NCBI RefSeq assembly: GCF_013122565.1 | Contig: NZ_CP053258.1 | Reading direction: 5' to 3' (one strand) | DNA length: 64,000 nt | Origin: Escherichia coli | GTDB taxonomy: Bacteria; Pseudomonadota; Gammaproteobacteria; Enterobacterales; Enterobacteriaceae | In this document: piece by piece, positions 1 through 64,000 of the stretch | How positions within the stretch are numbered: position 1 is the stretch's first letter | Layout of the letters: each line of letters begins with the position of its first letter | Translations under genes and position numbers: made by a program | The notes under the pieces: model-generated | The model's input: only the letters and a program-made list of their open reading frames with translations | What the model was told of the DNA's origin: nothing | Databases searched by the model: none

Positions 1-2
1 GG

Positions 3-518
3 GAAAAAGAGTTGGGGTCGATTATCAACCTTTACGTGACTCCCACCACCCGTAGCGAATTTTTGCTTGGCAAACAGCTACCGTACATCGCGCTGGGGAT
101 GCTGAACTTTTTCCTGCTCTGCGGCCTGTCGGTGTTTGTGTTTGGCGTACCGCATAAAGGCAGTTTCCTGACGCTCACCCTGGCGGCGCTGCTGTATATC
201 ATCATCGCCACCGGAATGGGGCTGCTGATCTCCACCTTTATGAAAAGCCAGATTGCCGCCATTTTCGGAACGGCGATTATCACGTTGATCCCGGCGACAC
301 AGTTTTCGGGGATGATCGATCCGGTAGCTTCGCTGGAAGGTCCAGGACGCTGGATCGGCGAGGTTTACCCGACCAGTCATTTTCTGACTATTGCCCGCGG
401 GACGTTCTCGAAAGCGCTAGATCTGACTGATTTGTGGCAACTTTTTATCCCGTTGCTGATAGCCATCCCGCTGGTGATGGGCTTAAGCATCCTGCTGCTG
501 AAAAAACAGGAGGGATGA
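3..518 (+). CDS. rbbA: ABC transporter ATPase/permease RbbA, C-terminal permease end (5' part lies outside the window)
   Basis: Open frame runs from the window edge; hydrophobic ABC-2 permease-like translation; immediately upstream of and overlapping yhhJ as in the K-12 yhiI-rbbA-yhhJ operon. Confidence 0.7.
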
Positions 519-1642
519 TGCGCCATTTACGCAATATTTTTAATCTGGGTATCAAAGAGTTGCGCAGTCTGCTCGGTGATAAAGCGATGCTGACGCTGAT
601 TGTCTTCTCGTTTACGGTGTCGGTGTATTCGTCAGCGACCGTGACGCCAGGATCATTGAACCTCGCGCCGATCGCCATTGCCGATATGGATCAATCGCAG
701 TTATCGAACCGGATCGTTAACAGCTTCTATCGCCCGTGGTTTTTGCCACCGGAGATGATCACCGCCGATGAGATGGATGCCGGGCTGGACGCCGGACGCT
801 ATACCTTCGCGATAAATATTCCGCCTAATTTTCAGCGTGATGTCCTCGCCGGACGCCAGCCGGATATTCAGGTGAACGTCGATGCCACGCGCATGAGTCA
901 GGCATTTACCGGCAATGGGTATATCCAGAATATTATCAACGGTGAAGTGAACAGCTTTGTCGCGCGCTACCGTGATAACAGCGAACCGTTGGTATCGCTG
1001 GAAACCCGGATGCGCTTCAACCCGAACCTTGATCCCGCGTGGTTTGGCGGGGTGATGGCAATCATCAACAACATTACCATGCTGGCGATTGTATTGACCG
1101 GATCGGCGCTGATCCGCGAGCGTGAACACGGCACGGTGGAACACTTACTTGTGATGCCGATAACGCCGTTTGAGATCATGATGGCTAAGATCTGGTCGAT
1201 GGGGTTGGTGGTGCTGGTGGTATCGGGATTATCACTGGTGCTGATGGTAAAAGGCGTGCTGGGCGTACCGATTGAAGGCTCGATCCCGCTGTTTATGCTG
1301 GGCGTGGCGCTTAGTCTGTTTGCCACCACGTCAATCGGCATTTTTATGGGGACGATAGCGCGTTCAATGCCGCAACTGGGGCTGCTGGTGATTCTGGTGC
1401 TGCTACCGTTGCAAATGCTTTCTGGTGGATCCACGCCGCGTGAAAGTATGCCGCAGATGGTGCAGGACATTATGCTGACCATGCCGACGACACACTTTGT
1501 TAGCCTCGCGCAGGCCATTCTCTACCGTGGTGCCGGATTCGAAATCGTCTGGCCGCAGTTCCTGACGCTGATGGCAATTGGCGGCGCGTTTTTCACCATC
1601 GCGCTGCTGCGATTCAGGAAGACGATTGGGACAATGGCGTAA
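515..1642 (+). CDS. yhhJ: ABC-2 family transporter permease YhhJ
   Basis: 375-codon ORF from the MMRHLRN start, multi-TM translation, start overlaps the rbbA stop; matches remembered YhhJ. Confidence 0.85.
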
Positions 1643-1654
1643 GGAAGGGAAACT

Positions 1655-1705
1655 TGACTTCATACTGTGATGTCATACTATTGATGTCATAAAGTGAAGT
1701 CATAA
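1655..1705. promoter_or_regulatory. Cluster of four ~10-bp repeats (tgacttcata / tgatgtcata x2 / tgaagtcata) directly upstream of the HicA-like ORF; candidate operator/promoter
   Basis: Repeats read directly in the sequence at 1655-1664, 1668-1677, 1682-1691 and 1695-1704, ending 10 bp before the ATG at 1715. Confidence 0.4.
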
Positions 1706-1714
1706 GGACATGCC

Positions 1715-1990
1715 ATGAGAACCAAGGTACAGGCTTTACGGAAGAAACAAAAAAATACATTGGATCAAATATTTAAAACTCCTGTTCCTCAAGGGATCAA
1801 GTGGTCTGATATAGAGTCACTGGTTAAAGCATTAGGCGGAGAAATTAAGGAAGGAAGAGGTTCGCGTTGTAAGTTCATACTAAATATGAGCGTTGCGTGT
1901 TTCCATCGGCCTCATCCGTCGCCAGATACCGATAAAGGCGCTGTAGAAAGCGTGCGTGACTGGTTACTAAGTATAGGGGTAAAACCATGA
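1715..1990 (+). CDS. HicA-like (YcfA family) mRNA-interferase toxin candidate
   Basis: 91-aa basic protein with a GSR-CKF core and a C-terminal His/Pro segment reminiscent of HicA; stop overlaps the start of the downstream HicB-like ORF (ATGA at 1987-1990). Confidence 0.5.
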   Translation: MRTKVQALRKKQKNTLDQIFKTPVPQGIKWSDIESLVKALGGEIKEGRGSRCKFILNMSVACFHRPHPSPDTDKGAVESVRDWLLSIGVKP

Positions 1991-2346
1991 TCAAACTGAA
2001 GACGCCAAACTCTATGGAGATTGCCGGGCAACCTGCTGTTATCACTTACGTGCCAGAACTGAATGCATTTCGTGGCAAATTCCTGGGCTTGTCAGGTTAT
2101 TGTGATTTTGTCTCTGACAGCATTCAGGGGCTGCAAAAAGAAGGGGAACTTTCCCTGCTAGAGTATCTTGAGGATTGTAAAGCTGCGGGTATTGAGCCGT
2201 ATGCGCGTACAGAAAAGATTAAGACCTTTACGTTACGCTATCCAGAATCGCTGAGTGAACGCCTTAATAATGCGGCTGCGCAGCAACAAGTCTCTGTTAA
2301 TACCTATATTATTGAAACACTGAATGAGCGTTTGAATCATTTATAA
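1987..2346 (+). CDS. HicB-like antitoxin (HicB fold with C-terminal ribbon-helix-helix-like tail)
   Basis: 119 aa; C-terminal SVNTYIIETLNERL resembles an RHH DNA-binding motif; translationally coupled to the upstream toxin-like ORF. Confidence 0.6.
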   Translation: MIKLKTPNSMEIAGQPAVITYVPELNAFRGKFLGLSGYCDFVSDSIQGLQKEGELSLLEYLEDCKAAGIEPYARTEKIKTFTLRYPESLSERLNNAAAQQQVSVNTYIIETLNERLNHL

Positions 2347-2400
2347 ATTTTAGCGGCGTACATTACGCAGAATATCTGCCTTTACAGGATCTATCTATGC

Positions 2401-2434
2401 AACTGAACTTAATTTTATAAATTAAGTTCAGTTA
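2401..2434. terminator. Near-perfect 15-bp-arm inverted repeat between convergent HicB-like gene and nikR; probable bidirectional terminator or insertion-junction hairpin
   Basis: aactgaacttaattt ... aaattaagttcagtt read directly. Confidence 0.4.
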
Positions 2435-2465
2435 ATATCTTTTCTTTCCTCGTTTTAGAAATAAC

Positions 2466-5269
<2,804 letters not shown>

Positions 5270-5273
<4 letters not shown>

Positions 5274-6214
5274 GCGTGCGCTCCTTCATGACGACGAATG
5301 CGCGGGTCCAGCGCGGCGTTTAGCAAATCGACAATCAAATTACAGACCACAAAAACCACCACCATCATCAGCGTAAAGCACTGGATCACCGGATAGTCAC
5401 GGTTAAAAATCGCCGACACCGCATAGCGCCCGACGCCCGGCCAGGCAAAGATGTTTTCGATAATCATCGTCCCGCCAATCAGTTCGCCAATGTGCATCCC
5501 CACGGCGGTGATCATCGGCAGCGAGGCATTGCGCAGAATATGACGACGTTCGGTCTGTTTGTCGTTCAGGCCGCGCAGCCGCGCCCAGGTGACGTGACGC
5601 TGACCGGCGACGTCCAGCATACTGGCGCGCAGCAGCCGCGCGTTAATCGCCAGCGACATAAAGGCAATGGAAACCGCAGGCAAAATGATGTGCTGCCAGC
5701 CGCCGTAGCCCATCGCGGGTAGCCATTGCAGATACACCGAAAACGCCATCACCAGTAAAAACGCCAGCCAGAAGTTAGGCATCGACACGCCAAGAAACGC
5801 GATGAAACGTACGGCGAAATCCGGCAGACGATCGCGATGGCGCGCCGCCCAGATACCGAGCGGCACGGAAGTGAGCAGAATTAATACCAGCGCGGCACCT
5901 GCAAGTTCCAGCGTGGCGGGCAGGAAGTTCAGCATATCGTCCAGCACCGGGCGTTGGCTGGCGAATGAGATACCAAAGTCAAGATGCAGCGCCTTCCACA
6001 ACCAGGTACCGTACTGGACGTACAGCGGCTGATCCAGTCCCAGCATGGTGCGGGTAGAGGCCAGCATCTCCGGCGTCGGCGGCAGGTTAGACAGACGCAA
6101 ATAATCGAGCGCCGGGTCGCCGGTACCGAGGCGCAGCATCAGAAAAATGATCACCGAGGCGGCGAGCACCATCGGGATCAGCAGCAGAAAGCGGCGTAAT
6201 ACGTAACGCAACAT
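5270..6214 (-). CDS. nikB: Nickel ABC transporter permease NikB
   Basis: 314 aa multi-TM permease. Confidence 0.9.
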
Positions 6215-7788
6215 TAAGGTTTCACCGGTTTAATCTGTTCGAACGGAATTTCGGTGGCGATCGGCGCGTAGGGGATGTTACCCAGCTCCGGTTTTGATAC
6301 CACCATCATTGAGATGTAACTGATAGGCAGATAAACCGCCTCGTCATGCAGACGGGTCAGAATGTCGCGATACAGTGCCTGACGTTGTGCTTCGTCATGG
6401 GTCGCCAGCACTTCGCCGATCTCTTTATCAATCAGCGGCTTGTCGGCTAATCCTTGCTGTGCCTGGAAATCAGCGTGCGACGGTACGCGCATTGAACTCA
6501 GGAAGGCGTGTGGATCGTATGGCGCGCCCCAGGTGCGGTGGAAAATCATGCCAAAACGACCGTCGCGCTGACGAGCATAGATACTGCTCTCTTCTTCGCC
6601 AATCAGCGAGACATCTGCGCCAATCTGGCGCATATCAGCCTGAATGATTTCCGCCATCGATTTGCTTAACGCATCGGTGCCGATGAACGAAAGTTCAATG
6701 CGCAGCGGCTGACCATTTTTCTCGCGGATGTCTTTGCCCGCAGGAAGCGTCCAACCGGCTTTTTCGAGCAACTCTTTCGCTTTCTGCGGATCGTACTGGC
6801 GCGGTTTCAGGCCGAGGTTGGCGTAGGGCACAGAAGGGGCAAACAGGGTGTCGGCGACCTGCTGGGTGCCATACAACGCGTTATCAATCAGCGATTTTTT
6901 GTTTACCGCGTAATTAAGAGCTTCACGTACTGCCAGCTCGTTGGTAGGGGCTTTGGCGGTGTTGAGCGCCAGCATCACGGTTTCGATCGGCTGTGACAGT
7001 TGGGTGTGGTACGCCGGATTCTGGCTAAAGCGGGCGAAAGTATCGAGCGGTAATAACCCTTCATTACCGTACAGCAGGTCGATATCGCCAGTTTCAAACG
7101 CCACCGCGCGGGTAGTCGGGTCCGGGATCACGTTAAAGGTGATCTTTTTAATCGCCGGCTTTTCGCCCCAGTAGTTTTCGTTACGGACGAAGACATCGTA
7201 CTGATTCAGTTTCGATTCCTGCAAAACCCACGGCCCGGTGCCAATCGGCGCTTTAATCCCGTTCATGGTTTCATGGTTTTTAAACTGCGAGGGGGCGATA
7301 AAGCGGAAAGGACGTGGCAGGGCCAGTTCTTGCAGGAAAGGATAGTAGGCGCTTTTCAGGGTGATTTGCAGCTCGTTTTTACTGAGTGCTTTGACATCAA
7401 CAATCTGGTTTGCCAGCTCCAGCCAGGCGTGACGTTGACGGTTATCGAGCACTGCGCGGAAGTTTTCTGCCGCCGCCTCTGCATCAAACGGTTCGCCGTT
7501 AGAGAATTTCACGTCATCACGCAGGGTGAAGGTCCAGGTTTTACCATCTTCTGAATGAGTCCAGCTTTTTGCCAGCCACGGGATCACCGAACCGTCTGCC
7601 TGATATTTCACCAATGGTTCATAAACCATGCTCTGGGCGAACATCTGGTTAGGCGTGTAAAGGTGCGGGTTTAGTGGCCCGACATTCACCGGCCAGGCGG
7701 TGGTGATTTCATCTGGTGCAGCGGCATGGACGATAAAAGACGCACAAGCCAGCAGCGCAAATAGAGTGCGGCGGAGTGTGGAGAGCAT
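6214..7788 (-). CDS. nikA: Periplasmic nickel-binding protein NikA
   Basis: 524 aa with N-terminal signal peptide; family-5 solute-binding protein. Confidence 0.92.
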
Positions 7789-7825
7789 GGTAACCCCAAT
7801 GGATTAAAATAGATGGCGGAAATAA

Positions 7826-7852
7826 GTATGACGATTTTAAGTATTCGTCATA
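7826..7852 (-). promoter_or_regulatory. NikR operator upstream of nikA (GTATGA-N16-TCATAC)
   Basis: gtatga at 7826-7831 and tcatac at 7847-7852 with a 15-16 nt spacer, about 40 bp upstream of the nikA start. Confidence 0.75.
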
Positions 7853-7898
7853 CTGATTACCTGTTCTGGATCAATAGATGGGCAGTCGGGTGGGCGGA

Positions 7899-8486
7899 TC
7901 AGTTAACTGAATCGATCCATTGCACACTGTCGGCGGTGAGCGTAAAGGGAGTAGGGGTGCAGATCGCCAGGCTTAAATTTTCTAGCTGACAATGGCTGAC
8001 TGACAGCGAGGAGTGATAGGTGCTGTCTACGCTGACGATTTGCCAGGCGCTGCCACCACGCTGTTTAACGATGGCTTCTTTGCGCGTCCAGATGCGCCAG
8101 AACATTTCCAGTTGCTGATCAGGATGCACGGCGTCCATCTCAGCGTGTTCCCCGAGGCTGAATACGGCGTTCGCCAGCCAGCGCCAGTTGGCGCGCGGGC
8201 GAATCACTTCGATATCGCAGCCGACTTCGCCTTCATCGCTCAACAGCAGGGCGATATCGTCACCGCTATGGCTTAAGTTGAACCATAGCGGCGTTTCCGG
8301 CGCGAATGCCGGTTTGCCTTGTTCGCCATAGATGATCTCCGGTAGCGGGGAAAGCGTGTGCGAAAGCAATGCACGCCCCGCCAGCCAGCGTTCGCGTCGT
8401 GGACCTTGCGGTGCTTGCTCGCGTAAACCCGGTGGCAGTGGAGCTGCGCTTAAGGTCGAAACTTTCCCCAGAACTATCCGATACAT
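7899..8486 (-). CDS. acpT: 4'-phosphopantetheinyl transferase AcpT
   Basis: 195 aa; position between nikA and yhhT; matches remembered AcpT. Confidence 0.85.
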   Translation of the reverse strand: MYRIVLGKVSTLSAAPLPPGLREQAPQGPRRERWLAGRALLSHTLSPLPEIIYGEQGKPAFAPETPLWFNLSHSGDDIALLLSDEGEVGCDIEVIRPRANWRWLANAVFSLGEHAEMDAVHPDQQLEMFWRIWTRKEAIVKQRGGSAWQIVSVDSTYHSSLSVSHCQLENLSLAICTPTPFTLTADSVQWIDSVN

Positions 8487-8540
8487 ATCAGGGCCAACGT
8501 ATAATGGAAAATGAAAGTGCGTATCGTATCACTTGTCGCC

Positions 8541-9590
8541 TCATCCCGGTAACCGACTTTTCGGTCTGCCCGGTCCCAGTAAAATCGCCAGTTTGCTACC
8601 GCCTTTCGTAGTTTCCATCCAGATTTTACACACGCTGGTTAATGGCACCGAAAGTAGCATCCCTACCGGGCCGAGCAGCCATCCCCAAATTAACAATGAA
8701 AGAAATACCACCATGGTGGACATCCCCAGGCGATGGCCCATCATCCGTGGCTCTAAAATATTGCCGATGACCATATGGACAACTAAAAACAATGCGCCGA
8801 CCAGAATACATTCGTAAATACCATTAAACAGCAGCACCTGAATCATTGGCGGTACGGCGGAAATTACCGCGCCGATATTAGGCACGTAGTTGAGCAAAAA
8901 CGCCAGTACTGCCCACATCAGCGCAAACTGCACCCCCATCAGCTCCAGCCCCAGCCAGACGATGACACCCGTCCATAAACTGAGTAGCGTCTTTAACGCC
9001 AGATAATGCGAAACGCCTTTAAGTGCGCGGTGTAATCCCGCGATGTGAATCTGTGGGTTATTCAGCGCAAAACGCATTTTGTAAGGGACGTGGCGCACTT
9101 CAAACAGCATAAAAACTACGGTCATCACCAGCAGAATTACGCTCGCCATTGCCCCGGAAAGCCCGGTCATTAGCGCCGTGGTGAAGGTAACCACTTTTTC
9201 CGAGTCCATCCGCTGCAGCATTCGCTCTGGCGACATATGCAAATTAAGAAAAGGCAACATCTCCTGCAATTTAAAAAGTTTGCGCGTCAGCTCCTTATTA
9301 AACTTCGGCAGCATAGAGATAAATTCGTTAAACGATGCCGCCAGTACGCCAACCAGCGCGGTTAGTGCGATCAGCATCACCACCACCACAATCGTAATGG
9401 CAACGGGGCGTTTTACTCCCCGTCGAACAAACCAGGTAACGAGCGGGTTGAGGACGATGGCAAAAAACAGCGCCAGTAACAGCTGCACAATGATATCTGC
9501 CGCTGCGTGAATGCCCGCGAGGATCACTACCAGCGAGGCCAGCTTGAGCAGAATGTGCATGCCCGTTTTATCGGGTTGAGGGGTTTCCAT
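8541..9590 (-). CDS. yhhT: Putative transporter YhhT (AI-2E/PerM family)
   Basis: Multi-TM ORF; start placed at the internal METPQPDK Met giving 349 aa (the track ORF extends 27 codons further upstream). Confidence 0.8.
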   Translation of the reverse strand: METPQPDKTGMHILLKLASLVVILAGIHAAADIIVQLLLALFFAIVLNPLVTWFVRRGVKRPVAITIVVVVMLIALTALVGVLAASFNEFISMLPKFNKELTRKLFKLQEMLPFLNLHMSPERMLQRMDSEKVVTFTTALMTGLSGAMASVILLVMTVVFMLFEVRHVPYKMRFALNNPQIHIAGLHRALKGVSHYLALKTLLSLWTGVIVWLGLELMGVQFALMWAVLAFLLNYVPNIGAVISAVPPMIQVLLFNGIYECILVGALFLVVHMVIGNILEPRMMGHRLGMSTMVVFLSLLIWGWLLGPVGMLLSVPLTSVCKIWMETTKGGSKLAILLGPGRPKSRLPG

Positions 9591-9709
9591 TGGGGCTTCC
9601 TTGTGACTTTTTGTATTAAGTGTAGCGGGAGTCACGCCAGCAATATTCTGATTCTTACTGCTGATTTTCACGTCAGCACGTGGTAAAAATGAAACACTGT
9701 TGTAAAAAT

Positions 9710-10927
9710 GTGGTGATCCTCATGCCCGAACCCGCGCTAAACGGATTGCGCCTGAATTTGCGCATTGTCTCCATTGTCATGTTTAACTTCGCCAGCTACC
9801 TCACTATCGGGTTGCCGCTCGCTGTATTACCGGGCTATGTCCATGATGTGATGGGCTTTAGCGCTTTCTGGGCAGGAGTGGTTATCAGCCTGCAATATTT
9901 CGCCACCTTGCTGAGCCGCCCTCATGCCGGACGTTACGCCGATTTGCTGGGACCCAAAAAGATTGTCGTCTTCGGTTTATGCGGCTGCTTTTTGAGCGGT
10001 CTGGGATATCTGACGGCAGGATTAACCGCCAGTCTGCCCGTCATCAGCCTGTTATTACTTTGCCTGGGACGCGTCATCCTTGGGATTGGGCAAAGTTTTG
10101 CCGGAACGGGATCGACCCTGTGGGGCGTTGGCGTGGTTGGCTCGCTGCATATCGGGCGGGTGATTTCGTGGAACGGCATTGTCACTTACGGGGCGATGGC
10201 GATGGGTGCGCCGTTAGGTGTCGTGTTTTATCACTGGGGCGGCTTGCAGGCGTTAGCGTTAATCATTATGGGCGTGGCGCTGGTGGCCATTTTGTTGGCG
10301 ATCCCGCGTCCGACGGTAAAAGCCAGTAAAGGCAAACCGCTGCCGTTTCGCGCGGTGCTTGGGCGTGTCTGGCTGTACGGTATGGCGCTGGCACTGGCTT
10401 CCGCCGGATTTGGCGTTATCGCCACCTTTATCACGCTGTTTTATGACGCTAAAGGTTGGGACGGTGCGGCTTTCGCGCTGACGCTGTTTAGCTGTGCGTT
10501 TGTCGGTACGCGTTTGTTATTCCCTAACGGCATTAACCGTATCGGCGGCTTAAACGTAGCGATGATTTGCTTTAGCGTTGAGATAATCGGCCTGCTACTG
10601 GTTGGCGTGGCGACTATGCCGTGGATGGCGAAAATCGGCGTCTTACTGGCGGGGGCAGGGTTTTCGCTAGTGTTCCCGGCATTGGGCGTAGTGGCGGTAA
10701 AAGCGGTTCCACAGCAAAATCAGGGGGCGGCGCTGGCAACTTACACCGTATTTATGGATTTATCGCTTGGCGTGACCGGACCACTGGCTGGGCTGGTGAT
10801 GAGCTGGGCGGGCGTCCCGGTGATTTATCTGGCGGCGGCGGGACTGGTCGCAATCGCGTTATTACTGACGTGGCGATTAAAAAAACGGCCTCCGGAACAC
10901 GTCCCTGAGGCCGCCTCATCATCTTAA
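9710..10927 (+). CDS. yhhS: MFS transporter YhhS
   Basis: 12-TM MFS-like translation; start uncertain (GTG at 9710 gives 405 aa; ATG alternatives at 9680 and 9722). Confidence 0.8.
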   Translation: MVILMPEPALNGLRLNLRIVSIVMFNFASYLTIGLPLAVLPGYVHDVMGFSAFWAGVVISLQYFATLLSRPHAGRYADLLGPKKIVVFGLCGCFLSGLGYLTAGLTASLPVISLLLLCLGRVILGIGQSFAGTGSTLWGVGVVGSLHIGRVISWNGIVTYGAMAMGAPLGVVFYHWGGLQALALIIMGVALVAILLAIPRPTVKASKGKPLPFRAVLGRVWLYGMALALASAGFGVIATFITLFYDAKGWDGAAFALTLFSCAFVGTRLLFPNGINRIGGLNVAMICFSVEIIGLLLVGVATMPWMAKIGVLLAGAGFSLVFPALGVVAVKAVPQQNQGAALATYTVFMDLSLGVTGPLAGLVMSWAGVPVIYLAAAGLVAIALLLTWRLKKRPPEHVPEAASSS

Positions 10928-10930
10928 AAC

Positions 10931-11488
10931 TTACTGAATAACCAGCGTATTAATGATGTTTTCTGCGGTGGTCTGCGCTTTTTGCTGATCATCAGCTGGC
11001 AGAGTAATTTGCATGGTCAGCAGTTGATTACCCACGTTACCCAGAATAACGGAAGAGTACGCCGTCTGGCCTTTCGCGGAGATAATACTGTCTAACTGCT
11101 GCATTTTGTGACCTTTCAGCTCAATGGCTTTATTGGTTACCACTTGCAGCTGCGGATCGCGGCTACGTTGCTGATCTTCCAGACGCTTCGCCAGCACCGC
11201 CAGATCTTCTTTCGGATCATCGCCCATGATGACGATGACTGCTTTCTGCCCGGTGGCGTCGGACCAGACATGCATGTTATTGGCCTGCGTTCCCAGCTTA
11301 CCGCTCTGGTCGGTCATATCCGCTGGCAGCGAGAAACTTAACTTGCCATCAAGCAGGTTGACGGGATTCCCGGTAGCGTTACTTTCCGCGACCGAACCCT
11401 GCGCCGTAGCGTTAGTGTCTTTATCATCACAGGCCGCAAGCCCCATAACCAGCAGGCCAATTCCGACATATTTAACCAGATTGCGCAT
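10931..11488 (-). CDS. dcrB: Periplasmic lipoprotein DcrB
   Basis: 185 aa from the MRNLVKY Met, lipobox LAAC. Confidence 0.85.
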
Positions 11489-11560
11489 TGACTTCTTCCT
11501 TTCGATAAACGGCCATAACGGCTCATTCATCCATCTTATCACAACTCTGATAACGAACCT

Positions 11561-12226
11561 TTAACTCGCCTGCAAAGCGTTGATTTCGGATTTATCTGCC
11601 AGTCTTTTCAACAGCATATTGAGTAATACGCCATACATTGGCAGGAAGAAAACGATACTGATTAACACTTTGAAACAGTAATCGACCAGCGCGATTTCCA
11701 TCCAGTGTTCAGCCATAAAGGCATCCGGGCTACGCCAGAAGGCAATGAAGAAAAAGGCCAGCGTGTCGCTGACGTTACCGAACAGTGTGGACGCTGTCGG
11801 TGCCAGCCACCAGCGGCGACTCTGACGCAGGCGGTTAAAAACGTGCACGTCGAGGATCTGTCCCAGCGCGTAGGCCATGAAACTGGCGGTGGCGATACGG
11901 GCGACAAACAGGTTGAAGTGGGCGAGTGCGCCGAATCCCTGCCATGAACCCATATAGAATAGCGACGAGATGACGTAGGAGATCAGCAATGCCGGGATCA
12001 TCACCGCAAAGATGATACGACGGGCCAGCGGTGCGCCAAAAATACGTACGGTCAGGTCGGTAGCGAGAAAGATAAACGGAAAGCTAAACGCGCCCCAGGT
12101 GGTATGGAAACCAAAAATGGAGACGGGAAGCTGAACCAGATAGTTACTGGAGGTGATCACCAGCAGATGAAATAACGATAACCAGAACAACGCCTTATAG
12201 CGTTGAGTTTGCGAGAAAACGTTCAT
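11561..12226 (-). CDS. yhhQ: Queuosine-precursor transporter YhhQ
   Basis: 221 aa multi-TM protein. Confidence 0.85.
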   Translation of the reverse strand: MNVFSQTQRYKALFWLSLFHLLVITSSNYLVQLPVSIFGFHTTWGAFSFPFIFLATDLTVRIFGAPLARRIIFAVMIPALLISYVISSLFYMGSWQGFGALAHFNLFVARIATASFMAYALGQILDVHVFNRLRQSRRWWLAPTASTLFGNVSDTLAFFFIAFWRSPDAFMAEHWMEIALVDYCFKVLISIVFFLPMYGVLLNMLLKRLADKSEINALQAS

Positions 12227-12446
12227 ATTGTACCTTTTTGATTAACCATTGGGGTGAGGGAACCCAATACGTACGACACGTCTGTTACCTTAACATAATA
12301 ACGTGCTTACCCTTTTTTCGAGCCGCCGCATGATACTGCTTTACGTTGACAATGCAATGGTTAATTTTCACGCAATCGTTAACCTGGTTTGCTTACGGAC
12401 TCACAGGGCGTAAACTAGCGCCGTTTTTTTATGTGATGAGAAGAAA

Positions 12447-12692
12447 ATGACCGATCTCTTTTCCAGCCCTGACCACACACTCGACGCGCTTGGCCTGCGC
12501 TGCCCGGAACCCGTAATGATGGTGCGCAAAACTGTGCGCAATATGCAGCCAGGTGAAACGTTGCTGATTATTGCTGACGATCCGGCGACGACCCGCGATA
12601 TTCCTGGGTTTTGTACCTTTATGGAACACGAACTGGTTGCTAAAGAGACGGATGGACTGCCTTATCGTTATTTGATTCGTAAATCGGGGTAA
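12447..12692 (+). CDS. tusA: Sulfur carrier protein TusA
   Basis: 81 aa with the CPEP active-site motif (LRCPEPVMM). Confidence 0.92.
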
Positions 12693-12721
12693 GGTGGATC
12701 AGGCTAGCGGACCGATCGCGC

Positions 12722-12890
12722 TCAATTTTGCGGCTTGCAACCGGTTTGTAGGATGGATAAAACGTTCAAGCTGCATCTGGCGATACGGTGCGCAATGCCT
12801 GATGCGACGCTGTCGCGTCTTATCATGCCTACGAGTTTGATGCCCTGTGTAGGCTGGATAAGGCGTTCACGCCGCATCCGGCACGCAAAC
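12722..12890. repeat. REP/BIME-type palindromic elements
   Basis: gcctgatgcgacgctg...cgtcttatcatgcctac and gtaggctggataaggcgttcacgccgcatccggca read directly. Confidence 0.7.
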
Positions 12891-12898
12891 GTATTGGA

Positions 12899-13216
12899 AT
12901 GCAAAAAATGGATTATTTAATTCCAGTTTGTCTGGCATTGCTTGGATTGCTGGCGATCTTCACCCCCAATTGGCTGATCCCTGTTTTTATCGTCGTGGGT
13001 GGATGGCTGGGAGTACTTGTCTGGGGCTGGCTCTGGCTAATGATATTTTTACCTTTACTTAACGGTGTCGGGCTTGCTTATGCCCTGTGGTTGATGTTCA
13101 AAAGGCCATCATTAGCATCCCGCCTGGTTGCTGCATTTAGTGTTATCTCCGTCATTCTGATGTTAGCGCTATATTACGCTATCCTGACCATGCCGCCGTT
13201 CCCGCCTCAGCATTAA
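12899..13216 (+). CDS. Small hypothetical inner-membrane protein (3-4 TM helices, Trp-rich)
   Basis: 105-aa ORF with strongly hydrophobic translation; lies in a segment not expected between tusA and zntA in K-12. Confidence 0.45.
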   Translation: MQKMDYLIPVCLALLGLLAIFTPNWLIPVFIVVGGWLGVLVWGWLWLMIFLPLLNGVGLAYALWLMFKRPSLASRLVAAFSVISVILMLALYYAILTMPPFPPQH

Positions 13217-13275
13217 GCCCTGTATACGGAAATGATGCCAGAAGTGCCGCCGGGGCACTCTGGCGGCAAAAAGGT

Positions 13276-13842
13276 TTAACTTTCCCAGGTAATATCCAGC
13301 AACTCACTCTTCTCGTCGAAAGTAAATACCAGCAACTGATCCGAGATATCTTTTGATATCCCATAATCCACAGTCATTTTTAACCTGCCTGGAGCAGGGG
13401 CGGCTATCCAGAGATGAACGCCACGTAAAGTGATTTGCTTTGCACAAGCCTCGTGCGTAGGTGGAGTTATATCTAGAGATTGCAATGTTTCAGCATCGAG
13501 TTCATCTAAATGAAACTCAATAAACTCATCAACAAACGCATTTGTTCCTTTCTTTTGCGCAAGTATGTTGCGGATAATTTCAGTACATGCAGGGAGGCTA
13601 TCCAGGAGTGGAACGATTTTCTCAATGGGGGTATTTGGCAGGACATCTTCAAAAATATTTAGCCAGACAGTTCGTTTTTCATTGTTAAGCGTAACGGGTA
13701 CGTATTCCGCGAAACCCTCTGACTTATCAACAGCGAGCCTTCCCCAGTAATTTGAATTTAACGTAATCATCCATTGATTCCATTTATATGTTATGTAATG
13801 AGATGCTGCGAAGCCCGTATTAGATAGCTTCGCAGGGCTCAC
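13276..13842 (-). CDS. Hypothetical protein, no recognisable family; true start may be the internal Met at 13770 (164 aa)
   Basis: 188-aa ORF in a lower-GC segment; a hairpin at 13801-13840 overlaps the first 14 codons, favouring the downstream start. Confidence 0.45.
   Translation of the reverse strand: MSPAKLSNTGFAASHYITYKWNQWMITLNSNYWGRLAVDKSEGFAEYVPVTLNNEKRTVWLNIFEDVLPNTPIEKIVPLLDSLPACTEIIRNILAQKKGTNAFVDEFIEFHLDELDAETLQSLDITPPTHEACAKQITLRGVHLWIAAPAPGRLKMTVDYGISKDISDQLLVFTFDEKSELLDITWES
13801..13840 (-). terminator. Hairpin downstream of zntA, candidate zntA terminator
   Basis: gctgcgaagc ... gcttcgcagg inverted repeat followed by A/T-rich sequence on the minus strand. Confidence 0.4.
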
Positions 13843-13878
13843 CGTATATCATGGTCAGGATGACAGCAATCCGAAAAA

Positions 13879-16080
13879 CTACCCCTTCCTGCGCAACAAT
13901 CTTAACGCATTCGCCGTCACCAGCACCGTCGCACCCGTATCTGCCAGCACTGCCAGCCATAGTCCGGTCATCCCTAAAAGCGTGGTGACGAGGAAGATCC
14001 CTTTCAGCCCCAGCGCAATGGTGATGTTCTGGCGGATATTGGCGTGAGTGGCGCGTGCCAGTTCAATCATTTGCACCAGGCCGCGCAGGTGGTTATGGGT
14101 TAATGCTGCGTCGGCGGTTTCCAGCGCCACGTCTGTGCCGCTACCCATTGCAATCCCAATGGCGGCAGCTTTCATCGCTGGCGCGTCGTTAATACCATCA
14201 CCGACCATCGCCAGGGGCGCATGTTGATTCAGCTTGGTCACCGCTTTGACTTTATCTTCCGGCAAGAGGCCCGCTTTAAACTCCAGCCCCAGCTCCCCGG
14301 CAATTGCGGCCGCTGCGCGTGGATTATCGCCGGTGAGGATCACTCCTTTAACCCCCAGCGCGTTCAGTTCACTGATGGCAGTTGCAGCATCGGCGCGCAG
14401 GGTATCCTGTAACGCAATGACACCAAGCACGTCATTGTTACGTACTACCAGCACTACCGTTTGCCCGGCGCTTTCCAGTTCGTTAATTAAACCAGCAAAT
14501 GCATCAGCGGGATGTTTCCCGGCAGCGCATATCAACACGCGCTCACCGTTAACCTGCGCTTCAATGCCAGACCCGACCAGCGCCCGCTGTGATTCGGCGG
14601 CGGGAATGGCGAGTGCAGCAACCTGTGCTTCTCGCACGATGGCCTGCGCCAGTGGATGCGTCGCGCCTTGCTCGACCGCCGCCGCCAGTGTCAGCAGTTC
14701 AGATTCACTAATACCCGTTGCCGGATGAATCGCGGTAACGCGCGGTTTACCGACGGTCAGCGTACCGGTTTTATCAAACGCCACCTGGGTAACATGACCC
14801 AGCTGTTCCAGCGCCGCTCCGCCTTTAATCAACGCCCCACGACGCGCTGCCGCCGCCAGCCCGGAGGTAATCGCCGCAGGCGTTGAGATAACTAACGCAC
14901 ACGGGCAGCCAATCAGCAGCAGCGTCAGCCCTTTATAAATCCACTCCTGCCAGCTGGCGGCAAACAGCAGCGGTGGCACCAGCGTCACCAGCAGAGCGAC
15001 GGCCATAATCGCGGGCGTATAGATACGGCTGAAACGGTCGATAAACCGCTCAATGGGTGCGCGACGCTCTTCGGCTTCTTCGATCAGTTTTAGAATCCGG
15101 TCAATGGCGCTGGCACCCGGTTCTGACAGCACTTCCAGCGTTACCAGACGGTCTACGCTGGTGGCACCAGCAGGGACTTTATCGCCCGTCGCGCGCTCCA
15201 CCGGAATGGATTCTCCGGTCAGGGCGCTTTCATCAAAACTGGCAAACGGTGAGAGCAGTTTACCGTCGGCAGGCAAACGTCCACCTGCGGCGACTTCAAT
15301 CATATCGCCAGGGCGCAGGCTGTTAATCGCCACCTCTTCCCGCTCACCGTTACGCAGGCGCGTGGCGGTTTCTGGTTTCAGCGCCATTAACGCGCTAACG
15401 CCCTGACGCGCGCGGCTGGCGGCCCAGCCTTCCAGTCGTTCACCAATCAAAAACAGCAGCAACACCATCGCAGCTTCAGCCGTTGCGCCAATAAACAGTG
15501 CACCAATAGCGGCTACGCTCATTAAGGTTTCAATGGCGAAGTAGCTGCCGGATTTGATCAGCCGTAATGCCTGACGAGCAATCGGGTACAGCCCAACCAG
15601 CGTGGTCGCGATAAACGCCAGTTGCCCGAACGGATGATTAAATTGCTCCAAACCCCAGCTGATTGCCATCATCACGATAAGCGTAATCAGCGGCAGATTC
15701 TCTTTCAGGCGCGATGCTTGTGGCTCGTCGGCGGCCTGCTCATCGCGCAGGGAATAGCCCGCTTTTTGCACCGCAGATTCAACTTGTGCACGGATGTCAT
15801 TGTCGGCATCAACCACCAGTTTTTCGGTGGCGAACAACACCTGTACCTGATTCACGCCTGCAAGCTGGCGCACGGCATTTTCTACCTTGCGCGCACAGGC
15901 GGCGCAGTCCATGCCGCTGACTTTCCAGCTATAGCGGGTGCCGGAGACGTTTTCAGAGAGAGTTGGCGTGCTGGAACATGCGCCGTCGCAGCAACAGTCG
16001 TTGGCGTTCTGTACCGTGGTTAGCGGTTTGAACGCAGCAAATTGAGGGGCTTTCTTGCCGTGATTGTCAGGAGTCGACAT
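13879..16080 (-). CDS. zntA: Zn/Cd/Pb-exporting P-type ATPase ZntA
   Basis: 733 aa, N-terminal GMDCAAC metal-binding motif, CPC transmembrane motif and DKTGT phosphorylation site. Confidence 0.93.
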   Translation of the reverse strand: MSTPDNHGKKAPQFAAFKPLTTVQNANDCCCDGACSSTPTLSENVSGTRYSWKVSGMDCAACARKVENAVRQLAGVNQVQVLFATEKLVVDADNDIRAQVESAVQKAGYSLRDEQAADEPQASRLKENLPLITLIVMMAISWGLEQFNHPFGQLAFIATTLVGLYPIARQALRLIKSGSYFAIETLMSVAAIGALFIGATAEAAMVLLLFLIGERLEGWAASRARQGVSALMALKPETATRLRNGEREEVAINSLRPGDMIEVAAGGRLPADGKLLSPFASFDESALTGESIPVERATGDKVPAGATSVDRLVTLEVLSEPGASAIDRILKLIEEAEERRAPIERFIDRFSRIYTPAIMAVALLVTLVPPLLFAASWQEWIYKGLTLLLIGCPCALVISTPAAITSGLAAAARRGALIKGGAALEQLGHVTQVAFDKTGTLTVGKPRVTAIHPATGISESELLTLAAAVEQGATHPLAQAIVREAQVAALAIPAAESQRALVGSGIEAQVNGERVLICAAGKHPADAFAGLINELESAGQTVVLVVRNNDVLGVIALQDTLRADAATAISELNALGVKGVILTGDNPRAAAAIAGELGLEFKAGLLPEDKVKAVTKLNQHAPLAMVGDGINDAPAMKAAAIGIAMGSGTDVALETADAALTHNHLRGLVQMIELARATHANIRQNITIALGLKGIFLVTTLLGMTGLWLAVLADTGATVLVTANALRLLRRKG

Positions 16081-16122
16081 GGCATCCTCCGGTTAAGTTT
16101 TTTCTCATTAACCGAAGGATAC

Positions 16123-16144
16123 ACTCTGGAGTCGACTCCAGAGT
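16123..16144 (-). promoter_or_regulatory. ZntR operator in the zntA promoter (perfect 22-bp palindrome)
   Basis: actctggagtcgactccagagt read directly, about 45 bp upstream of the zntA start. Confidence 0.75.
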
Positions 16145-16153
16145 CAAGTTTTA

Positions 16154-16780
16154 TCAGAGATACAGCGAGCGGACGATGAGGAAGTGACCGGCAAAGTAGC
16201 AGGCCGCAGCAATCGCGTTATCCGCATGGAAGCGTCGGCGATAGTGGCTACCCAGCCAGACAAAGTTACTGATAAACAGCAACGAAGCGCCAACAAACGC
16301 AGAGAGTGCCGGAGCGGTCGGACGGAAGAACCACAGTTCACCTGCCAGCCACACCATCACCAGCGTCATGCCGATAAACGTGCAGATAGGCCAACGATAC
16401 TCTTCCAGCCGCGTCCAGATAATCGCCAGTAACAGCGCGCCCAGAACCAGCAACACCAGTGGCAGAGGCCAGAAGAAAGAGAGCGTCATCTGACTGGCGA
16501 AATAGATGGTGTACAGCAGGTGCGAGAGGAAAAACGCGCCGATGGCGTACATCAGACGTTGACGTGGCAACAGGGTTAGCGCATCGCCCAGCAGTGAGGC
16601 GCACAGCCCTGCCAGCACCAGATAGCTAATGGCGTCGAACATCGGCGCTTGCCAGGCCAGTAACAGCAGGAGAAGAAGGGTTAACGGTTTAAACACCCAG
16701 CGTTGCCAGGTAGGCCCACGATACGATGCATCCACAGATAGCCATGCGGAAAGACAGACAGCGATAAACGACCAAAGCAT
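16154..16780 (-). CDS. yhhN: Membrane protein YhhN
   Basis: 208 aa multi-TM protein at the expected position next to zntA. Confidence 0.85.
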
Positions 16781-16920
16781 CTTAGTTCCTTGAATTCGTT
16801 ATTTTTTCGTAAGCGGAATGCCTACGGTCTTGCTTCCAGTTTAGTGGCGAGGGTGGACGGATGACAACACCATAACTGGCAGGGTATGCTTATTTCCGCA
16901 TTTTCCGATGAGGGATAAAG

Positions 16921-17280
16921 ATGAGCAAACCACCTCTTTTCTTTATTGTTATCATTGGCTTAATTGTCGTCGCCGCATCGTTTCGTTTTATGCAACAGCG
17001 ACGGGAAAAAGCTGATAATGATATGGCACCGCTCCAGCAAAAGCTGGTGGTGGTGAGCAACAAGCGGGAAAAACCGATTAACGATCGCCGTTCGCGCCAG
17101 CAGGAAGTGACTCCGGCAGGCACCAGTATGCGCTATGAGGCAAGCTTCAAACCGCAAAGCGGAGGAATGGAGCAGACGTTTCGCCTCGACGCCCAGCAGT
17201 ACCACGCCCTGACAGTGGGCGATAAAGGTACGCTGAGCTATAAAGGAACGCGCTTTGTCAGCTTTGTTGGCGAACAATAA
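16921..17280 (+). CDS. yhhM: DUF2500-family protein YhhM
   Basis: 119 aa with N-terminal TM anchor. Confidence 0.85.
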   Translation: MSKPPLFFIVIIGLIVVAASFRFMQQRREKADNDMAPLQQKLVVVSNKREKPINDRRSRQQEVTPAGTSMRYEASFKPQSGGMEQTFRLDAQQYHALTVGDKGTLSYKGTRFVSFVGEQ

Positions 17281-17282
17281 TG

Positions 17283-17552
17283 CTATTTTTTGAGGTTAAT
17301 TTTCTTCTGCCAGGCCAATAGTTCAAACACGCCGAAAAGGAAAATACGCACCTTTTCGGCGGTGGTTAGCTGCGGACTATCCTTCGGTAGGGTCGATTTG
17401 AGTAGCGCCAGTTGCATGGCATGCATCAGCACGGTAAAGATCAGCGCCACGTTAACGAAAATATTCAGCGGACGCGGGAAGGGATGCACCAGGTTGAGGA
17501 TTAAAAATCCCCAAACGCAGAGCATTAACAAACGTCCAATATTAATCAGCAT
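17283..17552 (-). CDS. yhhL: Small membrane protein YhhL
   Basis: 89 aa from the MLINIGRLL Met (the track ORF extends upstream into rsmD). Confidence 0.75.
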   Translation of the reverse strand: MLINIGRLLMLCVWGFLILNLVHPFPRPLNIFVNVALIFTVLMHAMQLALLKSTLPKDSPQLTTAEKVRIFLFGVFELLAWQKKINLKK

Positions 17553-18138
17553 CACTTTCTCCTTGTGCTTCGCGTTGATACAGCCGATAAGCCACCTGAC
17601 CCGCCACTTTTTCCCGATATAATGACCAGTTCGCCGGAACGGTGGGCAGACCGTTTTCGACTTCGCTTTCGACATAAATCAGGGCTTCGTCAGCCAGCCA
17701 GTCGTTATCTTCCAGTAAATTTATCGTCTCTTCTAACAAGCCACGGCGGAACGGTGGATCGACAAACACGATATTATGCGGTGTGCCTTTTTGCGCCAGG
17801 AATGACATCGCGTTGCTGTTCACCACGCGTGCATTGCCTGCTTTTAGTGTCGCCAGATTCTTAATTAACTGCTGAGAAACCGCGCGATCCATCTCAATCA
17901 ACGTGGCCCCCGCAGCGTAGCGCGATAACGCTTCCAGTCCCAGCGCGCCGCTTCCGGCGAAGCAATCCAGACATTGGGCGTCAACAATGACCGGAGCCAG
18001 CCAGTTAAATAACGTTTCGCGTACGCGGTCGGTGGTGGGGCGCAGACCTGGGCTATCAGGAACCGGGAGTTTACGGCCTCGCCACTGCCCGCCAATAATG
18101 CGGATTTGGCCGCTGCCGGAATGATTCGGTTTTTTCAT
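17542..18138 (-). CDS. rsmD: 16S rRNA m2G966 methyltransferase RsmD
   Basis: 198 aa with SAM-binding DCFAGSGALGLEALSR motif. Confidence 0.9.
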   Translation of the reverse strand: MKKPNHSGSGQIRIIGGQWRGRKLPVPDSPGLRPTTDRVRETLFNWLAPVIVDAQCLDCFAGSGALGLEALSRYAAGATLIEMDRAVSQQLIKNLATLKAGNARVVNSNAMSFLAQKGTPHNIVFVDPPFRRGLLEETINLLEDNDWLADEALIYVESEVENGLPTVPANWSLYREKVAGQVAYRLYQREAQGESDAD

Positions 18139-18287
18139 AATAAATTGCTCAATCCGCCAGATAACACATACTTGCAGGCGGTGATGTGAATTAAGTTAAG
18201 TGATAGACTATTTCATCATTTTTTTAGCTGCTATGTACATAGCGTTAACGCTGTGCCATGAAGCAACAGCGAGGAGTGTAGTCGCAA

Positions 18288-19784
18288 ATGGCGAAAGAAA
18301 AAAAACGTGGCTTTTTTTCCTGGCTGGGCTTTGGTCAAAAAGAGCAGACCCCGGAAAAAGAGACAGAAGTTCAGAATGAACAACCGGTTGTAGAAGAAAT
18401 CGTTCAGGCGCAAGAGCCTGCGAAGGCTTCGGAACACGCCGTTGAAGAGCAGCCGCAGGCGCATACTGAGGCCGAAGCGGAAACTTTTGCTGCCGAAGTT
18501 GTGGAAGTCACTGAACAGGTTGCTGAAAGTGAAAAAGCGCAGCCTGAAGCGGAAGTCGTTGCACAGCCGGAACTGGTCGCAGAAGAAACGCCGGAGCCAG
18601 TGGCTATCGAGCGTGAAGAGCTGCCGTTGCCGGAAGACGTCAACGCCGAAGCGGTTTCGCCAGAAGAGTGGCAGGCCGCAGCGGAAACCGTAGAGATTGT
18701 CGAAGCGGCGGAAGAAGAAGCGGCTAAAGAAGAAATCGCCGACGAAGAGCTGGAAGCACAGGCGCTGGCTGCCGAAGCGGCAGAAGAGGCGGTGATGGTG
18801 GTTCCTCCGGCAGAAGAAGAGCAGCCGGTGGAAGAAATCGCTCAGGAGCAGGAAAAACCGACCAAAGAAGGTTTCTTCGCGCGCCTGAAACGCAGCCTGT
18901 TAAAAACCAAAGAAAATCTCGGTTCCGGATTTATCAGCCTGTTCCGCGGTAAAAAAATCGACGATGATTTGTTTGAGGAGCTGGAAGAGCAGCTTTTGAT
19001 CGCCGATGTGGGCGTGGAAACCACACGTAAAATTATCACCAATCTGACGGAAGGCGCATCCCGCAAGCAGCTTCGTGATGCCGAGGCGCTCTATGGCCTG
19101 CTGAAAGAAGAGATGGGTGAGATTCTGGCGAAAGTCGATGAGCCGCTGAATGTTGAAGGCAAAGCGCCGTTTGTGATCCTGATGGTGGGCGTCAACGGTG
19201 TGGGTAAAACCACGACGATTGGTAAGCTGGCACGTCAGTTTGAGCAGCAGGGTAAATCGGTGATGCTGGCGGCGGGCGATACTTTCCGTGCAGCAGCGGT
19301 TGAGCAGCTTCAGGTCTGGGGTCAGCGCAACAATATTCCGGTGATTGCCCAGCATACCGGGGCGGATTCCGCTTCGGTTATCTTCGACGCCATTCAGGCA
19401 GCTAAAGCGCGTAATATCGACGTCCTGATTGCCGATACCGCCGGACGCCTGCAGAACAAATCGCACCTGATGGAAGAGTTGAAGAAAATCGTCCGCGTGA
19501 TGAAGAAACTCGACGTTGAAGCGCCGCATGAAGTTATGCTGACTATCGATGCCAGCACCGGGCAGAACGCGGTAAGCCAGGCCAAACTGTTTCACGAAGC
19601 CGTTGGCTTAACCGGCATCACGCTAACGAAACTGGACGGCACGGCGAAAGGCGGGGTAATTTTCTCGGTGGCTGACCAGTTTGGTATCCCTATCCGCTAC
19701 ATTGGTGTCGGCGAACGTATTGAGGATTTGCGTCCGTTTAAGGCGGACGACTTTATAGAGGCACTTTTTGCCCGAGAGGATTAA
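18288..19784 (+). CDS. ftsY: Signal-recognition-particle receptor FtsY
   Basis: 498 aa; acidic Glu/Ala-rich N-terminal domain followed by an SRP GTPase domain (GVNGVGKTT, DTAGR). Confidence 0.93.
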   Translation: MAKEKKRGFFSWLGFGQKEQTPEKETEVQNEQPVVEEIVQAQEPAKASEHAVEEQPQAHTEAEAETFAAEVVEVTEQVAESEKAQPEAEVVAQPELVAEETPEPVAIEREELPLPEDVNAEAVSPEEWQAAAETVEIVEAAEEEAAKEEIADEELEAQALAAEAAEEAVMVVPPAEEEQPVEEIAQEQEKPTKEGFFARLKRSLLKTKENLGSGFISLFRGKKIDDDLFEELEEQLLIADVGVETTRKIITNLTEGASRKQLRDAEALYGLLKEEMGEILAKVDEPLNVEGKAPFVILMVGVNGVGKTTTIGKLARQFEQQGKSVMLAAGDTFRAAAVEQLQVWGQRNNIPVIAQHTGADSASVIFDAIQAAKARNIDVLIADTAGRLQNKSHLMEELKKIVRVMKKLDVEAPHEVMLTIDASTGQNAVSQAKLFHEAVGLTGITLTKLDGTAKGGVIFSVADQFGIPIRYIGVGERIEDLRPFKADDFIEALFARED

Positions 19785-19786
19785 CA

Positions 19787-20455
19787 ATGATTCGCTTTGA
19801 ACATGTCAGCAAGGCTTATCTCGGTGGGAGACAGGCGCTGCAGGGCGTTACGTTCCATATGCAGCCGGGTGAGATGGCGTTTCTGACCGGTCATTCTGGC
19901 GCAGGGAAAAGTACCCTCCTGAAGCTGATCTGTGGGATTGAGCGGCCCAGCGCCGGGAAAATCTGGTTTAGCGGCCATGACATCACGCGTCTGAAAAACC
20001 GTGAAGTTCCGTTTCTGCGCCGCCAGATTGGCATGATTTTCCAGGATCACCATCTACTGATGGACCGTACTGTCTACGATAACGTGGCGATCCCGCTTAT
20101 TATCGCCGGTGCCAGCGGTGACGATATTCGTCGCCGGGTGTCGGCGGCACTGGATAAAGTCGGGCTACTGGACAAAGCGAAGAACTTCCCTATTCAGCTT
20201 TCTGGCGGTGAACAACAGCGTGTTGGCATTGCCCGCGCGGTGGTGAACAAGCCCGCGGTACTGCTGGCGGACGAACCGACTGGTAACCTGGACGACGCGT
20301 TGTCGGAAGGGATTCTACGTCTGTTTGAAGAGTTTAACCGCGTAGGGGTAACCGTATTGATGGCAACGCACGACATCAACCTGATTTCACGGCGTTCCTA
20401 TCGCATGCTCACCCTGAGCGATGGTCACTTGCATGGAGGCGTGGGCCATGAATAA
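19787..20455 (+). CDS. ftsE: Cell-division ABC ATPase FtsE
   Basis: 222 aa, Walker [10 protein letters not shown] and LSGGEQQR signature. Confidence 0.93.
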
Positions 20456-21506
20456 GCGCGATGCAATCAATCATATTCGGCAGTTTGGCGGGCGTCTGGA
20501 TCGCTTCCGTAAATCGGTCGGCGGCTCTGGCGACGGCGGTCGTAACGCGCCGAAACGCGCGAAATCCTCGCCAAAACCGGTAAATCGCAAAACCAACGTT
20601 TTCAACGAACAGGTGCGCTATGCCTTCCACGGCGCATTGCAGGATCTGAAAAGCAAACCGTTCGCCACGTTTTTAACGGTGATGGTTATCGCCATCTCCC
20701 TGACGCTGCCCAGCGTCTGTTATATGGTGTACAAAAACGTTAACCAGGCGGCGACGCAGTATTATCCGTCACCGCAAATCACTGTTTACTTGCAAAAAAC
20801 GCTGGACGATGACGCCGCTGCGGGCGTGGTGGCACAGTTGCAGGCCGAGCAAGGCGTGGAGAAAGTGAACTATCTTTCTCGTGAAGATGCACTGGGCGAG
20901 TTCCGTAACTGGTCTGGTTTTGGTGGTGCGCTGGATATGCTGGAAGAAAACCCGCTTCCGGCAGTGGCGGTGGTGATCCCGAAACTCGATTTTCAGGGGA
21001 CGGAGTCACTCAATACGCTGCGCGACCGTATCACGCAGATTAACGGCATTGACGAAGTGCGGATGGATGACAGCTGGTTTGCCCGCCTGGCGGCGTTGAC
21101 CGGGCTGGTCGGGCGCGTTTCGGCGATGATCGGCGTGTTGATGGTGGCGGCAGTGTTCCTCGTCATCGGTAACAGTGTACGCCTGAGTATCTTTGCTCGT
21201 CGTGACTCCATTAACGTGCAGAAACTGATTGGTGCAACGGATGGTTTCATCCTGCGCCCGTTCCTGTACGGTGGCGCATTGCTGGGGTTTTCTGGCGCAT
21301 TGTTGTCACTAATTTTGTCAGAAATTCTGGTACTGCGATTGTCATCGGCGGTTGCGGAAGTGGCACAGGTTTTCGGAACGAAGTTTGATATCAATGGCTT
21401 ATCGTTCGATGAATGCCTGCTATTGCTGCTGGTATGCTCGATGATTGGCTGGGTGGCAGCGTGGCTTGCCACGGTACAACATTTACGCCACTTTACGCCT
21501 GAATAA
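20448..21506 (+). CDS. ftsX: Cell-division ABC permease-like protein FtsX
   Basis: 352 aa from the ATG that overlaps the ftsE stop. Confidence 0.9.
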
Positions 21507-21524
21507 TAAAAGCGTGTTATACTC

Positions 21525-21558
21525 TTTCCCTGCAATGGGTTCCGTAGCAGGGAAAGAG
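21525..21558 (+). other. Hairpin between ftsX and rpoH (tctttccctgc...gcagggaaaga), possible partial terminator in the rpoH promoter region
   Basis: Inverted repeat read directly; no strong T-run follows. Confidence 0.35.
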
Positions 21559-21750
21559 ATCCCGTTGTCTCTTCCCGGTATTTCATCTCTATGTCACATT
21601 TTGTGCGTAATTTATTCACAAGCTTGCATTGAACTTGTGGATAAAATCACGGTCTGATAAAACAGTGAATGATAACCTCGTTGCTCTTAAGCTCTGGCAC
21701 AGTTGTTGCTACCACTGAAGCGCCAGAAGATATCGATTGAGAGGATTTGA

Positions 21751-22605
21751 ATGACTGACAAAATGCAAAGTTTAGCTTTAGCCCCAGTTGGCAACCTGGA
21801 TTCCTACATCCGGGCAGCTAACGCGTGGCCGATGTTGTCGGCTGACGAGGAGCGGGCGCTGGCTGAAAAGCTGCATTACCATGGCGATCTGGAAGCAGCT
21901 AAAACGCTGATCCTGTCTCACCTGCGGTTTGTTGTTCATATTGCTCGTAATTATGCGGGCTATGGCCTGCCACAGGCGGATTTGATTCAGGAAGGTAACA
22001 TCGGCCTGATGAAAGCAGTGCGCCGTTTCAACCCGGAAGTGGGTGTGCGCCTGGTCTCCTTCGCCGTTCACTGGATCAAAGCAGAGATCCACGAATACGT
22101 TCTGCGTAACTGGCGTATCGTCAAAGTTGCGACCACCAAAGCGCAGCGCAAACTGTTCTTCAACCTGCGTAAAACCAAGCAGCGTCTGGGCTGGTTTAAC
22201 CAGGATGAAGTCGAAATGGTGGCCCGTGAACTGGGCGTAACCAGCAAAGACGTACGTGAGATGGAATCACGTATGGCGGCACAGGACATGACCTTTGACC
22301 TGTCTTCCGACGACGATTCCGACAGCCAGCCGATGGCACCGGTGCTCTATCTGCAGGATAAATCATCTAACTTTGCCGACGGCATTGAAGATGATAACTG
22401 GGAAGAGCAGGCAGCAAACCGTCTGACCGACGCGATGCAGGGTCTGGACGAACGCAGCCAGGACATCATCCGCGCGCGCTGGCTGGACGAAGACAACAAG
22501 TCCACGTTGCAGGAACTGGCTGACCGTTACGGTGTTTCCGCTGAGCGTGTGCGCCAGCTGGAAAAGAACGCGATGAAAAAACTGCGCGCTGCTATTGAAG
22601 CGTAA
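21751..22605 (+). CDS. rpoH: Heat-shock sigma factor sigma-32
   Basis: 284 aa with sigma-70-family regions 2 and 4. Confidence 0.95.
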
Positions 22606-22625
22606 TTTCTGCTATTAAGCAGAGA

Positions 22626-22658
22626 ACCCTGGATGAGAGTCCGGGGTTTTGTTTTTTG
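22626..22658 (+). terminator. Rho-independent terminator of rpoH
   Basis: accctgga...tccggggt stem followed by ttttgtttttt. Confidence 0.55.
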
Positions 22659-22874
22659 GGCCTCTGTAATAATCAATTTCCCCTCCGGCAAAACGCCAAT
22701 CCCCACGCAGATTGTTAATAAACTGTCAAAATAGCTATTCCAATATCATAAAAATCGGGTATGTTTTAGCAGAGTATGCTGCTAAAGCACGGGTAGTCAT
22801 GCATAAAACGAAATAAAGTGCTGAACAACAACATCACAACACACGTAATAACCAGAAGAATGGGGATTCTCAGG

Positions 22875-23978
22875 ATGAACATAAAGGGTAAAGCGTTACT
22901 GGCAGGATGTATCGCGCTGGCATTCAGCAATATGGCTCTGGCAGAAGATATTAAAGTCGCTGTCGTGGGCGCAATGTCCGGGCCGGTGGCACAGTACGGT
23001 GACCAGGAGTTTACTGGCGCTGAGCAGGCGGTAGCGGATATCAACGCTAAAGGCGGCATTAAAGGCAACAAACTGCAAATCGTAAAATATGACGATGCCT
23101 GTGACCCGAAACAGGCGGTTGCGGTGGCGAACAAAGTCGTTAACGACGGCATTAAATACGTGATTGGTCACCTCTGTTCTTCATCAACGCAGCCTGCGTC
23201 TGACATCTACGAAGACGAAGGCATTTTAATGATCACCCCAGCGGCAACCGCGCCGGAGCTGACCGCCCGTGGCTATCAGCTGATCCTGCGCACCACCGGC
23301 CTGGACTCCGACCAAGGGCCGACGGCGGCGAAATATATTCTTGAGAAAGTGAAACCGCAGCGTATTGCTATCGTTCACGACAAACAGCAATACGGCGAAG
23401 GTCTGGCGCGAGCGGTGCAGGACGGCCTGAAGAAAGGCAATGCTAACGTGGTGTTCTTTGATGGTATCACCGCCGGGGAAAAAGATTTCTCAACGCTGGT
23501 GGCGCGTCTGAAAAAAGAGAATATCGACTTCGTTTACTACGGCGGTTATCACCCGGAAATGGGGCAAATCCTGCGTCAGGCACGCGCGGCAGGGCTGAAA
23601 ACTCAGTTTATGGGGCCGGAAGGTGTGGCTAACGTTTCGCTGTCTAACATTGCGGGCGAATCAGCGGAAGGGCTGCTGGTGACCAAGCCGAAGAACTACG
23701 ATCAGGTTCCGGCGAACAAACCCATTGTTGATGCGATCAAAGCGAAAAAACAGGACCCAAGCGGCGCATTCGTCTGGACTACCTACGCCGCGCTGCAATC
23801 TTTGCAGGCGGGTCTGAATCAGTCTGACGATCCGGCAGAAATCGCCAAATACCTGAAAGCGAACTCCGTGGATACCGTGATGGGGCCGCTGACGTGGGAT
23901 GAGAAAGGCGATCTGAAAGGCTTTGAGTTCGGCGTATTTGACTGGCACGCCAACGGCACGGCGACCGATGCGAAGTAA
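22875..23978 (+). CDS. livJ: Periplasmic Leu/Ile/Val-binding protein LivJ
   Basis: 367 aa from the MNIKGK Met with signal peptide; paralogous to LivK in this window. Confidence 0.92.
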
Positions 23979-23998
23979 CGGATAGATAAATGAAAATG

Positions 23999-24030
23999 CC
24001 CGATGCGCTTAACGTCCATCGGGTTTTTTT
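23999..24030 (+). terminator. Rho-independent terminator of livJ
   Basis: cccgatg...catcggg stem followed by a T7 run. Confidence 0.6.
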
Positions 24031-24082
24031 ATGTTTGTCGAAATGGTTGTAGAAAGATTAAACAATCCAGGATATGCTTATT

Positions 24083-24101
24083 GTACGGTGATGTGCCGTA
24101 C
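24083..24101. promoter_or_regulatory. Palindrome gtacggtgatgtgccgtac upstream of the DUF1778 antitoxin gene; candidate autoregulatory operator
   Basis: Inverted repeat read directly, about 25 bp upstream of the ATG at 24128. Confidence 0.4.
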
Positions 24102-24127
24102 ATATTATACGGAGCAGGAGAGTTCAC

Positions 24128-24394
24128 ATGTCTGCTGTTAAAAAGCAGCGTATCGATCTGCGTTTAACTGACGATGACAAAAGTATGATTGAGGAAGCTG
24201 CAGCGATATCTAATCAGTCCGTCAGCCAATTTATGTTGAACAGCGCTTCGCAGCGGGCTGCGGAAGTGATTGAACAGCATCGGCGGGTGATCCTCAATGA
24301 GGAATCCTGGACGCGGGTGATGGATGCGCTGAGTAATCCACCGTCACCAGGTGAAAAGCTAAAACGTGCGGCAAAACGTCTTCAGGGAATGTAA
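24128..24394 (+). CDS. DUF1778-type antitoxin (AtaR/TacA-like) of a GNAT toxin-antitoxin pair
   Basis: 88-aa ORF 6 bp upstream of a GNAT-toxin-like ORF; family assignment by resemblance. Confidence 0.65.
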   Translation: MSAVKKQRIDLRLTDDDKSMIEEAAAISNQSVSQFMLNSASQRAAEVIEQHRRVILNEESWTRVMDALSNPPSPGEKLKRAAKRLQGM

Positions 24395-24400
24395 TAATTT

Positions 24401-24928
24401 ATGGATGATCTGACGATAGAGATTCTGACCGATGATGCAGATTATGATCTACAGCGATTCGACTGCGGCGAGGAAGCGTTAAATCTCTTTCTGACGACAC
24501 ATCTAGTTCGTCAACATCGCAACAAAATTCTGCGAGCGTATATCCTTTGTCGCAACACTCCAGAACGTCAGGTGCTGGGATATTACACATTATCCGGCAG
24601 TTGTTTTGAACGAGCCGCATTGCCCTCGAAATCGAAACAGAAAAAAATTCCCTACAAAAATATTCCCAGCGTCACTCTTGGGCGTATGGCAATTGATCGT
24701 TCATTACAGGGGCAGGGATGGGGAGCAACACTGGTTGCTCATGCCATGAAAGTCGTCTGGTCAGCCTCTTTAGCAGTAGGTATTCATGGTCTTTTTGTAG
24801 AGGCGCTGAATGAAAAAGCCCATACGTTTTATAAATCGCTGGGCTTTATCCCGTTGGTCGGAGAAAACGAAAATGCGTTATTTTTCCCAACCAAATCCAT
24901 TGAACTGCTTTTTACACAGAGCGATTAA
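24401..24928 (+). CDS. GNAT-family acetyltransferase toxin (AtaT/TacT/ItaT-like, tRNA-acetylating type)
   Basis: 175 aa with acetyl-CoA-binding RMAIDRSLQGQGWGATLV motif; paired with the upstream DUF1778 ORF. Confidence 0.7.
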   Translation: MDDLTIEILTDDADYDLQRFDCGEEALNLFLTTHLVRQHRNKILRAYILCRNTPERQVLGYYTLSGSCFERAALPSKSKQKKIPYKNIPSVTLGRMAIDRSLQGQGWGATLVAHAMKVVWSASLAVGIHGLFVEALNEKAHTFYKSLGFIPLVGENENALFFPTKSIELLFTQSD

Positions 24929-25308
24929 CGCTTCTCCCAGCCGCCCTGTTGTGCCGTAAACCCCAGTGCCTGCATAAACGCTGTCATCACACCGCGATCT
25001 TCCACGCCTGCATCCGCCATCCACCAGCATGAAACGCCAGGATTGTTACGCAAAACCTCTTCCAGCAGATATTGCCCCACACCGCGACGGCGGGTGACTT
25101 CCCGCACGCGTAGAGATTCTAGTGCCCCCTCGGTGCCGCTTAAGGTTACCCGCACGGCCGCAAGCAGGCGCTCGTTAAAACGCGCGGCGTAGATGCGGTG
25201 GTTATCGTCAACCTGTAAAGAGGAAGGGGAATACTCCGGCCAGATCTTTTGCAGGTCAATCCGGTCCTGGTCGCTAAAGTTTTCTAATCGAATGATGGTC
25301 AGCTTCAT
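24925..25308 (-). CDS. panM: PanD maturation factor PanM/PanZ
   Basis: 127 aa GNAT-fold protein at the expected position between livJ and livK. Confidence 0.88.
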   Translation of the reverse strand: MKLTIIRLENFSDQDRIDLQKIWPEYSPSSLQVDDNHRIYAARFNERLLAAVRVTLSGTEGALESLRVREVTRRRGVGQYLLEEVLRNNPGVSCWWMADAGVEDRGVMTAFMQALGFTAQQGGWEKR

Positions 25309-25731
25309 GGGTAACCCGTGTAAATCACAAAAGTGGAACCAGTGTAGCGAAATAATTTAATCGGAGGCTTTCTCTTTTTTCTTTCTTTTGGCAGGTGATT
25401 AATTTTTTAACAGCAATAATTACAAAGTTAAAACATTAGAGAATGAAAAATACCCAGCATAATCCCCTGAATAGTAGTGAATTATTCCGCCCTTTGTGCC
25501 GTTATTTTATGCTGACAAAGGCACTTTTTTCTGTTTATCTATCAATAAATTCAGAATATTATCTGTTCTTAATCGACTGAAAAATAGGGATTTTAATCGC
25601 TATTATCACAAAATACTGCGCTAAACCCTTAATCAGACAGGCAAAAACAGTGCAGTATAAAAAAAGAACAGTCTGATTTGTTAACACATAAAAACAAAGC
25701 AACACAACATCACGAATGGGGATTTTTGACT

Positions 25732-26841
25732 ATGAAACGGAATGCGAAAACTATCATCGCAGGGATGATTGCACTGGCAATTTCACACACCGCTATAGCT
25801 GACGATATTAAAGTCGCCGTTGTCGGCGCGATGTCCGGCCCGATTGCCCAGTGGGGCGATATGGAATTTAACGGCGCGCGTCAGGCGATTAAAGACATTA
25901 ATGCCAAAGGGGGAATTAAGGGCGACAAGCTGGTGGGCGTGGAATATGACGACGCCTGCGACCCGAAACAAGCCGTTGCGGTCGCCAACAAAATCGTTAA
26001 CGACGGCATTAAATACGTTATTGGTCATCTGTGTTCTTCTTCTACCCAACCTGCATCAGATATTTACGAAGACGAAGGTATTCTGATGATCTCGCCGGGA
26101 GCGACCAACCCGGAGCTGACTCAACGCGGTTATCAACACATTATGCGTACTGCCGGGCTGGACTCTTCCCAGGGGCCAACGGCGGCAAAATACATTCTTG
26201 AGACGGTGAAGCCCCAGCGCATCGCCATCATTCACGACAAACAACAGTATGGCGAAGGGCTGGCACGTTCGGTGCAGGACGGGCTGAAAGCGGCTAACGC
26301 CAACGTCGTCTTCTTCGACGGCATTACCGCTGGCGAGAAAGATTTCTCCGCGCTGATCGCCCGCCTGAAAAAAGAAAACATCGACTTCGTTTATTACGGC
26401 GGTTACTACCCGGAAATGGGGCAGATGCTGCGCCAGGCCCGTTCCGTTGGCCTGAAAACCCAGTTTATGGGGCCGGAAGGTGTGGGTAATGCGTCGCTGT
26501 CGAATATTGCTGGCGATGCTGCCGAAGGCATGTTGGTCACTATGCCAAAACGCTATGACCAGGATCCGGCAAACAAAGGCATCGTTGATGCGCTGAAAGC
26601 AGACAAGAAAGATCCGTCCGGGCCTTATGTTTGGATCACTTATGCGGCGGTGCAATCTCTGGCGACTGCCCTTGAGCGTACCGGCAGCGATGAGCCGCTG
26701 GCGCTGGTGAAAGATTTAAAAGCTAACGGTGCAAACACCGTGATTGGGCCGCTGAACTGGGATGAAAAAGGCGATCTTAAGGGATTTGATTTTGGTGTCT
26801 TCCAGTGGCACGCCGACGGTTCATCCACGGCAGCCAAGTGA
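25732..26841 (+). CDS. livK: Periplasmic leucine-specific binding protein LivK
   Basis: 369 aa from the MKRNAK Met with signal peptide. Confidence 0.92.
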
Positions 26842-26849
26842 TCATCCCA

Positions 26850-26874
26850 CCGCCCGTGAAATGCGGGCGGGTTT
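26850..26874 (+). terminator. Hairpin after livK (ccgcccg...cgggcgg), possible attenuating terminator
   Basis: Inverted repeat followed by a short T-run. Confidence 0.4.
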
Positions 26875-26888
26875 AGAAAGGTTACCTT

Positions 26889-27815
26889 ATGTCTGAGCAG
26901 TTTTTATATTTCTTGCAGCAGATGTTTAACGGCGTCACGCTGGGCAGTACCTACGCGCTGATAGCCATCGGCTACACCATGGTTTACGGCATTATCGGCA
27001 TGATCAACTTCGCCCACGGCGAGGTTTACATGATCGGCAGCTACGTCTCATTTATGATCATCGCCGCACTGATGATGCTGGGCATTGATACCGGCTGGCT
27101 GCTGGTGGCGGCGGGATTCGTCGGCGCAATCGTCATCGCCAGCGCCTACGGCTGGAGTATCGAACGGGTGGCCTATCGCCCGGTGCGCAACTCCAAGCGC
27201 CTGATTGCGCTCATCTCGGCAATCGGTATGTCCATCTTCCTGCAAAACTACGTCAGCCTGACCGAAGGTTCGCGCGACGTGGCGCTGCCGAGCCTGTTTA
27301 ACGGGCAGTGGGTGGTGGGCCATAGCGAAAACTTCTCTGCCTCTATTACCACCATGCAGGCGGTGATCTGGATTGTTACTTTCCTCGCCATGCTGGCGCT
27401 GACGATTTTCATTCGTTATTCCCGTATGGGGCGCGCCTGCCGTGCCTGCGCGGAAGATCTGAAAATGGCGAGTCTGCTTGGCATTAACACCGACCGGGTG
27501 ATTGCGCTGACCTTTGTGATTGGTGCGGCGATGGCGGCGGTGGCGGGCGTACTGCTCGGTCAGTTCTACGGTGTGATTAACCCCTATATCGGCTTTATGG
27601 CCGGGATGAAAGCCTTTACCGCTGCGGTGCTCGGTGGGATTGGCAGCATTCCGGGAGCGATGATTGGCGGGCTGATCCTGGGGATTGCGGAGGCGCTCTC
27701 TTCTGCCTATCTGAGTACGGAATATAAAGATGTGGTCTCATTCGCCCTGCTGATCCTGGTGCTGTTGGTGATGCCGACCGGTATTCTGGGTCGCCCGGAG
27801 GTAGAGAAAGTATGA
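26889..27815 (+). CDS. livH: Branched-chain amino-acid ABC permease LivH
   Basis: 308 aa multi-TM permease. Confidence 0.93.
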
Positions 27816-29089
27816 AACCGATGCATATTGCAATGGCGCTGCTCTCTGCCGCGATGTTTTTTGTCCTGGCGGGCGTCTTTATGGGCGTGCAACTGGAGCT
27901 GGATGGCACCAAACTGGTGGTCGATAGCGCTTCGGATGTCCGTTGGCAGTGGGTGTTTATCGGCACGGCGGTGGTCTTTTTCTTCCAGCTTTTGCGACCG
28001 GCTTTCCAGAAAGGGCTGAAAAGCGTTTCCGGACCGAAGTTTATTCTGCCCGCGATTGATGGCTCCACGGTGAAACAGAAACTGTTCCTCGTGGCGCTGT
28101 TGGTGCTTGCGGTGGCGTGGCCGTTTATGGTGTCGCGCGGGACGGTGGATATCGCCACCCTGACCATGATCTACATTATCCTCGGCCTCGGGCTGAACGT
28201 GGTTGTTGGTCTTTCTGGTCTGCTGGTGCTGGGGTACGGCGGCTTTTACGCCATCGGCGCTTACACCTTTGCGCTGCTCAATCACTATTACGGCCTGGGC
28301 TTCTGGACCTGTCTGCCGATTGCCGGGTTAATGGCAGCGGCGGCGGGCTTCCTGCTCGGCTTCCCGGTGTTGCGTTTACGTGGCGACTATCTGGCGATCG
28401 TTACCCTCGGTTTCGGCGAAATTGTGCGCATATTGCTGCTCAATAACACTGAAATCACCGGTGGCCCGAACGGAATTAGTCAGATCCCGAAACCGACTTT
28501 CTTCGGCCTCGAGTTCAGCCGTACCGCCCGCGAAGGCGGCTGGGACACGTTCAGTAATTTCTTTGGCCTGAAATACGATCCCTCCGATCGCGTTATCTTC
28601 CTGTACCTGGTGGCGTTGCTGCTGGTGGTATTAAGCCTGTTTGTCATTAACCGCCTGCTGCGGATGCCGCTGGGCCGTGCGTGGGAAGCGTTGCGTGAAG
28701 ACGAGATCGCCTGCCGTTCGCTGGGCTTAAGCCCGCGTCGTATCAAGCTGACTGCCTTTACCATCAGCGCCGCGTTTGCCGGTTTTGCCGGAACGCTGTT
28801 TGCGGCGCGTCAGGGCTTTGTCAGCCCGGAATCCTTCACCTTTGCTGAATCAGCCTTTGTGCTGGCGATAGTGGTGCTCGGCGGTATGGGCTCGCAATTT
28901 GCGGTAATTCTGGCGGCAATTTTGCTGGTGGTGTCGCGCGAATTGATGCGTGATTTCAACGAATACAGCATGTTAATGCTCGGTGGTTTGATGGTGCTGA
29001 TGATGATCTGGCGTCCGCAGGGCTTGCTGCCCATGACGCGCCCGCAACTCAAGCTGAAAAACGGCGCAGCAAAAGGAGAGCAGGCATGA
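27812..29089 (+). CDS. livM: Branched-chain amino-acid ABC permease LivM
   Basis: 425 aa multi-TM permease; overlaps livH and livG. Confidence 0.93.
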
Positions 29090-29853
29090 GTCAGCCATTA
29101 TTATCTGTTAACGGTCTGATGATGCGCTTCGGCGGCCTGCTGGCGGTGAACAACGTCAATCTTGAGCTGTACCCGCAGGAGATCGTCTCGTTAATCGGCC
29201 CTAACGGTGCCGGAAAAACCACGGTTTTTAACTGTCTGACCGGATTCTACAAACCCACCGGCGGCACCATTTTACTGCGCGATCAGCACCTGGAAGGTTT
29301 ACCGGGGCAGCAAATTGCCCGCATGGGCGTGGTGCGCACCTTCCAGCATGTGCGTCTGTTCCGTGAAATGACGGTAATTGAAAACCTGCTGGTGGCACAG
29401 CATCAGCAACTGAAAACCGGGCTGTTCTCTGGCCTGTTGAAAACGCCTTCTTTCCGTCGCGCCCAGAGCGAAGCGCTCGACCGCGCCGCCACCTGGCTTG
29501 AGCGCATTGGTTTGCTGGAACACGCCAACCGTCAGGCGAGCAACCTGGCCTATGGCGACCAGCGTCGTCTGGAGATCGCCCGCTGCATGGTGACGCAGCC
29601 GGAGATTTTAATGCTCGACGAACCGGCAGCGGGTCTTAACCCGAAAGAGACGAAAGAGCTGGATGAGCTGATTGCCGAACTGCGTAACCATCACAACACC
29701 ACTATCTTGTTGATTGAACACGATATGAAGCTGGTGATGGGGATTTCAGACAGAATTTACGTGGTCAACCAGGGGACGCCGCTGGCAAACGGTACGCCGG
29801 AGCAGATCCGTAATAACCCGGACGTGATCCGTGCCTATTTAGGTGAGGCATAA
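29086..29853 (+). CDS. livG: Branched-chain amino-acid ABC ATPase LivG
   Basis: 255 aa, Walker [10 protein letters not shown]. Confidence 0.93.
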
Positions 29854-29854
29854 G

Positions 29855-30568
29855 ATGGAAAAAGTCATGTTGTCCTTTGACAAAGTCAGCGCCCACTACG
29901 GTAAAATCCAGGCGCTGCATGAGGTGAGCCTGCATATCAATCAGGGCGAGATTGTTACCCTGATTGGCGCGAACGGGGCGGGAAAAACCACCTTGCTCGG
30001 CACATTATGCGGCGATCCGCGCGCCACCAGCGGGCGAATTGTGTTTGATGATAAAGACATTACCGACTGGCAGACGGCGAAAATCATGCGCGAAGCGGTA
30101 GCGATTGTCCCGGAAGGGCGTCGCGTCTTCTCGCGCATGACGGTGGAAGAGAATCTGGCGATGGGCGGCTTTTTTGCCGAACGCGACCAGTTTCAGGAGC
30201 GCATAAAGTGGGTATATGAACTGTTTCCACGTCTGCATGAGCGCCGTGTTCAGCGGGCAGGCACCATGTCCGGCGGTGAGCAGCAGATGCTGGCGATTGG
30301 TCGCGCGCTGATGAGCAATCCGCGTTTGTTGTTACTTGATGAGCCATCGCTCGGTCTTGCGCCGATTATCATCCAGCAAATTTTCGACACCATCGAGCAG
30401 CTGCGCGAGCAGGGGATGACTATCTTCCTCGTCGAGCAGAACGCCAACCAGGCGCTGAAGCTGGCGGATCGCGGCTACGTGCTGGAAAACGGTCATGTGG
30501 TGCTTTCCGATACCGGCGACGCGCTACTGGCGAACGAAGCGGTGAGAAGCGCGTATTTGGGCGGGTGA
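29855..30568 (+). CDS. livF: Branched-chain amino-acid ABC ATPase LivF
   Basis: 237 aa from the MEKVML Met, Walker A GANGAGKTT. Confidence 0.93.
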   Translation: MEKVMLSFDKVSAHYGKIQALHEVSLHINQGEIVTLIGANGAGKTTLLGTLCGDPRATSGRIVFDDKDITDWQTAKIMREAVAIVPEGRRVFSRMTVEENLAMGGFFAERDQFQERIKWVYELFPRLHERRVQRAGTMSGGEQQMLAIGRALMSNPRLLLLDEPSLGLAPIIIQQIFDTIEQLREQGMTIFLVEQNANQALKLADRGYVLENGHVVLSDTGDALLANEAVRSAYLGG

Positions 30569-30686
30569 TTTATCAATAACCCGGCAGCTAAGTTCTGCCG
30601 GGTTATTTGTCTGTATACAGACTTGTTTCAACTGACCGGGAGGATTAAAAACTGTCCACTTATTTGCCACGGAAAGGTTCCCTCCC

Positions 30687-31433
30687 ATGCATTATGCCGT
30701 TGTCGCCATGCTTGAAATGCTTTGCTGTATCCACGCTTACCGTACCGGACAAGAGCGATATTGGTTTTTTATCATCTTCTGTTTTCCAGTGATTGGCTGC
30801 GTAGCGTATTTTGTCATGGTGATGCTGCCAGAAACGGGCGCTGACCGTCACGGGCGTACCTTTCTGATGCGCCTGCAGAACAAACTCAACCCTGAGCGCC
30901 ACCTGCGCAAATTAACCGAAGAACTGGCGATTGCCGAGACGAATCAAAACCATTATGCGTTGGCTAATGAACTGGCGCGTCTGGGGCGTTATCACGAAGC
31001 CGTTCCCCATTATCAGCAGGCGTTAAGCGGGATATTCGCCCATGAAGCGGCAATGATGCTAAGCCTGGCGCAGGCACAGTTTGCTATTCAGGAGTTTGCC
31101 GCCTGTCAGCAGACGCTGGAAGATGTGATGCGTTATAACCCTGATTTTCAGTCGGCAGACGGGCATTTGTTATTTGCCAGAACGTTAGCCGCACAAGAAA
31201 AATACGCTGATGCGGAAAGTGAGTTTGAAGTGTTGGTTTCTTATTACCCCGGCCCGCAGGCGCGTATTTACTATGCGGAAATGCTGGCGAAAATGAGTCG
31301 GTTACGTGAAGCCAACGAGCAGTATGTTGCTGTAGTTGATACGGCTAAACGCTCAAGACCTCATTATAGAAAACACCACCGGGAATGGATTAAGACCGCC
31401 AATGAACGGTTGAAGCAGAGTGTGGTGCAATGA
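30687..31433 (+). CDS. Hypothetical membrane protein: N-terminal PLDc_N-like two-TM domain plus cytoplasmic helical (TPR-like) repeat domain
   Basis: 248-aa ORF; N-terminus YWFFIIFCFPVIGCVAYFVMV resembles the PLD-nuclease N-terminal domain family; C-terminus predicted helical. Confidence 0.55.
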   Translation: MHYAVVAMLEMLCCIHAYRTGQERYWFFIIFCFPVIGCVAYFVMVMLPETGADRHGRTFLMRLQNKLNPERHLRKLTEELAIAETNQNHYALANELARLGRYHEAVPHYQQALSGIFAHEAAMMLSLAQAQFAIQEFAACQQTLEDVMRYNPDFQSADGHLLFARTLAAQEKYADAESEFEVLVSYYPGPQARIYYAEMLAKMSRLREANEQYVAVVDTAKRSRPHYRKHHREWIKTANERLKQSVVQ

Positions 31434-31654
31434 AAATCTTCTTTGCCGTTAGGCCAGTGTCGCGGCAATCTTTTGTTAAAATTGAAAAATGTAGCTTTCA
31501 TCGGGCAGCAAAACTGGACGCAGAATTTGCTGCCATTTTTGCTCTTCATGGTAAGGAGTTCTGGCGATTAGCTGGCCGTTAATCGCCTCTTTTCAGTGCA
31601 TTCTCGGGATATCCGTGCCCCATCTCCCATTTTCCCTCACCCGTACCGTCACCG

Positions 31655-31735
31655 CCTTGTCATCTTTCTGACACCTTACTATCTTACAAATGTAACAAAA
31701 AAGTTATTTTTCTGTAATTCGAGCATGTCATGTTA
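31655..31735 (+). promoter_or_regulatory. ugpB promoter region with Pho-box-like repeats
   Basis: cttgtcatctttctgacacc and ctgtaattcgagcatgtcatg resemble the PhoB consensus CTGTCAT-N4-CTGTCAT. Confidence 0.5.
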
Positions 31736-31792
31736 CCCCGCGAGCATAAAACGCGTGAATTCGCGCATTCGGTACAACAAGAGAGATAAACG

Positions 31793-33109
31793 ATGAAACC
31801 GTTACATTATACAGCTTCAGCACTGGCGCTCGGACTGGCGTTAATGGGGAATGCACAGGCAGTGACGACCATTCCGTTCTGGCATTCTATGGAAGGGGAA
31901 CTGGGTAAAGAGGTGGATTCTCTGGCCCAACGTTTTAACGCCGAAAACCCGGATTACAAAATTGTACCGACCTATAAAGGCAACTACGAACAGAATTTAA
32001 GCGCGGGGATTGCCGCATTTCGTACTGGCAACGCTCCGGCTATTTTGCAGGTTTATGAAGTTGGCACCGCCACCATGATGGCATCCAAAGCCATTAAACC
32101 GGTATATGACGTGTTTAAAGAGGCGGGGATTCAATTCGATGAGTCGCAGTTTGTGCCGACGGTTTCCGGTTACTACTCCGACAGCAAAACGGGCCACTTA
32201 CTCTCCCAGCCGTTCAACAGCTCGACTCCCGTTCTCTATTACAACAAAGACGCCTTCAAGAAAGCGGGGTTAGACCCGGAACAGCCGCCGAAAACCTGGC
32301 AGGATCTGGCGGACTATGCCGCAAAACTGAAAGCCTCCGGAATGAAGTGCGGCTACGCCAGCGGCTGGCAGGGCTGGATCCAACTGGAAAACTTTAGCGC
32401 CTGGAACGGTCTGCCGTTTGCCAGCAAAAACAACGGCTTTGACGGCACGGATGCGGTGCTGGAGTTCAACAAGCCGGAGCAGGTGAAACACATCGCCATG
32501 CTCGAAGAGATGAACAAGAAGGGCGATTTCAGCTACGTCGGGCGTAAGGATGAATCCACCGAGAAGTTCTATAACGGTGATTGCGCGATGACCACCGCCT
32601 CTTCCGGTTCTCTCGCTAATATTCGTGAGTACGCCAAATTTAACTATGGCGTAGGCATGATGCCTTACGACGCCGATGCGAAAGATGCACCGCAAAACGC
32701 CATTATCGGCGGGGCCAGCCTGTGGGTGATGCAGGGCAAAGATAAAGAAACGTATACCGGCGTGGCGAAGTTCCTCGACTTCCTCGCGAAGCCAGAAAAC
32801 GCTGCCGAGTGGCATCAGAAAACCGGTTATCTGCCAATCACCAAAGCAGCGTATGACCTGACCCGTGAGCAGGGCTTTTATGAGAAAAACCCAGGGGCGG
32901 ATACCGCGACGCGTCAGATGCTGAACAAGCCGCCGTTGCCGTTCACCAAAGGGCTGCGTCTGGGCAACATGCCGCAGACCCGCGTGATTGTGGATGAAGA
33001 GCTGGAGAGCGTGTGGACCGGTAAGAAGACACCACAGCAGGCACTGGATACCGCCGTTGAGCGTGGGAACCAGTTACTGCGCCGCTTTGAGCAGTCTACG
33101 AAGTCTTAA
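31793..33109 (+). CDS. ugpB: Periplasmic sn-glycerol-3-phosphate-binding protein UgpB
   Basis: 438 aa with signal peptide. Confidence 0.93.
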
Positions 33110-33116
33110 TCAGTGT

Positions 33117-33188
33117 AATGTCGGATGCGTTTCGCTTATCTGACCTGGCATCGCGTGTAGGCCGGATAAGCGAAGCGCATCCGGCACA
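33117..33188. repeat. REP-type palindromic element between ugpB and ugpA
   Basis: gtaggccggataagcgaagcgcatccggca read directly. Confidence 0.65.
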
Positions 33189-33206
33189 GTTCAGGAATTA
33201 ACCGTA

Positions 33207-34094
33207 ATGTCATCATCCCGTCCGGTGTTCCGCTCGCGCTGGCTGCCTTATCTGCTGGTCGCGCCGCAGCTCATCATCACCGTTATCTTTTTTATCTGGC
33301 CTGCGGGCGAAGCGTTGTGGTACTCGCTGCAAAGCGTCGATCCGTTTGGTTTCTCCAGCCAGTTTGTCGGCCTGGATAACTTCGTCGCGCTGTTTCATGA
33401 CAGCTACTATATCGACTCCTTCTGGACGACGATAAAATTCAGCACCTTTGTCACCGTCAGCGGTTTGCTGGTGTCACTGTTCTTCGCGGCGTTGGTGGAG
33501 TACATCGTGCGCGGCAGCCGTTTCTATCAAACCTTGATGCTGCTGCCGTATGCCGTGGCTCCCGCCGTTGCTGCCGTATTGTGGATCTTCCTGTTTAACC
33601 CCGGTCGCGGGCTGATCACCCATTTTCTCGCTGAGTTCGGCTACGACTGGAACCACGCGCAAAACAGCGGTCAGGCAATGTTTCTGGTGGTGTTTGCCTC
33701 GGTGTGGAAGCAAATCAGCTACAACTTTCTGTTCTTCTATGCCGCGCTGCACTCCATTCCCCGTTCGTTGATTGAAGCCGCAGCTATTGACGGCGCAGGG
33801 CCGATTCGCCGCTTCTTTAAGATTGCTCTGCCGCTTATCGCTCCGGTGAGTTTCTTCCTGCTGGTGGTGAACCTGGTGTACGCCTTCTTCGACACCTTCC
33901 CGGTGATCGACGCCGCCACGTCCGGCGGGCCGGTTCAGGCCACCACTACGCTGATTTATAAGATCTACCGCGAAGGCTTTACCGGACTGGATCTGGCTTC
34001 GTCTGCCGCGCAGTCGGTGGTGTTGATGTTCCTCGTCATCGTGCTGACGGTGGTGCAGTTCCGCTATGTTGAAAGCAAGGTGCGTTACCAATGA
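33207..34094 (+). CDS. ugpA: G3P ABC permease UgpA
   Basis: 295 aa multi-TM permease. Confidence 0.93.
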
Positions 34095-34936
34095 TTGAGA
34101 ACCGTCCATGGCTGACAATATTCAGCCATACCATGCTGATCCTCGGGATCGCGGTGATCCTCTTCCCGCTGTACGTGGCGTTTGTCGCGGCGACGCTGGA
34201 TAAACAGGCCGTCTACGCCGCGCCGATGACGCTAATCCCCGGCACGCATCTGCTGGAAAACATCCACAACATCTGGGTAAACGGGGTAGGCACGAATAGT
34301 GCGCCGTTCTGGCGGATGTTACTTAACAGCTTCGTGATGGCGTTCAGCATCACGCTCGGCAAAATTACCGTCTCGATGCTCTCGGCATTTGCCATTGTCT
34401 GGTTTCGTTTTCCACTACGTAACCTCTTCTTCTGGATGATTTTTATCACCCTGATGTTGCCGGTTGAAGTACGTATCTTCCCGACGGTGGAAGTCATCGC
34501 CAACCTGAAGATGCTCGACAGCTACGCAGGTTTAACGCTGCCGCTGATGGCCTCGGCGACCGCGACGTTTCTTTTCCGCCAGTTCTTTATGACCCTACCG
34601 GATGAACTGGTGGAAGCCGCGCGGATCGACGGCGCGTCGCCAATGCGCTTCTTTTGCGACATCGTTTTTCCGTTGTCCAAAACTAATCTGGCGGCGTTGT
34701 TTGTGATCACCTTTATTTACGGCTGGAACCAGTATTTGTGGCCGTTGTTGATTATTACCGACGTGGATCTCGGCACCACCGTGGCAGGGATCAAAGGGAT
34801 GATCGCCACTGGCGAAGGCACCACAGAATGGAACTCGGTGATGGCTGCGATGTTGTTAACGCTGATCCCTCCGGTGGTGATTGTTTTAGTGATGCAGCGT
34901 GCCTTCGTGCGCGGCCTGGTCGATAGTGAGAAATAA
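34091..34936 (+). CDS. ugpE: G3P ABC permease UgpE
   Basis: 281 aa multi-TM permease. Confidence 0.93.
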
Positions 34937-34937
34937 G

Positions 34938-36008
34938 ATGGCAGGACTGAAATTACAGGCAGTAACCAAAAGCTGGGATGGCAAAACCCAGGTGATTAAA
35001 CCGCTGACCCTTGATGTGGCGGATGGCGAATTTATCGTGATGGTCGGGCCGTCTGGCTGCGGGAAATCGACGCTGCTGCGCATGGTTGCCGGGCTGGAGC
35101 GGGTGACCGAAGGCGATATCTGGATCGACCGCAAGCGTGTCACCGAAATGGAGCCGAAAGATCGCGGGATTGCGATGGTGTTCCAGAACTACGCGCTTTA
35201 TCCGCATATGAGTGTTGAAGAAAACATGGCGTGGGGGCTGAAAATTCGCGGCATGGGCAAGCAGCAAATTGCCGAACGGGTTAAAGAAGCGGCGCGTATT
35301 CTGGAGCTGGACGGCCTGCTCAAACGTCGCCCGCGCGAGCTATCTGGCGGTCAGCGCCAGCGTGTGGCGATGGGCCGCGCGATTGTGCGCGATCCGGCGG
35401 TGTTCTTGTTTGATGAGCCGCTCTCTAACCTCGATGCCAAGCTGCGCGTGCAGATGCGTCTTGAACTGCAACAGCTGCACCGTCGCCTGAAAACGACTTC
35501 ACTCTACGTTACTCATGATCAGGTTGAGGCGATGACGCTCGCCCAGCGAGTAATGGTGATGAACGGCGGCGTTGCCGAACAGATTGGCACGCCAGTGGAA
35601 GTTTACGAAAAGCCCGCCAGCCTGTTTGTAGCGAGTTTTATCGGCAGTCCGGCGATGAACCTGCTGACAGGCCGCGTGAATAATGAAGGCACGCATTTCG
35701 AACTGGACGGCGGTATTGTGCTGCCGCTAAACGGTGGCTACCGTCAGTATGCCGGGCGTAAAATGACTCTCGGCATTCGCCCGGAACATATAGCGCTAAG
35801 CTCGCAGGCAGAAGGTGGTGTGCCGCTGGTGATGGACACGCTGGAGATCCTCGGCGCTGATAACCTGGCGCACGGACGCTGGGGCGAACAGAAGCTGGTG
35901 GTACGGCTGGCGCATCAGGAGCGCCCGACGGCAGGCAGCACGCTGTGGCTGCATCTGGCGGAAAATCAGCTGCATCTTTTTGATGGTGAAACAGGACAAC
36001 GAGTATGA
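34938..36008 (+). CDS. ugpC: G3P ABC ATPase UgpC
   Basis: 356 aa from the MAGLKL Met, Walker [10 protein letters not shown]. Confidence 0.92.
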
Positions 36009-36748
36009 GTAACTGGCCTTATCCCCGCATCGTCGCTCATCGTGGCGGCGGTAAGCTGGCCCCCGAAAACACCCTGGCGGCAATCGACGTCGGGGCAAAA
36101 TACGGTCATAAGATGATCGAATTTGACGCGAAGTTATCGAAAGATGGCGAGATCTTTCTGCTCCATGATGACAACCTCGAACGCACCAGCAACGGCTGGG
36201 GCGTCGCGGGTGAACTGAACTGGCAGGATTTACTGCGCGTGGATGCGGGCAGTTGGTACAGCAAAGTGTTTAAAGGTGAGCCGCTGCCGTTGCTTTCGCA
36301 GGTGGCGGAACGCTGTCGTGAACACGGGATGATGGCGAATATCGAAATCAAACCCACCACTGGCACTGGACCATTAACGGGCAAAATGGTGGCGCTGGCG
36401 GCACGCGAACTGTGGGGCGGTATGACGCCGCCGCTGCTGTCATCGTTCGAAATTGATGCTTTAGAAGCCGCACAGCTGGCGGCACCGGAACTGCCGCGTG
36501 GTTTATTGCTTGATGAATGGCGCGACGACTGGCGAGAACTGACCGCGCGGCTGGGCTGCGTCTCTATTCATCTCAATCATAAGTTACTCGATAAAGCGCG
36601 AGTGATGCAGTTGAAAGACGCCGGATTACGGATTCTGGTTTATACCGTCAATAAACCCCAGCGCGCGGCAGAGTTGCTGCGCTGGGGCGTGGATTGCATC
36701 TGTACCGATGCGATTGACGTGATTGGTCCGAACTTTACGGCCCAATAG
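36005..36748 (+). CDS. ugpQ: Glycerophosphodiester phosphodiesterase UgpQ
   Basis: 247 aa with HRGG active-site motif. Confidence 0.92.
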
Positions 36749-37175
36749 TTTTCAACGGAATGTCAGGCTGCGGCGTGCTGGGCTGATTCAGCATGTCGCC
36801 GTTTCTCCTCTCCGGCAGCATATGCTGCTGATTCAACGAACTATCCGGATTACGGTTGCTGTTTAACATCCCGCCGTTGGTGTTGGGCAGCATTTGCTGC
36901 CGGGCGGGATTTCGCTCCCCCGGCTGTGACTGCAACACCCGCTGAGAATTATTGTTTATCTGGTTTTCTAAATGCTGCTGTTGCAACTGAGTTTGCGTTT
37001 TCAGTTGCTGATTCAGCATCCCTTTTTGCTGGATTTGCTGCGTTTGCATCTGGGTTTGCATCCGCTGCTGGCTGGGGATCTGATATCCCGGCTGGTTGGG
37101 GTTATTCAGAGTATTAATGGGCTGTGCAAAGCCGACAAACGGCAGGAGTGCCGTAAGAATCAGAAGTCGTTTCAT
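36735..37175 (-). CDS. yhhA: Gln-rich secreted protein YhhA
   Basis: 146 aa with signal peptide and Q-rich low-complexity body. Confidence 0.85.
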
Positions 37176-37294
37176 CGCGTATCCTCCTCTGAAGATATCC
37201 TTTAAGTTTACTCGCTTCCCGACAAAACGATGATTAATTCAGAGTTATATACCAGGCTTAGCTGGGGTTGCCCCTTAATCTCTGGAGAATAACG

Positions 37295-39037
37295 ATGATA
37301 AAACCGACGTTTTTACGCCGGGTGGCCATTGCTGCTCTGCTCTCAGGAAGTTGTTTTAGCGCCGCCGCCGCGCCTCCTCCGCCACCTGTTTCTTATGGCG
37401 TGGAGGAAGATGTCTTCCATCCGGTACGCGCGAAACAGGGGATGGTGGCGTCTGTCGATGCCACTGCCACCCAAGTGGGGGTAGATATTCTAAAGGAGGG
37501 CGGGAATGCCGTTGATGCTGCCGTGGCAGTGGGCTACGCGCTGGCGGTAACGCATCCGCAAGCAGGGAATCTGGGCGGTGGTGGTTTTATGCTGATCCGC
37601 TCGAAAAATGGCAACACCACGGCTATCGATTTCCGCGAAATGGCACCCGCCAAAGCGACCCGCGATATGTTCCTCGATGATCAGGGCAACCCGGACAGCA
37701 AAAAATCACTCACTTCGCATCTGGCTTCCGGCACGCCCGGTACGGTAGCAGGTTTCTCGCTGGCGTTGGATAAATACGGCACCATGCCGTTGAACAAAGT
37801 GGTGCAACCGGCGTTTAAACTGGCACGCGATGGTTTTATCGTTAACGACGCGCTGGCTGACGATCTCAAAACCTACGGCAGTGAAGTGCTGCCGAATCAC
37901 GAAAACAGCAAGGCTATCTTCTGGAAAGAGGGCGAACCGCTGAAAAAGGGCGACACGCTGGTGCAGGCGAACCTGGCAAAGAGCCTGGAGATGATTGCTG
38001 AAAACGGCCCGGACGAATTCTATAAAGGCACGATTGCGGAACAGATCGCCCAGGAGATGCAGAAAAACGGTGGCTTGATCACTAGAGAAGATTTAGCGGC
38101 CTATAAAGCGGTGGAACGTACACCGATTAGCGGCGAATATCGCGGGTATCAGGTTTACTCGATGCCACCGCCATCTTCCGGTGGGATTCATATCGTGCAG
38201 ATCCTCAATATCCTGGAAAACTTCGATATGAAGAAATACGGCTTTGGCAGTGCCGACGCGATGCAAATCATGGCAGAAGCCGAGAAATATGCCTACGCCG
38301 ACCGCTCGGAATATCTTGGCGACCCGGATTTTGTCAAAGTCCCGTGGCAGGCGTTGACCAATAAAGCCTATGCCAAATCTATTGCCGATCAAATAGATAT
38401 CAATAAAGCGAAGCCATCCAGCGAAATTCGTCCTGGCAAGCTTGCGCCTTATGAGAGTAATCAAACTACCCATTACTCAGTGGTGGATAAAGACGGTAAC
38501 GCGGTGGCGGTGACCTATACGCTGAACACCACCTTCGGTACGGGCATTGTCGCGGGCGAGAGCGGTATTCTGCTTAATAACCAGATGGATGATTTCTCCG
38601 CCAAACCGGGCGTACCGAACGTTTACGGGCTGGTGGGCGGTGATGCCAACGCCGTCGGGCCGAATAAACGCCCGCTGTCATCGATGTCACCAACCATTGT
38701 GGTGAAAGACGGTAAAACCTGGTTAGTGACTGGTAGCCCAGGCGGTAGCCGGATCATCACTACCGTGCTGCAAATGGTGGTGAATAGCATCGATTATGGT
38801 ATGAATGTCGCCGAAGCGACCAATGCACCGCGTTTCCACCATCAATGGTTGCCGGACGAGCTGCGTGTCGAAAAAGGGTTTAGCCCGGATACGCTCAAGC
38901 TGCTGGAAGCAAAAGGTCAGAAAGTGGCGCTGAAAGAGGCGATGGGCAGTACACAAAGCATTATGGTTGGGCCGGACGGTGAGTTGTACGGCGCATCCGA
39001 CCCGCGCTCGGTGGATGATTTAACGGCGGGTTATTAA
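37295..39037 (+). CDS. ggt: Gamma-glutamyltranspeptidase
   Basis: 580 aa from the MIKPTF Met with signal peptide; GGT family. Confidence 0.93.
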   Translation: MIKPTFLRRVAIAALLSGSCFSAAAAPPPPPVSYGVEEDVFHPVRAKQGMVASVDATATQVGVDILKEGGNAVDAAVAVGYALAVTHPQAGNLGGGGFMLIRSKNGNTTAIDFREMAPAKATRDMFLDDQGNPDSKKSLTSHLASGTPGTVAGFSLALDKYGTMPLNKVVQPAFKLARDGFIVNDALADDLKTYGSEVLPNHENSKAIFWKEGEPLKKGDTLVQANLAKSLEMIAENGPDEFYKGTIAEQIAQEMQKNGGLITREDLAAYKAVERTPISGEYRGYQVYSMPPPSSGGIHIVQILNILENFDMKKYGFGSADAMQIMAEAEKYAYADRSEYLGDPDFVKVPWQALTNKAYAKSIADQIDINKAKPSSEIRPGKLAPYESNQTTHYSVVDKDGNAVAVTYTLNTTFGTGIVAGESGILLNNQMDDFSAKPGVPNVYGLVGGDANAVGPNKRPLSSMSPTIVVKDGKTWLVTGSPGGSRIITTVLQMVVNSIDYGMNVAEATNAPRFHHQWLPDELRVEKGFSPDTLKLLEAKGQKVALKEAMGSTQSIMVGPDGELYGASDPRSVDDLTAGY

Positions 39038-39043
39038 TATCTT

Positions 39044-39070
39044 AAGCCCTCTCCCGGTAGGTGAGGGCTT
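39044..39070. terminator. Bidirectional terminator hairpin between convergent ggt and yhhY
   Basis: aagccctc...gagggctt inverted repeat. Confidence 0.5.
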
Positions 39071-39097
39071 AAATGACAAACTTAGATTGCAAATTAT

Positions 39098-39586
39098 CTA
39101 TTTCACCCGCGCCATATAATACGCATCGACATATTCACCATTACGAAAAGCGTAATTTTTGCCGGTGCCTTCTATGTGAAATCCCAATTTTTTATAGACT
39201 GTGATTGCCGGGGCGTTATCCGCAAACACCGTCAACTCAATACGATCTATCCGTAACCAGTTGTCGCACATTTCAATCAATTCGCGGATCAGGGCGCTGG
39301 CGATGCCGCGGTTGTGCCAGCGGGAGTCAACACAGATACCAAAAGTTGCAACATGACTGCGGCGTGGGCCTTGATAAGCCTCAATGAAAAGATGACCCAC
39401 TACGATGCCATCAATGCAGGCAACCAGTTGTTTAAAACCTTGGCGATCTTTCAATCTTTCTGGCCACCAGCCTTCCGAAGGATGAGGTAGTTGTAGCGTG
39501 TTGCAATACACCTCCGGCTGGGCGTGAATCTGCCTGATGGCCTCGTAATCGCGCGTTTCAGCATGGCGTATCACTATCTCACTCAT
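39098..39586 (-). CDS. yhhY: GNAT N-acetyltransferase YhhY
   Basis: 162 aa from the MSEIVIRHA Met. Confidence 0.88.
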   Translation of the reverse strand: MSEIVIRHAETRDYEAIRQIHAQPEVYCNTLQLPHPSEGWWPERLKDRQGFKQLVACIDGIVVGHLFIEAYQGPRRSHVATFGICVDSRWHNRGIASALIRELIEMCDNWLRIDRIELTVFADNAPAITVYKKLGFHIEGTGKNYAFRNGEYVDAYYMARVK

Positions 39587-39683
39587 TCCTTTGTCCTCTT
39601 TGGGGTAAATGTCCCTTTCAACATCATTGACTTTCAAATGCGAGTCAAATGCATTTTTTTGCAAAAAGTGTTGGACAAGTGCG

Positions 39684-39705
39684 AATGAGAATGATTATTA
39701 TTGTC
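39684..39705 (+). promoter_or_regulatory. Fur box in the ryhB promoter
   Basis: aatgagaatgattattattgtc resembles the Fur consensus gataatgataatcattatc, immediately upstream of ryhB. Confidence 0.65.
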
Positions 39706-39707
39706 TC

Positions 39708-39800
39708 GCGATCAGGAAGACCCTCGCGGAGAACCTGAAAGCACGACATTGCTCACATTGCTTCCAGTATTACTTAGCCAGCCGGGTGCTGGCTTTTTTT
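39708..39800 (+). ncRNA. ryhB: Iron-responsive small RNA RyhB
   Basis: Sequence matches remembered RyhB (gcgatcaggaagaccctcgcggagaacctgaaagcacgacattgctcacattgcttccagtattacttagccagccgggtgctggctttt), ending in a hairpin plus T-run, in the yhhY-yhhX intergenic region. Confidence 0.88.
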
Positions 39801-39918
39801 TTGATCTTTCGTTCTCAATTTATCCACGGGAGTGCTTGTGTTCGTTATGCGCACTCCAGTAGGAACCACGTCCGCTTTGCGCTAAGGTGTAAATAACCAC
39901 CTTAAAAAGGACGAAATC

Positions 39919-40956
39919 ATGGTCATCAACTGCGCCTTTATTGGCTTCGGCAAAAGCACCACCCGTTACCATCTGCCGTATGTACTTAACCGCAAGGATA
40001 GCTGGCATGTCGCGCATATTTTTCGCCGCCATGCAAAGCCGGAAGAACAAGCTCCCATTTACTCTCATATCCATTTCACCAGCGATCTCGACGAAGTGCT
40101 AAACGATCCCGATGTTAAGCTGGTTGTTGTCTGCACCCATGCGGACAGCCACTTCGAGTACGCGAAGCGCGCGCTGGAAGCCGGGAAAAATGTGCTGGTC
40201 GAAAAACCGTTCACCCCGACGCTTGCCCAGGCGAAAGAGCTGTTTGCTCTGGCGAAAAGTAAAGGGCTGACCGTCACGCCATATCAGAATCGTCGCTTTG
40301 ATTCCTGCTTCCTGACGGCGAAAAAAGCGATTGAAAGCGGCAAGCTGGGAGAGATTGTCGAAGTGGAAAGCCATTTTGACTATTACCGCCCGGTGGCAGA
40401 AACCAAACCTGGGCTGCCGCAGGATGGCGCGTTCTATGGCCTTGGTGTGCATACGATGGACCAGATTATTTCTCTGTTCGGTCGCCCGGATCACGTCGCT
40501 TATGACATCCGCAGCCTGCGTAATAAAGCCAATCCTGACGACACCTTTGAAGCGCAGCTGTTTTATGGCGACCTGAAAGCCATCGTCAAAACCAGCCATC
40601 TGGTGAAAATCGATTATCCGAAATTTATCGTTCACGGTAAGAAAGGTTCGTTTATTAAATACGGTATCGACCAGCAGGAAACCAGCCTGAAGGCTAATAT
40701 TATGCCGGGCGAACCGGGATTCGCAGCGGATGATTCGGTCGGTGTGCTGGAGTATGTCAATGACGAGGGTGTGACGGTCAGAGAAGAGATGAAGCCAGAG
40801 ATGGGCGATTACGGGCGCGTTTATGATGCGTTGTATCAAACCATCACCAACGGTGCGCCAAATTACGTCAAGGAATCTGAAGTTCTTACCAATCTGGAAA
40901 TCCTTGAACGCGGATTCGAGCAAGCCTCTCCCTCCACAGTGACTCTCGCGAAGTAA
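39919..40956 (+). CDS. yhhX: Gfo/Idh/MocA-family oxidoreductase YhhX
   Basis: 345 aa. Confidence 0.9.
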   Translation: MVINCAFIGFGKSTTRYHLPYVLNRKDSWHVAHIFRRHAKPEEQAPIYSHIHFTSDLDEVLNDPDVKLVVVCTHADSHFEYAKRALEAGKNVLVEKPFTPTLAQAKELFALAKSKGLTVTPYQNRRFDSCFLTAKKAIESGKLGEIVEVESHFDYYRPVAETKPGLPQDGAFYGLGVHTMDQIISLFGRPDHVAYDIRSLRNKANPDDTFEAQLFYGDLKAIVKTSHLVKIDYPKFIVHGKKGSFIKYGIDQQETSLKANIMPGEPGFAADDSVGVLEYVNDEGVTVREEMKPEMGDYGRVYDALYQTITNGAPNYVKESEVLTNLEILERGFEQASPSTVTLAK

Positions 40957-41078
40957 GTTTGATGGCCCCTCGAATAGTTCAATTTTTTTGAACAGAGGGG
41001 TCAATTTTCACCCTCTATCATCCCAGGCAGATCGGGTCCACACTAAGCCCATCGAAATCATTCAGGGGGCGAATACAA

Positions 41079-41774
41079 ATGATCTACTTACGCAAAGCAA
41101 ATGAACGTGGTCATGCAAATCATGGCTGGCTGGACTCCTGGCATACTTTCTCTTTTGCCAACTATTACGATCCGAACTTTATGGGCTTCTCCGCGCTGCG
41201 CGTGATTAACGACGACGTGATTGAAGCAGGACAGGGCTTCGGCACTCACCCGCATAAAGATATGGAGATTTTGACCTACGTGCTGGAAGGTACTGTTGAG
41301 CATCAGGACAGCATGGGCAATAAAGAGCAGGTTCCGGCGGGTGAGTTCCAGATTATGAGTGCGGGTACGGGTATTCGTCACTCAGAGTACAACCCAAGCA
41401 GCACCGAGCGTCTGCATCTGTATCAGATCTGGATCATGCCTGAAGAAAACGGTATTACGCCGCGTTATGAACAGCGTCGCTTCGATGCCGTACAGGGCAA
41501 ACAGCTGGTGCTCTCGCCGGATGCGCGAGATGGTTCATTGAAAGTGCATCAGGATATGGAACTGTATCGTTGGGCGTTGCTGAAAGATGAGCAGTCGGTG
41601 CATCAGATTGCCGCTGAACGCCGCGTCTGGATCCAGGTGGTGAAAGGCAATGTCACCATTAACGGCGTGAAAGCCTCGACCAGCGATGGTCTGGCAATCT
41701 GGGATGAGCAGGCGATCTCCATCCATGCGGATAGCGACAGCGAAGTGTTACTGTTCGATCTGCCGCCGGTTTAA
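41079..41774 (+). CDS. yhhW: Pirin-like quercetin 2,3-dioxygenase YhhW
   Basis: 231 aa cupin-fold protein. Confidence 0.9.
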   Translation: MIYLRKANERGHANHGWLDSWHTFSFANYYDPNFMGFSALRVINDDVIEAGQGFGTHPHKDMEILTYVLEGTVEHQDSMGNKEQVPAGEFQIMSAGTGIRHSEYNPSSTERLHLYQIWIMPEENGITPRYEQRRFDAVQGKQLVLSPDARDGSLKVHQDMELYRWALLKDEQSVHQIAAERRVWIQVVKGNVTINGVKASTSDGLAIWDEQAISIHADSDSEVLLFDLPPV

Positions 41775-41997
41775 AACTCAACGGCATCTTTGAAGCCTGC
41801 CTTTTTGCAGGCTTCCTCGCTCGCTCCGGTCGCGTGCTGATGTACGCTTCCGGGGTTTTGCCGCGTCGTTAGCACAATGCGATGCAATTGATTTAGTGTA
41901 TATCTAATAATTGTAAACAAGCACTGTTTTCCCCGGGAAGGTTCTGATGCGTCCGTGTTAAACTAAGAGAATCTATCTCTTTTGTACCTTCAGGACG

Positions 41998-42993
41998 ATG
42001 AAAAAGAAAAGACCCGTACTTCAGGATGTGGCTGACCGTGTAGGCGTGACCAAAATGACGGTCAGCCGTTTTTTACGCAACCCGGAGCAGGTTTCCGTCG
42101 CTCTACGCGGCAAGATTGCCGCCGCTCTTGATGAACTGGGCTATATTCCCAATCGTGCGCCCGATATCCTCTCTAACGCCACCAGCCGGGCGATTGGCGT
42201 CCTGTTACCTTCTCTCACCAACCAGGTTTTCGCGGAAGTATTACGCGGAATCGAAAGCGTCACCGACGCGCACGGTTATCAGACCATGCTGGCGCACTAC
42301 GGTTATAAACCGGAAATGGAGCAAGAACGCCTCGAATCCATGCTCTCATGGAATATCGACGGCCTGATCCTCACCGAACGTACCCACACGCCGCGCACCT
42401 TAAAGATGATTGAAGTGGCGGGTATTCCCGTGGTGGAACTGATGGACAGCAAGTCGCCATGCCTCGATATTGCCGTCGGTTTTGATAACTTTGAAGCAGC
42501 ACGCCAGATGACCACTGCCATTATTGCTCGCGGGCATCGCCACATTGCCTATCTCGGCGCACGTCTCGACGAACGTACTATCATCAAACAGAAGGGGTAC
42601 GAACAGGCGATGCTGGATGCAGGTCTGGTGCCGTATAGCGTGATGGTTGAGCAATCTTCTTCTTATTCTTCCGGTATTGAACTGATTCGCCAGGCGCGGC
42701 GGGAATATCCGCAGCTGGATGGCGTGTTCTGTACCAACGATGACCTGGCGGTCGGCGCGGCGTTTGAATGTCAACGTCTGGGGTTGAAAGTTCCTGACGA
42801 TATGGCGATTGCCGGTTTCCACGGTCATGACATTGGTCAGGTGATGGAGCCACGACTGGCGAGCGTGCTTACGCCGCGTGAGCGGATGGGCAGTATTGGC
42901 GCTGAACGCCTGCTGGCGCGTATTCGTGGCGAATCTGTGACACCGAAAATGTTAGATTTAGGTTTCACCTTGTCACCGGGCGGATCTATTTAA
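41998..42993 (+). CDS. gntR: Gluconate repressor GntR (LacI family)
   Basis: 331 aa with N-terminal HTH (VTKMTVSRFLRNP). Confidence 0.93.
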   Translation: MKKKRPVLQDVADRVGVTKMTVSRFLRNPEQVSVALRGKIAAALDELGYIPNRAPDILSNATSRAIGVLLPSLTNQVFAEVLRGIESVTDAHGYQTMLAHYGYKPEMEQERLESMLSWNIDGLILTERTHTPRTLKMIEVAGIPVVELMDSKSPCLDIAVGFDNFEAARQMTTAIIARGHRHIAYLGARLDERTIIKQKGYEQAMLDAGLVPYSVMVEQSSSYSSGIELIRQARREYPQLDGVFCTNDDLAVGAAFECQRLGLKVPDDMAIAGFHGHDIGQVMEPRLASVLTPRERMGSIGAERLLARIRGESVTPKMLDLGFTLSPGGSI

Positions 42994-43072
42994 GCCCACA
43001 AATTTGAAGTAGCTCACACTTATACACTTAAGGCACGGATGGATATTGCTTCTGATATTGTCCGGCCGGACA

Positions 43073-43101
43073 ATGTTACCGATAACAGTTACCAGTAACA
43101 T
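43073..43101 (+). promoter_or_regulatory. GntR operator (overlapping palindromes) in the gntK promoter
   Basis: atgttaccgataacagttaccagtaacat read directly, about 30 bp upstream of gntK. Confidence 0.7.
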
Positions 43102-43131
43102 TTTTAATTCTTGTATTGTGGGGGCACCACT

Positions 43132-43659
43132 TTGAGCACGACTAACCATGATCACCACATTTACGTCTTGATGGGCGTATCGGGCAGCGGCAAATCTGCG
43201 GTCGCCAGTGAAGTGGCGCATCAACTTCATGCCGCGTTTCTTGATGGCGATTTCCTCCATCCACGGCGCAATATCGAAAAAATGGCGTCTGGCGAACCGC
43301 TGAATGACGACGATCGCAAACCGTGGTTGCAGGCGCTGAACGACGCCGCGTTTGCTATGCAGCGCACTAATAAAGTGTCGCTGATCGTCTGTTCTGCATT
43401 GAAAAAACACTATCGCGACTTGCTGCGTGAAGGTAATCCGAATCTCTCTTTCATCTACCTGAAAGGCGATTTTGATGTGATTGAAAGCCGCCTGAAAGCG
43501 CGCAAAGGCCATTTCTTTAAAACCCAAATGTTGGTGACGCAGTTTGAAACGCTGCAGGAGCCGGGTGCGGACGAAACCGATGTACTGGTGGTAGATATCG
43601 ATCAACCGCTGGAAGGTGTTGTGGCAAGCACCATTGAGGTTATTAAAAAAGGCAAATAA
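43132..43659 (+). CDS. gntK: Thermoresistant gluconokinase GntK
   Basis: 175 aa from an in-frame TTG, P-loop GVSGSGKS. Confidence 0.9.
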   Translation: MSTTNHDHHIYVLMGVSGSGKSAVASEVAHQLHAAFLDGDFLHPRRNIEKMASGEPLNDDDRKPWLQALNDAAFAMQRTNKVSLIVCSALKKHYRDLLREGNPNLSFIYLKGDFDVIESRLKARKGHFFKTQMLVTQFETLQEPGADETDVLVVDIDQPLEGVVASTIEVIKKGK

Positions 43660-43662
43660 GTA

Positions 43663-45003
43663 GTGACTACATTAACGCTTGTTTTAACAGCAGTAGGGTC
43701 TGTTTTACTGCTGCTGTTTTTAGTCATGAAGGCGCGTATGCACGCTTTCCTGGCTTTGATGGTGGTGTCCATGGGGGCTGGCCTTTTTTCCGGTATGCCG
43801 CTCGATAAAATCGCAGCGACGATGGAAAAAGGGATGGGAGGCACCCTCGGCTTCCTGGCGGTGGTTGTCGCCCTGGGAGCTATGTTTGGCAAGATCTTAC
43901 ATGAAACCGGCGCAGTCGATCAGATTGCCGTCAAAATGCTCAAATCCTTCGGTCACAGCCGCGCGCATTATGCCATCGGCCTTGCGGGGCTGGTCTGTGC
44001 GCTACCGCTGTTCTTTGAAGTGGCGATTGTTCTGCTGATTAGCGTTGCTTTCTCAATGGCGCGCCACACCGGTACGAACCTGGTGAAGCTGGTAATCCCA
44101 TTATTTGCAGGCGTGGCGGCAGCGGCTGCGTTCCTGGTGCCTGGACCAGCGCCAATGCTGCTGGCATCGCAGATGAACGCCGATTTTGGCTGGATGATCC
44201 TGATTGGCCTGTGTGCGGCAATTCCGGGAATGATTATTGCTGGGCCGCTGTGGGGTAACTTTATCAGCCGTTACGTTGAGCTGCATATTCCTGACGACAT
44301 CAGCGAACCGCATCTCGGCGAAGGCAAAATGCCATCTTTCGGATTCAGCCTGTCGCTGATCCTGTTGCCGCTGGTGCTGGTGGGGCTGAAAACCATTGCC
44401 GCGCGTTTTGTGCCAGAAGGCTCTACCGCTTACGAATGGTTCGAGTTTATTGGTCATCCGTTTACCGCGATTCTGGTTGCTTGTCTGGTGGCGATTTACG
44501 GTCTGGCAATGCGTCAGGGCATGCCAAAAGACAAAGTGATGGAGATTTGCGGTCACGCGCTGCAACCGGCGGGGATCATTCTGCTGGTGATTGGTGCAGG
44601 CGGCGTGTTCAAACAGGTGCTGGTTGACTCTGGCGTAGGTCCGGCACTCGGCGAAGCGTTAACCGGCATGGGCCTGCCGATTGCCATCACCTGCTTCGTG
44701 CTGGCAGCGGCGGTGCGCATCATTCAGGGGTCTGCCACCGTTGCCTGCTTAACGGCGGTAGGACTGGTAATGCCGGTCATTGAACAACTGAACTACTCCG
44801 GTGCGCAAATGGCGGCGCTGTCGATTTGTATCGCCGGTGGTTCGATTGTTGTCAGCCACGTTAACGACGCTGGTTTCTGGTTGTTCGGTAAATTTACCGG
44901 CGCGACCGAAGCCGAAACGCTGAAAACCTGGACCATGATGGAAACCATCCTCGGCACTGTCGGTGCCATCGTTGGGATGATTGCGTTCCAGCTGTTGAGT
45001 TAA
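43663..45003 (+). CDS. gntU: Low-affinity gluconate transporter GntU
   Basis: 446 aa GntP-family permease, GTG start. Confidence 0.92.
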   Translation: MTTLTLVLTAVGSVLLLLFLVMKARMHAFLALMVVSMGAGLFSGMPLDKIAATMEKGMGGTLGFLAVVVALGAMFGKILHETGAVDQIAVKMLKSFGHSRAHYAIGLAGLVCALPLFFEVAIVLLISVAFSMARHTGTNLVKLVIPLFAGVAAAAAFLVPGPAPMLLASQMNADFGWMILIGLCAAIPGMIIAGPLWGNFISRYVELHIPDDISEPHLGEGKMPSFGFSLSLILLPLVLVGLKTIAARFVPEGSTAYEWFEFIGHPFTAILVACLVAIYGLAMRQGMPKDKVMEICGHALQPAGIILLVIGAGGVFKQVLVDSGVGPALGEALTGMGLPIAITCFVLAAAVRIIQGSATVACLTAVGLVMPVIEQLNYSGAQMAALSICIAGGSIVVSHVNDAGFWLFGKFTGATEAETLKTWTMMETILGTVGAIVGMIAFQLLS

Positions 45004-45015
45004 TTACTGCGACAA

Positions 45016-45050
45016 ATTACTGCGAGCTTGCTCGCAGTAATTCATTTCTC
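45016..45050 (+). terminator. Rho-independent terminator of gntU
   Basis: Perfect 12-bp stem attactgcgagc/gctcgcagtaat followed by T-rich sequence. Confidence 0.6.
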
Positions 45051-45142
45051 TTTTCTCCTCTCTTCATCTTTTTGATCTCTCTCGCAAATTTACCTGCTAA
45101 TAATCCGTTCTAATCACTGCCTAAAGATCGCAGGAGATAAAG

Positions 45143-47239
45143 ATGGAAAAGCACGGAGCTGAATTGCTTTTACAGCGGATGTTAGGCAATACCACCGCTA
45201 CTTTCAGGGAAGGTCAATGGGAAGCCATGGACGCGGTGGTGAACCGACGGCGAAAACTGCTGGTTGTCCAACGCACTGGCTGGGGGAAAAGCGCCGTGTA
45301 CTTCATCTCCAGTAAAATCTTCCGCGATCGCGGCGCTGGCCCGACAATTATCATCTCTCCTTTGCTTGCCCTGATGCGTAACCAGGTTGCCGCCGCTGAA
45401 CGGTTAGGTATTACGGCTGAAACGTTGAATTCTACAAACAGGGAAGAATGGCAGCGCATTAGCGATAAGTTGCTGCAAGGTGCGGTCGATTGCTTGCTGG
45501 TTTCCCCGGAACGTTTGGCAAACCAGGACTTTATCGAAACGGTTTTATATCCTATAGCCGATCGTATTGGTTTGCTTGTGGTCGACGAGGCGCACTGCAT
45601 CTCTGATTGGGGCCACGATTTTCGCCCGGATTACCGACGTATATTAGATATTTTGCGCCAACTGCCTGCGAATACCCCTGTTCTGGGTACAACCGCGACA
45701 GCGAATAACCGTGTCGTTGAGGATATCCGTCAGCAATTGGGTGACATTGTGATTCAGCGTGGAACGCTGGCTCGCGAAAGTTTGGCGCTTGATGCCTTAG
45801 TCTTAGGTGAACAGTCATCCCGTCTGGCATGGTTAGCAACGGTTATCCCTCAGTTTTCCAAATCGGGAATTGTTTATACCCTGACTACTCGCGATGCCGA
45901 ACTTGTCGCCGAGTGGTTAAGGACAAATGGTATCAGTGCATTTGCTTACTACAGCGGCGTGACTTGTGAAGGCGCGGAAGATTCTAATACTGCCAGGGAA
46001 TATCTGGAGCAGGCGCTGCTGGCAAATAAAATCAAAGTGCTGGTCGCGACGACGGCATTAGGTATGGGGTTTGATAAACCTGATTTAGGTTTCGTCATTC
46101 ATTATCAAATGCCGGGGTCTATTGTCGGTTACTACCAACAGGTAGGGCGTGCCGGGCGTGCTATAGATTCCGCTGTTGGCATATTGCTTTGTGGTGGTGA
46201 AGACCGCGCTATTCATAAATTCTTCCGTGAAAGCGCCTTTCCTGCGGAGGCGCAAATTCATGAAATACTCAACGTACTTAGCGAGAATGACGGTCTTACC
46301 CTACGAGGCATTGAACAACGGACGAATCTCCGTTATGGGCAAATAGAAAAAGCACTGAAATTATTGGTAGCTGAAAATCCATCGCCTGTGGTGTATACCG
46401 AGAAATTATGGCGCAGAACTATCGTCAGTTTCTCTCCTGACCATGAACGAATTAACCATTTGATGAATCAGAGAAAAAGTGAGCTGGCAGACGTTGAAAG
46501 CTATGTCACGACCAAGGAGTGCAAAATGCAATTTCTGCGCCGCGCACTCGATGAGCCAAGTGCCGAACGTTGTGGTAAATGTAGCAGTTGTCTTCAGCAT
46601 CCGTTGTTGTCGCCCGATATTGATAGCGGCTTACTCCATGCGGCAAATTTATTTATTAAACACGCTGACCTGCCATTAAATCTCAATAAACAGGTAGCAT
46701 CTGGGGCTTTTACGCAATACGGATTTAAAGGGAACTTGCCTGCGGGTTTACAAGGATCTACGGGGCGAGTCCTTTCTCGTTGGGGAGATTCCGGGTGGGG
46801 AAAGCAGGTAGCACAGGAGAAAAAAACGGGGCGATTCAGTGATGAGCTGGTGGAGGCATGTGCGGAAATGGTTCGCCAACGCTGGAATCCGCATCCTGAA
46901 CCAACCTGGGTATGCTGCGTTCCTTCATTAAGGCACCTCGACCTGGTTCCTAATTTTGCCCGGCGACTGGCGGCGAAACTTGGCTTACCTTTTATTGATG
47001 CCATTGAAAAAGTCGTGGACAATCCACCGCAGAAAATGCAGCAAAACCGTTTTCACCAGTGTCAAAATCTCGACGGGGCGTTTGTGATTACCCCTCCTTT
47101 GATGCCAGGTCCGGCGTTGCTGGTTGACGATATCGTGGATTCTGCATGGACGCTGACAGTTCTGACAGCACTGTTACGCCAGGCAGGTTGCCCGACGGTT
47201 TATCCTCTTGCCCTTGCTTCTACCTCGGTAAAAAATTGA
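45143..47239 (+). CDS. RecQ-family DNA helicase fused to a C-terminal phosphoribosyltransferase-like domain (PsyrT/RqlH-like toxin or effector candidate)
   Basis: 698 aa with helicase motifs QRTGWGKS, VVDEAHCISDWGHDFRPDY, VLGTTATAN, VLVATTALGMGFDKPD, YYQQVGRAGR; Cys cluster CKMQ...CGKCSSC; C-terminal LLVDDIVDSAWTLTV PRTase-type motif. Confidence 0.75.
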   Translation: MEKHGAELLLQRMLGNTTATFREGQWEAMDAVVNRRRKLLVVQRTGWGKSAVYFISSKIFRDRGAGPTIIISPLLALMRNQVAAAERLGITAETLNSTNREEWQRISDKLLQGAVDCLLVSPERLANQDFIETVLYPIADRIGLLVVDEAHCISDWGHDFRPDYRRILDILRQLPANTPVLGTTATANNRVVEDIRQQLGDIVIQRGTLARESLALDALVLGEQSSRLAWLATVIPQFSKSGIVYTLTTRDAELVAEWLRTNGISAFAYYSGVTCEGAEDSNTAREYLEQALLANKIKVLVATTALGMGFDKPDLGFVIHYQMPGSIVGYYQQVGRAGRAIDSAVGILLCGGEDRAIHKFFRESAFPAEAQIHEILNVLSENDGLTLRGIEQRTNLRYGQIEKALKLLVAENPSPVVYTEKLWRRTIVSFSPDHERINHLMNQRKSELADVESYVTTKECKMQFLRRALDEPSAERCGKCSSCLQHPLLSPDIDSGLLHAANLFIKHADLPLNLNKQVASGAFTQYGFKGNLPAGLQGSTGRVLSRWGDSGWGKQVAQEKKTGRFSDELVEACAEMVRQRWNPHPEPTWVCCVPSLRHLDLVPNFARRLAAKLGLPFIDAIEKVVDNPPQKMQQNRFHQCQNLDGAFVITPPLMPGPALLVDDIVDSAWTLTVLTALLRQAGCPTVYPLALASTSVKN

Positions 47240-48441
47240 TGAATCTTTCAGCCAATGCACAAGCAACTCTCCTGCTAACCAGCGATTTTTCTCGCGCGGC
47301 GGCGAGTGAGTATAACCCTCTTAGTAATAGTGAATGGGGGAAGTTTGCATTATGGCTGAAGCACCAACGTATCAGTCCCGCCGATCTTCTGGTGCCGCAA
47401 CCGCAAGAGAAACTTACAGGCTGGAGCGATCCGCGTATTTCTCAGGAGCGTATTCTTGGCTTGCTGGCGCGTGGTCATAGTCTGGCGTTGGCGGTAGATA
47501 AGTGGCAACGCGCCGGTTTATGGATCTTAACCCGCGGAGATGCCGATTATCCCGTTCGCTTGAAAAACCGATTGCGAACGGATGCACCTCCCGTTTTATT
47601 TGGCTGTGGGAATAAAGCATTACTGCAAGCGGAAGGTATGGCGATTGTTGGCTCGCGAGATGCTCCGACTGACGATTTGCGCTATACCCAACAACTGGCC
47701 GCGAAACTGGCCCAACAGGGGATTTGCGTTATCTCTGGTGGTGCGCGAGGTATTGATGAATGTGCAATGGCGTCGGCACTGGAGGCCGGGGGAACTGCCG
47801 TTGGCGTATTAGCTGATAGCTTGTTAAAAACGAGCACGTTAGTGAAATGGCGTGAAGGGCTTATAGCAGGCAACCTGGTGTTGATTTCGCCGTTTTACCC
47901 AGAGGTACGTTTCACTGTCGGCAATGCGATGGCGCGGAATAAATATATTTATTGCCTTGCTGAAAGCGCAATGGTTGTACGTGCGGGAATGTCCGGTGGA
48001 ACGATAACCGGGGCGATGGAAGCATTAAAACATCAGTGGCTGCCTGTGCAGGTTAAACCAAATCAGGATATGCAATCAGCCAATTCACGATTAGTAGAAA
48101 ATGGGGCGTCATGGAGTACTGAACAGGCTGAGAATGTGACGTTCAGACTGCCAGACGTTACTGGGCTGATTTATGACAAAGCACTCCGTAACGCTCAACC
48201 AGAACTGTTTTCGCTGCATGAAGATGACGCAAATTACGCAGTAATGCCCGCGCATACGCCTGTCGATTTTTATCAACTCTTTGTGGCGGAACTGGCGATC
48301 CTTGCAAAGGAATCGATAAGTATTGAAAGGCTGGCGTCTTGTACTGGTTTAACCATCGAACAAATTCGTGTGTGGCTGAACCGCGCAGAAGAAGAGGGAA
48401 GGGTTATTCGATTGGGCGAAGGTCATTATCAGTTCAGGTAA
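47239..48441 (+). CDS. DprA/Smf-like (SLOG Rossmann) protein, PsyrA/RqlI/ShosA-like antitoxin or partner candidate
   Basis: 400 aa from the ATG overlapping the upstream stop (tTGATG at 47237-47241); DprA-type core GSRDAPTDD...ISGGARGIDECAMASAL...GGTAVGVLADSL...FTVGNAMARNKYIYCLA. Confidence 0.7.
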   Translation: MNLSANAQATLLLTSDFSRAAASEYNPLSNSEWGKFALWLKHQRISPADLLVPQPQEKLTGWSDPRISQERILGLLARGHSLALAVDKWQRAGLWILTRGDADYPVRLKNRLRTDAPPVLFGCGNKALLQAEGMAIVGSRDAPTDDLRYTQQLAAKLAQQGICVISGGARGIDECAMASALEAGGTAVGVLADSLLKTSTLVKWREGLIAGNLVLISPFYPEVRFTVGNAMARNKYIYCLAESAMVVRAGMSGGTITGAMEALKHQWLPVQVKPNQDMQSANSRLVENGASWSTEQAENVTFRLPDVTGLIYDKALRNAQPELFSLHEDDANYAVMPAHTPVDFYQLFVAELAILAKESISIERLASCTGLTIEQIRVWLNRAEEEGRVIRLGEGHYQFR

Positions 48442-48444
48442 TAA

Positions 48445-48480
48445 AACAGGTGCCGCGTCTGGTTGTGTGCAGCACCTGTT
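48445..48480. terminator. Hairpin between the DprA-like gene and convergent yhgN; bidirectional terminator candidate
   Basis: aacaggtgc...gcacctgtt inverted repeat, T-rich flank on the minus strand. Confidence 0.45.
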
Positions 48481-48486
48481 TGAACC

Positions 48487-49080
48487 TTACCCCTTCATCC
48501 ACATTCGAATGCCGTCGAGGAACATCTGGGTTGCCATCATCACCAGAATCAATCCCATCAGGCGTTCAAGTGCGTTCACCCCTTTCTCGCCCAGCAGACG
48601 TAAAAATAGCGAAGACTGTAGCAGGATGACAAAGGTGCCGCCCCAGGCCAGCAGCAGAGCAATCACCAGATGTCCCATCTGATTCGGGTACTGATGAGAC
48701 AACAACATCAGCGTGGCGAGAATAGTCGGCCCGGCGACTAACGGAATTGCCAACGGCACGATAAACGGCTCTTCACCTGCCGGAAGCCCGCTGCTATTTC
48801 CTGAAGCGCTGGGAAAAATCATCTTAATGGCGATCAGAAACAGAATGATGCCGCCAGAAATGGAGACGGTTTCTGCTCGCAGGCTGAGAAATGCCAGAAT
48901 TTTCTCACCCGCAAACAGGAACACCAGCATCACCAGGAGAGCAATAAGCAACTCTCGCACCATGATTGCCCGCCGTCTTTTCGGTTCAGTATGTTTCAGT
49001 ACGGACATGAAAATAGGTAGGTTTCCGAGCGGATCCATAATCAGGATCAATAAAACTGCTGCAGAAATGATTTCATTCAT
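48487..49080 (-). CDS. yhgN: MarC-family membrane protein YhgN
   Basis: 197 aa multi-TM protein. Confidence 0.88.
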   Translation of the reverse strand: MNEIISAAVLLILIMDPLGNLPIFMSVLKHTEPKRRRAIMVRELLIALLVMLVFLFAGEKILAFLSLRAETVSISGGIILFLIAIKMIFPSASGNSSGLPAGEEPFIVPLAIPLVAGPTILATLMLLSHQYPNQMGHLVIALLLAWGGTFVILLQSSLFLRLLGEKGVNALERLMGLILVMMATQMFLDGIRMWMKG

Positions 49081-49271
49081 AACTCAAATTCCCTGATAAT
49101 TGCCGCGGACTTTCTGCGTGCTAACAAAGCAGGATAAGTCGCATTACTGATGGCTTCGCTATCATTGATTAATTTCACTTGCGACTTTGGCTGCTTTTTG
49201 TATGGTGAAAGATGTGCCAAGAGGAGACCGGCACATTTATACAGCACACATCTTTGCAGGAAAAAACGCTT

Positions 49272-50375
49272 ATGAAAAATGTTGGTTTTATCGGCTGGCG
49301 CGGTATGGTCGGCTCCGTTCTCATGCAACGCATGGTTGAAGAGCGCGACTTCGACGCCATTCGCCCTGTCTTCTTTTCTACTTCTCAGCTTGGCCAGGCT
49401 GCGCCGTCTTTTGGCGGAACCACTGGCACACTTCAGGATGCCTTTGATCTGGAGGCGCTAAAGGCCCTCGATATCATTGTGACCTGTCAGGGCGGCGATT
49501 ATACCAACGAAATCTATCCGAAGCTTCGTGAAAGCGGATGGCAAGGTTACTGGATTGACGCAGCATCGTCTCTGCGCATGAAAGATGACGCCATCATCAT
49601 TCTTGACCCCGTCAATCAGGACGTCATTACCGACGGATTAAATAATGGCATCAGGACTTTTGTTGGCGGTAACTGTACCGTAAGCCTGATGTTGATGTCG
49701 TTGGGCGGTTTATTCGCCAATGATCTTGTTGATTGGGTGTCCGTTGCAACCTACCAGGCCGCTTCCGGCGGTGGTGCGCGACATATGCGTGAGTTATTAA
49801 CCCAGATGGGCCATCTGTATGGCCATGTGGCAGATGAACTCGCGACCCCGTCCTCTGCTATTCTCGATATCGAACGCAAAGTCACAACCTTAACCCGTAG
49901 CGGTGAGCTGCCGGTAGATAACTTTGGCGTGCCGCTGGCGGGTAGCCTGATTCCGTGGATCGACAAACAGCTCGATAACGGTCAGAGCCGCGAAGAGTGG
50001 AAAGGGCAGGCGGAAACCAACAAGATCCTCAACACATCTTCCGTAATTCCGGTAGATGGTTTATGTGTGCGTGTCGGGGCATTGCGCTGCCACAGCCAGG
50101 CATTCACTATTAAATTGAAAAAAGATGTGTCTATTCCGACCGTCGAAGAACTGCTGGCTGCGCACAATCCGTGGGCGAAAGTCGTTCCGAACGATCGGGA
50201 AATCACTATGCGTGAGCTAACCCCAGCTGCTGTTACCGGCACGCTGACCACGCCGGTAGGCCGCCTGCGTAAGCTGAATATGGGACCAGAGTTCCTGTCA
50301 GCCTTTACCGTGGGTGACCAGCTGCTGTGGGGGGCCGCGGAGCCGCTGCGTCGGATGCTTCGTCAACTGGCGTAA
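49272..50375 (+). CDS. asd: Aspartate-semialdehyde dehydrogenase
   Basis: 367 aa from the [11 protein letters not shown] Met; NAD-binding N-terminus. Confidence 0.93.
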
Positions 50376-50647
50376 TCTTTATTCATTAAATTTGGGGCGC
50401 GATGCCGCCCCTGTTAGTGCGTAATACAGGAGTAAGCGCAGATGTTTCATGATTTACCGGGAGTTAAATAGAGCATTGGCTATTCTTTAAGGGTGGCTGA
50501 ATACATGAGTATTCACAGCCTTACCTGAAGTGAGGACGACGCAGAGAGGATGCACAGAGTGCTGCGCCGTTCAGGTCAAAAAAATGTCACAACCAGAAGT
50601 CAAAAATCCAATTGGATGGGGTGACACAATAAAACAGGAAGACAAGC

Positions 50648-52834
50648 ATGTCCGATCGTATCGATAGAGACGTGATTAACGCGCTAATTGCAGGCCATTT
50701 TGCGGATCCTTTTTCCGTACTGGGAATGCATAAAACCACCGCGGGACTGGAAGTCCGTGCCCTTTTACCCGACGCTACCGATGTGTGGGTGATTGAACCG
50801 AAAACCGGGCGCAAACTCGCAAAACTGGAGTGTCTCGACTCACGAGGATTTTTTAGCGGCGTCATTCCGCGACGTAAGAATTTTTTCCGCTATCAGTTGG
50901 CTGTAGTCTGGCATGGTCAGCAAAACCTGATTGATGATCCTTACCGTTTTGGTCCGCTAATCCAGGAAATGGATGCCTGGCTATTATCTGAAGGTACTCA
51001 CCTGCGCCCGTATGAAACCTTAGGTGCGCATGCAGATACTATGGATGGCGTCACAGGTACGCGTTTTTCTGTCTGGGCTCCAAACGCCCGTCGGGTCTCG
51101 GTGGTTGGGCAATTCAACTACTGGGACGGTCGCCGTCATCCGATGCGCCTGCGTAAAGAGAGCGGCATCTGGGAACTGTTTATCCCTGGGGCGCATAACG
51201 GTCAGCTCTATAAATACGAGATGATTGATGCCAATGGCAACTTGCGTCTGAAGTCCGACCCTTATGCCTTCGAAGCGCAAATGCGTCCGGAAACCGCGTC
51301 TCTTATTTGCGGGTTGCCGGAAAAGGTTGTGCAGACTGAAGAGCGCAAAAAAGCGAATCAGTTTGATGCGCCAATCTCTATTTATGAAGTTCACCTGGGC
51401 TCCTGGCGGCGTCACACCGACAACAATTTCTGGTTGAGCTACCGCGAGCTGGCCGATCAACTGGTGCCTTATGCTAAATGGATGGGCTTTACCCACCTCG
51501 AACTACTGCCCATTAACGAGCATCCCTTCGATGGCAGTTGGGGTTATCAGCCAACCGGCCTGTATGCACCAACCCGCCGTTTTGGTACTCGCGACGACTT
51601 CCGTTATTTCATTGATGCCGCACACGCAGCGGGTCTGAACGTGATTCTCGACTGGGTGCCAGGCCACTTCCCGACCGATGACTTTGCGCTTGCCGAATTT
51701 GATGGCACGAACTTGTATGAACACAGCGATCCGCGCGAAGGCTATCATCAGGACTGGAATACGCTGATCTACAACTATGGTCGCCGTGAAGTCAGTAACT
51801 TCCTCGTCGGTAACGCGCTTTACTGGATTGAACGTTTTGGTATTGATGCGCTGCGCGTCGATGCGGTGGCGTCAATGATTTATCGCGACTACAGCCGTAA
51901 AGAGGGGGAGTGGATCCCGAACGAATTTGGCGGGCGCGAGAATCTTGAAGCGATTGAATTCTTGCGTAATACCAACCGTATTCTTGGTGAGCAGGTTTCC
52001 GGTGCGGTGACAATGGCTGAGGAGTCTACCGATTTCCCTGGCGTTTCTCGTCCGCAGGATATGGGCGGTCTGGGCTTCTGGTACAAGTGGAACCTCGGCT
52101 GGATGCATGACACCCTGGACTACATGAAGCTCGACCCGGTTTATCGTCAGTATCATCACGATAAACTCACCTTCGGGATTCTCTACAACTACACTGAAAA
52201 CTTCGTCCTGCCGTTGTCGCATGATGAAGTGGTCCACGGTAAAAAATCGATTCTCGACCGGATGCCGGGCGACGCATGGCAGAAATTCGCTAACCTGCGC
52301 GCCTACTATGGCTGGATGTGGGCATTTCCGGGCAAGAAACTGCTGTTCATGGGGAACGAATTTGCCCAGGGCCGCGAGTGGAACCATGACGCCAGCCTCG
52401 ACTGGCATCTGTTGGAAGGCGGCGATAACTGGCACCACGGTGTCCAGCGTCTGGTGCGCGATCTGAACCTCACCTACCGCCACCATAAAGCAATGCATGA
52501 ACTGGATTTTGACCCGTACGGCTTTGAATGGCTGGTGGTGGATGACAAAGAACGCTCGGTGCTGATCTTTGTGCGTCGCGATAAAGAGGGTAACGAAATT
52601 ATCGTTGCCAGTAACTTTACGCCGGTGCCGCGTCATGATTATCGCTTCGGCATTAATCAGCCAGGCAAATGGCGTGAAATCCTCAATACCGATTCCATGC
52701 ACTATCACGGCAGTAATGCAGGCAATGGCGGCACGGTACACAGCGATGAGATTGCCAGCCACGGTCGTCAGCATTCACTAAGCCTGACACTACCACCGCT
52801 GGCCACTATCTGGCTGGTTCGGGAGGCAGAATGA
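50648..52834 (+). CDS. glgB: 1,4-alpha-glucan branching enzyme GlgB
   Basis: 728 aa GH13 enzyme. Confidence 0.95.
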
Positions 52835-54804
52835 CACGACTCGCCATTGGCAAACCCGCTCCCCTCGGCGCGCATTACGACGGTCAGGGCGTCAACTTCA
52901 CACTTTTCTCCGCTCATGCCGAGCGGGTAGAGCTGTGTGTCTTTGACGCCAATGGCCAGGAACATCGCTATGACTTGCCAGGGCACAGTGGCGACATTTG
53001 GCACGGTTATCTGCCGGATGCGCGCCCGGGTTTGCGTTATGGTTATCGCGTTCATGGCCCCTGGCAACCCGCCGAGGGGCATCGCTTTAACCCGGCGAAG
53101 TTGTTGATTGATCCTTGCGCGCGGCAAATTGACGGGGAATTCAAAGATAACCCGCTGCTGCACGCCGGTCATAATGAACCTGACTATCGCGACAACGCCG
53201 CCATTGCGCCGAAATGCGTAGTGGTGGTTGATCACTATGACTGGGAAGATGATGCCCCGCCGCGCACGCCGTGGGGCAGCACCATCATTTATGAAGCCCA
53301 TGTTAAAGGATTAACGTACCTGCACCCGGAGATCCCGGTCGAGATCCGTGGCACTTATAAAGCCCTGGGGCATCCGGTGATGATCAACTATTTGAAACAG
53401 TTGGGCATTACCGCGCTGGAACTACTGCCGGTGGCGCAGTTTGCCAGTGAACCACGTCTGCAACGCATGGGGCTAAGTAACTACTGGGGTTACAACCCGG
53501 TGGCGATGTTTGCGCTGCATCCGGCGTATGCCTGCTCGCCAGAAACGGCGCTGCATGAGTTTCGCGATGCAATCAAAGCACTGCATAAAGCGGGTATCGA
53601 AGTCATTCTTGATATCGTGCTCAACCATAGTGCGGAACTGGACCTCGACGGCCCGTTATTCTCGCTGCGTGGGATCGACAACCGTAGCTATTATTGGATA
53701 AGAGAAGACGGCGATTATCACAACTGGACCGGTTGTGGCAACACGCTCAATTTGAGTCATCCGGCGGTGGTGGAGTATGCCTGCACCTGCCTGCGTTATT
53801 GGGTAGAAACCTGCCACGTCGATGGTTTCCGCTTTGATCTGGCGGCAGTCATGGGCCGTACGCCAGAGTTCCGTCAGGATGCGCCGTTGTTTACCGCTAT
53901 CCAGAACTGCCCGGTGCTCTCGCAGGTGAAGTTAATTGCTGAACCGTGGGATATCGCTCCTGGTGGTTATCAGGTGGGAAATTTCCCGCCGCTGTTTGCC
54001 GAGTGGAACGATCATTTCCGCGATGCTGCCCGTCGTTTCTGGCTACATTATGATTTGCCTCTGGGGGCGTTTGCCGGGCGTTTTGCTGCCTCCAGTGATG
54101 TTTTTAAACGTAATGGTCGTCTGCCGAGTGCCGCGATTAATCTCGTCACCGCGCATGACGGTTTTACGCTTCGCGACTGCGTTTGTTTCAACCATAAACA
54201 CAATGAAGCAAACGGAGAAGAAAATCGCGACGGGACCAACAACAATTACAGTAACAATCATGGTAAAGAAGGGTTAGGCGGTTCTCTTGACCTGGTTGAA
54301 CGGCGGCGCGACAGTATTCACGCCCTGTTAACAACGTTGTTGCTCTCCCAGGGTACGCCGATGTTACTGGCCGGTGACGAACACGGTCACAGCCAGCATG
54401 GCAATAACAATGCCTACTGTCAGGATAACCAATTAACCTGGTTGGACTGGTCGCAGGCAAGCAGTGGTTTAACCGCATTTACCGCCGCGTTAATCCATCT
54501 GCGCAAGCGCATTCCCGCTTTGGTGGAGAATCGCTGGTGGGAAGAAGGCGACGGCAATGTCCGTTGGCTAAATCGATATGCTCAACCTTTAAGCACGGAT
54601 GAGTGGCAAAACGGGCCGAAACAGCTGCAAATTCTGCTCTCGGATCGCTTTTTGATCGCAATTAACGCCACGCTTGAGGTAACAGAGATTGTTTTACCTG
54701 CTGGGGAGTGGCACGCCATTCCCCCATTCGCTGGAGAGGATAACCCAGTGATTACGGCTGTCTGGCAGGGACCTGCACACGGATTGTGTGTGTTCCAGAG
54801 ATGA
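52831..54804 (+). CDS. glgX: Glycogen debranching enzyme GlgX
   Basis: 657 aa GH13 enzyme; start overlaps the glgB stop. Confidence 0.95.
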
Positions 54805-54821
54805 TAAAAAAGGAGTTAGTC

Positions 54822-56117
54822 ATGGTTAGTTTAGAGAAGAACGATCACTTAATGTTGGCGCGCCAGCTGCCATTGAAATCTGTTGCCCTGATACTGGCGG
54901 GAGGACGTGGTACCCGCCTGAAGGATTTAACCAATAAGCGAGCAAAACCGGCCGTACACTTCGGCGGTAAGTTCCGCATTATCGACTTTGCGCTGTCTAA
55001 CTGCATCAACTCCGGGATCCGTCGTATGGGCGTGATCACCCAGTACCAGTCCCACACTCTGGTGCAGCACATTCAGCGCGGCTGGTCATTCTTCAATGAA
55101 GAAATGAACGAGTTTGTCGATCTGCTGCCAGCACAGCAGAGAATGAAAGGGGAAAACTGGTATCGCGGCACCGCAGATGCGGTCACCCAAAACCTCGATA
55201 TTATCCGCCGTTATAAAGCGGAATACGTGGTGATCCTGGCGGGCGACCATATCTACAAGCAAGACTACTCGCGTATGCTTATCGATCACGTCGAAAAAGG
55301 CGCACGTTGCACCGTTGCTTGTATGCCAGTACCGATTGAAGAAGCCTCCGCATTTGGCGTTATGGCGGTTGATGAGAACGATAAAATTATCGAATTCGTT
55401 GAAAAACCTGCTAACCCACCGTCAATGCCGAACGATCCGAGCAAATCTCTGGCGAGTATGGGTATCTACGTCTTTGACGCCGACTATCTGTATGAACTGC
55501 TGGAAGAAGACGATCGCGATGAGAACTCCAGCCACGACTTTGGCAAAGATTTGATTCCCAAGATCACCGAAGCCGGTCTGGCCTATGCGCACCCGTTCCC
55601 GCTCTCTTGCGTACAATCCGACCCGGATGCCGAGCCGTACTGGCGCGATGTGGGTACGCTGGAAGCTTACTGGAAAGCGAACCTCGATCTGGCCTCTGTG
55701 GTGCCGGAACTGGATATGTACGATCGCAATTGGCCAATTCGCACCTACAATGAATCATTACCGCCAGCGAAATTCGTGCAGGATCGCTCCGGTAGCCACG
55801 GGATGACCCTTAACTCACTGGTATCCGGCGGTTGTGTGATCTCCGGTTCGGTGGTGGTGCAGTCCGTTCTGTTCTCGCGCGTTCGCGTGAATTCATTCTG
55901 CAACATTGATTCCGCCGTATTGTTACCGGAAGTATGGGTAGGTCGCTCGTGCCGTCTGCGCCGCTGCGTCATCGATCGTGCTTGTGTTATTCCGGAAGGC
56001 ATGGTGATTGGTGAAAACGCAGAGGAAGATGCACGTCGTTTCTATCGTTCAGAAGAAGGCATCGTGCTGGTAACGCGCGAAATGCTACGGAAGTTAGGGC
56101 ATAAACAGGAGCGATAA
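54822..56117 (+). CDS. glgC: Glucose-1-phosphate adenylyltransferase GlgC
   Basis: 431 aa from the MVSLEKND Met. Confidence 0.95.
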
Positions 56118-57550
56118 TGCAGGTTTTACATGTATGTTCAGAGATGTTCCCGCTGCTTAAAACCGGCGGTCTGGCTGATGTTATTGGGGCATTACCCGCA
56201 GCACAAATCGCAGACGGCGTTGACGCTCGCGTACTGTTGCCTGCATTTCCCGATATTCGCCGTGGCGTGACCGATGCGCAGGTAGTATCCCGTCGTGATA
56301 CCTTCGCCGGACATATCACGCTGTTGTTCGGTCATTACAACGGGGTTGGCATTTACCTGATTGACGCGCCGCATCTCTATGATCGTCCGGGAAGCCCGTA
56401 TCACGATACCAACTTATTTGCCTACACCGACAACGTATTGCGTTTTGCGCTGCTGGGGTGGGTTGGGGCAGAAATGGCCAGCGGGCTTGACCCATTCTGG
56501 CGTCCTGATGTGGTGCATGCGCACGACTGGCATGCAGGCCTTGCGCCTGCGTATCTGGCGGCGCGCGGGCGTCCTGCGAAGTCGGTGTTTACTGTGCACA
56601 ACCTGGCCTATCAAGGCATGTTTTATGCACATCACATGAATGACATCCAATTGCCATGGTCATTCTTTAATATTCATGGGCTGGAATTCAACGGACAAAT
56701 CTCTTTCCTGAAGGCCGGTCTGTACTATGCCGATCACATTACGGCGGTCAGTCCAACCTACGCTCGCGAGATCACTGAACCGCAGTTTGCCTACGGTATG
56801 GAAGGTCTGTTGCAACAGCGTCACCGTGAAGGGCGTCTTTCCGGCGTACTGAACGGCGTGGACGAGAAAATCTGGAGTCCAGAGACGGACTTACTGTTGG
56901 CCTCGCGCTACACCCGCGATACGTTGGAAGATAAAGCGGAAAATAAGCGCCAGTTACAAATCGCAATGGGGCTTAAGGTTGACGATAAAGTGCCGCTTTT
57001 TGCAGTGGTGAGCCGTCTGACCAGCCAGAAAGGTCTCGACCTGGTGCTGGAAGCCTTACCGGGCCTTCTGGAGCAGGGCGGGCAGCTGGCGCTACTCGGC
57101 GCGGGCGATCCGGTGCTGCAGGAAGGTTTTCTTGCGGCGGCAGCGGAATACCCCGGCCAGGTGGGCGTTCAGATTGGCTATCACGAAGCATTTTCGCATC
57201 GCATTATGGGCGGCGCGGACGTCATTCTGGTGCCCAGCCGTTTTGAACCGTGCGGCTTAACGCAACTTTATGGATTGAAGTACGGTACGCTGCCGTTAGT
57301 GCGGCGCACCGGTGGGCTTGCTGATACGGTTTCTGACTGTTCTCTTGAGAACCTTGCAGATGGCGTCGCCAGTGGGTTTGTCTTTGAAGATAGTAATGCC
57401 TGGTCGCTGTTACGGGCTATTCGACGTGCTTTTGTACTGTGGTCCCGTCCTTCACTGTGGCGGTTTGTGCAACGTCAGGCTATGGCAATGGATTTTAGCT
57501 GGCAGGTCGCGGCGAAGTCGTACCGTGAGCTTTACTATCGCTTGAAATAG
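56117..57550 (+). CDS. glgA: Glycogen synthase GlgA
   Basis: 477 aa with KTGGL motif. Confidence 0.95.
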
Positions 57551-60016
<2,466 letters not shown>

Positions 60017-60031
60017 GTTCACTAAAAAACA

Positions 60032-60060
60032 GAACGGGGCCAAAGGGTCCCGTTTTTTTT
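60032..60060 (+). terminator. Rho-independent terminator of the glg operon
   Basis: acggggcc...gggtcccgt stem followed by a T8 run. Confidence 0.6.
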
Positions 60061-60132
60061 CGCCATCATTTCGGAAAAGTGTCCAGAAGGGGCAAGGGGA
60101 CTCGGGGAGTATAATTTCGCCATTCAGAAAGA

Positions 60133-61650
60133 ATGGAAAGAATAATGCAAAACAGAAAATGGATTTTGACCTCGCTGGTAATGACTTTTTTCGGCATCCC
60201 CATACTGACGCAATTTTTGGCAGCGGTTGTTGCTATGCTGGGGGGCGGGCTTGCCGCTATTCTTGAGGTTTGCAATTTACTCTTTACGCCAGCAATTTAT
60301 CTTCTACTCAACGTCTTTATGCTGACTCTGGGGGCGATAATAATATTTTTCTCTGGTCGCGTGTGGGCGGGCGATAGTGCACCAGAAAAAAAAGAAATAG
60401 CCGTCTGGCGACAATGTCTTTTTTTAGTACCTGCTTTATTCACCCTGGTTGGCTGGATAATCACGCTACATCTGGCAGATTATCAATTTCGCCAGATGGG
60501 AGACGGTTGGTTGGCAAACCTTATGCTTCCCTGGTTGGGCGTTTTTTTAGTCTCATTAGTGGGTGGTGAGTACTGGTGGATAGTCATTATACCCGTTGGC
60601 GCGCATATCAGTTTTTCGCTGGGGTACGGTTGGCCGACCAGACATCTTTTAACGGGCACGTCCGGGTTACGTTGCCGTAATTCCCTCTTGTTTATCCTTC
60701 TCATGCTTGGTTTTGTCGCCGGTTACCAGGCTTATTTATATAAACAGCTTAATCCCGGCGTCGGTGTGCGTGAAAATATTGATACCTGGGCCTGGCGACC
60801 CGATAAACTCAATAATCAACTGACACCACTGCGTGGTAAACCGCAAATTCAGTTCACGCAAAACTGGCCGCGACTCGATGGTGCTACGGCGGCGTACCCA
60901 ATTTATGCCTCTGCATTTTATGCTTTAAGCGTTATACCGGAAGATTTTCACGCCAGGAAATATCTGGAGAACTCTCGTACCCCCGATGCGTATAACAGGA
61001 TTGTTAAAGGTGATGCCGATATTATTTTTGTGGCGCAGCCCTCCGGTGGGCAGAAAAAACGCGCTGAGGAATCGGGCGTCACTTTGCTGTACACGCCTTT
61101 TGCCCGTGAAGCGTTTGTTTTCATCGTCAATGCAGATAACCCGGTTAATTCCCTGACCGAACAACAAGTGCGTGACATCTTCAGTGGCGCAATTACCAAC
61201 TGGCGCACGGTTGGCGGTAACGATCAGGAGATCCAGACCTGGCAACGCCCGGAAGACTCAGGTAGCCAGACGGTGATGCAGGCGCAGGTCATGAAAAATG
61301 TACGTATGATCTCGCCGCAGGAGACCGAAGTGGCTGAAATGATGGGAGGGATGATTAAAGTTGTTGCCGAATACCGTAATACAAACAACTCAATAGGCTA
61401 CACCTTCCGCTATTACGCAACGCAAATGAATACCGATAAGAATATCAAATTGTTAGCGATTAACGGTATTGCACCGACTGCGGAAAACATCCGTAACGGC
61501 AAATATCCCTATATCGTCGATGCCTTTATGGTAACGCGGGAAAATATGACGTCAGAAACGCAAAAACTGGTGGAATGGTTTTTAACGCCGCAGGGGCAAA
61601 GCCTGGTGGAAGATGTGGGTTATGTGCCGATGTATCCAACAATGAAATAA
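60133..61650 (+). CDS. Membrane-anchored protein: N-terminal multi-TM domain fused to a PstS-like (type 2 periplasmic binding fold) domain
   Basis: 505 aa; about 6 predicted TM helices in the first ~230 aa; C-terminal domain strongly similar to the adjacent 333-aa paralog (shared FVAQPS.GQKKRAEE, WQRPEDSGSQTVMQ, IGYTF.YY motifs). Confidence 0.6.
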   Translation: MERIMQNRKWILTSLVMTFFGIPILTQFLAAVVAMLGGGLAAILEVCNLLFTPAIYLLLNVFMLTLGAIIIFFSGRVWAGDSAPEKKEIAVWRQCLFLVPALFTLVGWIITLHLADYQFRQMGDGWLANLMLPWLGVFLVSLVGGEYWWIVIIPVGAHISFSLGYGWPTRHLLTGTSGLRCRNSLLFILLMLGFVAGYQAYLYKQLNPGVGVRENIDTWAWRPDKLNNQLTPLRGKPQIQFTQNWPRLDGATAAYPIYASAFYALSVIPEDFHARKYLENSRTPDAYNRIVKGDADIIFVAQPSGGQKKRAEESGVTLLYTPFAREAFVFIVNADNPVNSLTEQQVRDIFSGAITNWRTVGGNDQEIQTWQRPEDSGSQTVMQAQVMKNVRMISPQETEVAEMMGGMIKVVAEYRNTNNSIGYTFRYYATQMNTDKNIKLLAINGIAPTAENIRNGKYPYIVDAFMVTRENMTSETQKLVEWFLTPQGQSLVEDVGYVPMYPTMK

Positions 61651-61675
61651 CCCTTGAGAGAAGGGAATCAGGGCG

Positions 61676-62677
61676 ATGAATAAATTCACAGAAGTTTTAC
61701 TGCTAGGTGCGGTATTACTGGCGGGATACGCCGACCGGGAAGCATACTATAACAGCGTCAGGGAAGAAGAGAGTCATGGACTGACTTCTCTGCGGGGACA
61801 GCCTGAATTACGTTACAGCGAAGATTGGTCAAGATGGCCCAGAGTGTACGGCGCTACCGCCTTATACCCCCTGTATGCTTCTGCATATTATGAATTAGTA
61901 CCGGAGCCGAAAGATGCGGATCAAACCTCACTGGCCTGGCAGGCGTATGGTCTGCAGCAAACCCGAACAGCTGAAGCCTACGATAATCTGATTAAAGGTA
62001 CTGCGACTGTTATTTTTGTCGCGCAACCTTCTGAAGGGCAGAAAAAACGTGCAGAAGAAGCGGGAGTTAAGCTGAAATATACCGCGTTTGCCCGCGAAGC
62101 CTTTGTCTTTATCGTTGATATCAAAAACCCGGTGAATTCACTCAGCGAACAGCAGGTCAAAGACATTTTTAGCGGTAAAGTGAGTCGCTGGAATAAAGTC
62201 GGTGGCAGCGACGAACGCATAAAAGTGTGGCAGCGCCCGGAAGATTCCGGTAGCCAGACGGTAATGCAAGAGTTAGTTATGCAAGGCACACCGATGTTAC
62301 CCGCTAAAAAATCAACCATGGTTGATCTTATGGGTGGGTTAATTACCGAAGTCGCCGACTATCAAAACACGCCATCTTCAATCGGTTATACCTTTTATTA
62401 TTATGTTACGCGTATGAATAGTAATATGCTCAAAATGCGCAAGCAGATCAAATTATTAGCCATCAACGGCGTCGCCCCCACTGAGGAAAATATTCGCAAC
62501 GGATCTTATCCCTATATTGTGGACGCCTATATGGTGACCCGTGAAAATCCAGCACCGGAAACGCAAAAGTTTGTCGACTGTTTTTTAAGCCCGCAGGGGC
62601 AACAGTTGGTGCAGGATGTGGGGTATGTGCCTTTATACCCGATTACGAACTCTCGTAAAAAGGATTTTGAAAAATGA
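61676..62677 (+). CDS. Secreted PstS-like substrate-binding protein, paralog of the upstream gene
   Basis: 333 aa with signal peptide (MNKFTEVLLLGAVLLAGYA). Confidence 0.6.
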   Translation: MNKFTEVLLLGAVLLAGYADREAYYNSVREEESHGLTSLRGQPELRYSEDWSRWPRVYGATALYPLYASAYYELVPEPKDADQTSLAWQAYGLQQTRTAEAYDNLIKGTATVIFVAQPSEGQKKRAEEAGVKLKYTAFAREAFVFIVDIKNPVNSLSEQQVKDIFSGKVSRWNKVGGSDERIKVWQRPEDSGSQTVMQELVMQGTPMLPAKKSTMVDLMGGLITEVADYQNTPSSIGYTFYYYVTRMNSNMLKMRKQIKLLAINGVAPTEENIRNGSYPYIVDAYMVTRENPAPETQKFVDCFLSPQGQQLVQDVGYVPLYPITNSRKKDFEK

Positions 62678-62952
62678 AAATATCAATAAGTAAACTTAGT
62701 GAATTTAAAAAGGTTTCTTTATTATTTCTGGCCTACTCATTATTTATTACTGCTGGGTGTGTCAGTCATCAGAATGTTACTGAAAGTATAAAAGAAAAAC
62801 AGAGTTATAATATTACAAGGATACAGGGGAAACCCGTATTACAAATTCCCGAAAAGGAAGCAACGTGGTTGACCGTGGCGAGGGCCACTACGTTATATCC
62901 ATTGTACTCTTCGGCATATCACATGGTTATAGTTGAACCCAGTGGACACTGA
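62674..62952 (+). pseudogene. Truncated third copy of the PstS-like family (N-terminal ~90 aa only); possibly the yzgL-equivalent remnant
   Basis: 92-aa ORF with lipobox (ITAGC) and the family N-terminal motif TTLYPLYSSAY, then terminates. Confidence 0.45.
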
Positions 62953-63027
62953 TTCTGATAATATAGAAAAATCAATGATTAACGTCTCTGTTAATATGGG
63001 TATTACTCAGTAAAGGTAAGAAAAATT

Positions 63028-63219
63028 ATGCTGAAACGATTATTTTTTATTATTCTTATTTTATCCGCAACGGGATGTTCTATTGTTGACACCTCTCTGG
63101 AGAAAAAAGACTTACTTAATTTATCTGTATATGAAAATAATATTGTTGATAATTCAGTGTTAATAAGAGTTGTAGCCAGTCAAAAGGTAAAAGAGACCTG
63201 GTATATATGCAACGAATAA
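63028..63219 (+). CDS. Small hypothetical lipoprotein in an AT-rich segment
   Basis: 63-aa ORF with lipobox LSATGC. Confidence 0.35.
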   Translation: MLKRLFFIILILSATGCSIVDTSLEKKDLLNLSVYENNIVDNSVLIRVVASQKVKETWYICNE

Positions 63220-63671
63220 TAGAAAAAGCTTTAACGGTTTTGCTTATGATTTACGCCGGATCAGCAGCTGCCGAAGGTAAAGTGAACGATTTATGCCACA
63301 TAGGTGATCGTGTAGATAAACTTGAGATTACAAATTATCCTCATGATTACGAGTCGCTAGTTGCAGTTGATGAGAAGCGATTGAATGAAATTTATAAATA
63401 CAAGGTTGAAATTACCTATCTTGATAATAAAGAAAGTAAAAAAATTGTTGAACTATTACAAATGGATTATGCGGAACAAGAAGAAAATGTTACTGATGTG
63501 AGGTGGCGGGTGAATATCACTTCATATGGAAATAAAAAATGTGATATCTATTTTGATGGTTTTGGCTTATGTGGAAAAATTAATGGTGAGAATGTCTGTT
63601 TCAGGCATAACGAAATGATACGGTGGATTGAGTCTCATATTTCTGTATTTCTACATAGTGTTAACGAATGA
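63207..63671 (+). CDS. Hypothetical secreted protein in an AT-rich segment
   Basis: 154-aa ORF with signal peptide (LLMIYAGSAAA); no recognisable family. Confidence 0.4.
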   Translation: MQRIIEKALTVLLMIYAGSAAAEGKVNDLCHIGDRVDKLEITNYPHDYESLVAVDEKRLNEIYKYKVEITYLDNKESKKIVELLQMDYAEQEENVTDVRWRVNITSYGNKKCDIYFDGFGLCGKINGENVCFRHNEMIRWIESHISVFLHSVNE

Positions 63672-63690
63672 ATGTGAAAAAGGAATTTAT

Positions 63691-64000
63691 ATGCAATTTT
63701 TATTTAAAAATAATAAATTATTTTTTATAAGGATAAGGTTAGTTTCGGTTATTTTATTTTTATTTATGAGTACTTCCTTGTATGCTAAAAATCCATGTGA
63801 AGGACTTAAAGGTGATTTACCTGCGGCGCAGTTAATTCCACTTAAGAAAAATATTGCCAGGCAGTTGAATTCTGAAATGGAACAGGTAGTAGAAGTTAAT
63901 AAAGTTGAAATATTATCTTTCGATACCTTGCAGGAATGGTCAATTGTTGGTGTCGCTACCGGAGTATCAGATGATGCATTGTTAATTTATAAAGGGAATA
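63691..64000 (+). CDS. Hypothetical secreted protein, 5' part (continues beyond the window)
   Basis: Open frame from the ATG at 63691 to the window end; N-terminal hydrophobic signal-like segment; AT-rich. Confidence 0.35.
   Translation, partial: MQFLFKNNKLFFIRIRLVSVILFLFMSTSLYAKNPCEGLKGDLPAAQLIPLKKNIARQLNSEMEQVVEVNKVEILSFDTLQEWSIVGVATGVSDDALLIYKGN

What the first reader, a model, noticed from the sequence alone, without database searches (positions are those of the whole stretch)
1643..2465. HicA/HicB-like pair with a four-copy repeat operator where K-12 carries the RhsB element
Seen in sequence: two coupled ORFs (91 aa and 119 aa, ATGA overlap) follow a 50-bp region with four copies of TGA(T/A)GTCATA-like repeats, and are separated from convergent nikR by a 15-bp-arm inverted repeat. 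Established knowledge: in K-12 the nikR-yhhJ interval holds rhsB, yhhH and an H-repeat element. Inference: this strain has a small toxin-antitoxin-like module at this Rhs hot spot; the toxin assignment is tentative because the canonical HicA His is not obvious.
Basis: partly seen in the sequence, partly recalled or inferred. Interest (0 to 1): 0.45.

Follow-up and report, generated by a model that had tools for sequence, protein, structure and literature searches.

The report
Annotated hicAB toxin-antitoxin cassette
This is an ordinary, already-annotated HicA/HicB toxin-antitoxin gene pair with its own repeat operator, found in about 38% of complete E. coli genomes where K-12 has the RhsB element; its one unusual feature is a toxin subfamily with arginine in place of the usual catalytic histidine.

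Summary
Two overlapping ORFs (hicA 1715-1990, 91 aa; hicB 1987-2346, 119 aa; ATGA overlap) follow four TGANNTCATA repeats (1655-1704) that cover a sigma-70-like promoter. A perfect 15-bp-arm hairpin (2401-2433) follows them, ahead of convergent nikR.

Pfam places both proteins above its curated cut-offs (HicA_toxin, HicB). [quoted passage not shown]

RefSeq already annotates this pair as HicA/HicB in 2,071 of 5,426 complete E. coli genomes. A Klebsiella orthologue is listed as a "Class 4 hicAB" in Gerdes 2024.

K-12 replaces the whole 1643-2459 interval with rhsB-yhhH-yrhC-yhhI. Citrobacter has the same yhhJ-hicAB-nikR order, so hicAB is probably the older occupant of the site.

The repeat motif sits at the same promoter positions in five other Enterobacterales loci, which supports an operator role.

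The catalytic His at the start of strand beta-2 is Arg51, and this holds across a large subfamily (142 of 147 representatives) that also keeps an FHRPHP motif. Toxicity and RNase activity are untested.

About 39% of carrier genomes have a stop at hicA codon 2 with hicB intact.

Verdict: a known kind, low to moderate interest.

The parts
1643..2459 (+). Variable cassette holding promoter, hicA, hicB and terminator. K-12 replaces the whole interval with the rhsB element.
   Evidence: Similarity to K-12 ends at 1642 and resumes at 2460; K-12 annotation.
1654..1681 (+). Sigma-70-like promoter: -35 TTGACT (1654-1659), 16-nt spacer, -10 TACTAT (1676-1681).
   Evidence: Consensus scan. The same TTGACT / 16 nt / TAnnAT layout is seen in the sequences of Citrobacter L018 and locus L003. 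No transcription data.
1655..1704 (+). Four direct TGANNTCATA repeats (1655, 1668, 1682, 1695), the putative HicB operator. They overlap the -35, the spacer, the -10/start site and the early leader.
   Evidence: The core TGANNTCA is found near -60, -33 and -20 from the ATG, the -60 site in 5 and the other two in 3-5 of six other Enterobacterales loci.
1704..1708 (+). Shine-Dalgarno-like AAGGA, 6 nt before the hicA ATG.
   Evidence: Read from the sequence.
1715..1990 (+). hicA: 91-aa HicA-family protein of the Arg51 ('GSR ... FHRPHP') subfamily, with an N-terminal helical extension.
1987..2346 (+). [quoted passage not shown] Its start overlaps the hicA stop (ATGA).
2401..2450 (+). Perfect 15-bp-arm hairpin (2401-2433) followed by a T-rich tract. 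Probable intrinsic terminator of hicAB; a poor terminator for nikR on the other strand (no U-run there).
   Evidence: Unrelated hairpins occupy the same position after hicB in L003 and L015, with a weaker one in L006.

Best explanation

Shown here:
- The two-gene layout with overlapping stop and start codons.
- Family and fold assignments for both proteins.
- A promoter-like site buried in four repeats.
- Conservation of that repeat motif at the same promoter positions in other genera.

Inferred:
- HicB dimerises through its ribbon-helix-helix domain and binds the TGANNTCATA repeats, shutting off the promoter by occlusion.
- The HicB N-terminal domain covers the HicA active face and neutralises it.
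- Free HicA stops growth by acting on RNA.
- Because the canonical catalytic His is Arg51 here, the chemistry probably relies on Arg51 together with His64 and His67. His64 lies at the end of strand beta-3, cross-strand from Arg51. His67 is the His of the common 'PHP' motif. This last step is the least certain.
For: ORFs and the ATGA overlap.

Pfam hits above the curated cut-offs.

HicA model: pLDDT 92.8, with alpha-beta-beta-beta-alpha after two extra N-terminal helices. HicA crystal structures 6g26, 1whz and 6hpb are among the top fold matches, with target-normalised TM 0.62-0.73.

HicB model: pLDDT 86.5. Its best fold matches are HicB structures 6g26_B, 4p7d, 4p78, 6u0i and 6hpb_B, plus Arc.

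The hicA-hicB pair with a 4-nt overlap recurs in Serratia, Citrobacter, Leminorella, Xenorhabdus, Dickeya and an Azospirillum-like contig.

Repeat statistics and positional conservation of the motif.

A distant HicB, whose ribbon-helix-helix strand differs in sequence, sits behind a different repeat (TAGCGCATTCCGCTATCGT, two copies). Reading head and operator therefore change together.

Between genera dN is 0.09-0.19 while synonymous sites are saturated, which indicates purifying selection on both genes.

Relatives occur on plasmids and in phage families named 'toxin' and 'HicB-like antitoxin'.

A K. variicola orthologue pair is listed as Class 4 hicAB with RHH.

hicA has been knocked out at least three independent ways in E. 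coli while hicB stays intact.
Against: The histidine at the start of beta-2, essential in every HicA tested so far (reviewed in PMC11594946 and PMC12297915), is arginine here.

I found no experiment on this subfamily or this locus.

No sequence relative has a solved structure: phmmer found none, and the family profile only reached 9svk at E = 0.1.

Foldseek E-values for the small HicA domain are weak (0.35-3).

Operator binding, promoter activity, toxicity and neutralisation are all inferred.

NCBIfam has no model that matches the toxin, and PADLOC has no match to either protein.
Confidence: 0.75

Rival explanations
1. The pair has HicAB ancestry, but the Arg51 HicA is not a nuclease. It is either a non-cleaving RNA-binding inhibitor or a harmless partner, and the operon now acts mainly as a small autoregulated DNA-binding regulator.
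For: The catalytic His is replaced by Arg in 142 of 147 subfamily representatives. In tested HicAs that His is essential. There are no experimental data for this subfamily.
Against: Gly49, Arg51, His64 and His67 are nearly invariant across about 1,000 representative clusters, which points to a conserved active surface. The family occurs on plasmids and in phages like classic addiction modules. hicA, not hicB, is the gene repeatedly disrupted in E. coli. Other RNase toxins such as the RelE family work without a catalytic His (my own knowledge, not tested here).
Confidence: 0.15
2. In this strain the module is an inert, decaying remnant with no current function.
For: 809 of 2,071 carrier genomes have a TAA at hicA codon 2 and have lost one operator repeat. 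Frameshift alleles at the G49-R51 codons and at codons 61-62 are common in draft assemblies.
Against: The window allele has both ORFs intact, all four repeats, the promoter and the ribosome-binding site. The identical 91-aa protein is seen on at least 1,000 contigs. Divergence between genera shows purifying selection.
Confidence: 0.1

Closest known systems
Klebsiella variicola PIA10432.1 / PIA10431.1, listed as Class 4 hicAB in Table S1 of Gerdes 2024 (mBio 15:e03293-23)
   Same: A clear orthologue pair: a 91-aa HicA with the same GRGSRCKF and FHRPHPSPDTDKGAVESVRDWL stretches, a 119-aa HicB, a -4 overlap, and an RHH call for HicB.
   Different: It comes from a different genus and was only catalogued, not tested. 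The paper's main text does not discuss active-site residues.
Yersinia pestis HicA3/HicB3 and Burkholderia pseudomallei HicAB (RHH-type HicB; PDB 4p78, 4p7d, 6g26)
   Same: Same gene order. Same HicB architecture (partial RNase-H fold plus C-terminal ribbon-helix-helix), and these are the best fold matches to the HicB model. Same HicA core fold. Both repress their own promoter through HicB.
   Different: No detectable pairwise sequence similarity. Those HicAs are about 60-66 aa with a catalytic His at the start of beta-2. This one is 91 aa, has about 28 extra N-terminal residues forming two helices, and has Arg at that position.
E. coli K-12 HicA/HicB (yncN/ydcQ; PDB 6hpb)
   Same: Same family, same host species, and a hicA-then-hicB operon.
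   Different: The K-12 HicB uses a helix-turn-helix domain (Class 3). HicA there is 58 aa with His23. It lies at a different chromosomal locus. Profile comparison found no meaningful alignment.
Ribbon-helix-helix repressors that bind tandem short repeats (Arc, MetJ, CopG)
   Same: The HicB C-terminus matches Arc-like profiles. The operator is an array of short units, each internally near-palindromic (TGA..TCA), as in the MetJ 'met boxes' (my own knowledge).
   Different: Here the DNA-binding domain is fused to an antitoxin domain. Binding has not been shown.

Membership tests
HicA toxin (Pfam PF07927 / COG1724) | Profile match above the curated threshold | tested here: met
   37.7 bits against a cut-off of 27; residues 30-80 match profile positions 1-52 of 58.
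HicA toxin (Pfam PF07927 / COG1724) | Alpha-beta-beta-beta-alpha dsRNA-binding-like fold | tested here: met
   The AlphaFold model (pLDDT 92.8) has H30-39, E43-46, E51-56, E59-64 and H74-86. HicA structures 6g26, 1whz and 6hpb are among the top Foldseek hits with TMt 0.62-0.73, but the E-values are weak.
HicA toxin (Pfam PF07927 / COG1724) | Conserved Gly in the beta1-beta2 turn (Gly22 of B. pseudomallei HicA) | tested here: met
   Gly49 is invariant in the family alignment and present in 145 of 147 representatives.
HicA toxin (Pfam PF07927 / COG1724) | Catalytic His at the start of beta-2 (G-x-H), essential in all tested members | tested here: not met
   The position is Arg51 (G49-S50-R51). 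It aligns with the His of RGSH in PDB 9svk and beta-2 starts at residue 51. It is Arg in 142 of 147 representatives and His in 1. The role of the His is taken from PMC12297915 and PMC11594946.
HicA toxin (Pfam PF07927 / COG1724) | Growth arrest when expressed alone, relieved by the cognate HicB; RNase activity | not testable with these tools
   No experiment found for this subfamily.
HicB antitoxin (Pfam PF05534 / COG4226) | Profile match above the curated threshold | tested here: met
   56.7 bits against a cut-off of 21.
HicB antitoxin (Pfam PF05534 / COG4226) | N-terminal partial RNase-H-like fold | tested here: met
   The model has strands 9-43 followed by helix 46-67. The top Foldseek hits are HicB chains 6g26_B, 4p7d_A and 4p78_A with probability 0.99-1.00.
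HicB antitoxin (Pfam PF05534 / COG4226) | C-terminal DNA-binding domain (here ribbon-helix-helix) | tested here: met
   Arc and CopG profile matches to residues 75-117. Arc is a fold match with probability 0.98.
HicB antitoxin (Pfam PF05534 / COG4226) | Binds an operator in its own promoter | not testable with these tools
   Indirect support only: four repeats over the promoter, conserved in position across genera.
Class 4 hicAB operon (Gerdes 2024) | hicA upstream of hicB in one operon, with HicB carrying a C-terminal RHH domain | tested here: met
   An orthologue is listed in that class.
Rhs element | Large rhs core ORF with downstream tip/immunity genes and an H-repeat | tested here: not met
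   The interval is 817 bp with only the two small ORFs. It has no similarity to the K-12 rhsB element.

The most novel reading that the evidence does not exclude
The long 'GSR ... FHRPHP' HicA proteins form a mechanistically distinct branch. The catalytic histidine has moved from the start of beta-2 to the neighbouring strand (His64, with His67), and Arg51 has taken a new role. The conserved N-terminal helices would then add a function, such as target choice or HicB docking, that the short HicAs lack. If so, their targets or chemistry could differ from the textbook HicA mRNA interferase.
Probability: 0.25. Interest if true: 0.4.

Novelty: already known. Interest (0 to 1): 0.2.

Why it matters
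For genome annotation it matters little: the pair is already named correctly in public records.

Three points are useful.
- A very large HicA subfamily lacks the one residue on which the accepted HicA mechanism rests. It has about 1,000 representative clusters and is present in more than a third of E. coli, including O157:H7. No member appears to have been tested, so a few point mutants would settle whether the accepted mechanism applies to it.
- The repeat array and its conserved placement give a ready-made operator for studying how an RHH-type HicB reads DNA.
- The yhhJ-nikR interval is a clear multi-state locus (hicAB, rhsB element, a sugar PTS island, or hicAB plus the island). It also carries natural toxin knock-out alleles, which is useful for population studies of how toxin-antitoxin modules decay.

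Tried and rejected
- Direct sequence search of both proteins against solved structures gave nothing useful for HicA and only a marginal Arc match for HicB. A family profile reached one HicA chain, 9svk, at E = 0.1.
- Profile comparison with K-12 HicA aligned the wrong helices and was discarded. K-12 HicA itself finds only its own structure.
- NCBIfam has no model for the toxin. PADLOC has no match to either protein. Rfam finds nothing in 1500-2700, so there is no sign of an RNA antitoxin or riboswitch.
- Literature searches for this locus or subfamily (hicA with nikR/yhhJ, the 'hexulose-6-phosphate synthase' mis-name, hicA2/hicAB2, hicB essentiality) found no experimental work. The Serratia HicAB-2 that came up could not be tied to this subfamily.
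- I considered that the 15-bp inverted repeat might be a recombination or insertion scar shared with other locus states. It is absent from K-12, ST131 and Citrobacter, and a terminator role fits better.
- I considered a two-way terminator shared with nikR, but the minus strand has no U-run after the stem.
- An 'empty site' probe (yhhJ end joined to nikR end) found no genome with an empty site. The 167 joined hits, judging by the one inspected (strain 4), are shortened hicAB alleles.
- dN/dS could not be given as a number because synonymous sites are saturated.

Full report
**1. What is in the sequence**

yhhJ ends at 1642 (TAA). The next 72 bases hold a sigma-70-like promoter: TTGACT at 1654-1659, a 16-nt spacer, and TACTAT at 1676-1681. 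They also hold four direct repeats: TGACTTCATA (1655), TGATGTCATA (1668), TGATGTCATA (1682) and TGAAGTCATA (1695).

The pattern TGANNTCATA occurs only once more in the 64-kb window, where about 1.2 matches are expected by chance. Four copies on one strand within 50 bp are therefore not chance.

An AAGGA lies 6 nt before the ATG at 1715. ORF 1715-1990 encodes 91 aa and ORF 1987-2346 encodes 119 aa. They overlap by ATGA.

A perfect 15-bp-arm inverted repeat (2401-2433) follows. It folds at -15.3 kcal/mol (z = -8) and has a T-rich tail on the + strand only. nikR runs convergently at 2466-2867.

**2. What the proteins are**

- **HicA by profile.** The 91-aa protein matches Pfam HicA_toxin at 37.7 bits (cut-off 27).
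- **HicB by profile.** The 119-aa protein matches Pfam HicB at 56.7 bits (cut-off 21), with weaker Arc and CopG matches in its last 40 residues.
- **HicA model.** Built on 54 homologues, pLDDT 92.8. It has two extra N-terminal helices (residues 2-19) followed by alpha (30-39), three strands (43-46, 51-56, 59-64) and alpha (74-86), which is the HicA fold. HicA crystal structures are among the top fold matches. E-values are weak, as expected for a 60-residue domain.
- **HicB model.** pLDDT 86.5. Its best matches are the HicB chains of B. pseudomallei, Y. pestis and E. coli, and Arc for the C-terminus.

RefSeq names the pair 'HicA family toxin' and 'HicB family antitoxin'. The identical proteins occur on at least 1,000 contigs.

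[quoted passage not shown] His Table S1 lists a plain orthologue pair from Klebsiella variicola in that class. So the kind is already catalogued.

**3. The histidine question**

In every HicA tested, a His at the start of beta-2, two residues after a conserved Gly, is needed for toxicity or RNase activity.

Here the motif is G49-S50-R51, and beta-2 begins at residue 51. A family profile aligns 'rGSR' with the 'RGSH' of PDB 9svk.

This is a trait of a whole subfamily, not a lesion in this strain. A profile search of 1.8 billion representative proteins found 1,022 clusters at E <= 1e-10. Counts among the best 147 were:

| Position | Residue | Representatives with it (of 147) |
|---|---|---|
| 49 | Gly | 145 |
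| 50 | Ser | 144 |
| 51 | Arg | 142 (His in 1) |
| 64 | His | 144 |
| 67 | His | 143 |

Strands 51-56 and 59-64 form a tight hairpin. Residue 64 should therefore sit cross-strand from residue 51. This is an inference from the secondary-structure register; I could not inspect coordinates.

My reading is that the active surface is kept but rearranged. That is untested, and the main text of the Gerdes paper does not mention active-site residues.

**4. Evidence that the repeats are an operator**

The core TGANNTCA recurs upstream of hicA near -60 (on the -35 hexamer), -33 and -20 from the ATG, though not every locus has every site. It is seen in Citrobacter (L018), another Enterobacteriaceae contig (L003), Serratia (L002), Dickeya (L017) and Leminorella (L006), and partly in Xenorhabdus (L016). 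These loci otherwise have 1 or 2 matches in their remaining roughly 6 kb.

The fourth site, at -47 in the window, is degenerate in some relatives.

A distant member (L008, 24% HicB identity) has a different ribbon-helix-helix strand (GKMLVRA against KTFTLRY). It sits behind a different repeat, TAGCGCATTCCGCTATCGT, in two copies.

Positional conservation, together with the change of reading head and site in parallel, is what an autoregulatory operator predicts. Binding itself is not shown.

**5. The locus in the species**

| State of the yhhJ-nikR interval | Evidence |
|---|---|
| hicAB | 2,071-2,073 of 5,426 complete genomes, always chromosomal |
| K-12-type nikR-rhsB junction | 2,122 of 5,426 |
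| 5.9-kb PTS/aldolase sugar island, no hicAB | an ST131 genome |
| hicAB followed by that island | strain 131 |

Similarity between the window and K-12 breaks exactly at the yhhJ stop and 6 bp before the nikR stop. The whole 817-bp cassette is therefore exchanged.

Citrobacter is collinear with the window through rbbA-yhhJ-hicA-hicB (78.9% identity) and through nikR-nikE-nikD (81.3%). L003 also has hicAB next to nikR. This argues that hicAB is the older occupant and that the Rhs element displaced it.

In Serratia, Xenorhabdus, Dickeya and Leminorella the pair sits alone between unrelated housekeeping genes. Relatives also occur on plasmids and in phage protein families.

**6. Signs of activity and of decay**

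Between genera, dN is 0.09-0.19 while synonymous sites are saturated. Both genes are therefore under purifying selection.

Within E. coli, hicA has been broken in several independent ways while hicB is unchanged:

- **Codon-2 stop allele.** 809 complete genomes carry an allele with one operator unit deleted (14 bp) and ATG-TAA at codon 2. RefSeq rescues it as a 76-aa protein starting at CTG.
- **Further deletion.** One genome with that allele has an additional 22-bp deletion.
- **Frameshift at the motif.** A frameshift in the G49-R51 codons gives a 55-aa product that is frequent in draft assemblies.
- **Other frameshifts.** Further frameshifts occur near codon 61.

Loss of the toxin first, with the antitoxin retained, is the usual decay path of chromosomal toxin-antitoxin modules. 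It is mild indirect support for toxicity. The window allele is the intact four-repeat form.

**7. Verdict**

It describes a module that is already annotated and already classified.

The only part that goes beyond the records is the Arg-for-His active site of a very large, untested HicA subfamily. That is a modest, easily testable question rather than a surprise.

Noticed in passing
L014:441-777 (E. coli A1_181); same allele in L011: A common hicA allele has lost exactly one 14-bp operator repeat and has TAA at codon 2. RefSeq annotates it as an intact 76-aa HicA starting at CTG, which is probably a pseudogene called as a gene. 809 complete genomes match this allele.
   Followed up: partly
L012:1501-1668: A frameshift allele has a cluster of base changes and a 1-nt deletion exactly in the codons for Gly49-Ser50-Arg51, giving a 55-aa product (P0094). 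It is frequent in draft assemblies but matches at 99% or better in at most 7 complete genomes.
   Followed up: partly
L015:502-1292 (E. coli strain 131) and L010:1216-7122 (ST131): A 5.9-kb sugar island (class II aldolase, HPr, FGGY kinase, PTS IIA/IIB/IIC, GntR regulator) can sit between yhhJ and nikR, either alone (ST131) or after hicAB (strain 131). The interval therefore has at least four states.
   Followed up: partly
L011:1904-2112; proteins P0052, P0055, P0058, P0077: Several public records name this HicA 'hexulose-6-phosphate synthase'. This looks like a propagated mis-annotation.
   Followed up: no
window 2158-2160 (HicB residue 58): The window's HicB has Leu58, where the widespread E. 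coli allele (WP_000593555.1) and the family consensus have Arg. Its effect is unknown.
   Followed up: no
protein P0127 (Shigella sonnei, 102 aa, 133 member sequences): A HicB truncated within the ribbon-helix-helix domain is common in Shigella sonnei records. I did not check whether hicA is intact there.
   Followed up: no
window 61545-61554 (- strand): This is the only other TGANNTCATA match in the window (TGACGTCATA), a single copy and probably chance.
   Followed up: no

Follow-up and report, generated by a model that had tools for sequence, protein, structure and literature searches.

Two genes in the tusA-zntA interval of an unusual Escherichia coli lineage: a probably ancestral segment, lost piecemeal from most of the species

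The interval between tusA and zntA

The stretch of DNA analysed here, which we call the window, comprises 64,000 nucleotides of one strand of the Escherichia coli contig NZ_CP053258.1. In it, according to the ORF list, tusA and zntA converge on an interval of 1186 bp (12693-13878) that contains a cluster of repeats, hairpins and two convergent genes encoding a small membrane protein and a larger soluble one. The features, with the evidence for each in brackets, are the following.

12447..12692, plus strand: tusA, the left boundary gene (ORF list, RefSeq annotation of matching loci, alignment)
12751..12886, no strand assigned: REP/BIME-like cluster with three REP units (Rfam naRNA4, megablast, alignment with CEA601S)
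12908..13216, plus strand: gene of a 102-aa Trp-rich protein, predicted to be a polytopic membrane protein (homologues, dN/dS, hydropathy, start-codon argument)
13237..13264, no strand assigned: GC-rich hairpin in the 59-bp spacer between the convergent stop codons (fold)
13276..13770, minus strand: gene of a 164-aa acidic protein, predicted to be cytosolic and alpha/beta (orthologues, dN/dS, distant relatives, hhalign, AlphaFold2)
13771..13878, minus strand: conserved 108-nt spacer from the zntA stop to the start of the large gene (alignment, fold, consensus scan)
13879..16080, minus strand: zntA, the right boundary gene (ORF list, annotation of matching loci, alignment)

Alignment shows that both boundary genes end differently from their K-12-type counterparts, with RKSG* instead of RKGG* in tusA and LRRKG* instead of LRRR* in zntA; what is known of these two genes is unaffected by the present findings. 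REP-type repeats lie at approximately 12751-12829 and 12852-12886, where the REP-like Rfam model naRNA4 scores 49.3 and 34.6 bits, both below its gathering score of 59.5. By megablast, an E. coli genome has a median of 30 places that match the REP sequences, in keeping with the many-copy character of such elements, and strains of E. coli devoid of both ORFs have the cluster too, as seen in the alignment with CEA601S. The original prediction, made from the letters of the window alone, had described REP elements between the convergent ends of tusA and zntA and two ORFs in DNA of lower GC content. The repeats are indeed there, and GC content drops to 48% in the small ORF and 42% in the large one, zntA and the whole window standing at 58% and 52% respectively. 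The arrangement recalls the REP/BIME variable intergenic regions of E. coli, in which REP units likewise lie between convergent genes and alternative haplotypes occur from strain to strain; it differs from them in that the long haplotype found here adds two protein-coding genes which are under selection and would predate the species. The lineage of the window is itself unusual: no complete E. coli genome exceeds 97.7% identity to its DNA over 20 kb.

The small ORF extends in its maximal form from 12899 to 13216 on the plus strand, which corresponds to the 105-aa Trp-rich membrane protein initially announced. The ATG at 12899 was rejected as the start, being out of frame in strain 98232 and not conserved. 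It is the second ATG, at 12908, that is conserved as a start, and a true length of 102 aa is retained because of the out-of-frame upstream ATG of strain 98232 and because the annotated homologues have 102 aa. These homologues, all of about that length, are confined to Escherichia, where the gene occurs in E. marmotae and other clades; truncated versions of 58-61 aa exist in some strains. The protein contains 6 Trp in its 102 residues, and its hydropathy profile is suggestive of three or four membrane spans: residues 3 to about 62 are hydrophobic throughout, a Lys/Arg loop occupies 65-72, and a final hydrophobic helix covers 74-96. No family could be assigned to it, the NCBIfam scan yielding only noise; an MnhF-like match of 17 bits was set aside as hydrophobic similarity only.

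On the opposite strand, the large ORF reaches its maximal form at 13276-13842, with 188 aa counted from a GTG, and the 164- to 188-aa frame foreseen on this strand is conserved in its 164-aa form. In four of five homologue groups the start coincides with the ATG at 13770 or precedes it by one codon; homologues from E. albertii, from an E. coli/clade cluster and from a metagenome support this start, and only the E. fergusonii annotation has the 188-aa GTG form. The GTG start was discarded: the extension is absent from the E. albertii, MOD1-EC7003 and metagenomic homologues and overlaps a conserved hairpin, and the part of the frame that runs to 13842 is probably untranslated. In the fold, this hairpin has 10 pairs at approximately 13805-13836, inside the 188-aa extension and upstream of the 164-aa start, so that the hairpin originally noticed at the 5' end of the longer reading frame is real and correctly placed. 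One of its pairs shows a compensatory change from C-G to U-A in E. albertii and MOD1-EC7003, and no U tract follows it. The 108-nt spacer in which it lies is 91.6% identical to that of E. albertii, versus 85.5% for the large ORF.

The second hairpin, at 13237-13264, belongs to a segment (13214-13285) whose fold on the plus strand reaches -25.4 kcal/mol with z = -2.2, and it could act as a shared terminator or as an RNA-stabilising element. It has no T run and was not called by the consensus terminator scan; more generally, the consensus promoter and terminator scans of 12600-14000 found no site. The large gene, which lies on the same strand as zntA and 108 nt downstream of it, would probably be transcribed by read-through from zntA past the conserved hairpin devoid of a U tract, and the small gene probably by read-through from tusA across the REPs.

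Conservation of the reading frames across strains had been set as a check on the original prediction, and both frames are kept, with dN/dS ratios of 0.13-0.44 for the small gene and 0.16-0.28 for the large one in comparisons where dS reaches 0.53. In the species compared, each frame is intact and free of indels. It is because of these low ratios and of these intact, indel-free frames that both ORFs are, on comparative grounds, regarded as real genes under purifying selection. That they would instead be decaying remnants without function is hardly credible: their loss from most E. coli and the truncated versions of the small protein speak for decay, but dN/dS stays well below 1, the frames remain intact and without indels over dS values of up to 0.5, and the model of the large protein presented below is confident and compact.

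Distribution and history of the segment

The original prediction held tusA and zntA to be nearly adjacent in K-12 and took the interval for an accessory islet. The first point is exact: K-12-like strains have a tusA-zntA interval of 101 bp from which both ORFs are absent, and this short junction is found in 4567 (84%) of the 5426 complete RefSeq E. coli genomes that constitute our genome set. The whole segment, at a coverage of at least 80%, is present in none of the 5426, nor do the two genes occur together in any of them. The small gene is found alone in 317 genomes, for instance in SMS-3-5 with about 93.6% identity, and the large gene alone in a single one, that of strain 6EVA, with 97.5% identity; the rest seem to have intervals with REPs only or other variants, that of CEA601S for example. 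The interval is hence variable within the species, and the possibility, raised at the outset, that it might be core sequence conserved in all E. coli is not borne out. Since each gene is found without the other, the two do not form an obligate pair.

The picture is different among the other members of the genus. In E. albertii (loci L006 and L007) and in Escherichia sp. MOD1-EC7003 (L017), both genes occupy this locus too, with order and convergent orientation unchanged, and in E. fergusonii (L005) the large gene alone is found between tusA and zntA. Identity to E. albertii is 85.5% for the large gene and 88.7% for the small one, compared with 87.5-89.9% for zntA and 94.3% for yhhQ; the corresponding values for MOD1-EC7003 are 87.3%, 90.0%, 90.8-94.8% and 94.9%. 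With E. fergusonii, the large gene shares 95.8% identity, against 91.6% for both the 3' half of zntA and yhhQ, and because the gene is closer to this species than its flanks are, some inter-species recombination is likely, as far as such comparisons can tell. Apart from this mild excess of similarity to E. fergusonii, the distribution and divergence of the segment, whose locus is shared by four Escherichia species or clades, are not at odds with those of its flanks in the manner of a genomic island.

These data bear on the direction of the event. A horizontally acquired islet, in which foreign low-GC DNA would have been inserted between tusA and zntA in the present lineage, would account for a GC content of 42-48% next to the 58% of zntA, for the very patchy occurrence in E. 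coli (the large gene in 1 of 5426 genomes, the small one in 317), for the replacement of the final codons of tusA and zntA by the variable segment and for the closeness of the large gene to E. fergusonii. Nevertheless, we consider such an insertion unlikely. E. albertii, E. fergusonii and a cryptic clade carry these genes at the identical site, and the divergence of the genes scales with that of the flanks. No integrase or transposase gene figures among the ORFs of the interval, none of the repeats detected falls on the segment boundaries or resembles an att site, and no plasmid or phage copy was detected, bar distant Listeria matches of chromosomal type. Of the islet first proposed, the variability in E. 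coli thus stands and the insertion does not.

The identical locus in related species, the divergence that follows the flanks and the lack of mobility genes and boundary repeats lead us to regard the segment as ancestral and eroded in E. coli, and ancestral presence followed by repeated loss, which fits the comparisons within Escherichia better than insertion, is the simplest reading. The segment would be no younger than the common ancestor shared by E. albertii, E. fergusonii, the cryptic clades and E. coli; in most E. coli it would have been deleted or replaced, with break points that extend into the final codons of both flanking genes. That it was acquired long ago, prior to the radiation of the genus, is compatible with the data. 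The overall explanation that we propose, and to which we give a probability of roughly 70%, is therefore that of an old, vertically inherited segment of two functional genes, nearly complete in the present lineage and lost piecemeal from most E. coli, whose larger product would be a divergent DUF2004/DUF2262-like protein. What looks here like a low-GC, patchy islet would be an ancestral segment under loss and not a foreign gain, a distinction that matters wherever presence and absence in a pangenome are taken as horizontal transfer.

Family and fold of the large protein

The original prediction recognised no family for the large protein, and direct searches agree with it. Neither this protein nor its Escherichia orthologues match any Pfam model even at E <= 10, and NCBIfam returns noise only. 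The orthologues bear the name DUF2004 in RefSeq. Among 5.8 billion proteins, a word-indexed search recovered four clusters, all of them from Escherichia but for one metagenomic protein of 58% identity (P0004). When 1.84 billion representatives were searched exhaustively with a profile of the Escherichia proteins, 129 relatives emerged, nearly all of 160-170 aa and aligned from end to end, with HMMER E-values between 1e-17 and 1e-4; 11 of 70 relatives match Pfam DUF2262. A wider profile gathered 435 proteins, mostly of 166 aa and from Bacteroidota, many of which bear a precomputed PF10020 annotation or the NCBI/UniRef name "DUF2004 domain-containing protein".

A further comparison is that of the Escherichia-only profile with the PF10020-annotated proteins, for which hhalign gives a probability of 97.8% and an E-value of 1.2e-12 over 152 of 165 columns. 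The family link is supported because this test, carried out with a profile restricted to Escherichia, is not circular. The pangenome and profile comparisons called for by the original prediction have been made, the first revealing the patchiness of both genes among 5426 genomes and the second this link. By profile comparison, the large protein belongs, as a divergent member, to a widespread and uncharacterised DUF2262/DUF2004-like family of about 166 aa; the claim that it belongs to no recognisable family holds inasmuch as Pfam gives no direct match and the family is uncharacterised, but not as regards membership itself. Escherichia orthologues that every Pfam model misses are now tied to a large uncharacterised family.

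The status of this family with respect to Pfam needs to be specified. Its Bacteroidota members score 20-26 bits where the Pfam cut-off is 29.8, and do not reach the gathering threshold, and the Listeria relative scores 14.6 bits on DUF2004, for a cut-off of 27. Because even the core of the family scores below the Pfam thresholds, it is to be classed, on its sequences, as a sister group of DUF2262, DUF6985 and DUF2004, not as a formal member. It resembles DUF2262 (PF10020), DUF6985 (PF22481) and DUF2004 (PF09406) in its single domain of about 165 aa and in the order of its secondary structures, and the Escherichia proteins have in common with the DUF2262/DUF2004 group the motifs FIEFHL and SD-ELLV and the C-terminal Glu-Ser; they differ in ending in W-E-S where the group usually has H/M-E-S. 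In the alignments of the family, D135 and E163 are invariant, G10, D144 and S164 are conserved to at least 90%, H87 is often present, and the C-terminus is an invariant Glu-Ser. Members are distributed over Bacteroidota, Bacillota (including Listeria), Actinomycetota and Proteobacteria. Literature searches on DUF2004, DUF2262, DUF6985 and their Pfam accessions found nothing relevant.

The AlphaFold2 model computed from the alignment of 70 sequences has a pLDDT of 96.1 and a pTM of 0.90; a model computed from five Escherichia-type sequences only had a pLDDT of 53 and was discarded. The predicted fold consists of four N-terminal strands, a helical segment spanning residues 43-110 and four C-terminal strands. 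Foldseek found no convincing neighbour in the PDB (best E 0.075), BFVD contains no viral structural neighbour, and profile searches of the PDB sequences with the Escherichia-only, the 70-sequence-family and the PF10020-set alignments gave no match. With a confident predicted fold and no solved relative, the protein is a sensible choice for structure determination and toxin-immunity screens.

Possible roles of the large protein

For the function of the large protein, the original prediction offered a defence-associated or an orphan immunity-type role. The first of these would make one or both genes an anti-phage defence or abortive-infection module, as might be imagined from a pangenome-variable, low-GC segment in which a small membrane protein accompanies a soluble one. 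It finds no echo in the searches and we hold it to be very improbable: PADLOC, at E <= 1, returns nothing for either ORF or for four distant relatives, PHROGs returns nothing for either ORF or for the distant relatives, no enzymatic or sensor domain was found, no structural neighbour is viral, and the two genes occur independently of each other.

The vicinity of zntA evokes another role, in which the large protein would be a metal accessory of ZntA, co-transcribed with it under ZntR and binding or buffering Zn, Cd or Pb by means of conserved Asp, Glu and His residues together with the terminal Glu-Ser. The gene has the strand of zntA and follows it at 108 nt, no promoter-like site separates the two, the intervening hairpin has no U tract, the spacer is better conserved than the ORF, and the acidic residues and the terminal ES are invariant across the family. 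Set against this, no metal transporter adjoins the gene in the contexts of about 20 relatives that were examined, about 94% of complete E. coli genomes manage without the gene, and the protein has only 2 Cys and 3 His. We judge such a metal function to be quite improbable.

There remains the class of orphan immunity proteins, which the large protein resembles in being small, acidic (26 D/E versus 14 K/R), cytosolic and alpha+beta, as far as composition and model allow it to be described. Heterogeneous polyimmunity loci of polymorphic toxin systems have been described by Zhang et al. 2012 (PMC3482391), and the small-gene arrays around some of the distant relatives fit that description. Several Bacteroidota copies lie within runs of small co-directional hypothetical genes; SUKH/SMI1_KNR4 and LRR proteins are encoded in the neighbourhood of one relative (L035), weak SUKH and LRR matches in that of another (L037), and DMP19 and DUF6994 in that of a third (L031). 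NADAR genes adjoin relatives in two unrelated loci (L015 and L022), one distant relative lies 1.4 kb from Rhs-repeat genes, and two relatives form fusions with LRR or TPR repeats.

The Escherichia locus itself departs from orphan and polyimmunity loci, since the gene stands by itself among housekeeping genes and neither a toxin gene nor a further immunity gene is close to it. No toxin gene was found near the Escherichia copies, whose neighbours are zntA, tusA and the small membrane-protein gene, and scans of the large protein and 70 relatives gave no match to the Imm, SUKH or SuFu families of Pfam. No conserved partner gene emerged from the contexts of about 20 relatives examined, most of which are uninformative. 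Moreover, the polar residues conserved across phyla (D135, D144, E163, S164 and often H87) look, in the alignments, more like an active or ligand site than like the surface of a fast-evolving immunity protein. As regards gene context, the immunity-type idea draws on a few neighbourhoods and fusions of distant relatives.

Weighing these elements, we tentatively retain as the likeliest class, at clearly less than even odds, that of a stand-alone binding or neutralising protein of the orphan immunity type, as opposed to an enzyme or a phage-defence effector. A broader conjecture, which we regard as doubtful, is that the DUF2004/DUF2262-like proteins of about 166 aa would together form an unrecognised, phylum-spanning family of orphan immunity proteins or inhibitors, with an unsolved fold and an essential C-terminal Glu-Ser, of which the Escherichia copy would be a relic. 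If this were true, that copy would once have protected its host against a toxin common in the niche of the genus and would now be dispensable in most E. coli.

Two further points concern the surroundings of the relatives. A related-loci search with a 12-sequence alignment retrieved 8 loci. Many of the contexts are of a housekeeping kind: the Rhodococcus copy lies between MarR/MFS and LexA genes, and the Listeria copy is flanked by a hypothetical gene and a PBP gene, in the vicinity of inlAB-lntA; the Listeria locus appears to correspond to lmo0440, which figures in the literature only as the landmark of an "inert" integration site.

Edges of the haplotype and origin of the window

The edges of the tusA-zntA haplotype fall, in the alignment, within the final codons of the two flanking genes, whose products differ from those of K-12 at their C-termini:
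12681-12692 (+): TusA C-terminus, RKSG in the window versus RKGG in K-12
13879-13893 (-): ZntA C-terminus, LRRKG in the window versus LRRR in K-12

The K-12-type short tusA-zntA spacer (L004, 1294-1394) holds a repeated element, with a median of 4 matching places per genome, that is not present in the window. Simple loss of sequence from the long form therefore does not account for the K-12 state. Among 5426 complete RefSeq E. coli genomes, the top identity to positions 14000-34000 of the window is 97.7% over 20 kb, and this region resembles many phylogroups alike. The source of the window is probably a deep-branching E. coli lineage or a cryptic clade unrepresented among the complete genomes.

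Repeats and spacer around the large gene

The large gene, which encodes the 164-aa DUF2004/DUF2262-like protein, lies between the arms of a perfect inverted repeat of 12 nt, which reads ATCCUGACCAUG in the sense of both transcripts:
13181-13192: first arm, at the small ORF's 3' end
13850-13861: second arm, just downstream of the zntA stop codon

By our own estimate, about 0.05 such 12-nt inverted-repeat pairs would be expected by chance in the stretch. Comparison of the alignment with the repeats revealed no coincidence between the arms and the deletion boundaries of other strains. The spacer between zntA and the large gene (13771-13878) is more conserved across species than both adjoining coding regions, and it contains an invariant CAUCCUGACCAU that RNAalifold predicts to pair with bases around the large gene's ribosome-binding site and start codon; no covariation for this predicted pairing was found by RNAalifold in the spacer alignment.

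The E. fergusonii locus and the distant relatives

In E. fergusonii CP031282.1, zntA is split into two called ORFs of 468 and 218 aa (L005, 3764-5964), just upstream of the DUF2004-like gene, an arrangement that points to a frameshift or pseudogene, or else to an error in the assembly.

Among more distant relatives, NADAR-domain genes directly adjoin DUF2004/DUF2262-like genes in two unrelated loci of Bacillota-type or metagenomic origin:
L015, 1255-2091: NADAR-domain neighbour
L022, 6516-7079: NADAR-domain neighbour

The family member of Listeria monocytogenes (L030, 5920-6423), annotated as a DUF2004 protein, is flanked by lntA and a neighbouring hypothetical gene on one side and by a PBP gene on the other, with inlAB nearby. 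By its position, this gene is probably the counterpart of EGD-e lmo0440. The intergenic region between lmo0439 and lmo0440 has served as an "inert" site for integration.

Follow-up and report, generated by a model that had tools for sequence, protein, structure and literature searches.

The ftsY locus and the layout of its A domain

The window, a stretch of 64,000 nucleotides from an Escherichia coli genome, contains in its list of open reading frames an ORF at 18288..19784 on the plus strand, which starts with ATG and encodes 498 amino acids (498 codons and a stop). The ORF is flanked by rsmD on one side and by ftsE-ftsX and then rpoH on the other, which is the E. coli gene order according to the ORFs and the RefSeq annotation of homologous loci. 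When we searched Pfam, residues 211-276 matched PF02881 (SRP54_N, E = 4e-15) and residues 294-494 matched PF00448 (SRP54 GTPase domain, E = 1e-79), and the P-loop GxxGxGKT of the SRP54-type G domain is present as GVNGVGKTT at residues 301-309. Of the solved structures, chains of 2QY9 and 1FTS align with the protein at E of about 1e-190 and 6CQP matches as well, and the homologous E. coli loci are all annotated as ftsY, an annotation present in 5,425 E. coli genomes. The gene is ftsY, encoding the signal-recognition-particle receptor, and its N-terminal tract is the acidic A domain, as originally predicted and as borne out by the ORF, Pfam, annotation and synteny. The parts of the gene, all on the plus strand, are as follows.

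18288..19784 (+): ftsY coding sequence, SRP receptor (ORF and Pfam; exact protein WP_171460218.1)
18288..18329 (+): codons 1-14, MAKEKKRGFFSWLG, basic amphipathic lipid-binding helix alphaA1, or MTS1 (conservation; function as described in PMC5094494 and PMC5533587)
18298..18318 (+): two homopolymer runs within codons 4-11, A8 at 18298-18305 and T7 at 18312-18318, read from the sequence
18354..18857 (+): codons 23-190, acidic, low-complexity, disordered core (composition, entropy, dN/dS, AF2 pLDDT mostly below 50)
18870..18911 (+): codons 195-208, GFFARLKRSLLKTK, amphipathic lipid-binding helix alphaN1, or MTS2, at the A/N junction (function as described in PMC5533587 and PMC4602035)
18918..19769 (+): N domain, a helical bundle, and G domain, the GTPase (Pfam; structures 2QY9, 1FTS and 6CQP)

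Residues 1-204 contain 27% Glu and 17.6% Ala, and these shares rise to 31% Glu and 20% Ala, with 12.5% Val, in the core of residues 23-190. The core carries 54 Asp and Glu against 6 Lys and Arg, giving a net charge of -48, its sequence entropy is 3.08 bits compared with 3.96 bits in the NG part, and Glu is enriched in the acidic tract relative to NG (binomial p = 3.7e-18). For the central region of the K-12 A domain, a pI of about 3.7 and about 25% Glu have been published. The Glu/Ala share, the charge and the low entropy confirm that the tract is acidic and of low complexity. Its proposed extent over the first ~200 codons holds for residues 23-190, but both ends are basic, with a net charge of +3 over the basic and hydrophobic residues 1-22 and of +4 over residues 191-210. 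The domain is a Glu/Ala/Val/Gln/Pro-rich core of about 170 residues between two basic amphipathic helices. AF2 pLDDT, which serves as a proxy of disorder only, is below 50 at residues 13-60, 79-155 and 159-192 and is 78-94 in the NG blocks, and NMR has found the K-12 A domain to be disordered (PMC5094494).

Both helices are conserved. The peptide MAKEKKRGFFSWLG is identical across all E. coli alleles, K-12 included, and is conserved exactly in 120 Enterobacterales loci, the cross-genus set having been gathered with a degenerate DNA pattern for this same peptide. The junction helix GFFARLKRSLLKT (residues 195-207) is identical to that of K-12 and invariant or nearly so over 81 sequences, with G195, F196, R199, L200 and K201 invariant in 81 species; AF2 predicts a helix at 196-211, and F197 of the window is K-12 F196, the NG+1 residue, which is the essential Phe of the MTS helix. 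At the DNA level, the first 22 codons show zero synonymous changes against an 88%-identical allele within Escherichia, while over 80 species 74% of these codons are identical compared with 58% in NG, which is only a modest excess.

Repeats and length alleles in E. coli

The tract had been described as a repeat domain in which EEA/AEE units recur, and this description is not supported. EEA occurs twice and AEE four times in the tract, compared with 2.6 ± 1.4 expected from composition-preserving shuffles, and five of the six occurrences lie within residues 141-176, the segment of lowest complexity. The best internal match of the core scored 78 compared with 77.5 ± 11.6 in shuffles, showing no excess over composition. 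Tandem Repeats Finder (TRF) reported a single weak array in ftsY, of 15 bp x 2.2 at 18702-18734, and the direct repeats found in a repeat search of the gene were short (12-34 nt) and imperfect, with nothing longer. A self-alignment signal over residues 1-204 (135 compared with 92.6 ± 11.5) was rejected, since it comes from the contrast between basic ends and acidic core and disappears when the core is taken alone. The E. coli A domain thus has no true periodic repeat. The short repeats and variable sites that it does contain are listed below.

18537..18584 (+): imperfect 24-bp tandem AQPEAEVV / AQPELVAE, codons 84-99, varying in the 514-aa allele
18541..18554 (+): direct repeat AGCCTGAAGCGGAA, left edge of a 132-bp duplication (repeat pair spaced 132)
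18673..18686 (+): direct repeat AGGCCGCAGCGGAA, right edge of the 132-bp duplication (repeat pair spaced 132)
18702..18734 (+): 15-bp x 2.2 micro-tandem (EAAEE / EAAKE), the sole TRF match in ftsY
18708..18815 (+): codons 141-176, Glu/Ala-richest segment and hot spot of in-frame indels (indel clustering, entropy)
18756..18761 (+): GCA CAG (A157 Q158), site of the K-12 difference, where K-12 has ACG (T157)
18768..18785 (+): imperfect 9-bp tandem AAE-AAE (GCTGCCGAA GCGGCAGAA), one unit absent in 495-aa alleles
18813..18821 (+): GAA GAA GAG (E176-E178), one GAA missing in the second 497-aa allele

K-12 ftsY is 1494 nt long and encodes 497 amino acids, so the window gene is one codon longer, as first noted. 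The two genes share synteny and core composition, 97.8% nucleotide identity overall, and identical NG (with no amino-acid difference), MTS1 and MTS2 (the K-12 A domain comprises residues 1-196 of 497, and PDB entries 2YHS and 5GAD hold the full length). All seven amino-acid substitutions, V45A, Q50H, D70E, P96L, V98A, E131A and T151A, lie in the A domain, as does the length difference, at which the window reads ELE-AQ-ALA and K-12 reads ELE-T-ALA. The window protein is thus not identical to K-12 FtsY, and the difference first noted is real but ordinary. It is also not a change of an EEA/AEE unit, the site being AQ versus T and outside such units.

When we classified alleles with queries specific to each junction in 5,426 complete E. 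coli genomes, which gave four common classes, the AQ junction was found in at least 4,353 genomes (3,407 + 946) and the K-12-type 497-aa allele in 840, with 232 genomes left unclassified at site 157/158. The AQ form is also present in all other Escherichia species sampled (four species), including E. albertii and E. whittamii. By this sequence comparison, the 498-aa AQ protein is both the majority form and the ancestral one, and its length is no reason to call it aberrant. The K-12 lineage carries a derived, lineage-specific 3-bp deletion, the reverse of the expansion in the window that had been implied. The deletion turned GAA ACA CAG into GAA ACG, and strain GPEC1446 shows a TQ intermediate; it has no clean slippage signature, ACA being removed from the context ACACAG. 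Errors in sequencing or assembly might instead have produced the extra codon, or it might be an insertion private to the source strain, given that the exact window protein occurs on only 2 contigs and that the best complete RefSeq genome is at most 98.7% identical in nucleotides to the window ftsY. However, the window allele is rare because of the point substitutions that it combines (E131A and T151A among them) and not because of its length, and the AQ counts in E. coli and in the four other species refute such a reading.

Between strains, FtsY length ranges from 493 to 542 aa. A second 497-aa allele, independent of that of K-12, lost one GAA of GAA-GAA-GAG and is carried by 844 genomes, and the 495-aa allele, which lost one AAE of the imperfect 9-bp tandem, is found in 140 RefSeq genomes; the 495-aa alleles P0047 and P0120 are each on at least 1000 contigs. 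Rarer alleles of 493, 499, 514 and 542 aa came from the best 120 matches of a protein search, all of them E. coli variants. In the 493-aa alleles P0113 and P0124, exactly one 15-bp unit of the 18702-18734 tandem is missing, the 514-aa allele P0021 has AQPEAEVV three times at codons 84-99 through a gain of two 24-bp units, and in the 542-aa allele P0016 a segment of 44 aa is duplicated between the direct repeats AGCCTGAAGCGGAA and AGGCCGCAGCGGAA. The A-domain indels are all in frame and most lie at micro-tandem or short direct repeats, while the K-12 deletion and several alleles with one additional codon map to no clear repeat unit. Codons 141-176, where the entropy over 40-aa windows reaches its minimum of 2.31 bits, contain 9 of the 11 distinct intraspecies indel types (binomial p = 3e-5) and correspond to the segment 143-176 that cross-links to SecY (PMC4602035), and in-frame differences of 3-15 bp in this segment are normal polymorphism that could mark lineages. 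The expectation of a slippage-prone tract of strain-variable length was therefore right in that length varies and most indels fall at micro-repeats, but the domain is not periodic and its difference from K-12 bears no clean mark of slippage. Two candidates were set aside: the 516-aa allele P0012 is not an A-domain expansion but an A8 to A7 frameshift rescued by an upstream ATG at 18233, and the 529-aa alleles P0028 and P0056 were not counted, being on a 4.6-kb metagenome contig that joins two allele types and probably chimeric assemblies.

Real arrays do exist in this domain elsewhere, and one alternative is that the tract is itself a true tandem-repeat locus (VNTR or contingency-type) in which the number of copies changes quickly and adaptively among strains. 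TRF reported a match in 47 of 81 Enterobacterales A domains: Y. pestis has an (EVE)n array (GAAGTTGAA) x 15.3 with 100% match, Shimwellia has a 36 bp x 18.4 array (18 copies of a 12-aa unit), and Pantoea spp. have arrays of 75-117 bp x 2.5-4.7 with multiplied DEEL-x-ALAL units. In Lactobacillus johnsonii, short repeats likewise make the coding sequence of ftsY vary in length between strains, and a 12-bp SSR with seven alleles (LJ12) has been used in strain typing there (PMC3503616). This was the only relevant entry that a literature search on ftsY VNTRs gave, as VNTR3239 of M. tuberculosis is intergenic, downstream of ftsY, and a V. cholerae paper is unrelated. However, LJ12 is a genuine microsatellite, (12 bp)4, whereas the E. 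coli indels are sporadic micro-repeat events, and the E. coli domain has almost no repeats, with no periodicity above composition in the window. In addition, E. coli has only a few length alleles and hundreds of genomes share each one (840, 844 and 140), a pattern that indicates old events passed on clonally and not fast switching. Every indel is in frame, so that on/off phase variation does not occur. We therefore regard a VNTR locus of this kind as very improbable.

Constraint on the core and a helical motif at its centre

The core is under much weaker constraint than NG. Within E. coli, dN/dS is 0.25 in the core and 0.013 in NG, and against the 88%-identical MSB1_4I allele the values are 0.19 and 0.005, while dS is alike in the two parts (0.054 and 0.073 within E. 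coli; 0.54 and 0.52 against MSB1_4I). The values of dS bear on whether the composition could reflect an overlapping gene or RNA in another frame or strand, as ORFs of 77-83 aa lie at 18231..18464 (-), 18404..18643 (-) and 18442..18693 (+). Synonymous divergence of the core against MSB1_4I is, however, not reduced relative to NG, and GAA/GCN-rich DNA is by nature stop-free in other frames. Furthermore, an Rfam search of the region gave no match, promoter-like and terminator-like sites did not exceed their frequency in shuffled sequence, and no inverted repeats were found in the region; an overlapping feature can hardly account for the composition.

Among Enterobacterales (Yersinia, Pantoea, Shimwellia, Klebsiella and others), FtsY proteins share the first 14 residues, the acidic core, the junction helix and the 304-aa NG part, and differ in that many have true arrays. 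NG is 304 aa long in 79 of 80 species, whereas the A domain ranges from 148 to 308 aa with a net charge of -22 to -73 and is acidic in every one of the 80. Two conserved islands lie within the core, at residues 65-80 and 153-160, and their conservation across genera means that a view based on composition only is oversimplified.

18480..18527 (+): conserved island 1, codons 65-80, ETFAAEVVEVTEQVAE (7-residue smoothed identity of at least 0.5 in 80 Enterobacterales species)
18741..18770 (+): DEELEAQALA motif, codons 152-161 (conserved island; equivalent to the transient helix)

AF2 places a low-confidence helix at 61-81 over island 1 and a helix at 152-164 over the second region. There, the motif L-[ST]-D-EEL-E-A-[QL]-ALA (residues 150-161) is found in 49 of 81 Enterobacterales sequences and is multiplied two to five times in Pantoea. 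It overlaps the one transient helix that NMR detected, at D152-A161 in K-12 FtsY (PMC5094494), and the segment of residues 143-176 to which a SecY cross-link maps (PMC4602035). The K-12 deletion falls within this motif.

These observations might suggest that the conserved short helix at the centre of the A domain is a specific docking element for SecY or another partner, which we consider unlikely; if it were so, the K-12 laboratory allele, the basis of all biochemistry, would be an atypical derived variant one motif residue short, and natural length alleles would differ in translocon docking. A slightly more doubtful extension is that the indels are not neutral but tune a SecY-docking helix at 150-161, so that the length alleles, including that of K-12, differ functionally. 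In its favor, 9 of the 11 indel types lie within 141-176 and the K-12 deletion shifts the Leu-Leu spacing from i+5 to i+4. However, the same segment is the lowest-complexity and most repeat-rich DNA of the domain, and mutational bias alone suffices for the clustering. The motif is also missing in 32 of the 81 species, including Yersinia, Dickeya, Cedecea and Buttiauxella. With the NG+1 construct, the A domain as a whole is not required for growth (PMC5533587, PMC4602035), and NMR points to non-specific binding (PMC5094494).

The A domain as a probable disordered electrostatic tether

Based on these observations, we consider it highly probable that the tract is a disordered acidic electrostatic tether of FtsY, which is weakly constrained, is present in its ancestral 498-aa form and tolerates slippage-type indels. 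The mechanism is carried over from the 96%-identical K-12 protein, for which binding of the A domain to SecY is electrostatic and salt-sensitive, with a Kd of 0.18 uM (PMC5094494), and for which dynamic and stable membrane-binding modes and autoinhibition by the acidic domain have been described (PMC5533587; PMC2064314 is a further source on A-domain mechanism). By analogy, the N-terminal helix would be the first to bind anionic lipids, and would do so dynamically. The acidic core would stay disordered and be repelled by the membrane, which would be autoinhibitory, and electrostatic attraction would draw it to the basic C4/C5 loops on the cytosolic side of SecY, tethering NG. The junction helix would then give a stable lipid contact and activate the GTPase. 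Function would be set by charge, disorder and approximate length rather than by exact sequence, and selection on the core would therefore be weak and in-frame indels tolerated. The GAA/GCN-rich codons would produce the micro-tandem and the short direct repeats, at which replication slippage or unequal exchange could gain or lose 3-132 bp.

Acidity, disorder, poor conservation and dispensability of the A domain are established already and are of little discovery value; the domain is non-essential in E. coli and absent from many bacteria (PMC4602035). FtsY of Thermus aquaticus and Thermotoga maritima and chloroplast cpFtsY have a homologous NG core but no acidic tether, and solved chains of FtsY proteins without an A domain begin at about window residue 195-205, which is the position of the junction helix.

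In the eukaryotic receptor SR-alpha, an N-terminal extension upstream of NG (SRX and a charged linker) places the receptor at the translocon membrane, although the anchor there is a folded SRX domain bound to SR-beta and not amphipathic helices with an acidic disordered tether. To our knowledge, this extension has no detectable sequence homology with the A-domain region of FtsY. The A domain is a clean natural case of a disordered electrostatic tether, 148-308 aa long, beside a catalytic module fixed in length.

Organization and composition of the FtsY acidic domain

The segment at 18288-18900 of the window is the A domain, the acidic N-terminal part of FtsY, a feature that is already known. 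It precedes the N and GTPase (NG) domains.

ftsY, its neighbours and mapped elements
17542..18138, - strand: rsmD, one flank of ftsY
18233-18235: ATG upstream of the ftsY start
18288..19784, + strand: ftsY ORF, ATG start, 498 codons
18298-18305: homopolymer A8, within ftsY codons 4-11
18312-18318: homopolymer T7, within ftsY codons 4-11
18480-18527, residues 65-80: conserved island in the core, ETFAAEVVEVTEQVAE
Residues 153-160: conserved island in the core
Residues 211-276: SRP54-type N helical bundle (E = 4e-15)
Residues 294-494: SRP54-type GTPase domain (E = 1e-79)
19787 onward: ftsE-ftsX-rpoH, other flank of ftsY

The homologous locus is annotated as ftsY in 5,425 of 5,426 complete E. coli genomes. 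In public databases the identical protein (E. coli WP_171460218.1 / QJU26535.1) occurs on two contigs only. Nucleotide identity to any complete RefSeq genome reaches at most 98.7% for ftsY and 99.3% for ftsEX-rpoH, and these ceilings indicate that the E. coli lineage of the window has been sampled sparsely. The 90%-identity protein cluster containing this FtsY has 11,145 members, many of them 222-aa FtsE proteins. This mixture resembles an artefact of clustering, for which FtsY-FtsE read-through fusions may be the bridge; numerous near-identical FtsY variants fall outside the cluster as singletons. A 516-aa FtsY entry, WXP39172.1, carries an A7 frameshift, probably a long-read homopolymer error, and was re-annotated from the upstream ATG.

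When we examined the composition of the core (residues 23-190), it contained 31% Glu, 20% Ala and 12.5% Val, with a net charge of -48 (54 acidic and 6 basic residues), an entropy of 3.08 bits versus 3.96 bits in the NG part, and enrichment of Glu relative to NG (p = 3.7e-18). The original prediction of an acidic low-complexity tract was thus borne out for residues 23-190, but the tract is shorter than the 204-codon span noted at first and is flanked by a basic/hydrophobic segment at residues 1-22 (net +3) and a basic one at residues 191-210 (net +4). The reiterated EEA/AEE units did not hold up. There are two EEA and four AEE, compared with 2.6 ± 1.4 in composition-preserving shuffles, and the best internal self-match of the core scored 78 against 77.5 ± 11.6 in shuffles. 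Tandem Repeats Finder (TRF) detected a single weak array in ftsY (15 bp x 2.2 at 18702-18734), and in the repeat search the direct repeats were all short and imperfect, with inverted repeats absent. Residues 141-176, the segment of lowest complexity, contain five of the six EEA/AEE copies. Since the motif counts and the self-match are at shuffle level and TRF gives one weak array, the core has a biased composition and a few micro-repeats but is not a repeat domain.

Length polymorphism and the difference from K-12

The ORF is one codon longer than that of K-12, as predicted (1497 nt and 498 aa versus 1494 nt and 497 aa). The window reads GAA GCA CAG GCG (E-A-Q-A; codons 157-158, hereafter AQ, at 18756-18761), where K-12 reads GAA ACG GCG (E-T-A). 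Strain GPEC1446 has the intermediate GAA ACA CAG GCG (E-T-Q-A), from which loss of ACA gives the K-12 sequence. ELEAQALA is found in E. albertii, E. whittamii, Escherichia sp. E1V33, the divergent MSB1_4I and one further GTDB Escherichia representative. Because other Escherichia carry this form and GPEC1446 bridges it to K-12, AQ is ancestral and a derived 3-bp deletion marks the K-12 lineage. The difference noticed is thus this K-12 deletion and not a slippage expansion of EEA/AEE units.

We counted alleles using junction-specific 32-35-nt queries, in which a match requires an exact 28-mer across the site. AQ matched 3,407 genomes, a further 946 had it on a CCG-GAG background, the K-12 deletion was present in 840, and 232 genomes stayed unclassified; by these counts the window carries the majority form. 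A sample of 40 evenly spaced genomes was in agreement: ftsY was 1497 nt in 25, 1494 nt in 13, and 1488 nt and 1515 nt in one each.

Other FtsY length alleles in E. coli (some of the rare ones were seen once and may reflect sequencing error)
497 aa, second type: GCA GAA GAA GAG shortened by one GAA; 844 genomes
495 aa: imperfect 9-bp tandem GCTGCCGAA / GCGGCAGAA (AAE-AAE) shortened by one unit; 140 RefSeq genomes, over 1000 contigs in a larger protein collection
495 aa, other: EEA lost; 103 contigs
493 aa: one 15-bp TRF unit lost exactly; rare
499 aa: +A, +E, +K or +G; rare
514 aa: AQPEAEVV x3; rare
542 aa: 44 aa (132 bp) duplicated in tandem, bounded by the direct repeats at 18541 and 18673; rare

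The indels listed are all in frame, and residues 141-176, 21% of the core, hold 9 of the 11 distinct event types (p = 3e-5). The predicted variation in length between strains is therefore real and often located at micro-repeats, and slippage probably explains much of it, but the K-12 deletion lacks a clear repeat context. Two loci labelled Escherichia coli, L004 (NZ_LR898874.1, MSB1_4I; ftsY of 504 aa, 88% nucleotide identity, near the E. albertii allele) and L030 (SCPM-O-B-8794; 512 aa, E. whittamii-like), carry ftsY alleles atypical of E. coli and are probably misassigned species or cryptic clades.

Conservation and selection

Searching for MAKEKKRGFFSWLG with a degenerate DNA pattern yielded 120 Enterobacterales loci, with a complete FtsY in 80. 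From the GFF junction on, FtsY comprises 304 aa in 79 of 80 species, while A-domain length varies between 148 and 308 aa (median 224.5) and the domain is acidic in every species (net charge -22 to -73). Compared with the window FtsY, residues 1-16 have a mean identity of 0.99, the core 0.35 and NG 0.93. TRF-detectable arrays were present in 47 of 81 A domains, including a perfect (GAAGTTGAA) x15.3 array encoding (EVE)n in Yersinia pestis NCTC5923 (L060 2230-3933), a 36 bp x18.4 array encoding AEAKAAAEAQAA in Shimwellia pseudoproteus (L037 617-2452; core 55% Ala) and arrays of 75-117-bp units in Pantoea. Repeat turnover drives A-domain length change in the family, and the E. coli domain is comparatively repeat-poor beside these relatives.

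For the island at residues 65-80, conserved across Enterobacterales, no function was found in the cited FtsY literature. The island at 153-160 is part of the motif L-[ST]-D-EEL-E-A-[QL]-ALA (residues 152-161 at 18741-18770), which occurs in 49 of 81 Enterobacterales species and in 2-5 tandem copies in Pantoea (loci listed for the motif: L024, L051, L068, L076, L079, L099 and L105). It coincides with both a transient helix published from NMR and the segment that cross-links to SecY, and the K-12 deletion removes one of its residues. This coincidence may be meaningless, since the DNA there is the most slippage-prone in the domain and Yersinia and Dickeya are among those lacking the motif.

The seven amino-acid substitutions that separate the window FtsY from that of K-12 all fall in the A domain. 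When we calculated dN/dS (Nei-Gojobori, 14 distinct E. coli alleles), the acidic core gave 0.25 versus 0.013 for the A/N junction plus NG; comparison with the 88%-identical MSB1_4I allele gave 0.19 and 0.005. Synonymous divergence was alike in the core and the NG part, which makes an overlapping coding or RNA element in the core unlikely, and the Rfam and promoter/terminator scans count against one as well. The first 66 nt of ftsY (18288-18353) show zero changes, synonymous included, against the 88%-identical Escherichia lineage, and codon identity at conserved residues across 80 species was 74% there versus 58% in NG; the added constraint at the 5' end is small.

Functional context and other features of the window

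Beside the anatomy, selection pattern and polymorphism observed here, published K-12 work describes an intrinsically disordered A domain with transient structure only at 8-18, 152-161 and 188-197, whose basic ends bind anionic lipids; the binding of its acidic centre to basic SecY loops is non-specific and electrostatic (Kd 0.18 uM, salt-sensitive) and tethers FtsY, leaving the NG domain free to search for SRP (PMC5094494). Residues 143-176 cross-link to SecY, and the A domain is dispensable in E. coli and missing in many bacteria (PMC4602035). The acidic domain autoinhibits stable membrane binding, helix 1-14 lifts this inhibition (PMC5533587), and the A domain adds stability to the FtsY-SecY complex (PMC2064314). 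By analogy, these steps would apply to the window allele. Its AlphaFold2 model, with pLDDT below 50 across almost all of the core, 78-94 in the NG blocks and low-confidence helices at 61-81, 152-164 and 196-211, is consistent with the K-12 picture.

Elsewhere in the 64-kb window, the sole Rfam match above the gathering threshold was the RyhB small RNA (RF00057, 83 bits; 39737-39801, + strand). A 733-aa ORF at 13879-16080 (- strand) resembles heavy-metal P-type ATPases, with CxxC metal-binding and CPC motifs, and is presumably zntA from its location upstream of rsmD-ftsY.

Follow-up and report, generated by a model that had tools for sequence, protein, structure and literature searches.

Organization of the ftsX-rpoH spacer

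The hairpin considered here is located between ftsX and rpoH of Escherichia coli, in a cluster whose gene order is ftsY-ftsE-ftsX-rpoH-livJ according to the RefSeq annotation of the identical locus. All positions refer to the window, that is, the whole 64-kb stretch of DNA that was analysed. On its plus strand, ftsX ends with the stop codon TAA at 21504-21506 (ORF list and RefSeq annotation of the identical E. coli locus), another TAA comes next in the same frame (21507-21509), and the ATG of rpoH is found at 21751. Positions 21507-21750 represent the entire ftsX-rpoH spacer, and the hairpin alone occupies 21522-21558. A window position w is converted to the chromosome of K-12 MG1655 by the relation K-12 coordinate = 3622534 - w. 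The region belongs to the E. coli chromosome: among 5426 complete genomes of this species, 5425 match a 551-nt stretch around the hairpin. The hairpin is identical in K-12 and in the window, and a single base separates the two spacers: position 21560, two nucleotides past the stem, is a T here and a C in K-12. With this T, the foot of the stem acquires a GATC Dam site (21558-21561). Over positions 21510-21580, 990 of 5423 E. coli genomes are the same as the window; all the others carry at least one different base, K-12 differing at 21560.

The hairpin is formed on the plus strand by a left arm, CTCTTTCCCTGC (21522-21533), and a right arm, GCAGGGAAAGAG (21547-21558), both supported by an inverted-repeat search, by folding and by alignment. 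These arms constitute a perfect stem of 12 bp and enclose a loop of 13 nt, AATGGGTTCCGTA (21534-21546), which is deduced from the fold and varies freely in sequence and length among relatives. Four further pairs can be drawn within this loop between 21535-38 and 21542-45, namely A35-U45, U36-G44, G37-C43 and G38-C42. The preliminary description of this DNA had reported an 11-bp stem lying 20 bp after ftsX. The inverted repeat is indeed real, but its stem comprises 12 bp plus the four inner pairs and begins 15 nt past the end of the ftsX stop codon.

The plus strand RNA folds with a free energy of -25.6 kcal/mol (z = -5.25), a value that none of 200 shuffled sequences equalled. Four loci of the 64-kb window carry a perfect stem of 12 bp or more around a loop of 3-20 nt, whereas 30 dinucleotide-preserving shuffles of the same window contained on average 0.1 such loci and never more than 1. 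The three other perfect hairpins of at least 12 bp (loop of 20 nt at most) are located at 2401-2433, 30575-30607 and 45015-45042. The hairpin sequence is single-copy, with 5427 places in 5423 E. coli genomes and a median of one per genome, and a REP element was ruled out on this basis. A scan of positions 21000-22700 with the Rfam covariance models gave nothing overlapping the hairpin, even at E <= 10.

The stem is followed by the tail ATCCCGTTGT in the window strain and ACCCCGTTGT in K-12, beginning respectively with ATCCCG and ACCCCG. The absence of a T-run, already noticed in the preliminary description, is borne out by this tail and by a consensus promoter and terminator scan, which places no terminator at the hairpin. 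An intrinsic terminator was defined as a G+C-rich stem-loop with a U run of at least 5 of 8 nucleotides beginning 0-2 nt after it, and no such run accompanies this stem.

A promoter of rpoH interlocked with the hairpin

The left arm is not only half of a stem. Immediately upstream, the plus strand carries the extended -10 element TGtTATACT, composed of TG at 21515-16, one spacer base and the hexamer TATACT at 21518-23, and supported by the sequence itself, by its conservation among variants and by a 5'-triphosphate start. The 12-bp stem opens with the last two bases of this hexamer, and the RNA start is found 8 nt downstream of the hexamer, at 21531 (K-12 3601003, +/-1 nt, plus strand of the window), well inside the left arm, which doubles as the discriminator and start region of the promoter. 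This start, 220 nt upstream of the rpoH ATG, was taken from the M9 sheet of a SMRT-Cappable-seq study in which whole 5'-triphosphate transcripts were sequenced from cells grown in M9 and in rich medium (Yan et al. 2018, PMC6131387). The corresponding rpoH row, 3599880-3601003 on the reverse strand of K-12, counts 55 reads at the start, 18 of which reach the rpoH terminator (PMC6131387). The promoter lacks a good -35 element and was missed by the consensus promoter scan.

The promoter at 21515-21531 is P1, the distal sigma-70 promoter of rpoH. The rpoH promoters P1, P3 (sigma E), P4, P5 and P6, together with boxes for DnaA, CRP and CytR, were reportedly described by Erickson in 1987, Fujita and Ishihama in 1987 and Ramirez-Santos in 2001, and a terminator-like structure after ftsX was reportedly noted in the 1980s. 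Text searches of the literature, with the classic rpoH promoter papers outside their reach, returned no published terminator or hairpin between ftsX and rpoH.

The usual picture of this spacer has to be corrected accordingly. The hairpin had been placed upstream of the rpoH promoters, and this does not apply to all of them: the -10 element of P1 touches the stem and its start lies inside the left arm, so that the distal rpoH promoter is interlocked with the ftsX 3' structure instead of being located downstream of it. With no more than about 3 nt of the left arm retained in P1 RNA, the hairpin is restricted to RNA arriving from upstream and can never form in P1 transcripts. Any mutation aimed at the hairpin or at P1 thus touches the other. 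This interlocking is the sole feature of the locus that might repay experiment.

Conservation of the hairpin among relatives

Relatives were sampled with a 21-mer of the sigma-E promoter, a region situated about 110 nt past the hairpin, which makes the sampling independent of it. The scan covered metagenome contigs, with E. coli itself excluded. It yielded 117 usable Enterobacteriaceae-like loci, reduced to 64 distinct variants of the hairpin region. All 64 fold the hairpin, with free energies ranging from -12.6 to -24.2 kcal/mol and a stem starting 0-3 nt past the -10 hexamer, and in none is it followed by a T-run or U-tract. The weakest variant (-12.6) comes from a low-coverage contig with apparent indel errors and was omitted from the later counts; the others fold at -16.4 or better.

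Across 32 distinct hairpin sequences, the core arms CUUUCCCUGC and GCAGGGAAAG, which form ten core pairs, are almost invariant, and the loops differ both in sequence and in length (13-19 nt). The same 32 variants keep the T1 and G2 of the extended -10 element and a TATAMT hexamer invariant or nearly so. Paired cells represent 89.6% of the alignment, against 41-60% when the partner arm is slid. Two-sided changes concern four pairs and nine cells, and none of 500 shuffles reached this cell count or the covariation score. The few U-G pairs observed are possible only in plus strand RNA. As judged from these aligned and mutually related sequences, the evidence for the hairpin across relatives is mostly one of conservation, with a modest share of covariation.

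A second survey, based on RpoH in species-representative genomes, showed that the ftsX-rpoH synteny is widespread. This sample is composed mostly of distant Proteobacteria and includes only two close Enterobacteriaceae, Citrobacter werkmanii and Enterobacter sp. Bisph1, where TGnTATAAT is directly followed by the same arms with a different loop. In Acerihabitans, the extended -10 element is kept and this hairpin is absent. Photorhabdus caribbeanensis (L003) carries 18-39 nt past the ftsX stop a different U-less hairpin of 8 bp, CAGGCTGA...TCAGCCTG, and U-less hairpins are found 20-60 nt past ftsX in several other lineages. In non-enteric gamma- and beta-proteobacteria, the consensus repeats of the CIRCE/HrcA operator, TTAGCACTC-N9-GAGTGCTAA, are observed between ftsX and rpoH, about 30-260 nt past the ftsX stop (loci L021, L031, L046, L054, L058, L064, L077 and L078). 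Their presence suggests that rpoH may be controlled by HrcA in those lineages.

Mapped 3' ends of the ftsYEX transcripts

The preliminary description had proposed 3'-end mapping as a check of its hairpin, and transcript 3' ends do map at this place in two independent public K-12 datasets. The steady-state 3' end of the ftsYEX transcripts is located at 21563-21564 on the plus strand, 5-6 nt past the stem and within the tail A-T/C-C-C-C-G. The first dataset is again SMRT-Cappable-seq (Yan et al. 2018, PMC6131387), the second sheet of Supplementary Data 1 listing on the reverse strand a row 3600970-3604315 that covers b3464, b3463 and b3462 and is typed 'novelTTS'. In this row, 633 reads begin at the ftsY start site; at 3600970 (window 21564), 146 reads end and 69 pass, 43 of the latter stopping within 50 bp, with a median read-through of 70 nt (PMC6131387). 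The second dataset, a TRS analysis of RNAtag-seq data, gives a peak at 3600966-3600976 with a dominant position at 3600971, labelled 'Primary ftsX', and a further terminus at 3600883 (window 21651) labelled '5' UTR rpoH' (PMC10687069, Supplementary Data 2). Adams et al. 2021, whose curated Term-seq lists cover three conditions, give no 3' end at 36009xx-36010xx, so that the ftsYEX end is not among the strongest in every dataset.

Beside the ftsYEX row, SMRT-Cappable-seq contains no row joining the ftsY start to the rpoH terminator. In the absence of such a co-transcript terminus, rpoH is in practice insulated from ftsYEX transcription, as proposed earlier. The two devices put forward for this insulation fared less well. 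An intrinsic terminator, even a partial one, is unlikely with a C-rich tail devoid of a U-tract, and a processing site cutting a long ftsYEX-rpoH precursor finds no support. Cleavage of such a precursor by RNase III or another processing activity was rejected, as the 3' end falls beyond the stem and the ftsYEX row has no co-transcript terminus beside it.

The tract downstream of the stem and the rest of the spacer

The RNA that follows the stem has a distinctive composition. In the 40 nt of 21559-21598 (plus strand), C outnumbers G by 13 to 5, and this bias is gone beyond about 21600. This C-rich, G-poor and pyrimidine-rich tract is a candidate Rho loading (rut) region, delimited by a composition count, an inverted repeat and a duplex test. 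Within it, the segment TCTCTTCCC (21568-76) shows complementarity to the hairpin's right arm.

A second stem-loop is present on the plus strand at 21611-21645, within the read-through zone, and was identified as an inverted repeat folding at -13.7 kcal/mol. Its arms are inverted DnaA-box-like sequences, TTATTCACA (21612-20) and TGTGGATAA (21636-44). It also overlaps GAACTT, the -35 element of the sigma-E promoter. The TRS 3' end at K-12 3600883 (about 21651) is situated 6 nt past this second structure. Slightly further, Adams et al. 2021 (Supplementary file 2) list a bicyclomycin-sensitive 'Rho termination region' at 3600870 (window 21664), with a p value of 1.1e-11 and a Rho score of 1.92, just under the two-fold guide of the authors and computed on 800-nt windows that include the rpoH promoters. 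Because of these promoters, a promoter activity induced by bicyclomycin could mimic read-through. The second 3' end and the bicyclomycin-sensitive region lie 87-100 nt beyond the ftsYEX 3' end.

Other features of the spacer concern rpoH itself. A very strong Term-seq 3' end at 3600802/3600804 (window 21730-21732), 19-21 nt upstream of the rpoH ATG, was tied by its authors to the rpoH RNA thermometer (Adams et al. 2021). It directly follows a stem CTGGC...GCCAG and implies that the 5' UTR gives rise to an abundant RNA fragment. The rpoH leader also contains a sigma-54-type -24/-12 element, TGGCAC-N5-TTGCT, at 21695-21710, consistent with the reported binding of the RpoN holoenzyme to the ftsX-rpoH spacer in vitro (PMC8743547). 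Past livJ, two adjacent plus strand ORFs separated by 6 bp, 24128-24394 (88 aa) and 24401-24928 (175 aa), resemble by eye a small antitoxin followed by a GNAT-type acetyltransferase toxin.

A probable protective 3' stem-loop of the ftsYEX mRNA

Starting from the observed structure, its conservation, the mapped 3' ends, the short read-through and the P1 start inside the arm, the hairpin is probably best regarded as a protective 3'-terminal stem-loop of the ftsYEX mRNA, Rho-dependent release taking place downstream. RNA polymerase coming from the ftsY promoter would pass the ftsX stop codon and the hairpin, where it would not halt because no U-tract follows the stem. It would be released within the next 70-110 nt or so, most likely by Rho, which would load on the untranslated, C-rich and G-poor RNA beginning right after the stem. 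The ragged ends would then be trimmed in the 3'-to-5' direction by PNPase and RNase II down to the stable stem, leaving the precise tail of 5-6 nt. Rho is the presumed releasing factor at this locus, and exonuclease trimming and a stabilising effect of the hairpin are likewise presumed. The hairpin would in this manner fix and stabilise the end of a cell-division message and, together with the downstream termination zone, would keep ftsYEX transcription out of rpoH. Such a scheme would explain how the end of the ftsYEX message is set, and why its transcription spares the gene of the heat-shock sigma factor, whose dosage is tightly controlled.

Several observations weigh against this scheme. 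The ftsYEX 3' end is missing from the curated Term-seq lists, the Rho score is open to a contribution of the rpoH promoters, and the excess of C over G is limited to about the first 40 nt. The arm sequences are conserved far beyond what blocking an exonuclease needs, which points to an extra constraint, and the use of the left arm by P1 is the likely one. In addition, P1 transcripts share the downstream tract and nevertheless extend to the rpoH terminator in 18 of 55 reads, a fact that a simple model based only on a rut site does not explain.

Intrinsic termination at the hairpin is unlikely on account of the ACCCCG that follows the K-12 stem, of the lack of a U-tract in any relative and of the position of the end, 5-6 nt from the stem. 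A related proposal would make it a terminator, or a strong pause site, acting through the hairpin alone: release would occur 5-6 nt downstream without U-tract or Rho, and about one third of the polymerases would escape. This reading is improbable, even if several data speak in its favor. The 3' end is precise and placed just past a very stable stem, the 146 reads ending against 69 passing resemble the output of a leaky terminator, and the design would be selective, as P1 RNAs devoid of the left arm do pass, 18 of 55 reads reaching the rpoH terminator. The K-12 tail ACCCCG would nevertheless give a strong rC:dG hybrid where a U-tract is expected, and the consensus terminator scan was negative. 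In E. coli, intrinsic termination usually generates a 3' end 7-9 nt past the stem and within the U-tract, which is not the geometry found here. Furthermore, the bicyclomycin-sensitive region and the second 3' end are both located downstream, and ends at U-less stem-loops are generally the products of trimming (Dar & Sorek 2018).

The different fate of ftsYEX and P1 transcripts could also be accounted for by a switch in which the hairpin and P1 constitute one interlocked unit sorting transcripts by their origin. In ftsYEX RNA, the right arm would be locked in the hairpin, the C-rich tract would remain single-stranded, and Rho would load, the RNA being terminated and trimmed. In P1 RNA, the free right arm would pair with the pyrimidine tract, thereby masking the Rho entry site or building a protective 5' hairpin, and transcription would continue into rpoH. 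The position of the P1 start inside the left arm fits this idea, as do the P1 reads that reach the rpoH terminator when ftsYEX reads stop within about 70 nt; the latter comparison is made on small read counts. The right arm GGAAAGAGA is complementary to TCTCTTCCC at 21568-76, and the paired segment changes from lineage to lineage in both sequence and position. Pairing of the right arm with the downstream tract beats dinucleotide-preserving shuffles of the tract in 48 of 48 distinct variants (median z = -1.7, 42% of them individually at p < 0.05), which are related and do not amount to 48 independent trials. A purine-rich arm beside a pyrimidine-rich tract, however, pairs easily by composition; no consensus for a second hairpin emerged from an RNAalifold run on 21 diverse leaders of P1, and in E. 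coli this leader folds no better than its shuffles (z = -1.33). The switch is on balance a shade more doubtful than release by the hairpin alone. If true, it would represent a terminator evaded by a promoter whose start lies within it.

To our knowledge, no regulator has the ftsX palindrome as its site. A role at the DNA level, either as a cruciform or as the operator or upstream activating sequence of a dimeric protein that would regulate rpoH, for instance through P1 or through the sigma-54-type promoter about 150 bp downstream, is very improbable: both arms are conserved in sequence instead of covarying freely, the palindrome overlaps P1 and lies about 150-175 bp upstream of the TGGCAC-N5-TTGCT element at 21695-21710, and the RpoN holoenzyme binds the spacer in vitro (PMC8743547), but from one relative to another the arms stand 13 to 19 bp apart, with changes in spacing and helical phase where a dimeric operator would keep its half-sites at a fixed spacing, the double changes preserve pairing, the U-G pairs fit only plus strand RNA, and the RNA 3' ends map exactly at the 3' foot of the palindrome.

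Comparison with known systems

A protective stem-loop of the kind proposed above belongs to a type of element already described genome-wide, and its 3' end was already present in public supplementary tables. The spacer as a whole resembles the described multi-promoter region of rpoH, both by its distal sigma-70 promoter, located over 200 nt ahead of the ATG and conserved in enteric bacteria, and by the sequence GAACTT-N16-TCTGA at 21631-57. With the canonical intrinsic terminators, the hairpin shares a stable stem-loop soon after a stop codon and an RNA 3' end near its foot; it differs from them by the lack of a U-tract, the C-rich tail, the end 5-6 nt past the stem and the negative consensus scan. 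Like the REP/BIME elements, it is an intergenic palindrome able to block 3' exonucleases, but it occurs as a single copy per genome and is not a REP sequence.

The closest resemblance is with the transcripts analysed by Dar & Sorek 2018, in which Rho-dependent RNAs end precisely right after stable stem-loops without a U-tract, 24% of these ends being located at REPs. These ends are followed by a mild bias of C over G and arise when RNAs terminated at diffuse sites are trimmed back by PNPase and RNase II (Dar & Sorek 2018). The ftsX hairpin displays the same features: a stable stem-loop (-25.6 kcal/mol) with no U-tract, a precise steady-state 3' end a few nucleotides on, an excess of C over G directly downstream, and, further away, diffuse ends and a region listed as bicyclomycin-sensitive. 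Unlike the class as known, its membership is deduced from structure, mapped ends and composition, Rho and the exonucleases being given presumptive roles. It also stands apart by arms that are conserved in sequence across genera, and by a stem that doubles as the promoter start region of the next gene, a feature undescribed for this class.

Follow-up and report, generated by a model that had tools for sequence, protein, structure and literature searches.

A predicted ataR-ataT toxin-antitoxin operon and its putative operator between livJ and panM on an Escherichia coli-like chromosome

Genes and identity of the locus

Analysis of a 64-kb stretch of an E. coli-like chromosome, referred to here as the window, revealed two short open reading frames on the same strand, antitoxin gene first, with a gap of 6 nt between them (24395-24400). 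They lay between livJ and the convergent panM. The features of the locus and of its immediate surroundings were as follows.

22875-23978, plus strand: livJ, encoding the periplasmic branched-chain amino-acid binding protein; the 5′ neighbour, outside the module (ORF, RefSeq homologous loci).
23979-24921, no strand: segment of 943 bp (45.1% G+C) present here and absent from K-12 (pairwise alignment).
23990-24032, plus strand: intrinsic-terminator-like hairpin of livJ (inverted repeat, RNA fold).
24050-24078, plus strand: candidate ataRT promoter, with -35 TAGAAA at 24050-24055, a 17-nt spacer and -10 TATGCT at 24073-24078.
24082-24102, no strand: predicted operator, a perfect inverted repeat TGTACGG-TGATGTG-CCGTACA (repeat finder, kacAT match, conservation).
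24116-24120, plus strand: Shine-Dalgarno sequence AGGAG for ataR, 7 nt 5′ of the ATG (read from the sequence).
24128-24394, plus strand: ataR, encoding an 88-amino-acid antitoxin of the DUF1778/TacA type, with an ATG start (ORF list).
24401-24928, plus strand: ataT, encoding a 175-amino-acid GNAT aminoacyl-tRNA N-acetyltransferase toxin, with an ATG start (ORF list).
24925-25308, minus strand: panM (panZ/yhhK), the convergent neighbour, outside the module (PF12568 PanZ, 191.9 bits; RefSeq).

The sequence and the ORF list showed a single Shine-Dalgarno sequence and promoter region 5′ of the gene pair, and the AGGAG of ataR was the same in all six of the loci aligned. The start of ataT, 6 nt past the ataR stop codon and without a strong Shine-Dalgarno sequence, suggests that its translation is coupled to that of ataR. 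The product of ataR matched the Pfam family PF08681 (TacA1/DUF1778) over residues 8-86 with 90.4 bits (cut-off 21). The product of ataT matched two GNAT families, PF13508 with 31.9 bits (cut-off 27) and PF00583 with 29.1 bits (cut-off 20.7), and its translation contained the acetyl-CoA motif Q103-G-Q-G106-W-G108 and the catalytic Y144.

An earlier sequence-only reading had described this locus as an 88-amino-acid ORF followed after 6 bp by a 175-amino-acid GNAT ORF with an acetyl-CoA-binding motif, had called the two a DUF1778/GNAT pair lying between livJ and panM, and had judged the toxin to be most like AtaT. The coordinates above agreed with this layout; Q103-x-x-G106-x-G108 was readable in the translation, all three Pfam families scored above their cut-offs, and the flanks proved to be livJ on the 5′ side, from RefSeq annotation of homologous loci, and panM on the 3′ side, from PF12568. 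Among solved structures, the best matches to the two proteins were the crystallised AtaR and AtaT, and RefSeq names the pair ataR and ataT.

The antitoxin was identical at 88 of 88 residues to the crystallised AtaR (PDB 6AJM_C, 6GTO, 6GTS). The toxin shared 173 of 175 residues (98.9%) with 6GTS_A, the AtaT of E. coli O157:H7, and the two differences were C65S and L96M. This exact AtaT allele is present at NCBI as WP_171460219.1/QJU26541.1, named AtaT, and was found on one contig. A search of NCBIfam matched no AtaT or AtaR model and gave sub-threshold scores to RimI, MobA and RelB models only, which suggests that the library holds no model for either protein and that the RefSeq name was applied by another rule.

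The closest known system was thus AtaR-AtaT of O157:H7 EDL933 (PDB 6AJM, 6AJN, 6GTO-6GTS, 7CHD), with which the present locus shared its gene order, the 6-nt gap, the position between livJ and panM, the overlap with the panM stop codon and the operator arms, and from which it differed in the two toxin residues C65S and L96M. KacA-KacT of Klebsiella pneumoniae (PDB 5ZGN, 5XUN), which has the same architecture, was the closest distinct system; KacA (E = 2e-38) and KacT (E = 4e-74) were the next-best solved relatives. Other solved GNAT proteins, which we take to be TacT or ItaT, matched the ataT product more distantly, at E values from 1e-20 to 1e-4. KacAT is a separate orthologue from another genus, and its antitoxin and toxin are 73% and 67% identical to AtaR and AtaT respectively (PMC6698736). 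TacA-TacT of Salmonella and ItaR-ItaT and AtaR2-AtaT2 of E. coli are members of this DUF1778 plus GNAT family at a much greater sequence distance. These three systems share with AtaRT one chemistry, the N-acetylation of aminoacyl-tRNAs, with different tRNA preferences (TacT3 and AtaT2 are specific for Gly, and ItaT prefers Ile/Leu), and the published phylogeny assigns AtaT to the basal clade A, ItaT to clade B and TacT3/AtaT2 to clade D (PMC9177977).

Taken together, the sequence identity, gene order, genomic position and operator indicate that the locus is AtaRT itself and not merely a similar system. We conclude that it is almost certainly a chromosomal type II toxin-antitoxin operon, ataR-ataT, in the form of a natural allele; none of the observations spoke against this assignment.

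The toxin allele and its expected activity

The published experiments on O157:H7 AtaRT reportedly include those of Jurenas 2017 and 2019 (cited in PMC8138530). For that allele there are published data on toxicity and rescue, on tRNA specificity (mass spectrometry) and on binding of the operator (PMC7595197, PMC9177977). By analogy with O157:H7 AtaT, the toxin encoded here would use acetyl-CoA to acetylate the alpha-amino group of aminoacyl-tRNAs, leading to a block of translation, and would be active as a dimer. The first AtaT target to be reported was the initiator Met-tRNAfMet; AtaT was later found to acetylate Gly-, Trp-, Tyr- and Phe-tRNAs efficiently as well and to recognise acceptor-stem G-C pairs (PMC7595197). 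LC/MS in vivo, together with rescue by peptidyl-tRNA hydrolase (Pth), points to elongation, via elongator tRNAs, as the step at which AtaT is toxic (PMC9177977).

All 21 AtaT residues for which there is published structural or mutational evidence (PMC7595197) were present in the translation. These were A26, L27, F30, H34, R37, R40, N41, R71, S76, K77, S78, K79, K81, K82, P84, Y85, R95, G108, L136, Y144 and K165. Judged by sequence, the residues for acetyl-CoA binding, for catalysis and for contacts with the tRNA acceptor stem and in the aminoacyl pocket are conserved throughout, and they include G108 and Y144, of which the substitutions G108D and Y144F serve as loss-of-toxicity controls for AtaT (PMC7595197).

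The two positions at which the present toxin differs from that of O157:H7 did not behave alike. Serine at position 65 was the common state: the AR_0058-type allele of E. coli has it, as do E. albertii, E. ruysiae and a plasmid homologue of 69% identity, and C65 was the state of O157:H7 AtaT. Methionine at position 96, on the other hand, was private to the present allele, as L96 was found in all five of the others (O157:H7, AR_0058, E. albertii, E. ruysiae and the plasmid homologue). M96 adjoins R95 of strand beta4, immediately ahead of the acetyl-CoA motif.

L96M might therefore weaken the toxin, in which case ataRT would be present in an attenuated form, a decaying remnant kept only by linkage. 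Such a reading draws on the occurrence of M96 in this one allele, on a single contig, at a position where leucine did not vary even in the 69%-identical plasmid homologue, and on the neighbouring R95, since R95A brings AtaT toxicity down to that of the catalytic mutant Y144F (PMC7595197). We nevertheless consider it very unlikely. The exchange of leucine for methionine is conservative, ataR and ataT were both full length, the 21 functional residues were intact, and no change had occurred in AtaR, in the operator arms or in the Shine-Dalgarno sequence, whereas an inactive toxin would be expected to leave signs of relaxed selection in the antitoxin and operator, of which none were seen. Because all of the listed functional residues are kept and the substitution is conservative, the allele is expected to encode an active toxin.

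It is extremely improbable that the main role of AtaT is the acetylation of protein lysines and not of tRNA. That proposal stems from PMC7957018, which reports that AtaT acetylates K206 of the type III secretion protein EspB in enterohaemorrhagic E. coli and is said thereby to raise virulence. Against it stand structural, in vitro and in vivo LC/MS data in which AtaT acetylates aminoacyl-tRNA, and the relief of its toxicity by peptidyl-tRNA hydrolase (PMC7595197, PMC9177977). The distribution of the module, counted as carriage alone, also speaks against it, since ~30% of complete E. coli genomes carried ataRT, as did E. albertii and E. ruysiae. Acetylation of EspB would be no more than a side activity confined to one pathotype, and acetylation of aminoacyl-tRNA remains the expected function of the toxin.

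Operator, promoter and RNA elements

The sequence-only reading had reported a perfect palindrome, gtacgg-N7-ccgtac, 5′ of the antitoxin gene and had proposed it as the operator. The palindrome was real and perfect, with a spacer of 7 nt as described, but its arms were 7 bp long (TGTACGG/CCGTACA) and not 6. No second TGTACGG-N7-CCGTACA site was found elsewhere in the 64-kb window with up to 3 mismatches allowed. Shuffling of the 149-bp livJ-ataR intergenic region gave a perfect inverted repeat (arms ≥ 7 bp, spacer ≤ 20 nt) in 13% of cases. The palindrome alone was statistically unremarkable, and what gives it weight is that it exactly matches an independently defined operator.

This operator is that of kacAT, of which a 27-bp duplex, AAATGTACGGTTATTAACCGTACATGA, was co-crystallised with KacA4KacT2 (PDB 5ZGN; PMC6698736). 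The ataRT palindrome was identical to this duplex in both 7-bp arms and in the 7-nt spacing, and an exact match to the kacAT pattern would be expected by chance ~5e-7 times in 149 bp. The spacer sequences differed, being TGATGTG here and the AT-rich TTATTAA in kacAT. In KacA, three residues of the N-terminal beta-strand read the DNA, namely R8, D10 and R12, and binding is lost in the mutants R8A and R12A (PMC6698736). Residues 5-19 of AtaR, including R8, D10 and R12, were identical to those of KacA. Additionally, a 3.36-Å crystal structure has been reported of the AtaRT heterohexamer on a palindrome at its own operator (PMC6698736). The link drawn here to the AtaRT operator rests on that paper, through the kacAT oligonucleotide used there and the account it gives of the AtaRT-DNA structure; a search of the literature for the literal operator sequence returned unrelated papers only.

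Conservation of the site was assessed in six aligned loci, comprising three E. coli alleles, one locus of E. albertii and two of E. ruysiae, the last two being from one isolate and from one metagenome contig encoding the same AtaT. In the arms all 14 positions were constant, compared with 5 variable positions out of 7 in the spacer (Fisher p = 0.001). Elsewhere in the intergenic region 15 of 128 positions varied, again a lower proportion than in the spacer (p = 0.0008). In O157:H7 AtaRT the spacer was TGACATA, and the base flanking the left arm was A where the present locus has T, so that the palindrome was 8 bp there and 7 bp here. The 69%-identical plasmid homologue carried AGTACGG-TGATATG-CCGTACA 5′ of its antitoxin gene, with a different spacing to the start codon. 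A possible third half-site, TATACGG at 24106-24112, one mismatch from TGTACGG, was rejected because, unlike the invariant true arms, it changes between species, to TATATGG in E. albertii and to TATAAGT in E. ruysiae.

Three independent lines therefore mark the inverted repeat at 24082-24102 as the predicted operator of ataRT, namely the match to the kacAT duplex, the identity of the DNA-reading residues in AtaR and KacA, and the conservation of the arms. The proposal of the earlier reading is thereby strengthened, since arms and spacing are those of the kacAT crystal operator, and binding by AtaRT is predicted. We give next to no credence to the notion that the repeat is a chance palindrome, of the kind held by 13% of the shuffles, or a hairpin of the leader RNA or DNA and not a protein operator: a hairpin would likewise show invariant arms around a variable centre, but it would not account for the exact match in arms and 7-nt spacing to the KacA4KacT2 co-crystal DNA, for the shared DNA-contacting residues, for the palindromic operator complex reported for AtaRT at 3.36 Å or for the same motif 5′ of the plasmid homologue at another distance from its start codon.

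With the repeat taken as an operator, autoregulation is expected to follow the published pattern. The N-terminal ribbon-helix-helix domain of AtaR would bind the DNA and its C-terminal part would neutralise the toxin, the C-terminal region wrapping AtaT monomers and so preventing their dimerisation. In the AtaT-AtaR4-AtaT heterohexamer, two ribbon-helix-helix dimers of AtaR would each occupy one arm of the palindrome, and the operon would be repressed. Excess AtaT alters the stoichiometry of the complex and lowers its affinity for DNA, which leads to derepression, that is, to conditional cooperativity (PMC8138530, PMC10135005). This behaviour and the T-A2-A2-T heterohexamer are common to KacAT and AtaRT.

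A scan for consensus promoters and terminators between 23900 and 25400 called nothing. The candidate promoter TAGAAA-N17-TATGCT agreed with the consensus at 8 of 12 positions, and the threshold of the scan was 9; both hexamers were invariant in the six loci of three species. It was placed on the basis of this conservation and by analogy with kacAT, in which the palindrome spans the transcription start site (PMC6698736). Transcription from it would start at about 24085, inside the left arm of the operator. A weaker alternative promoter (TTGTAC at 24081-24086, 16 nt, TATTAT at 24103-24108) was not conserved in O157:H7 or E. ruysiae.

The hairpin downstream of livJ had the stem CCCGATG (23999-24005)/CATCGGG (24017-24023), an 11-nt loop and a run of 7 T at 24024-24030. 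Its fold had an energy of -18.8 kcal/mol (z = -4.9), and none of 200 shuffles folded as well. The terminator scan had missed it because its loop is longer than 8 nt. The stem was conserved in the six loci; the hairpin lies within the segment specific to the ataRT haplotype and is absent from K-12. A search of Rfam between 22500 and 26000 (E ≤ 1) gave two chance-level hits, far below the gathering scores, and so indicated no known RNA element at the ataRT locus.

The livJ-panM interval in Escherichia

An alignment of the window with the K-12 MG1655 genome showed that homology ended at the livJ stop codon TAA (23976-23978) and resumed at about 24922, at the stop codon of panM. In place of the 943-bp ataRT segment, K-12 has a livJ-panZ interval of 187 bp, which we take to consist of REP-type palindromic repeats. 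The module was thus absent from K-12, in a comparison that the earlier reading had proposed, and no direct repeats or target-site duplication were visible at its boundaries in this alignment. The C-terminal residue of PanM was R127 in all of the ataRT-carrying loci that were examined and C127 in K-12, which places the right junction at the very end of panM. The G+C content of the segment was 0.451, compared with 0.543 for livJ, 0.562 for panM and 0.522 for the whole window.

A megablast search with 23979-24940 against 5,426 complete E. coli genomes, combined with RefSeq annotation of ataR, ataT and panM, found the segment in 1625 of them, once in each, always on the chromosome and abutting panM. 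The livJ-panM interval was of the K-12 type in 3748 genomes and of the ataRT type in 1612, which together make up ~99% of complete E. coli. As a separate observation, the nearest complete E. coli genome shared only ~97.5-98% identity with the window, which therefore probably stems from a divergent E. coli-like lineage. The same gene order and the same 4-nt overlap between ataT and panM were seen in three E. coli genomes, one of them that of O157:H7 strain ECP19-598. In E. albertii and E. ruysiae, ataRT occupied the same slot with the same junctions and the same 4-nt overlap of stop codons. Compared with the window, ataRT of E. ruysiae had ~95% identity and its flanking genes 93-97%. In E. albertii, the module was 97% identical and the flanks 92-94%, so that ataRT was somewhat less diverged than its surroundings.

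AtaT relatives of 60-80% identity were common on plasmids (524 records). No plasmid carried an AtaT of more than 80% identity, the best being KacT-like genes at 69%, and a recent plasmid origin of ataRT was accordingly left unsupported. The sequence-only reading had called the module an accessory insertion. Its accessory nature was borne out, since the module replaces the 187-bp interval of K-12; the idea of an insertion held up in part, because the shared slot and junctions in E. albertii and E. ruysiae point to an old difference that could reflect gain or loss. We infer that ataRT, while accessory in E. coli, is probably an old, site-fixed presence/absence polymorphism of the genus and not a recent mobile insertion.

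The overlap of the ataT and panM stop codons spans 4 nt (24925-24928) and was identical in E. coli, E. albertii and E. ruysiae. PanM is an acetyl-CoA-binding activator of PanD, and as an acetyl-CoA sensor it controls PanD and hence CoA synthesis. The conserved tail-to-tail arrangement could conceivably be functional, with convergent transcription coupling the acetyl-CoA-consuming toxin to PanM, although we regard this as a long shot. No terminator was detected between ataT and panM in the consensus scan of 23900-25400, and the literature searched contained no paper treating AtaT or AtaR together with panM or panZ. If such coupling existed, derepression of the toxin-antitoxin operon would damp panM, or transcription of panM would damp the operon.

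The ataRT system is already known: publications cover its structure, substrate range, neutralisation and autoregulation, and the reference annotation names the locus, so the occurrence described here matters little beyond its correct annotation. The analysis makes some modest additions. Besides the private L96M next to R95 and the old polymorphism shared with E. albertii and E. ruysiae, the operator half-sites of AtaRT are identical to those of KacAT, and they do not vary among three Escherichia species, in which the spacer does. Furthermore, the livJ-panM interval is essentially biallelic in E. coli, with ~69% of complete genomes carrying the presumed REP-type allele and ~30% the ataRT type.

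Boundaries of the ataRT haplotype

The livJ–panM interval that carries ataRT was compared with the shorter K-12 interval at both ends. Features at the two ends:

23,990–24,032: livJ intrinsic terminator of the ataRT haplotype (7-bp G+C-rich stem, 11-nt loop, 7-T run; fold −18.8 kcal/mol)
24,926–24,928, + strand: ataT stop codon, TAA
24,925–24,927, − strand: panM stop codon

The terminator between 23,990 bp and 24,032 bp is absent downstream of livJ in K-12, where we take the sequence at this position to be REP-type repeats; the ataRT haplotype gives livJ a different intrinsic terminator, which was overlooked by the consensus terminator scan because its loop is long. At the other end, five loci with ataRT were examined, and in each of them the C-terminal residue of PanM (codon 127, 24,929 bp–24,931 bp) was Arg127, whereas K-12 PanM ends in Cys127, which places the haplotype junction at the final panM codon.

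The stop codons of ataT and panM overlap tail to tail (joint span 24,925 bp–24,928 bp), and an identical 4-nt overlap was present in O157:H7, AR_0058, E. albertii and E. ruysiae. A search for a terminator-like site between or near the two stops found none. The products of both genes are GNAT-fold, acetyl-CoA-binding proteins; a search of one literature library for AtaT or AtaR alongside panM or panZ returned no paper.

Operator-like sites and related loci

The sequence TATACGG (24,106 bp–24,112 bp), one mismatch from the operator arm TGTACGG, was considered as a third half-site and rejected; both E. albertii and E. ruysiae lack conservation at this position, and so it is probably not a binding site.

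The E. coli plasmid NZ_AP022089.1 encodes a DUF1778/GNAT pair whose toxin is 69% identical to AtaT. This locus (L011) carries an operator-like motif:

L011 385–405: AGTACGG-TGATATG-CCGTACA, ~120 nt upstream of the plasmid antitoxin start

The corresponding distance in ataRT is 26 nt, and the longer spacing on the plasmid implies a long leader or another promoter layout.

In E. albertii CP117643.1 (L006) the ataRT slot itself was unaltered. Upstream of livJ, genes of the PTS mannose/sorbose family take the place of rpoH (L006 1 bp–1000 bp), and an IS1 copy lies between panM and livK (4594 bp–5291 bp).

Relatedness of the window

Between 30,000 bp and 50,000 bp, the annotations of the best matches show, among ggt, ugpB and gntU, a helicase of the RecQ family and a DNA-processing protein resembling DprA. 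Coverage of this 20-kb stretch reached 80% or more in only 1,729 of 5,426 genomes, which suggests a further accessory segment here.

The AtaT allele (WP_171460219.1) was observed on a single 4.82-Mb contig only. Across 22,800 bp–26,900 bp and 30,000 bp–50,000 bp, the highest identity to any complete E. coli genome (n = 5,426) was only ~97.5–98%, which argues that the window probably derives from a divergent E. coli-like lineage.

Follow-up and report, generated by a model that had tools for sequence, protein, structure and literature searches.

A conserved gene for a predicted membrane-hairpin TPR protein at the livF-ugpB junction of Escherichia coli and its apparent loss from K-12-type strains

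The spacer between livF and ugpB in the Escherichia coli DNA analysed here carries a real, intact, chromosomal gene under purifying selection. Its 248-aa product belongs to a widespread proteobacterial family of ~245-aa proteins, each composed of a PLDc_N-type hairpin, a short basic linker and about four tetratricopeptide repeats (TPRs). Comparison of alleles indicates that the gene is ancestral at this junction in the Escherichia/Citrobacter lineage, and that K-12, Nissle and most E. coli carry an allele from which the gene and its own signals were deleted, with REP elements now in their place. Taken jointly, we hold these conclusions on identity and evolution with high confidence. The overall explanation that we favor, in which a selected ancestral gene would supply a TPR scaffold held at the inner membrane and facing the cytoplasm, is in our judgment moderately likely.

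An intact gene under selection in the livF-ugpB spacer

The window, meaning the whole stretch of DNA that was analysed, comprises 64,000 nucleotides of E. coli sequence (GCF_013122565.1, NZ_CP053258.1; one strand, 5′ to 3′). Within it, the 1224 bp between the end of livF (30568) and the start of ugpB (31793), positions 30569-31792, constitute the whole intergenic spacer, which holds a single long ORF with an ATG start. The corresponding spacer of K-12 MG1655 (NC_000913.3) measures 398 bp, has no such gene, and shares with the window spacer only its terminal 183 bp, the ugpB promoter. K-12 and the window are identical at 191 of the 199 columns of the promoter-proximal alignment block, which extends slightly beyond both ends of the 183-bp match. 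A first-pass annotation of this DNA had proposed a 248-aa ORF with a plausible ribosome-binding site in the spacer, put the K-12 spacer at ~0.4 kb, and described the Pho-box promoter of ugpB as intact downstream. All three statements agree with the comparison and with the features listed here: GGAAAGG precedes the ORF, the MG1655 spacer lacks the ORF at the same position, and the retained promoter region contains a Pho-box-like TTGTCATCTTTCTGACAC at 31657-31674.

30569..31609 (+): haplotype-specific segment of 1041 bp, in place of which K-12-type strains have ~215 bp of hairpin and REP sequence
30575..30607 (+): liv operon terminator hairpin with a 13-bp stem, AACCCGGCAG...CUGCCGGGUU, then UUAUUUGU
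30609..30622 (+): perfect 14-bp palindrome GTCTGTATACAGAC, folding into a small second hairpin
30617..30649 (+): conserved upstream block ACAGACTTGTTTCA ... GGAGGATTAAA, from an alignment of upstream regions
30671..30677 (+): Shine-Dalgarno-like GGAAAGG, 9 nt upstream of the ATG
30687..31433 (+): CDS of the PLDc_N hairpin and TPR protein, 248 aa, exact protein WP_171460221.1
31504..31534 (+): first terminator-like hairpin of the 3′ tail, GGCAGCAAA...UUUGCUGCC, then AUUUUUGC
31563..31587 (+): second terminator-like hairpin, GGCGAUUAGC...GUUAAUCGCC, then UCUUUUC, from a terminator scan
31610..31792 (+): ugpB promoter region, common to all E. coli and outside the variable segment

RNA folding of positions 30569-30630 gives −26.4 kcal/mol (z = −6.6) for the liv terminator hairpin, which is conserved in other gene-bearing alleles; the palindrome that follows it is imperfect in other alleles (GTCCGTATACAGAC). 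The upstream block is kept from Escherichia as far as Citrobacter freundii and is a candidate non-canonical promoter. A sigma-70 promoter scan of 30569-30686 found no consensus site upstream of the ATG, and readings of the block as a sigma-E, sigma-32, sigma-54, LexA or Pho-box element were judged by eye, with none fitting. The GGAAAGG element is conserved in Escherichia and C. freundii, and as the Shine-Dalgarno sequence of the TPR gene it was graded weak.

On the 3′ side, a 3′ UTR is the better reading of the 176-bp tail (31434-31609), which contains two terminator hairpins, the first folding at −17.4 kcal/mol (z = −3.4) and the second at −16.5 kcal/mol. Other readings of this DNA were tried and rejected. 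In Escherichia sp. MOD1-EC7003 the TPR gene is followed by a 231-aa gene, and the tail has no similarity to it that would mark a remnant. An overlapping 50-aa ORF (31430-31582) is open in five alleles, but other functional alleles are without the whole tail. No known RNA element lies behind the extra DNA according to an Rfam scan of 30400-31900, which had no matches at E ≤ 1.

The window protein is identical to the E. coli entry WP_171460221.1 / QJU26548.1, annotated as 'tetratricopeptide repeat protein'. Comparison with seven other Escherichia alleles gives dN/dS values of 0.07-0.12 at dS values of up to 0.42, and the GC content of the gene (0.50) is host-like. The ORF is intact in all other inspected alleles of E. 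coli and cryptic-clade Escherichia, and every sampled E. coli allele is annotated as a CDS, under the RefSeq names 'tetratricopeptide repeat protein' or 'hypothetical protein'. The sole broken copy among the inspected Escherichia alleles is that of E. albertii NBRC 107761, which has a frameshift. This frameshifted copy, together with the absence of the gene from 88% of E. coli, the weak Shine-Dalgarno sequence and the lack of a consensus promoter upstream, could be taken to mean that the ORF is decaying or non-functional and heading for loss. We consider this highly improbable, because dN/dS stays this low although dS reaches 0.42, because all sampled E. coli alleles are intact and annotated, and because the architecture is kept across hundreds of distant clusters.

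Ancestry at the locus and the K-12-type allele

The segment 30569-31609 is carried by 659 of 5426 complete E. coli genomes (12%; 658 at ≥80% coverage), always in single copy and always on the chromosome, and its carriers include O157:H7, O55:H7 and O145. In Escherichia sp. E1V33, E. whittamii, E. albertii and Escherichia sp. MOD1-EC7003 the gene likewise comes immediately after livF, and it also occupies the site downstream of livF in cryptic Escherichia clades, Citrobacter and Pseudocitrobacter. In C. freundii the orthologue follows livF and precedes ugpB, with two small ORFs and a Phd/Doc pair lying between the orthologue and ugpB.

The gene-less allele is a single haplotype, composed of a different hairpin and two REP elements, and its copies in K-12 (phylogroup A) and Nissle (B2) are 98% identical. 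E. albertii provides an intermediate: the first ~80 nt past its gene are 71-77% identical to the 3′ tail of the window, and over the next ~145 columns, one REP included, identity to the right-hand half of the K-12 spacer is 82-90%. Because this arrangement links both alleles, the K-12 allele, which retains DNA related to the 3′ flank of the gene, is derived from the gene-bearing one by deletion. The first-pass annotation had called the gene extra, which is accurate relative to K-12; it is not an addition, however, but an ancestral gene lost from K-12-type strains, so that the direction of the event is corrected from a gain here to a loss in K-12. The description of the product as an accessory membrane-associated protein of unknown function fared similarly. 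A membrane hairpin is indeed predicted and functional annotation is indeed lacking, but the gene is ancestral rather than accessory.

The same annotation had suggested that such a protein might be an abortive-infection factor. A single-gene anti-phage or abortive-infection factor, gained as an accessory gene, would agree with the patchy presence in E. coli (12%) and with the variability of the spacer, where Citrobacter has the Phd/Doc toxin-antitoxin pair and one Escherichia lineage has IS200-like DNA. Searches of defence and mobile-element collections point the other way. PADLOC returned 0 families at E ≤ 1, PHROGs gave nothing significant (one family at E = 0.21), and tblastn against 50,697 phage records found no copy. 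Of the five matches obtained from 72,556 plasmid records, four are on replicons of 1.6-2.3 Mb (megaplasmids or chromids) from Ralstonia and Methylobacterium and the fifth is a partial match on a 373-kb Comamonas plasmid. The gene keeps a syntenic position across genera with the liv and ugp core operons as its flanks, has host-like GC and a dN/dS of ~0.1, and belongs to a family that is single-copy, of fixed length and accompanied by housekeeping neighbours in many clades. The missing defence and phage matches, the synteny, the host-like composition and the purifying selection leave the abortive-infection idea without support, and we reject it as very unlikely to be correct. The results speak neither for nor against the envelope-stress role that the annotation had also suggested.

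The gene is a stand-alone unit. ORF calling and clustering were run on 85 loci, and with a GC3 filter applied against antisense ORFs in high-GC genomes, the flanking ORFs of 80 loci yielded no neighbour family common to different clades. Luteimonas has AccA and TilS as conserved neighbours, Pseudomonas has LOG with MscS or PnuC, and Bradyrhizobium has an EamA transporter. These within-clade neighbours bear no relation to each other, and naming them with NCBIfam brought out no common theme.

Family and domain architecture

A profile search of 1.84 billion cluster representatives identified 688 family members (50%-identity clusters) at E ≤ 1e-30, and nearly all of the best 150 of these 688 are 240-255 aa long and matched over positions 1-245. 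A word-seeded search likewise returned full-length relatives, all of 243-258 aa, at identities down to 32%. Identity to the window protein is 94% in E. fergusonii, 65-77% in Citrobacter, ~43% in Pseudomonas and 37% in Exilibacterium. Genome and structure searches add Xanthomonadales, Thiotrichaceae, Xenorhabdus, Gilliamella, Bradyrhizobium, Rhodopseudomonas, Maricaulis, Ralstonia and Methylobacterium, so that the family extends over Gamma-, Alpha- and Betaproteobacteria; no representative from Salmonella, Klebsiella or Enterobacter was present among the family matches found. Foldseek TM-scores against AFDB relatives are 0.7-0.95. The window protein is homologous to this PLDc_N-TPR family from end to end, with the same length and architecture, and orthologues are recorded as WP_000558842.1 (O157:H7) and A0AAD2SG93 (Citrobacter). 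Our literature search found no paper that mentions the window protein and no functional study of any family member.

The protein is divided into three parts:

30690..30827 (+): two-helix membrane hairpin, residues 2-47, with AF2 helices 2-20 and 25-51
30828..30941 (+): basic linker, residues 48-85, with an amphipathic helix (54-67), a D/N-P-E-R turn (P69) and a lead-in helix (71-82)
30942..31427 (+): TPR-like domain, residues 86-247, with about four helix pairs and a capping helix

The AF2 model, built on a 25-sequence alignment (pLDDT 88.6, pTM 0.70), places the hairpin first, then a less confident basic linker that includes helix 54-67, and then 9-10 helices across residues 71-247 with pLDDT >90. 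The anatomy proposed in the first-pass annotation is thereby confirmed, including a helical, TPR-like remainder, which also has Pfam TPR matches (TPR_19, 2.5e-6; TPR_2 and TPR_1, ~1e-4). At least three tandem helix-turn-helix repeats of ~34 residues are recognized by both profile and fold. A subfamily motif, NPDFxSADGHLL(Y/F)AR at residues 151-165, is common to the closer relatives. Over 173 sequences, the conserved positions of the TPR domain are for the most part Ala, Leu, Gly and Pro residues with a structural role in the repeat, and hence no partner-binding surface can be singled out. An NCBIfam scan gave only sub-threshold generic TPR matches and no curated family, the best being the YbgF TPR at 31 bits, far under its cut-off. 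A sequence-profile search of the PDB recovered generic or designed TPRs and PA4667 only, with no solved relative.

Helix 2 of the hairpin is strongly hydrophobic, with a 19-residue Kyte-Doolittle mean of up to 2.6. Helix 1 reaches 1.8 over 15 residues and is marginally hydrophobic in the E. coli protein, where no 19-residue window exceeds 1.6, and it carries a conserved Q/E mid-helix. Residues 26-42 contain the motif W-x-FIIFCFPVIGC-x-YF, from which the first-pass annotation had drawn the likeness to PLDc_N. For the single sequence the match is weak: Pfam PLDc_N (PF13396) aligns with residues 26-43 at E = 0.0099 (16.3 bits), which is sub-threshold and covers model positions 22-39 only. The likeness stands at the level of the family, where the evidence supports a PLDc_N-type assignment of the hairpin. 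PF13396 matches 13 of 25 relatives at E ≤ 0.1 and 5 of 25 at E ≤ 1e-3 (best 2.2e-5), and several relatives are already named 'Cardiolipin synthase N-terminal domain-containing protein' in UniProt. An hhalign comparison of the family profile with residues 37-61 of E. coli ClsA aligned 25 columns (E = 0.0013, at a low probability of 18.6%), in a register that sets W26, P34, G37 and Y41 opposite the W, P, G and Y of ClsA WLLIIYILPLVGIIAY.

The same residues are among the most conserved in the family (173 sequences: H16, 98%; W26, 99%; P34, 93%; G37, 99%; Y41, 99%; P48, 97%; P69, 95%), and conservation is strongest in the membrane domain and the linker rather than across the surface of the TPR domain. 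Since the hairpin is where conservation is highest, it probably does more than anchor the protein, for example as a recognition element for lipid or for a partner.

Similarity to TIGR04265 is confined to residues 24-57, that is, to the N-terminal hairpin (E = 0.11). We considered whether the protein might be a cardiolipin synthase or another enzyme of the PLD superfamily, which requires two HKD (HxKxxxxD) motifs. It has no PLDc Pfam match and ends at residue 248, after the TPR domain; lacking PLD/HKD domains, it is not an enzyme of the PLD family.

Predicted topology and comparison with known systems

Positive charges are distributed unevenly around the two helices. Over the family, K+R count is 0 at the N-terminus, averages 2.15 in the inter-helix loop and averages 4.05 in the 20 residues past helix 2 (residues 48-67), where the hydrophobic moment is 0.56-0.63. 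In bacterial cardiolipin synthases, two TM domains orient the enzymatic domain to the cytosol (PMC9499288). The charge pattern and this precedent together favor a topology in which both ends of the hairpin are in the cytoplasm. The hairpin would then insert in the cytoplasmic membrane in the manner of the cardiolipin synthase hairpin, the basic amphipathic helix 54-67 would rest on the inner leaflet, and the TPR domain, tethered to the membrane, would serve as a scaffold that binds a protein partner encoded at another locus. We advance this mechanism, a stand-alone inner-membrane TPR protein working in the cytoplasm, as a tentative proposal with slightly less than an even chance of being right. 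Two observations run against a cytoplasmic topology, namely that the inter-helix loop also has about two positive charges and that helix 1 is weakly hydrophobic.

The main alternative places the TPR domain in the periplasm, either because helix 2 alone spans the membrane (N-in, C-out) or because the hairpin is oriented N-out/C-out, and would make the protein an adaptor in envelope assembly or stress, comparable to YfgM, CpoB/YbgF or NlpI. The R/K-rich loop ahead of the very hydrophobic helix 2 resembles the n-region of a signal anchor, helix 1 is weakly hydrophobic, and the top NCBIfam match is the YbgF TPR, though far under its cut-off. The doubled positive charge past helix 2 relative to the loop (4.05 vs 2.15) disfavors translocation, however, the domain that follows the homologous hairpin in cardiolipin synthases stays in the cytosol (PMC9499288), and the similarities to YbgF, YfgM and NlpI are generic TPR matches. 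A periplasmic TPR domain, in either orientation and in an adaptor role, thus seems to us unlikely, but a good deal less so than an anti-phage function.

A further possibility concerns lipids. The hairpin might pair with the hairpin of ClsA, or partition into anionic-lipid or cardiolipin-rich membrane, and so modulate cardiolipin synthesis or recruit a client to such domains. The W-x7-P-x2-G-x3-Y pattern is common to helix 2 of ClsA, the hairpin is the family's most conserved part, and the TM domain of Chlamydia Cls directs a restricted membrane localization that depends on anionic lipids (PMC9499288). That Chlamydia domain is a single short helix and not a PLDc_N hairpin, however, and the family shows no linkage to cls or other lipid genes except for accA in a few Luteimonas and Pseudoxanthomonas loci. 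We regard a lipid-linked regulator, and either effect ascribed to it, as doubtful, and more so than a periplasmic adaptor. Slightly more speculative still is the idea that the hairpin is the functional core of the protein, a module that recognizes either anionic or cardiolipin-rich membrane or the hairpin of ClsA. Were this true, the family would represent a hitherto unrecognized class of TPR scaffolds targeted to lipid domains, which would bring a cytoplasmic client to particular regions of the membrane or adjust cardiolipin synthesis, and presence or absence of the gene would be a natural polymorphism affecting E. coli membrane physiology, for example between O157:H7 and K-12.

The cytoplasmic-scaffold reading, which we prefer, can be set beside what is known. 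RefSeq and UniProt already record the ORF along with its position and domain content, as names only and with no functional annotation. The gene is ordinary as such, and the family is a conserved unknown of modest interest that escaped study because the laboratory strain K-12 carries the deletion allele.

Among TPR scaffolds with solved structures, MamA, YrrB, PilF, TTC0263, YbgF/CpoB and YfgM are only 10-21% identical to the window protein and have neither a PLDc_N hairpin nor the NPDFxSADGHLLYAR motif. A closer parallel in general design is E. coli LapB (YciM), which is anchored in the inner membrane and acts in the cytoplasm as the TPR adaptor coupling LpxC to FtsH; like the window protein, it has an N-terminal membrane anchor followed by TPR repeats, and one family relative is auto-named 'Lipopolysaccharide assembly protein B' in UniProt. 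LapB, however, is a protein of 389 aa whose single TM helix is followed by about nine TPRs and, at the C-terminus, a zinc domain of the rubredoxin type, whereas the window protein has 248 aa, a two-helix hairpin, about four TPRs and no C-terminal Cys cluster. Membership in the LapB/YciM group was rejected, since these defining features are absent and no LapB model appeared in the NCBIfam scan.

PLDc_N (PF13396) is a two-helix domain found in bacterial cardiolipin synthases (ClsA ~7-60) and in many small stand-alone membrane proteins. The window protein resembles it in having two N-terminal hydrophobic helices with a short basic loop between them, and resembles ClsA in carrying the W-x7-P-x2-G-x3-Y pattern of helix 2 in the same register. 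It departs from PLDc_N in that helix 1 of its family ends in an invariant His within H-x-x-(R/K)-T-G, and from the cardiolipin synthases in that its hairpin is followed by a TPR domain and not by PLD/HKD catalytic domains. Common as the PLDc_N domain is, we know of no established role for it even in cardiolipin synthases, and the function of a PLDc_N hairpin fused to TPRs would inform on the PLDc_N domain itself.

Gene content between the TPR gene and ugpB

The interval downstream of the TPR gene (window 30687-31433, + strand), which encodes a 248-aa protein with a PLDc_N hairpin and TPR repeats, was compared with the corresponding intervals of other genomes. The following features lie after the TPR gene or its orthologue:

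Citrobacter freundii, within locus L003 6850-8324, between the TPR orthologue and ugpB: two small unannotated ORFs of 93 and 135 aa
Citrobacter freundii, same interval: a PhdYeFM antitoxin / Fic-Doc toxin pair
Escherichia sp. MOD1-EC7003, within locus L009 5802-9847: a 231-aa ORF directly after the TPR gene, with an ATGA stop/start overlap
Escherichia sp. MOD1-EC7003, same interval: a 140-aa IS200-like transposase-like ORF, next after the 231-aa ORF

Based on the small ORFs and the toxin-antitoxin pair of Citrobacter, the livF-ugpB spacer is therefore a site of recurrent gene-content variation. In MOD1-EC7003 the IS200-like ORF is followed by genes that we take, by eye, to be yhhA-, yhhX- and yhhW-like, and the ugp operon appears to be absent from the position after the TPR gene.

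Sequences flanking the TPR gene

Two features border the gene in the window:

Window 30609-30622: perfect 14-bp palindrome GTCTGTATACAGAC, just 3′ of the liv terminator
Window 31430-31582: 50-aa ORF whose start overlaps the TPR gene stop codon (ATGA)

The 50-aa ORF is open in five E. coli alleles, and the entire 176-bp 3′ tail (31434-31609) is missing from other functional TPR alleles (L093, L008, L012). A blastn search of the ORF against the fetched loci matched nothing beyond this tail as carried by two further alleles, and the segment is probably a non-coding 3′ UTR. In the E. albertii type strain NBRC 107761, the TPR gene is followed by DNA that joins a window-type tail to a REP element of the K-12 type; the gene itself is frameshifted at about codon 186 (L013 6001-6760), and this copy is probably a pseudogene.

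The right half of the palindrome overlaps the conserved upstream block (30617-30649). All other aligned Escherichia alleles carry the imperfect form GTCCGTATACAGAC in its place, and the C. freundii sequence diverges further than this form. The palindrome could be an operator, or merely a second terminator hairpin.

Allelic diversity and divergence of the liv-ugp region

Comparison of the TPR gene with L092 and L093 revealed dS values between E. coli alleles of up to 0.23-0.30, and the short-tail arrangement typical of cryptic Escherichia clades was found in E. coli 2017-02-2CC (L093). Together these suggest an old polymorphism or inter-clade recombination at the locus. Among 5,426 complete RefSeq E. 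coli genomes, the top identity to the liv-ugp region (window 26000-33200) is 97.4%, and dS of the window livF is about 0.18-0.24 relative to K-12, O157 and Res13. Even so, the recorded species of the exact TPR protein (WP_171460221.1) is E. coli. From these comparisons, the source of the window seems to be a divergent or locally recombinant lineage.
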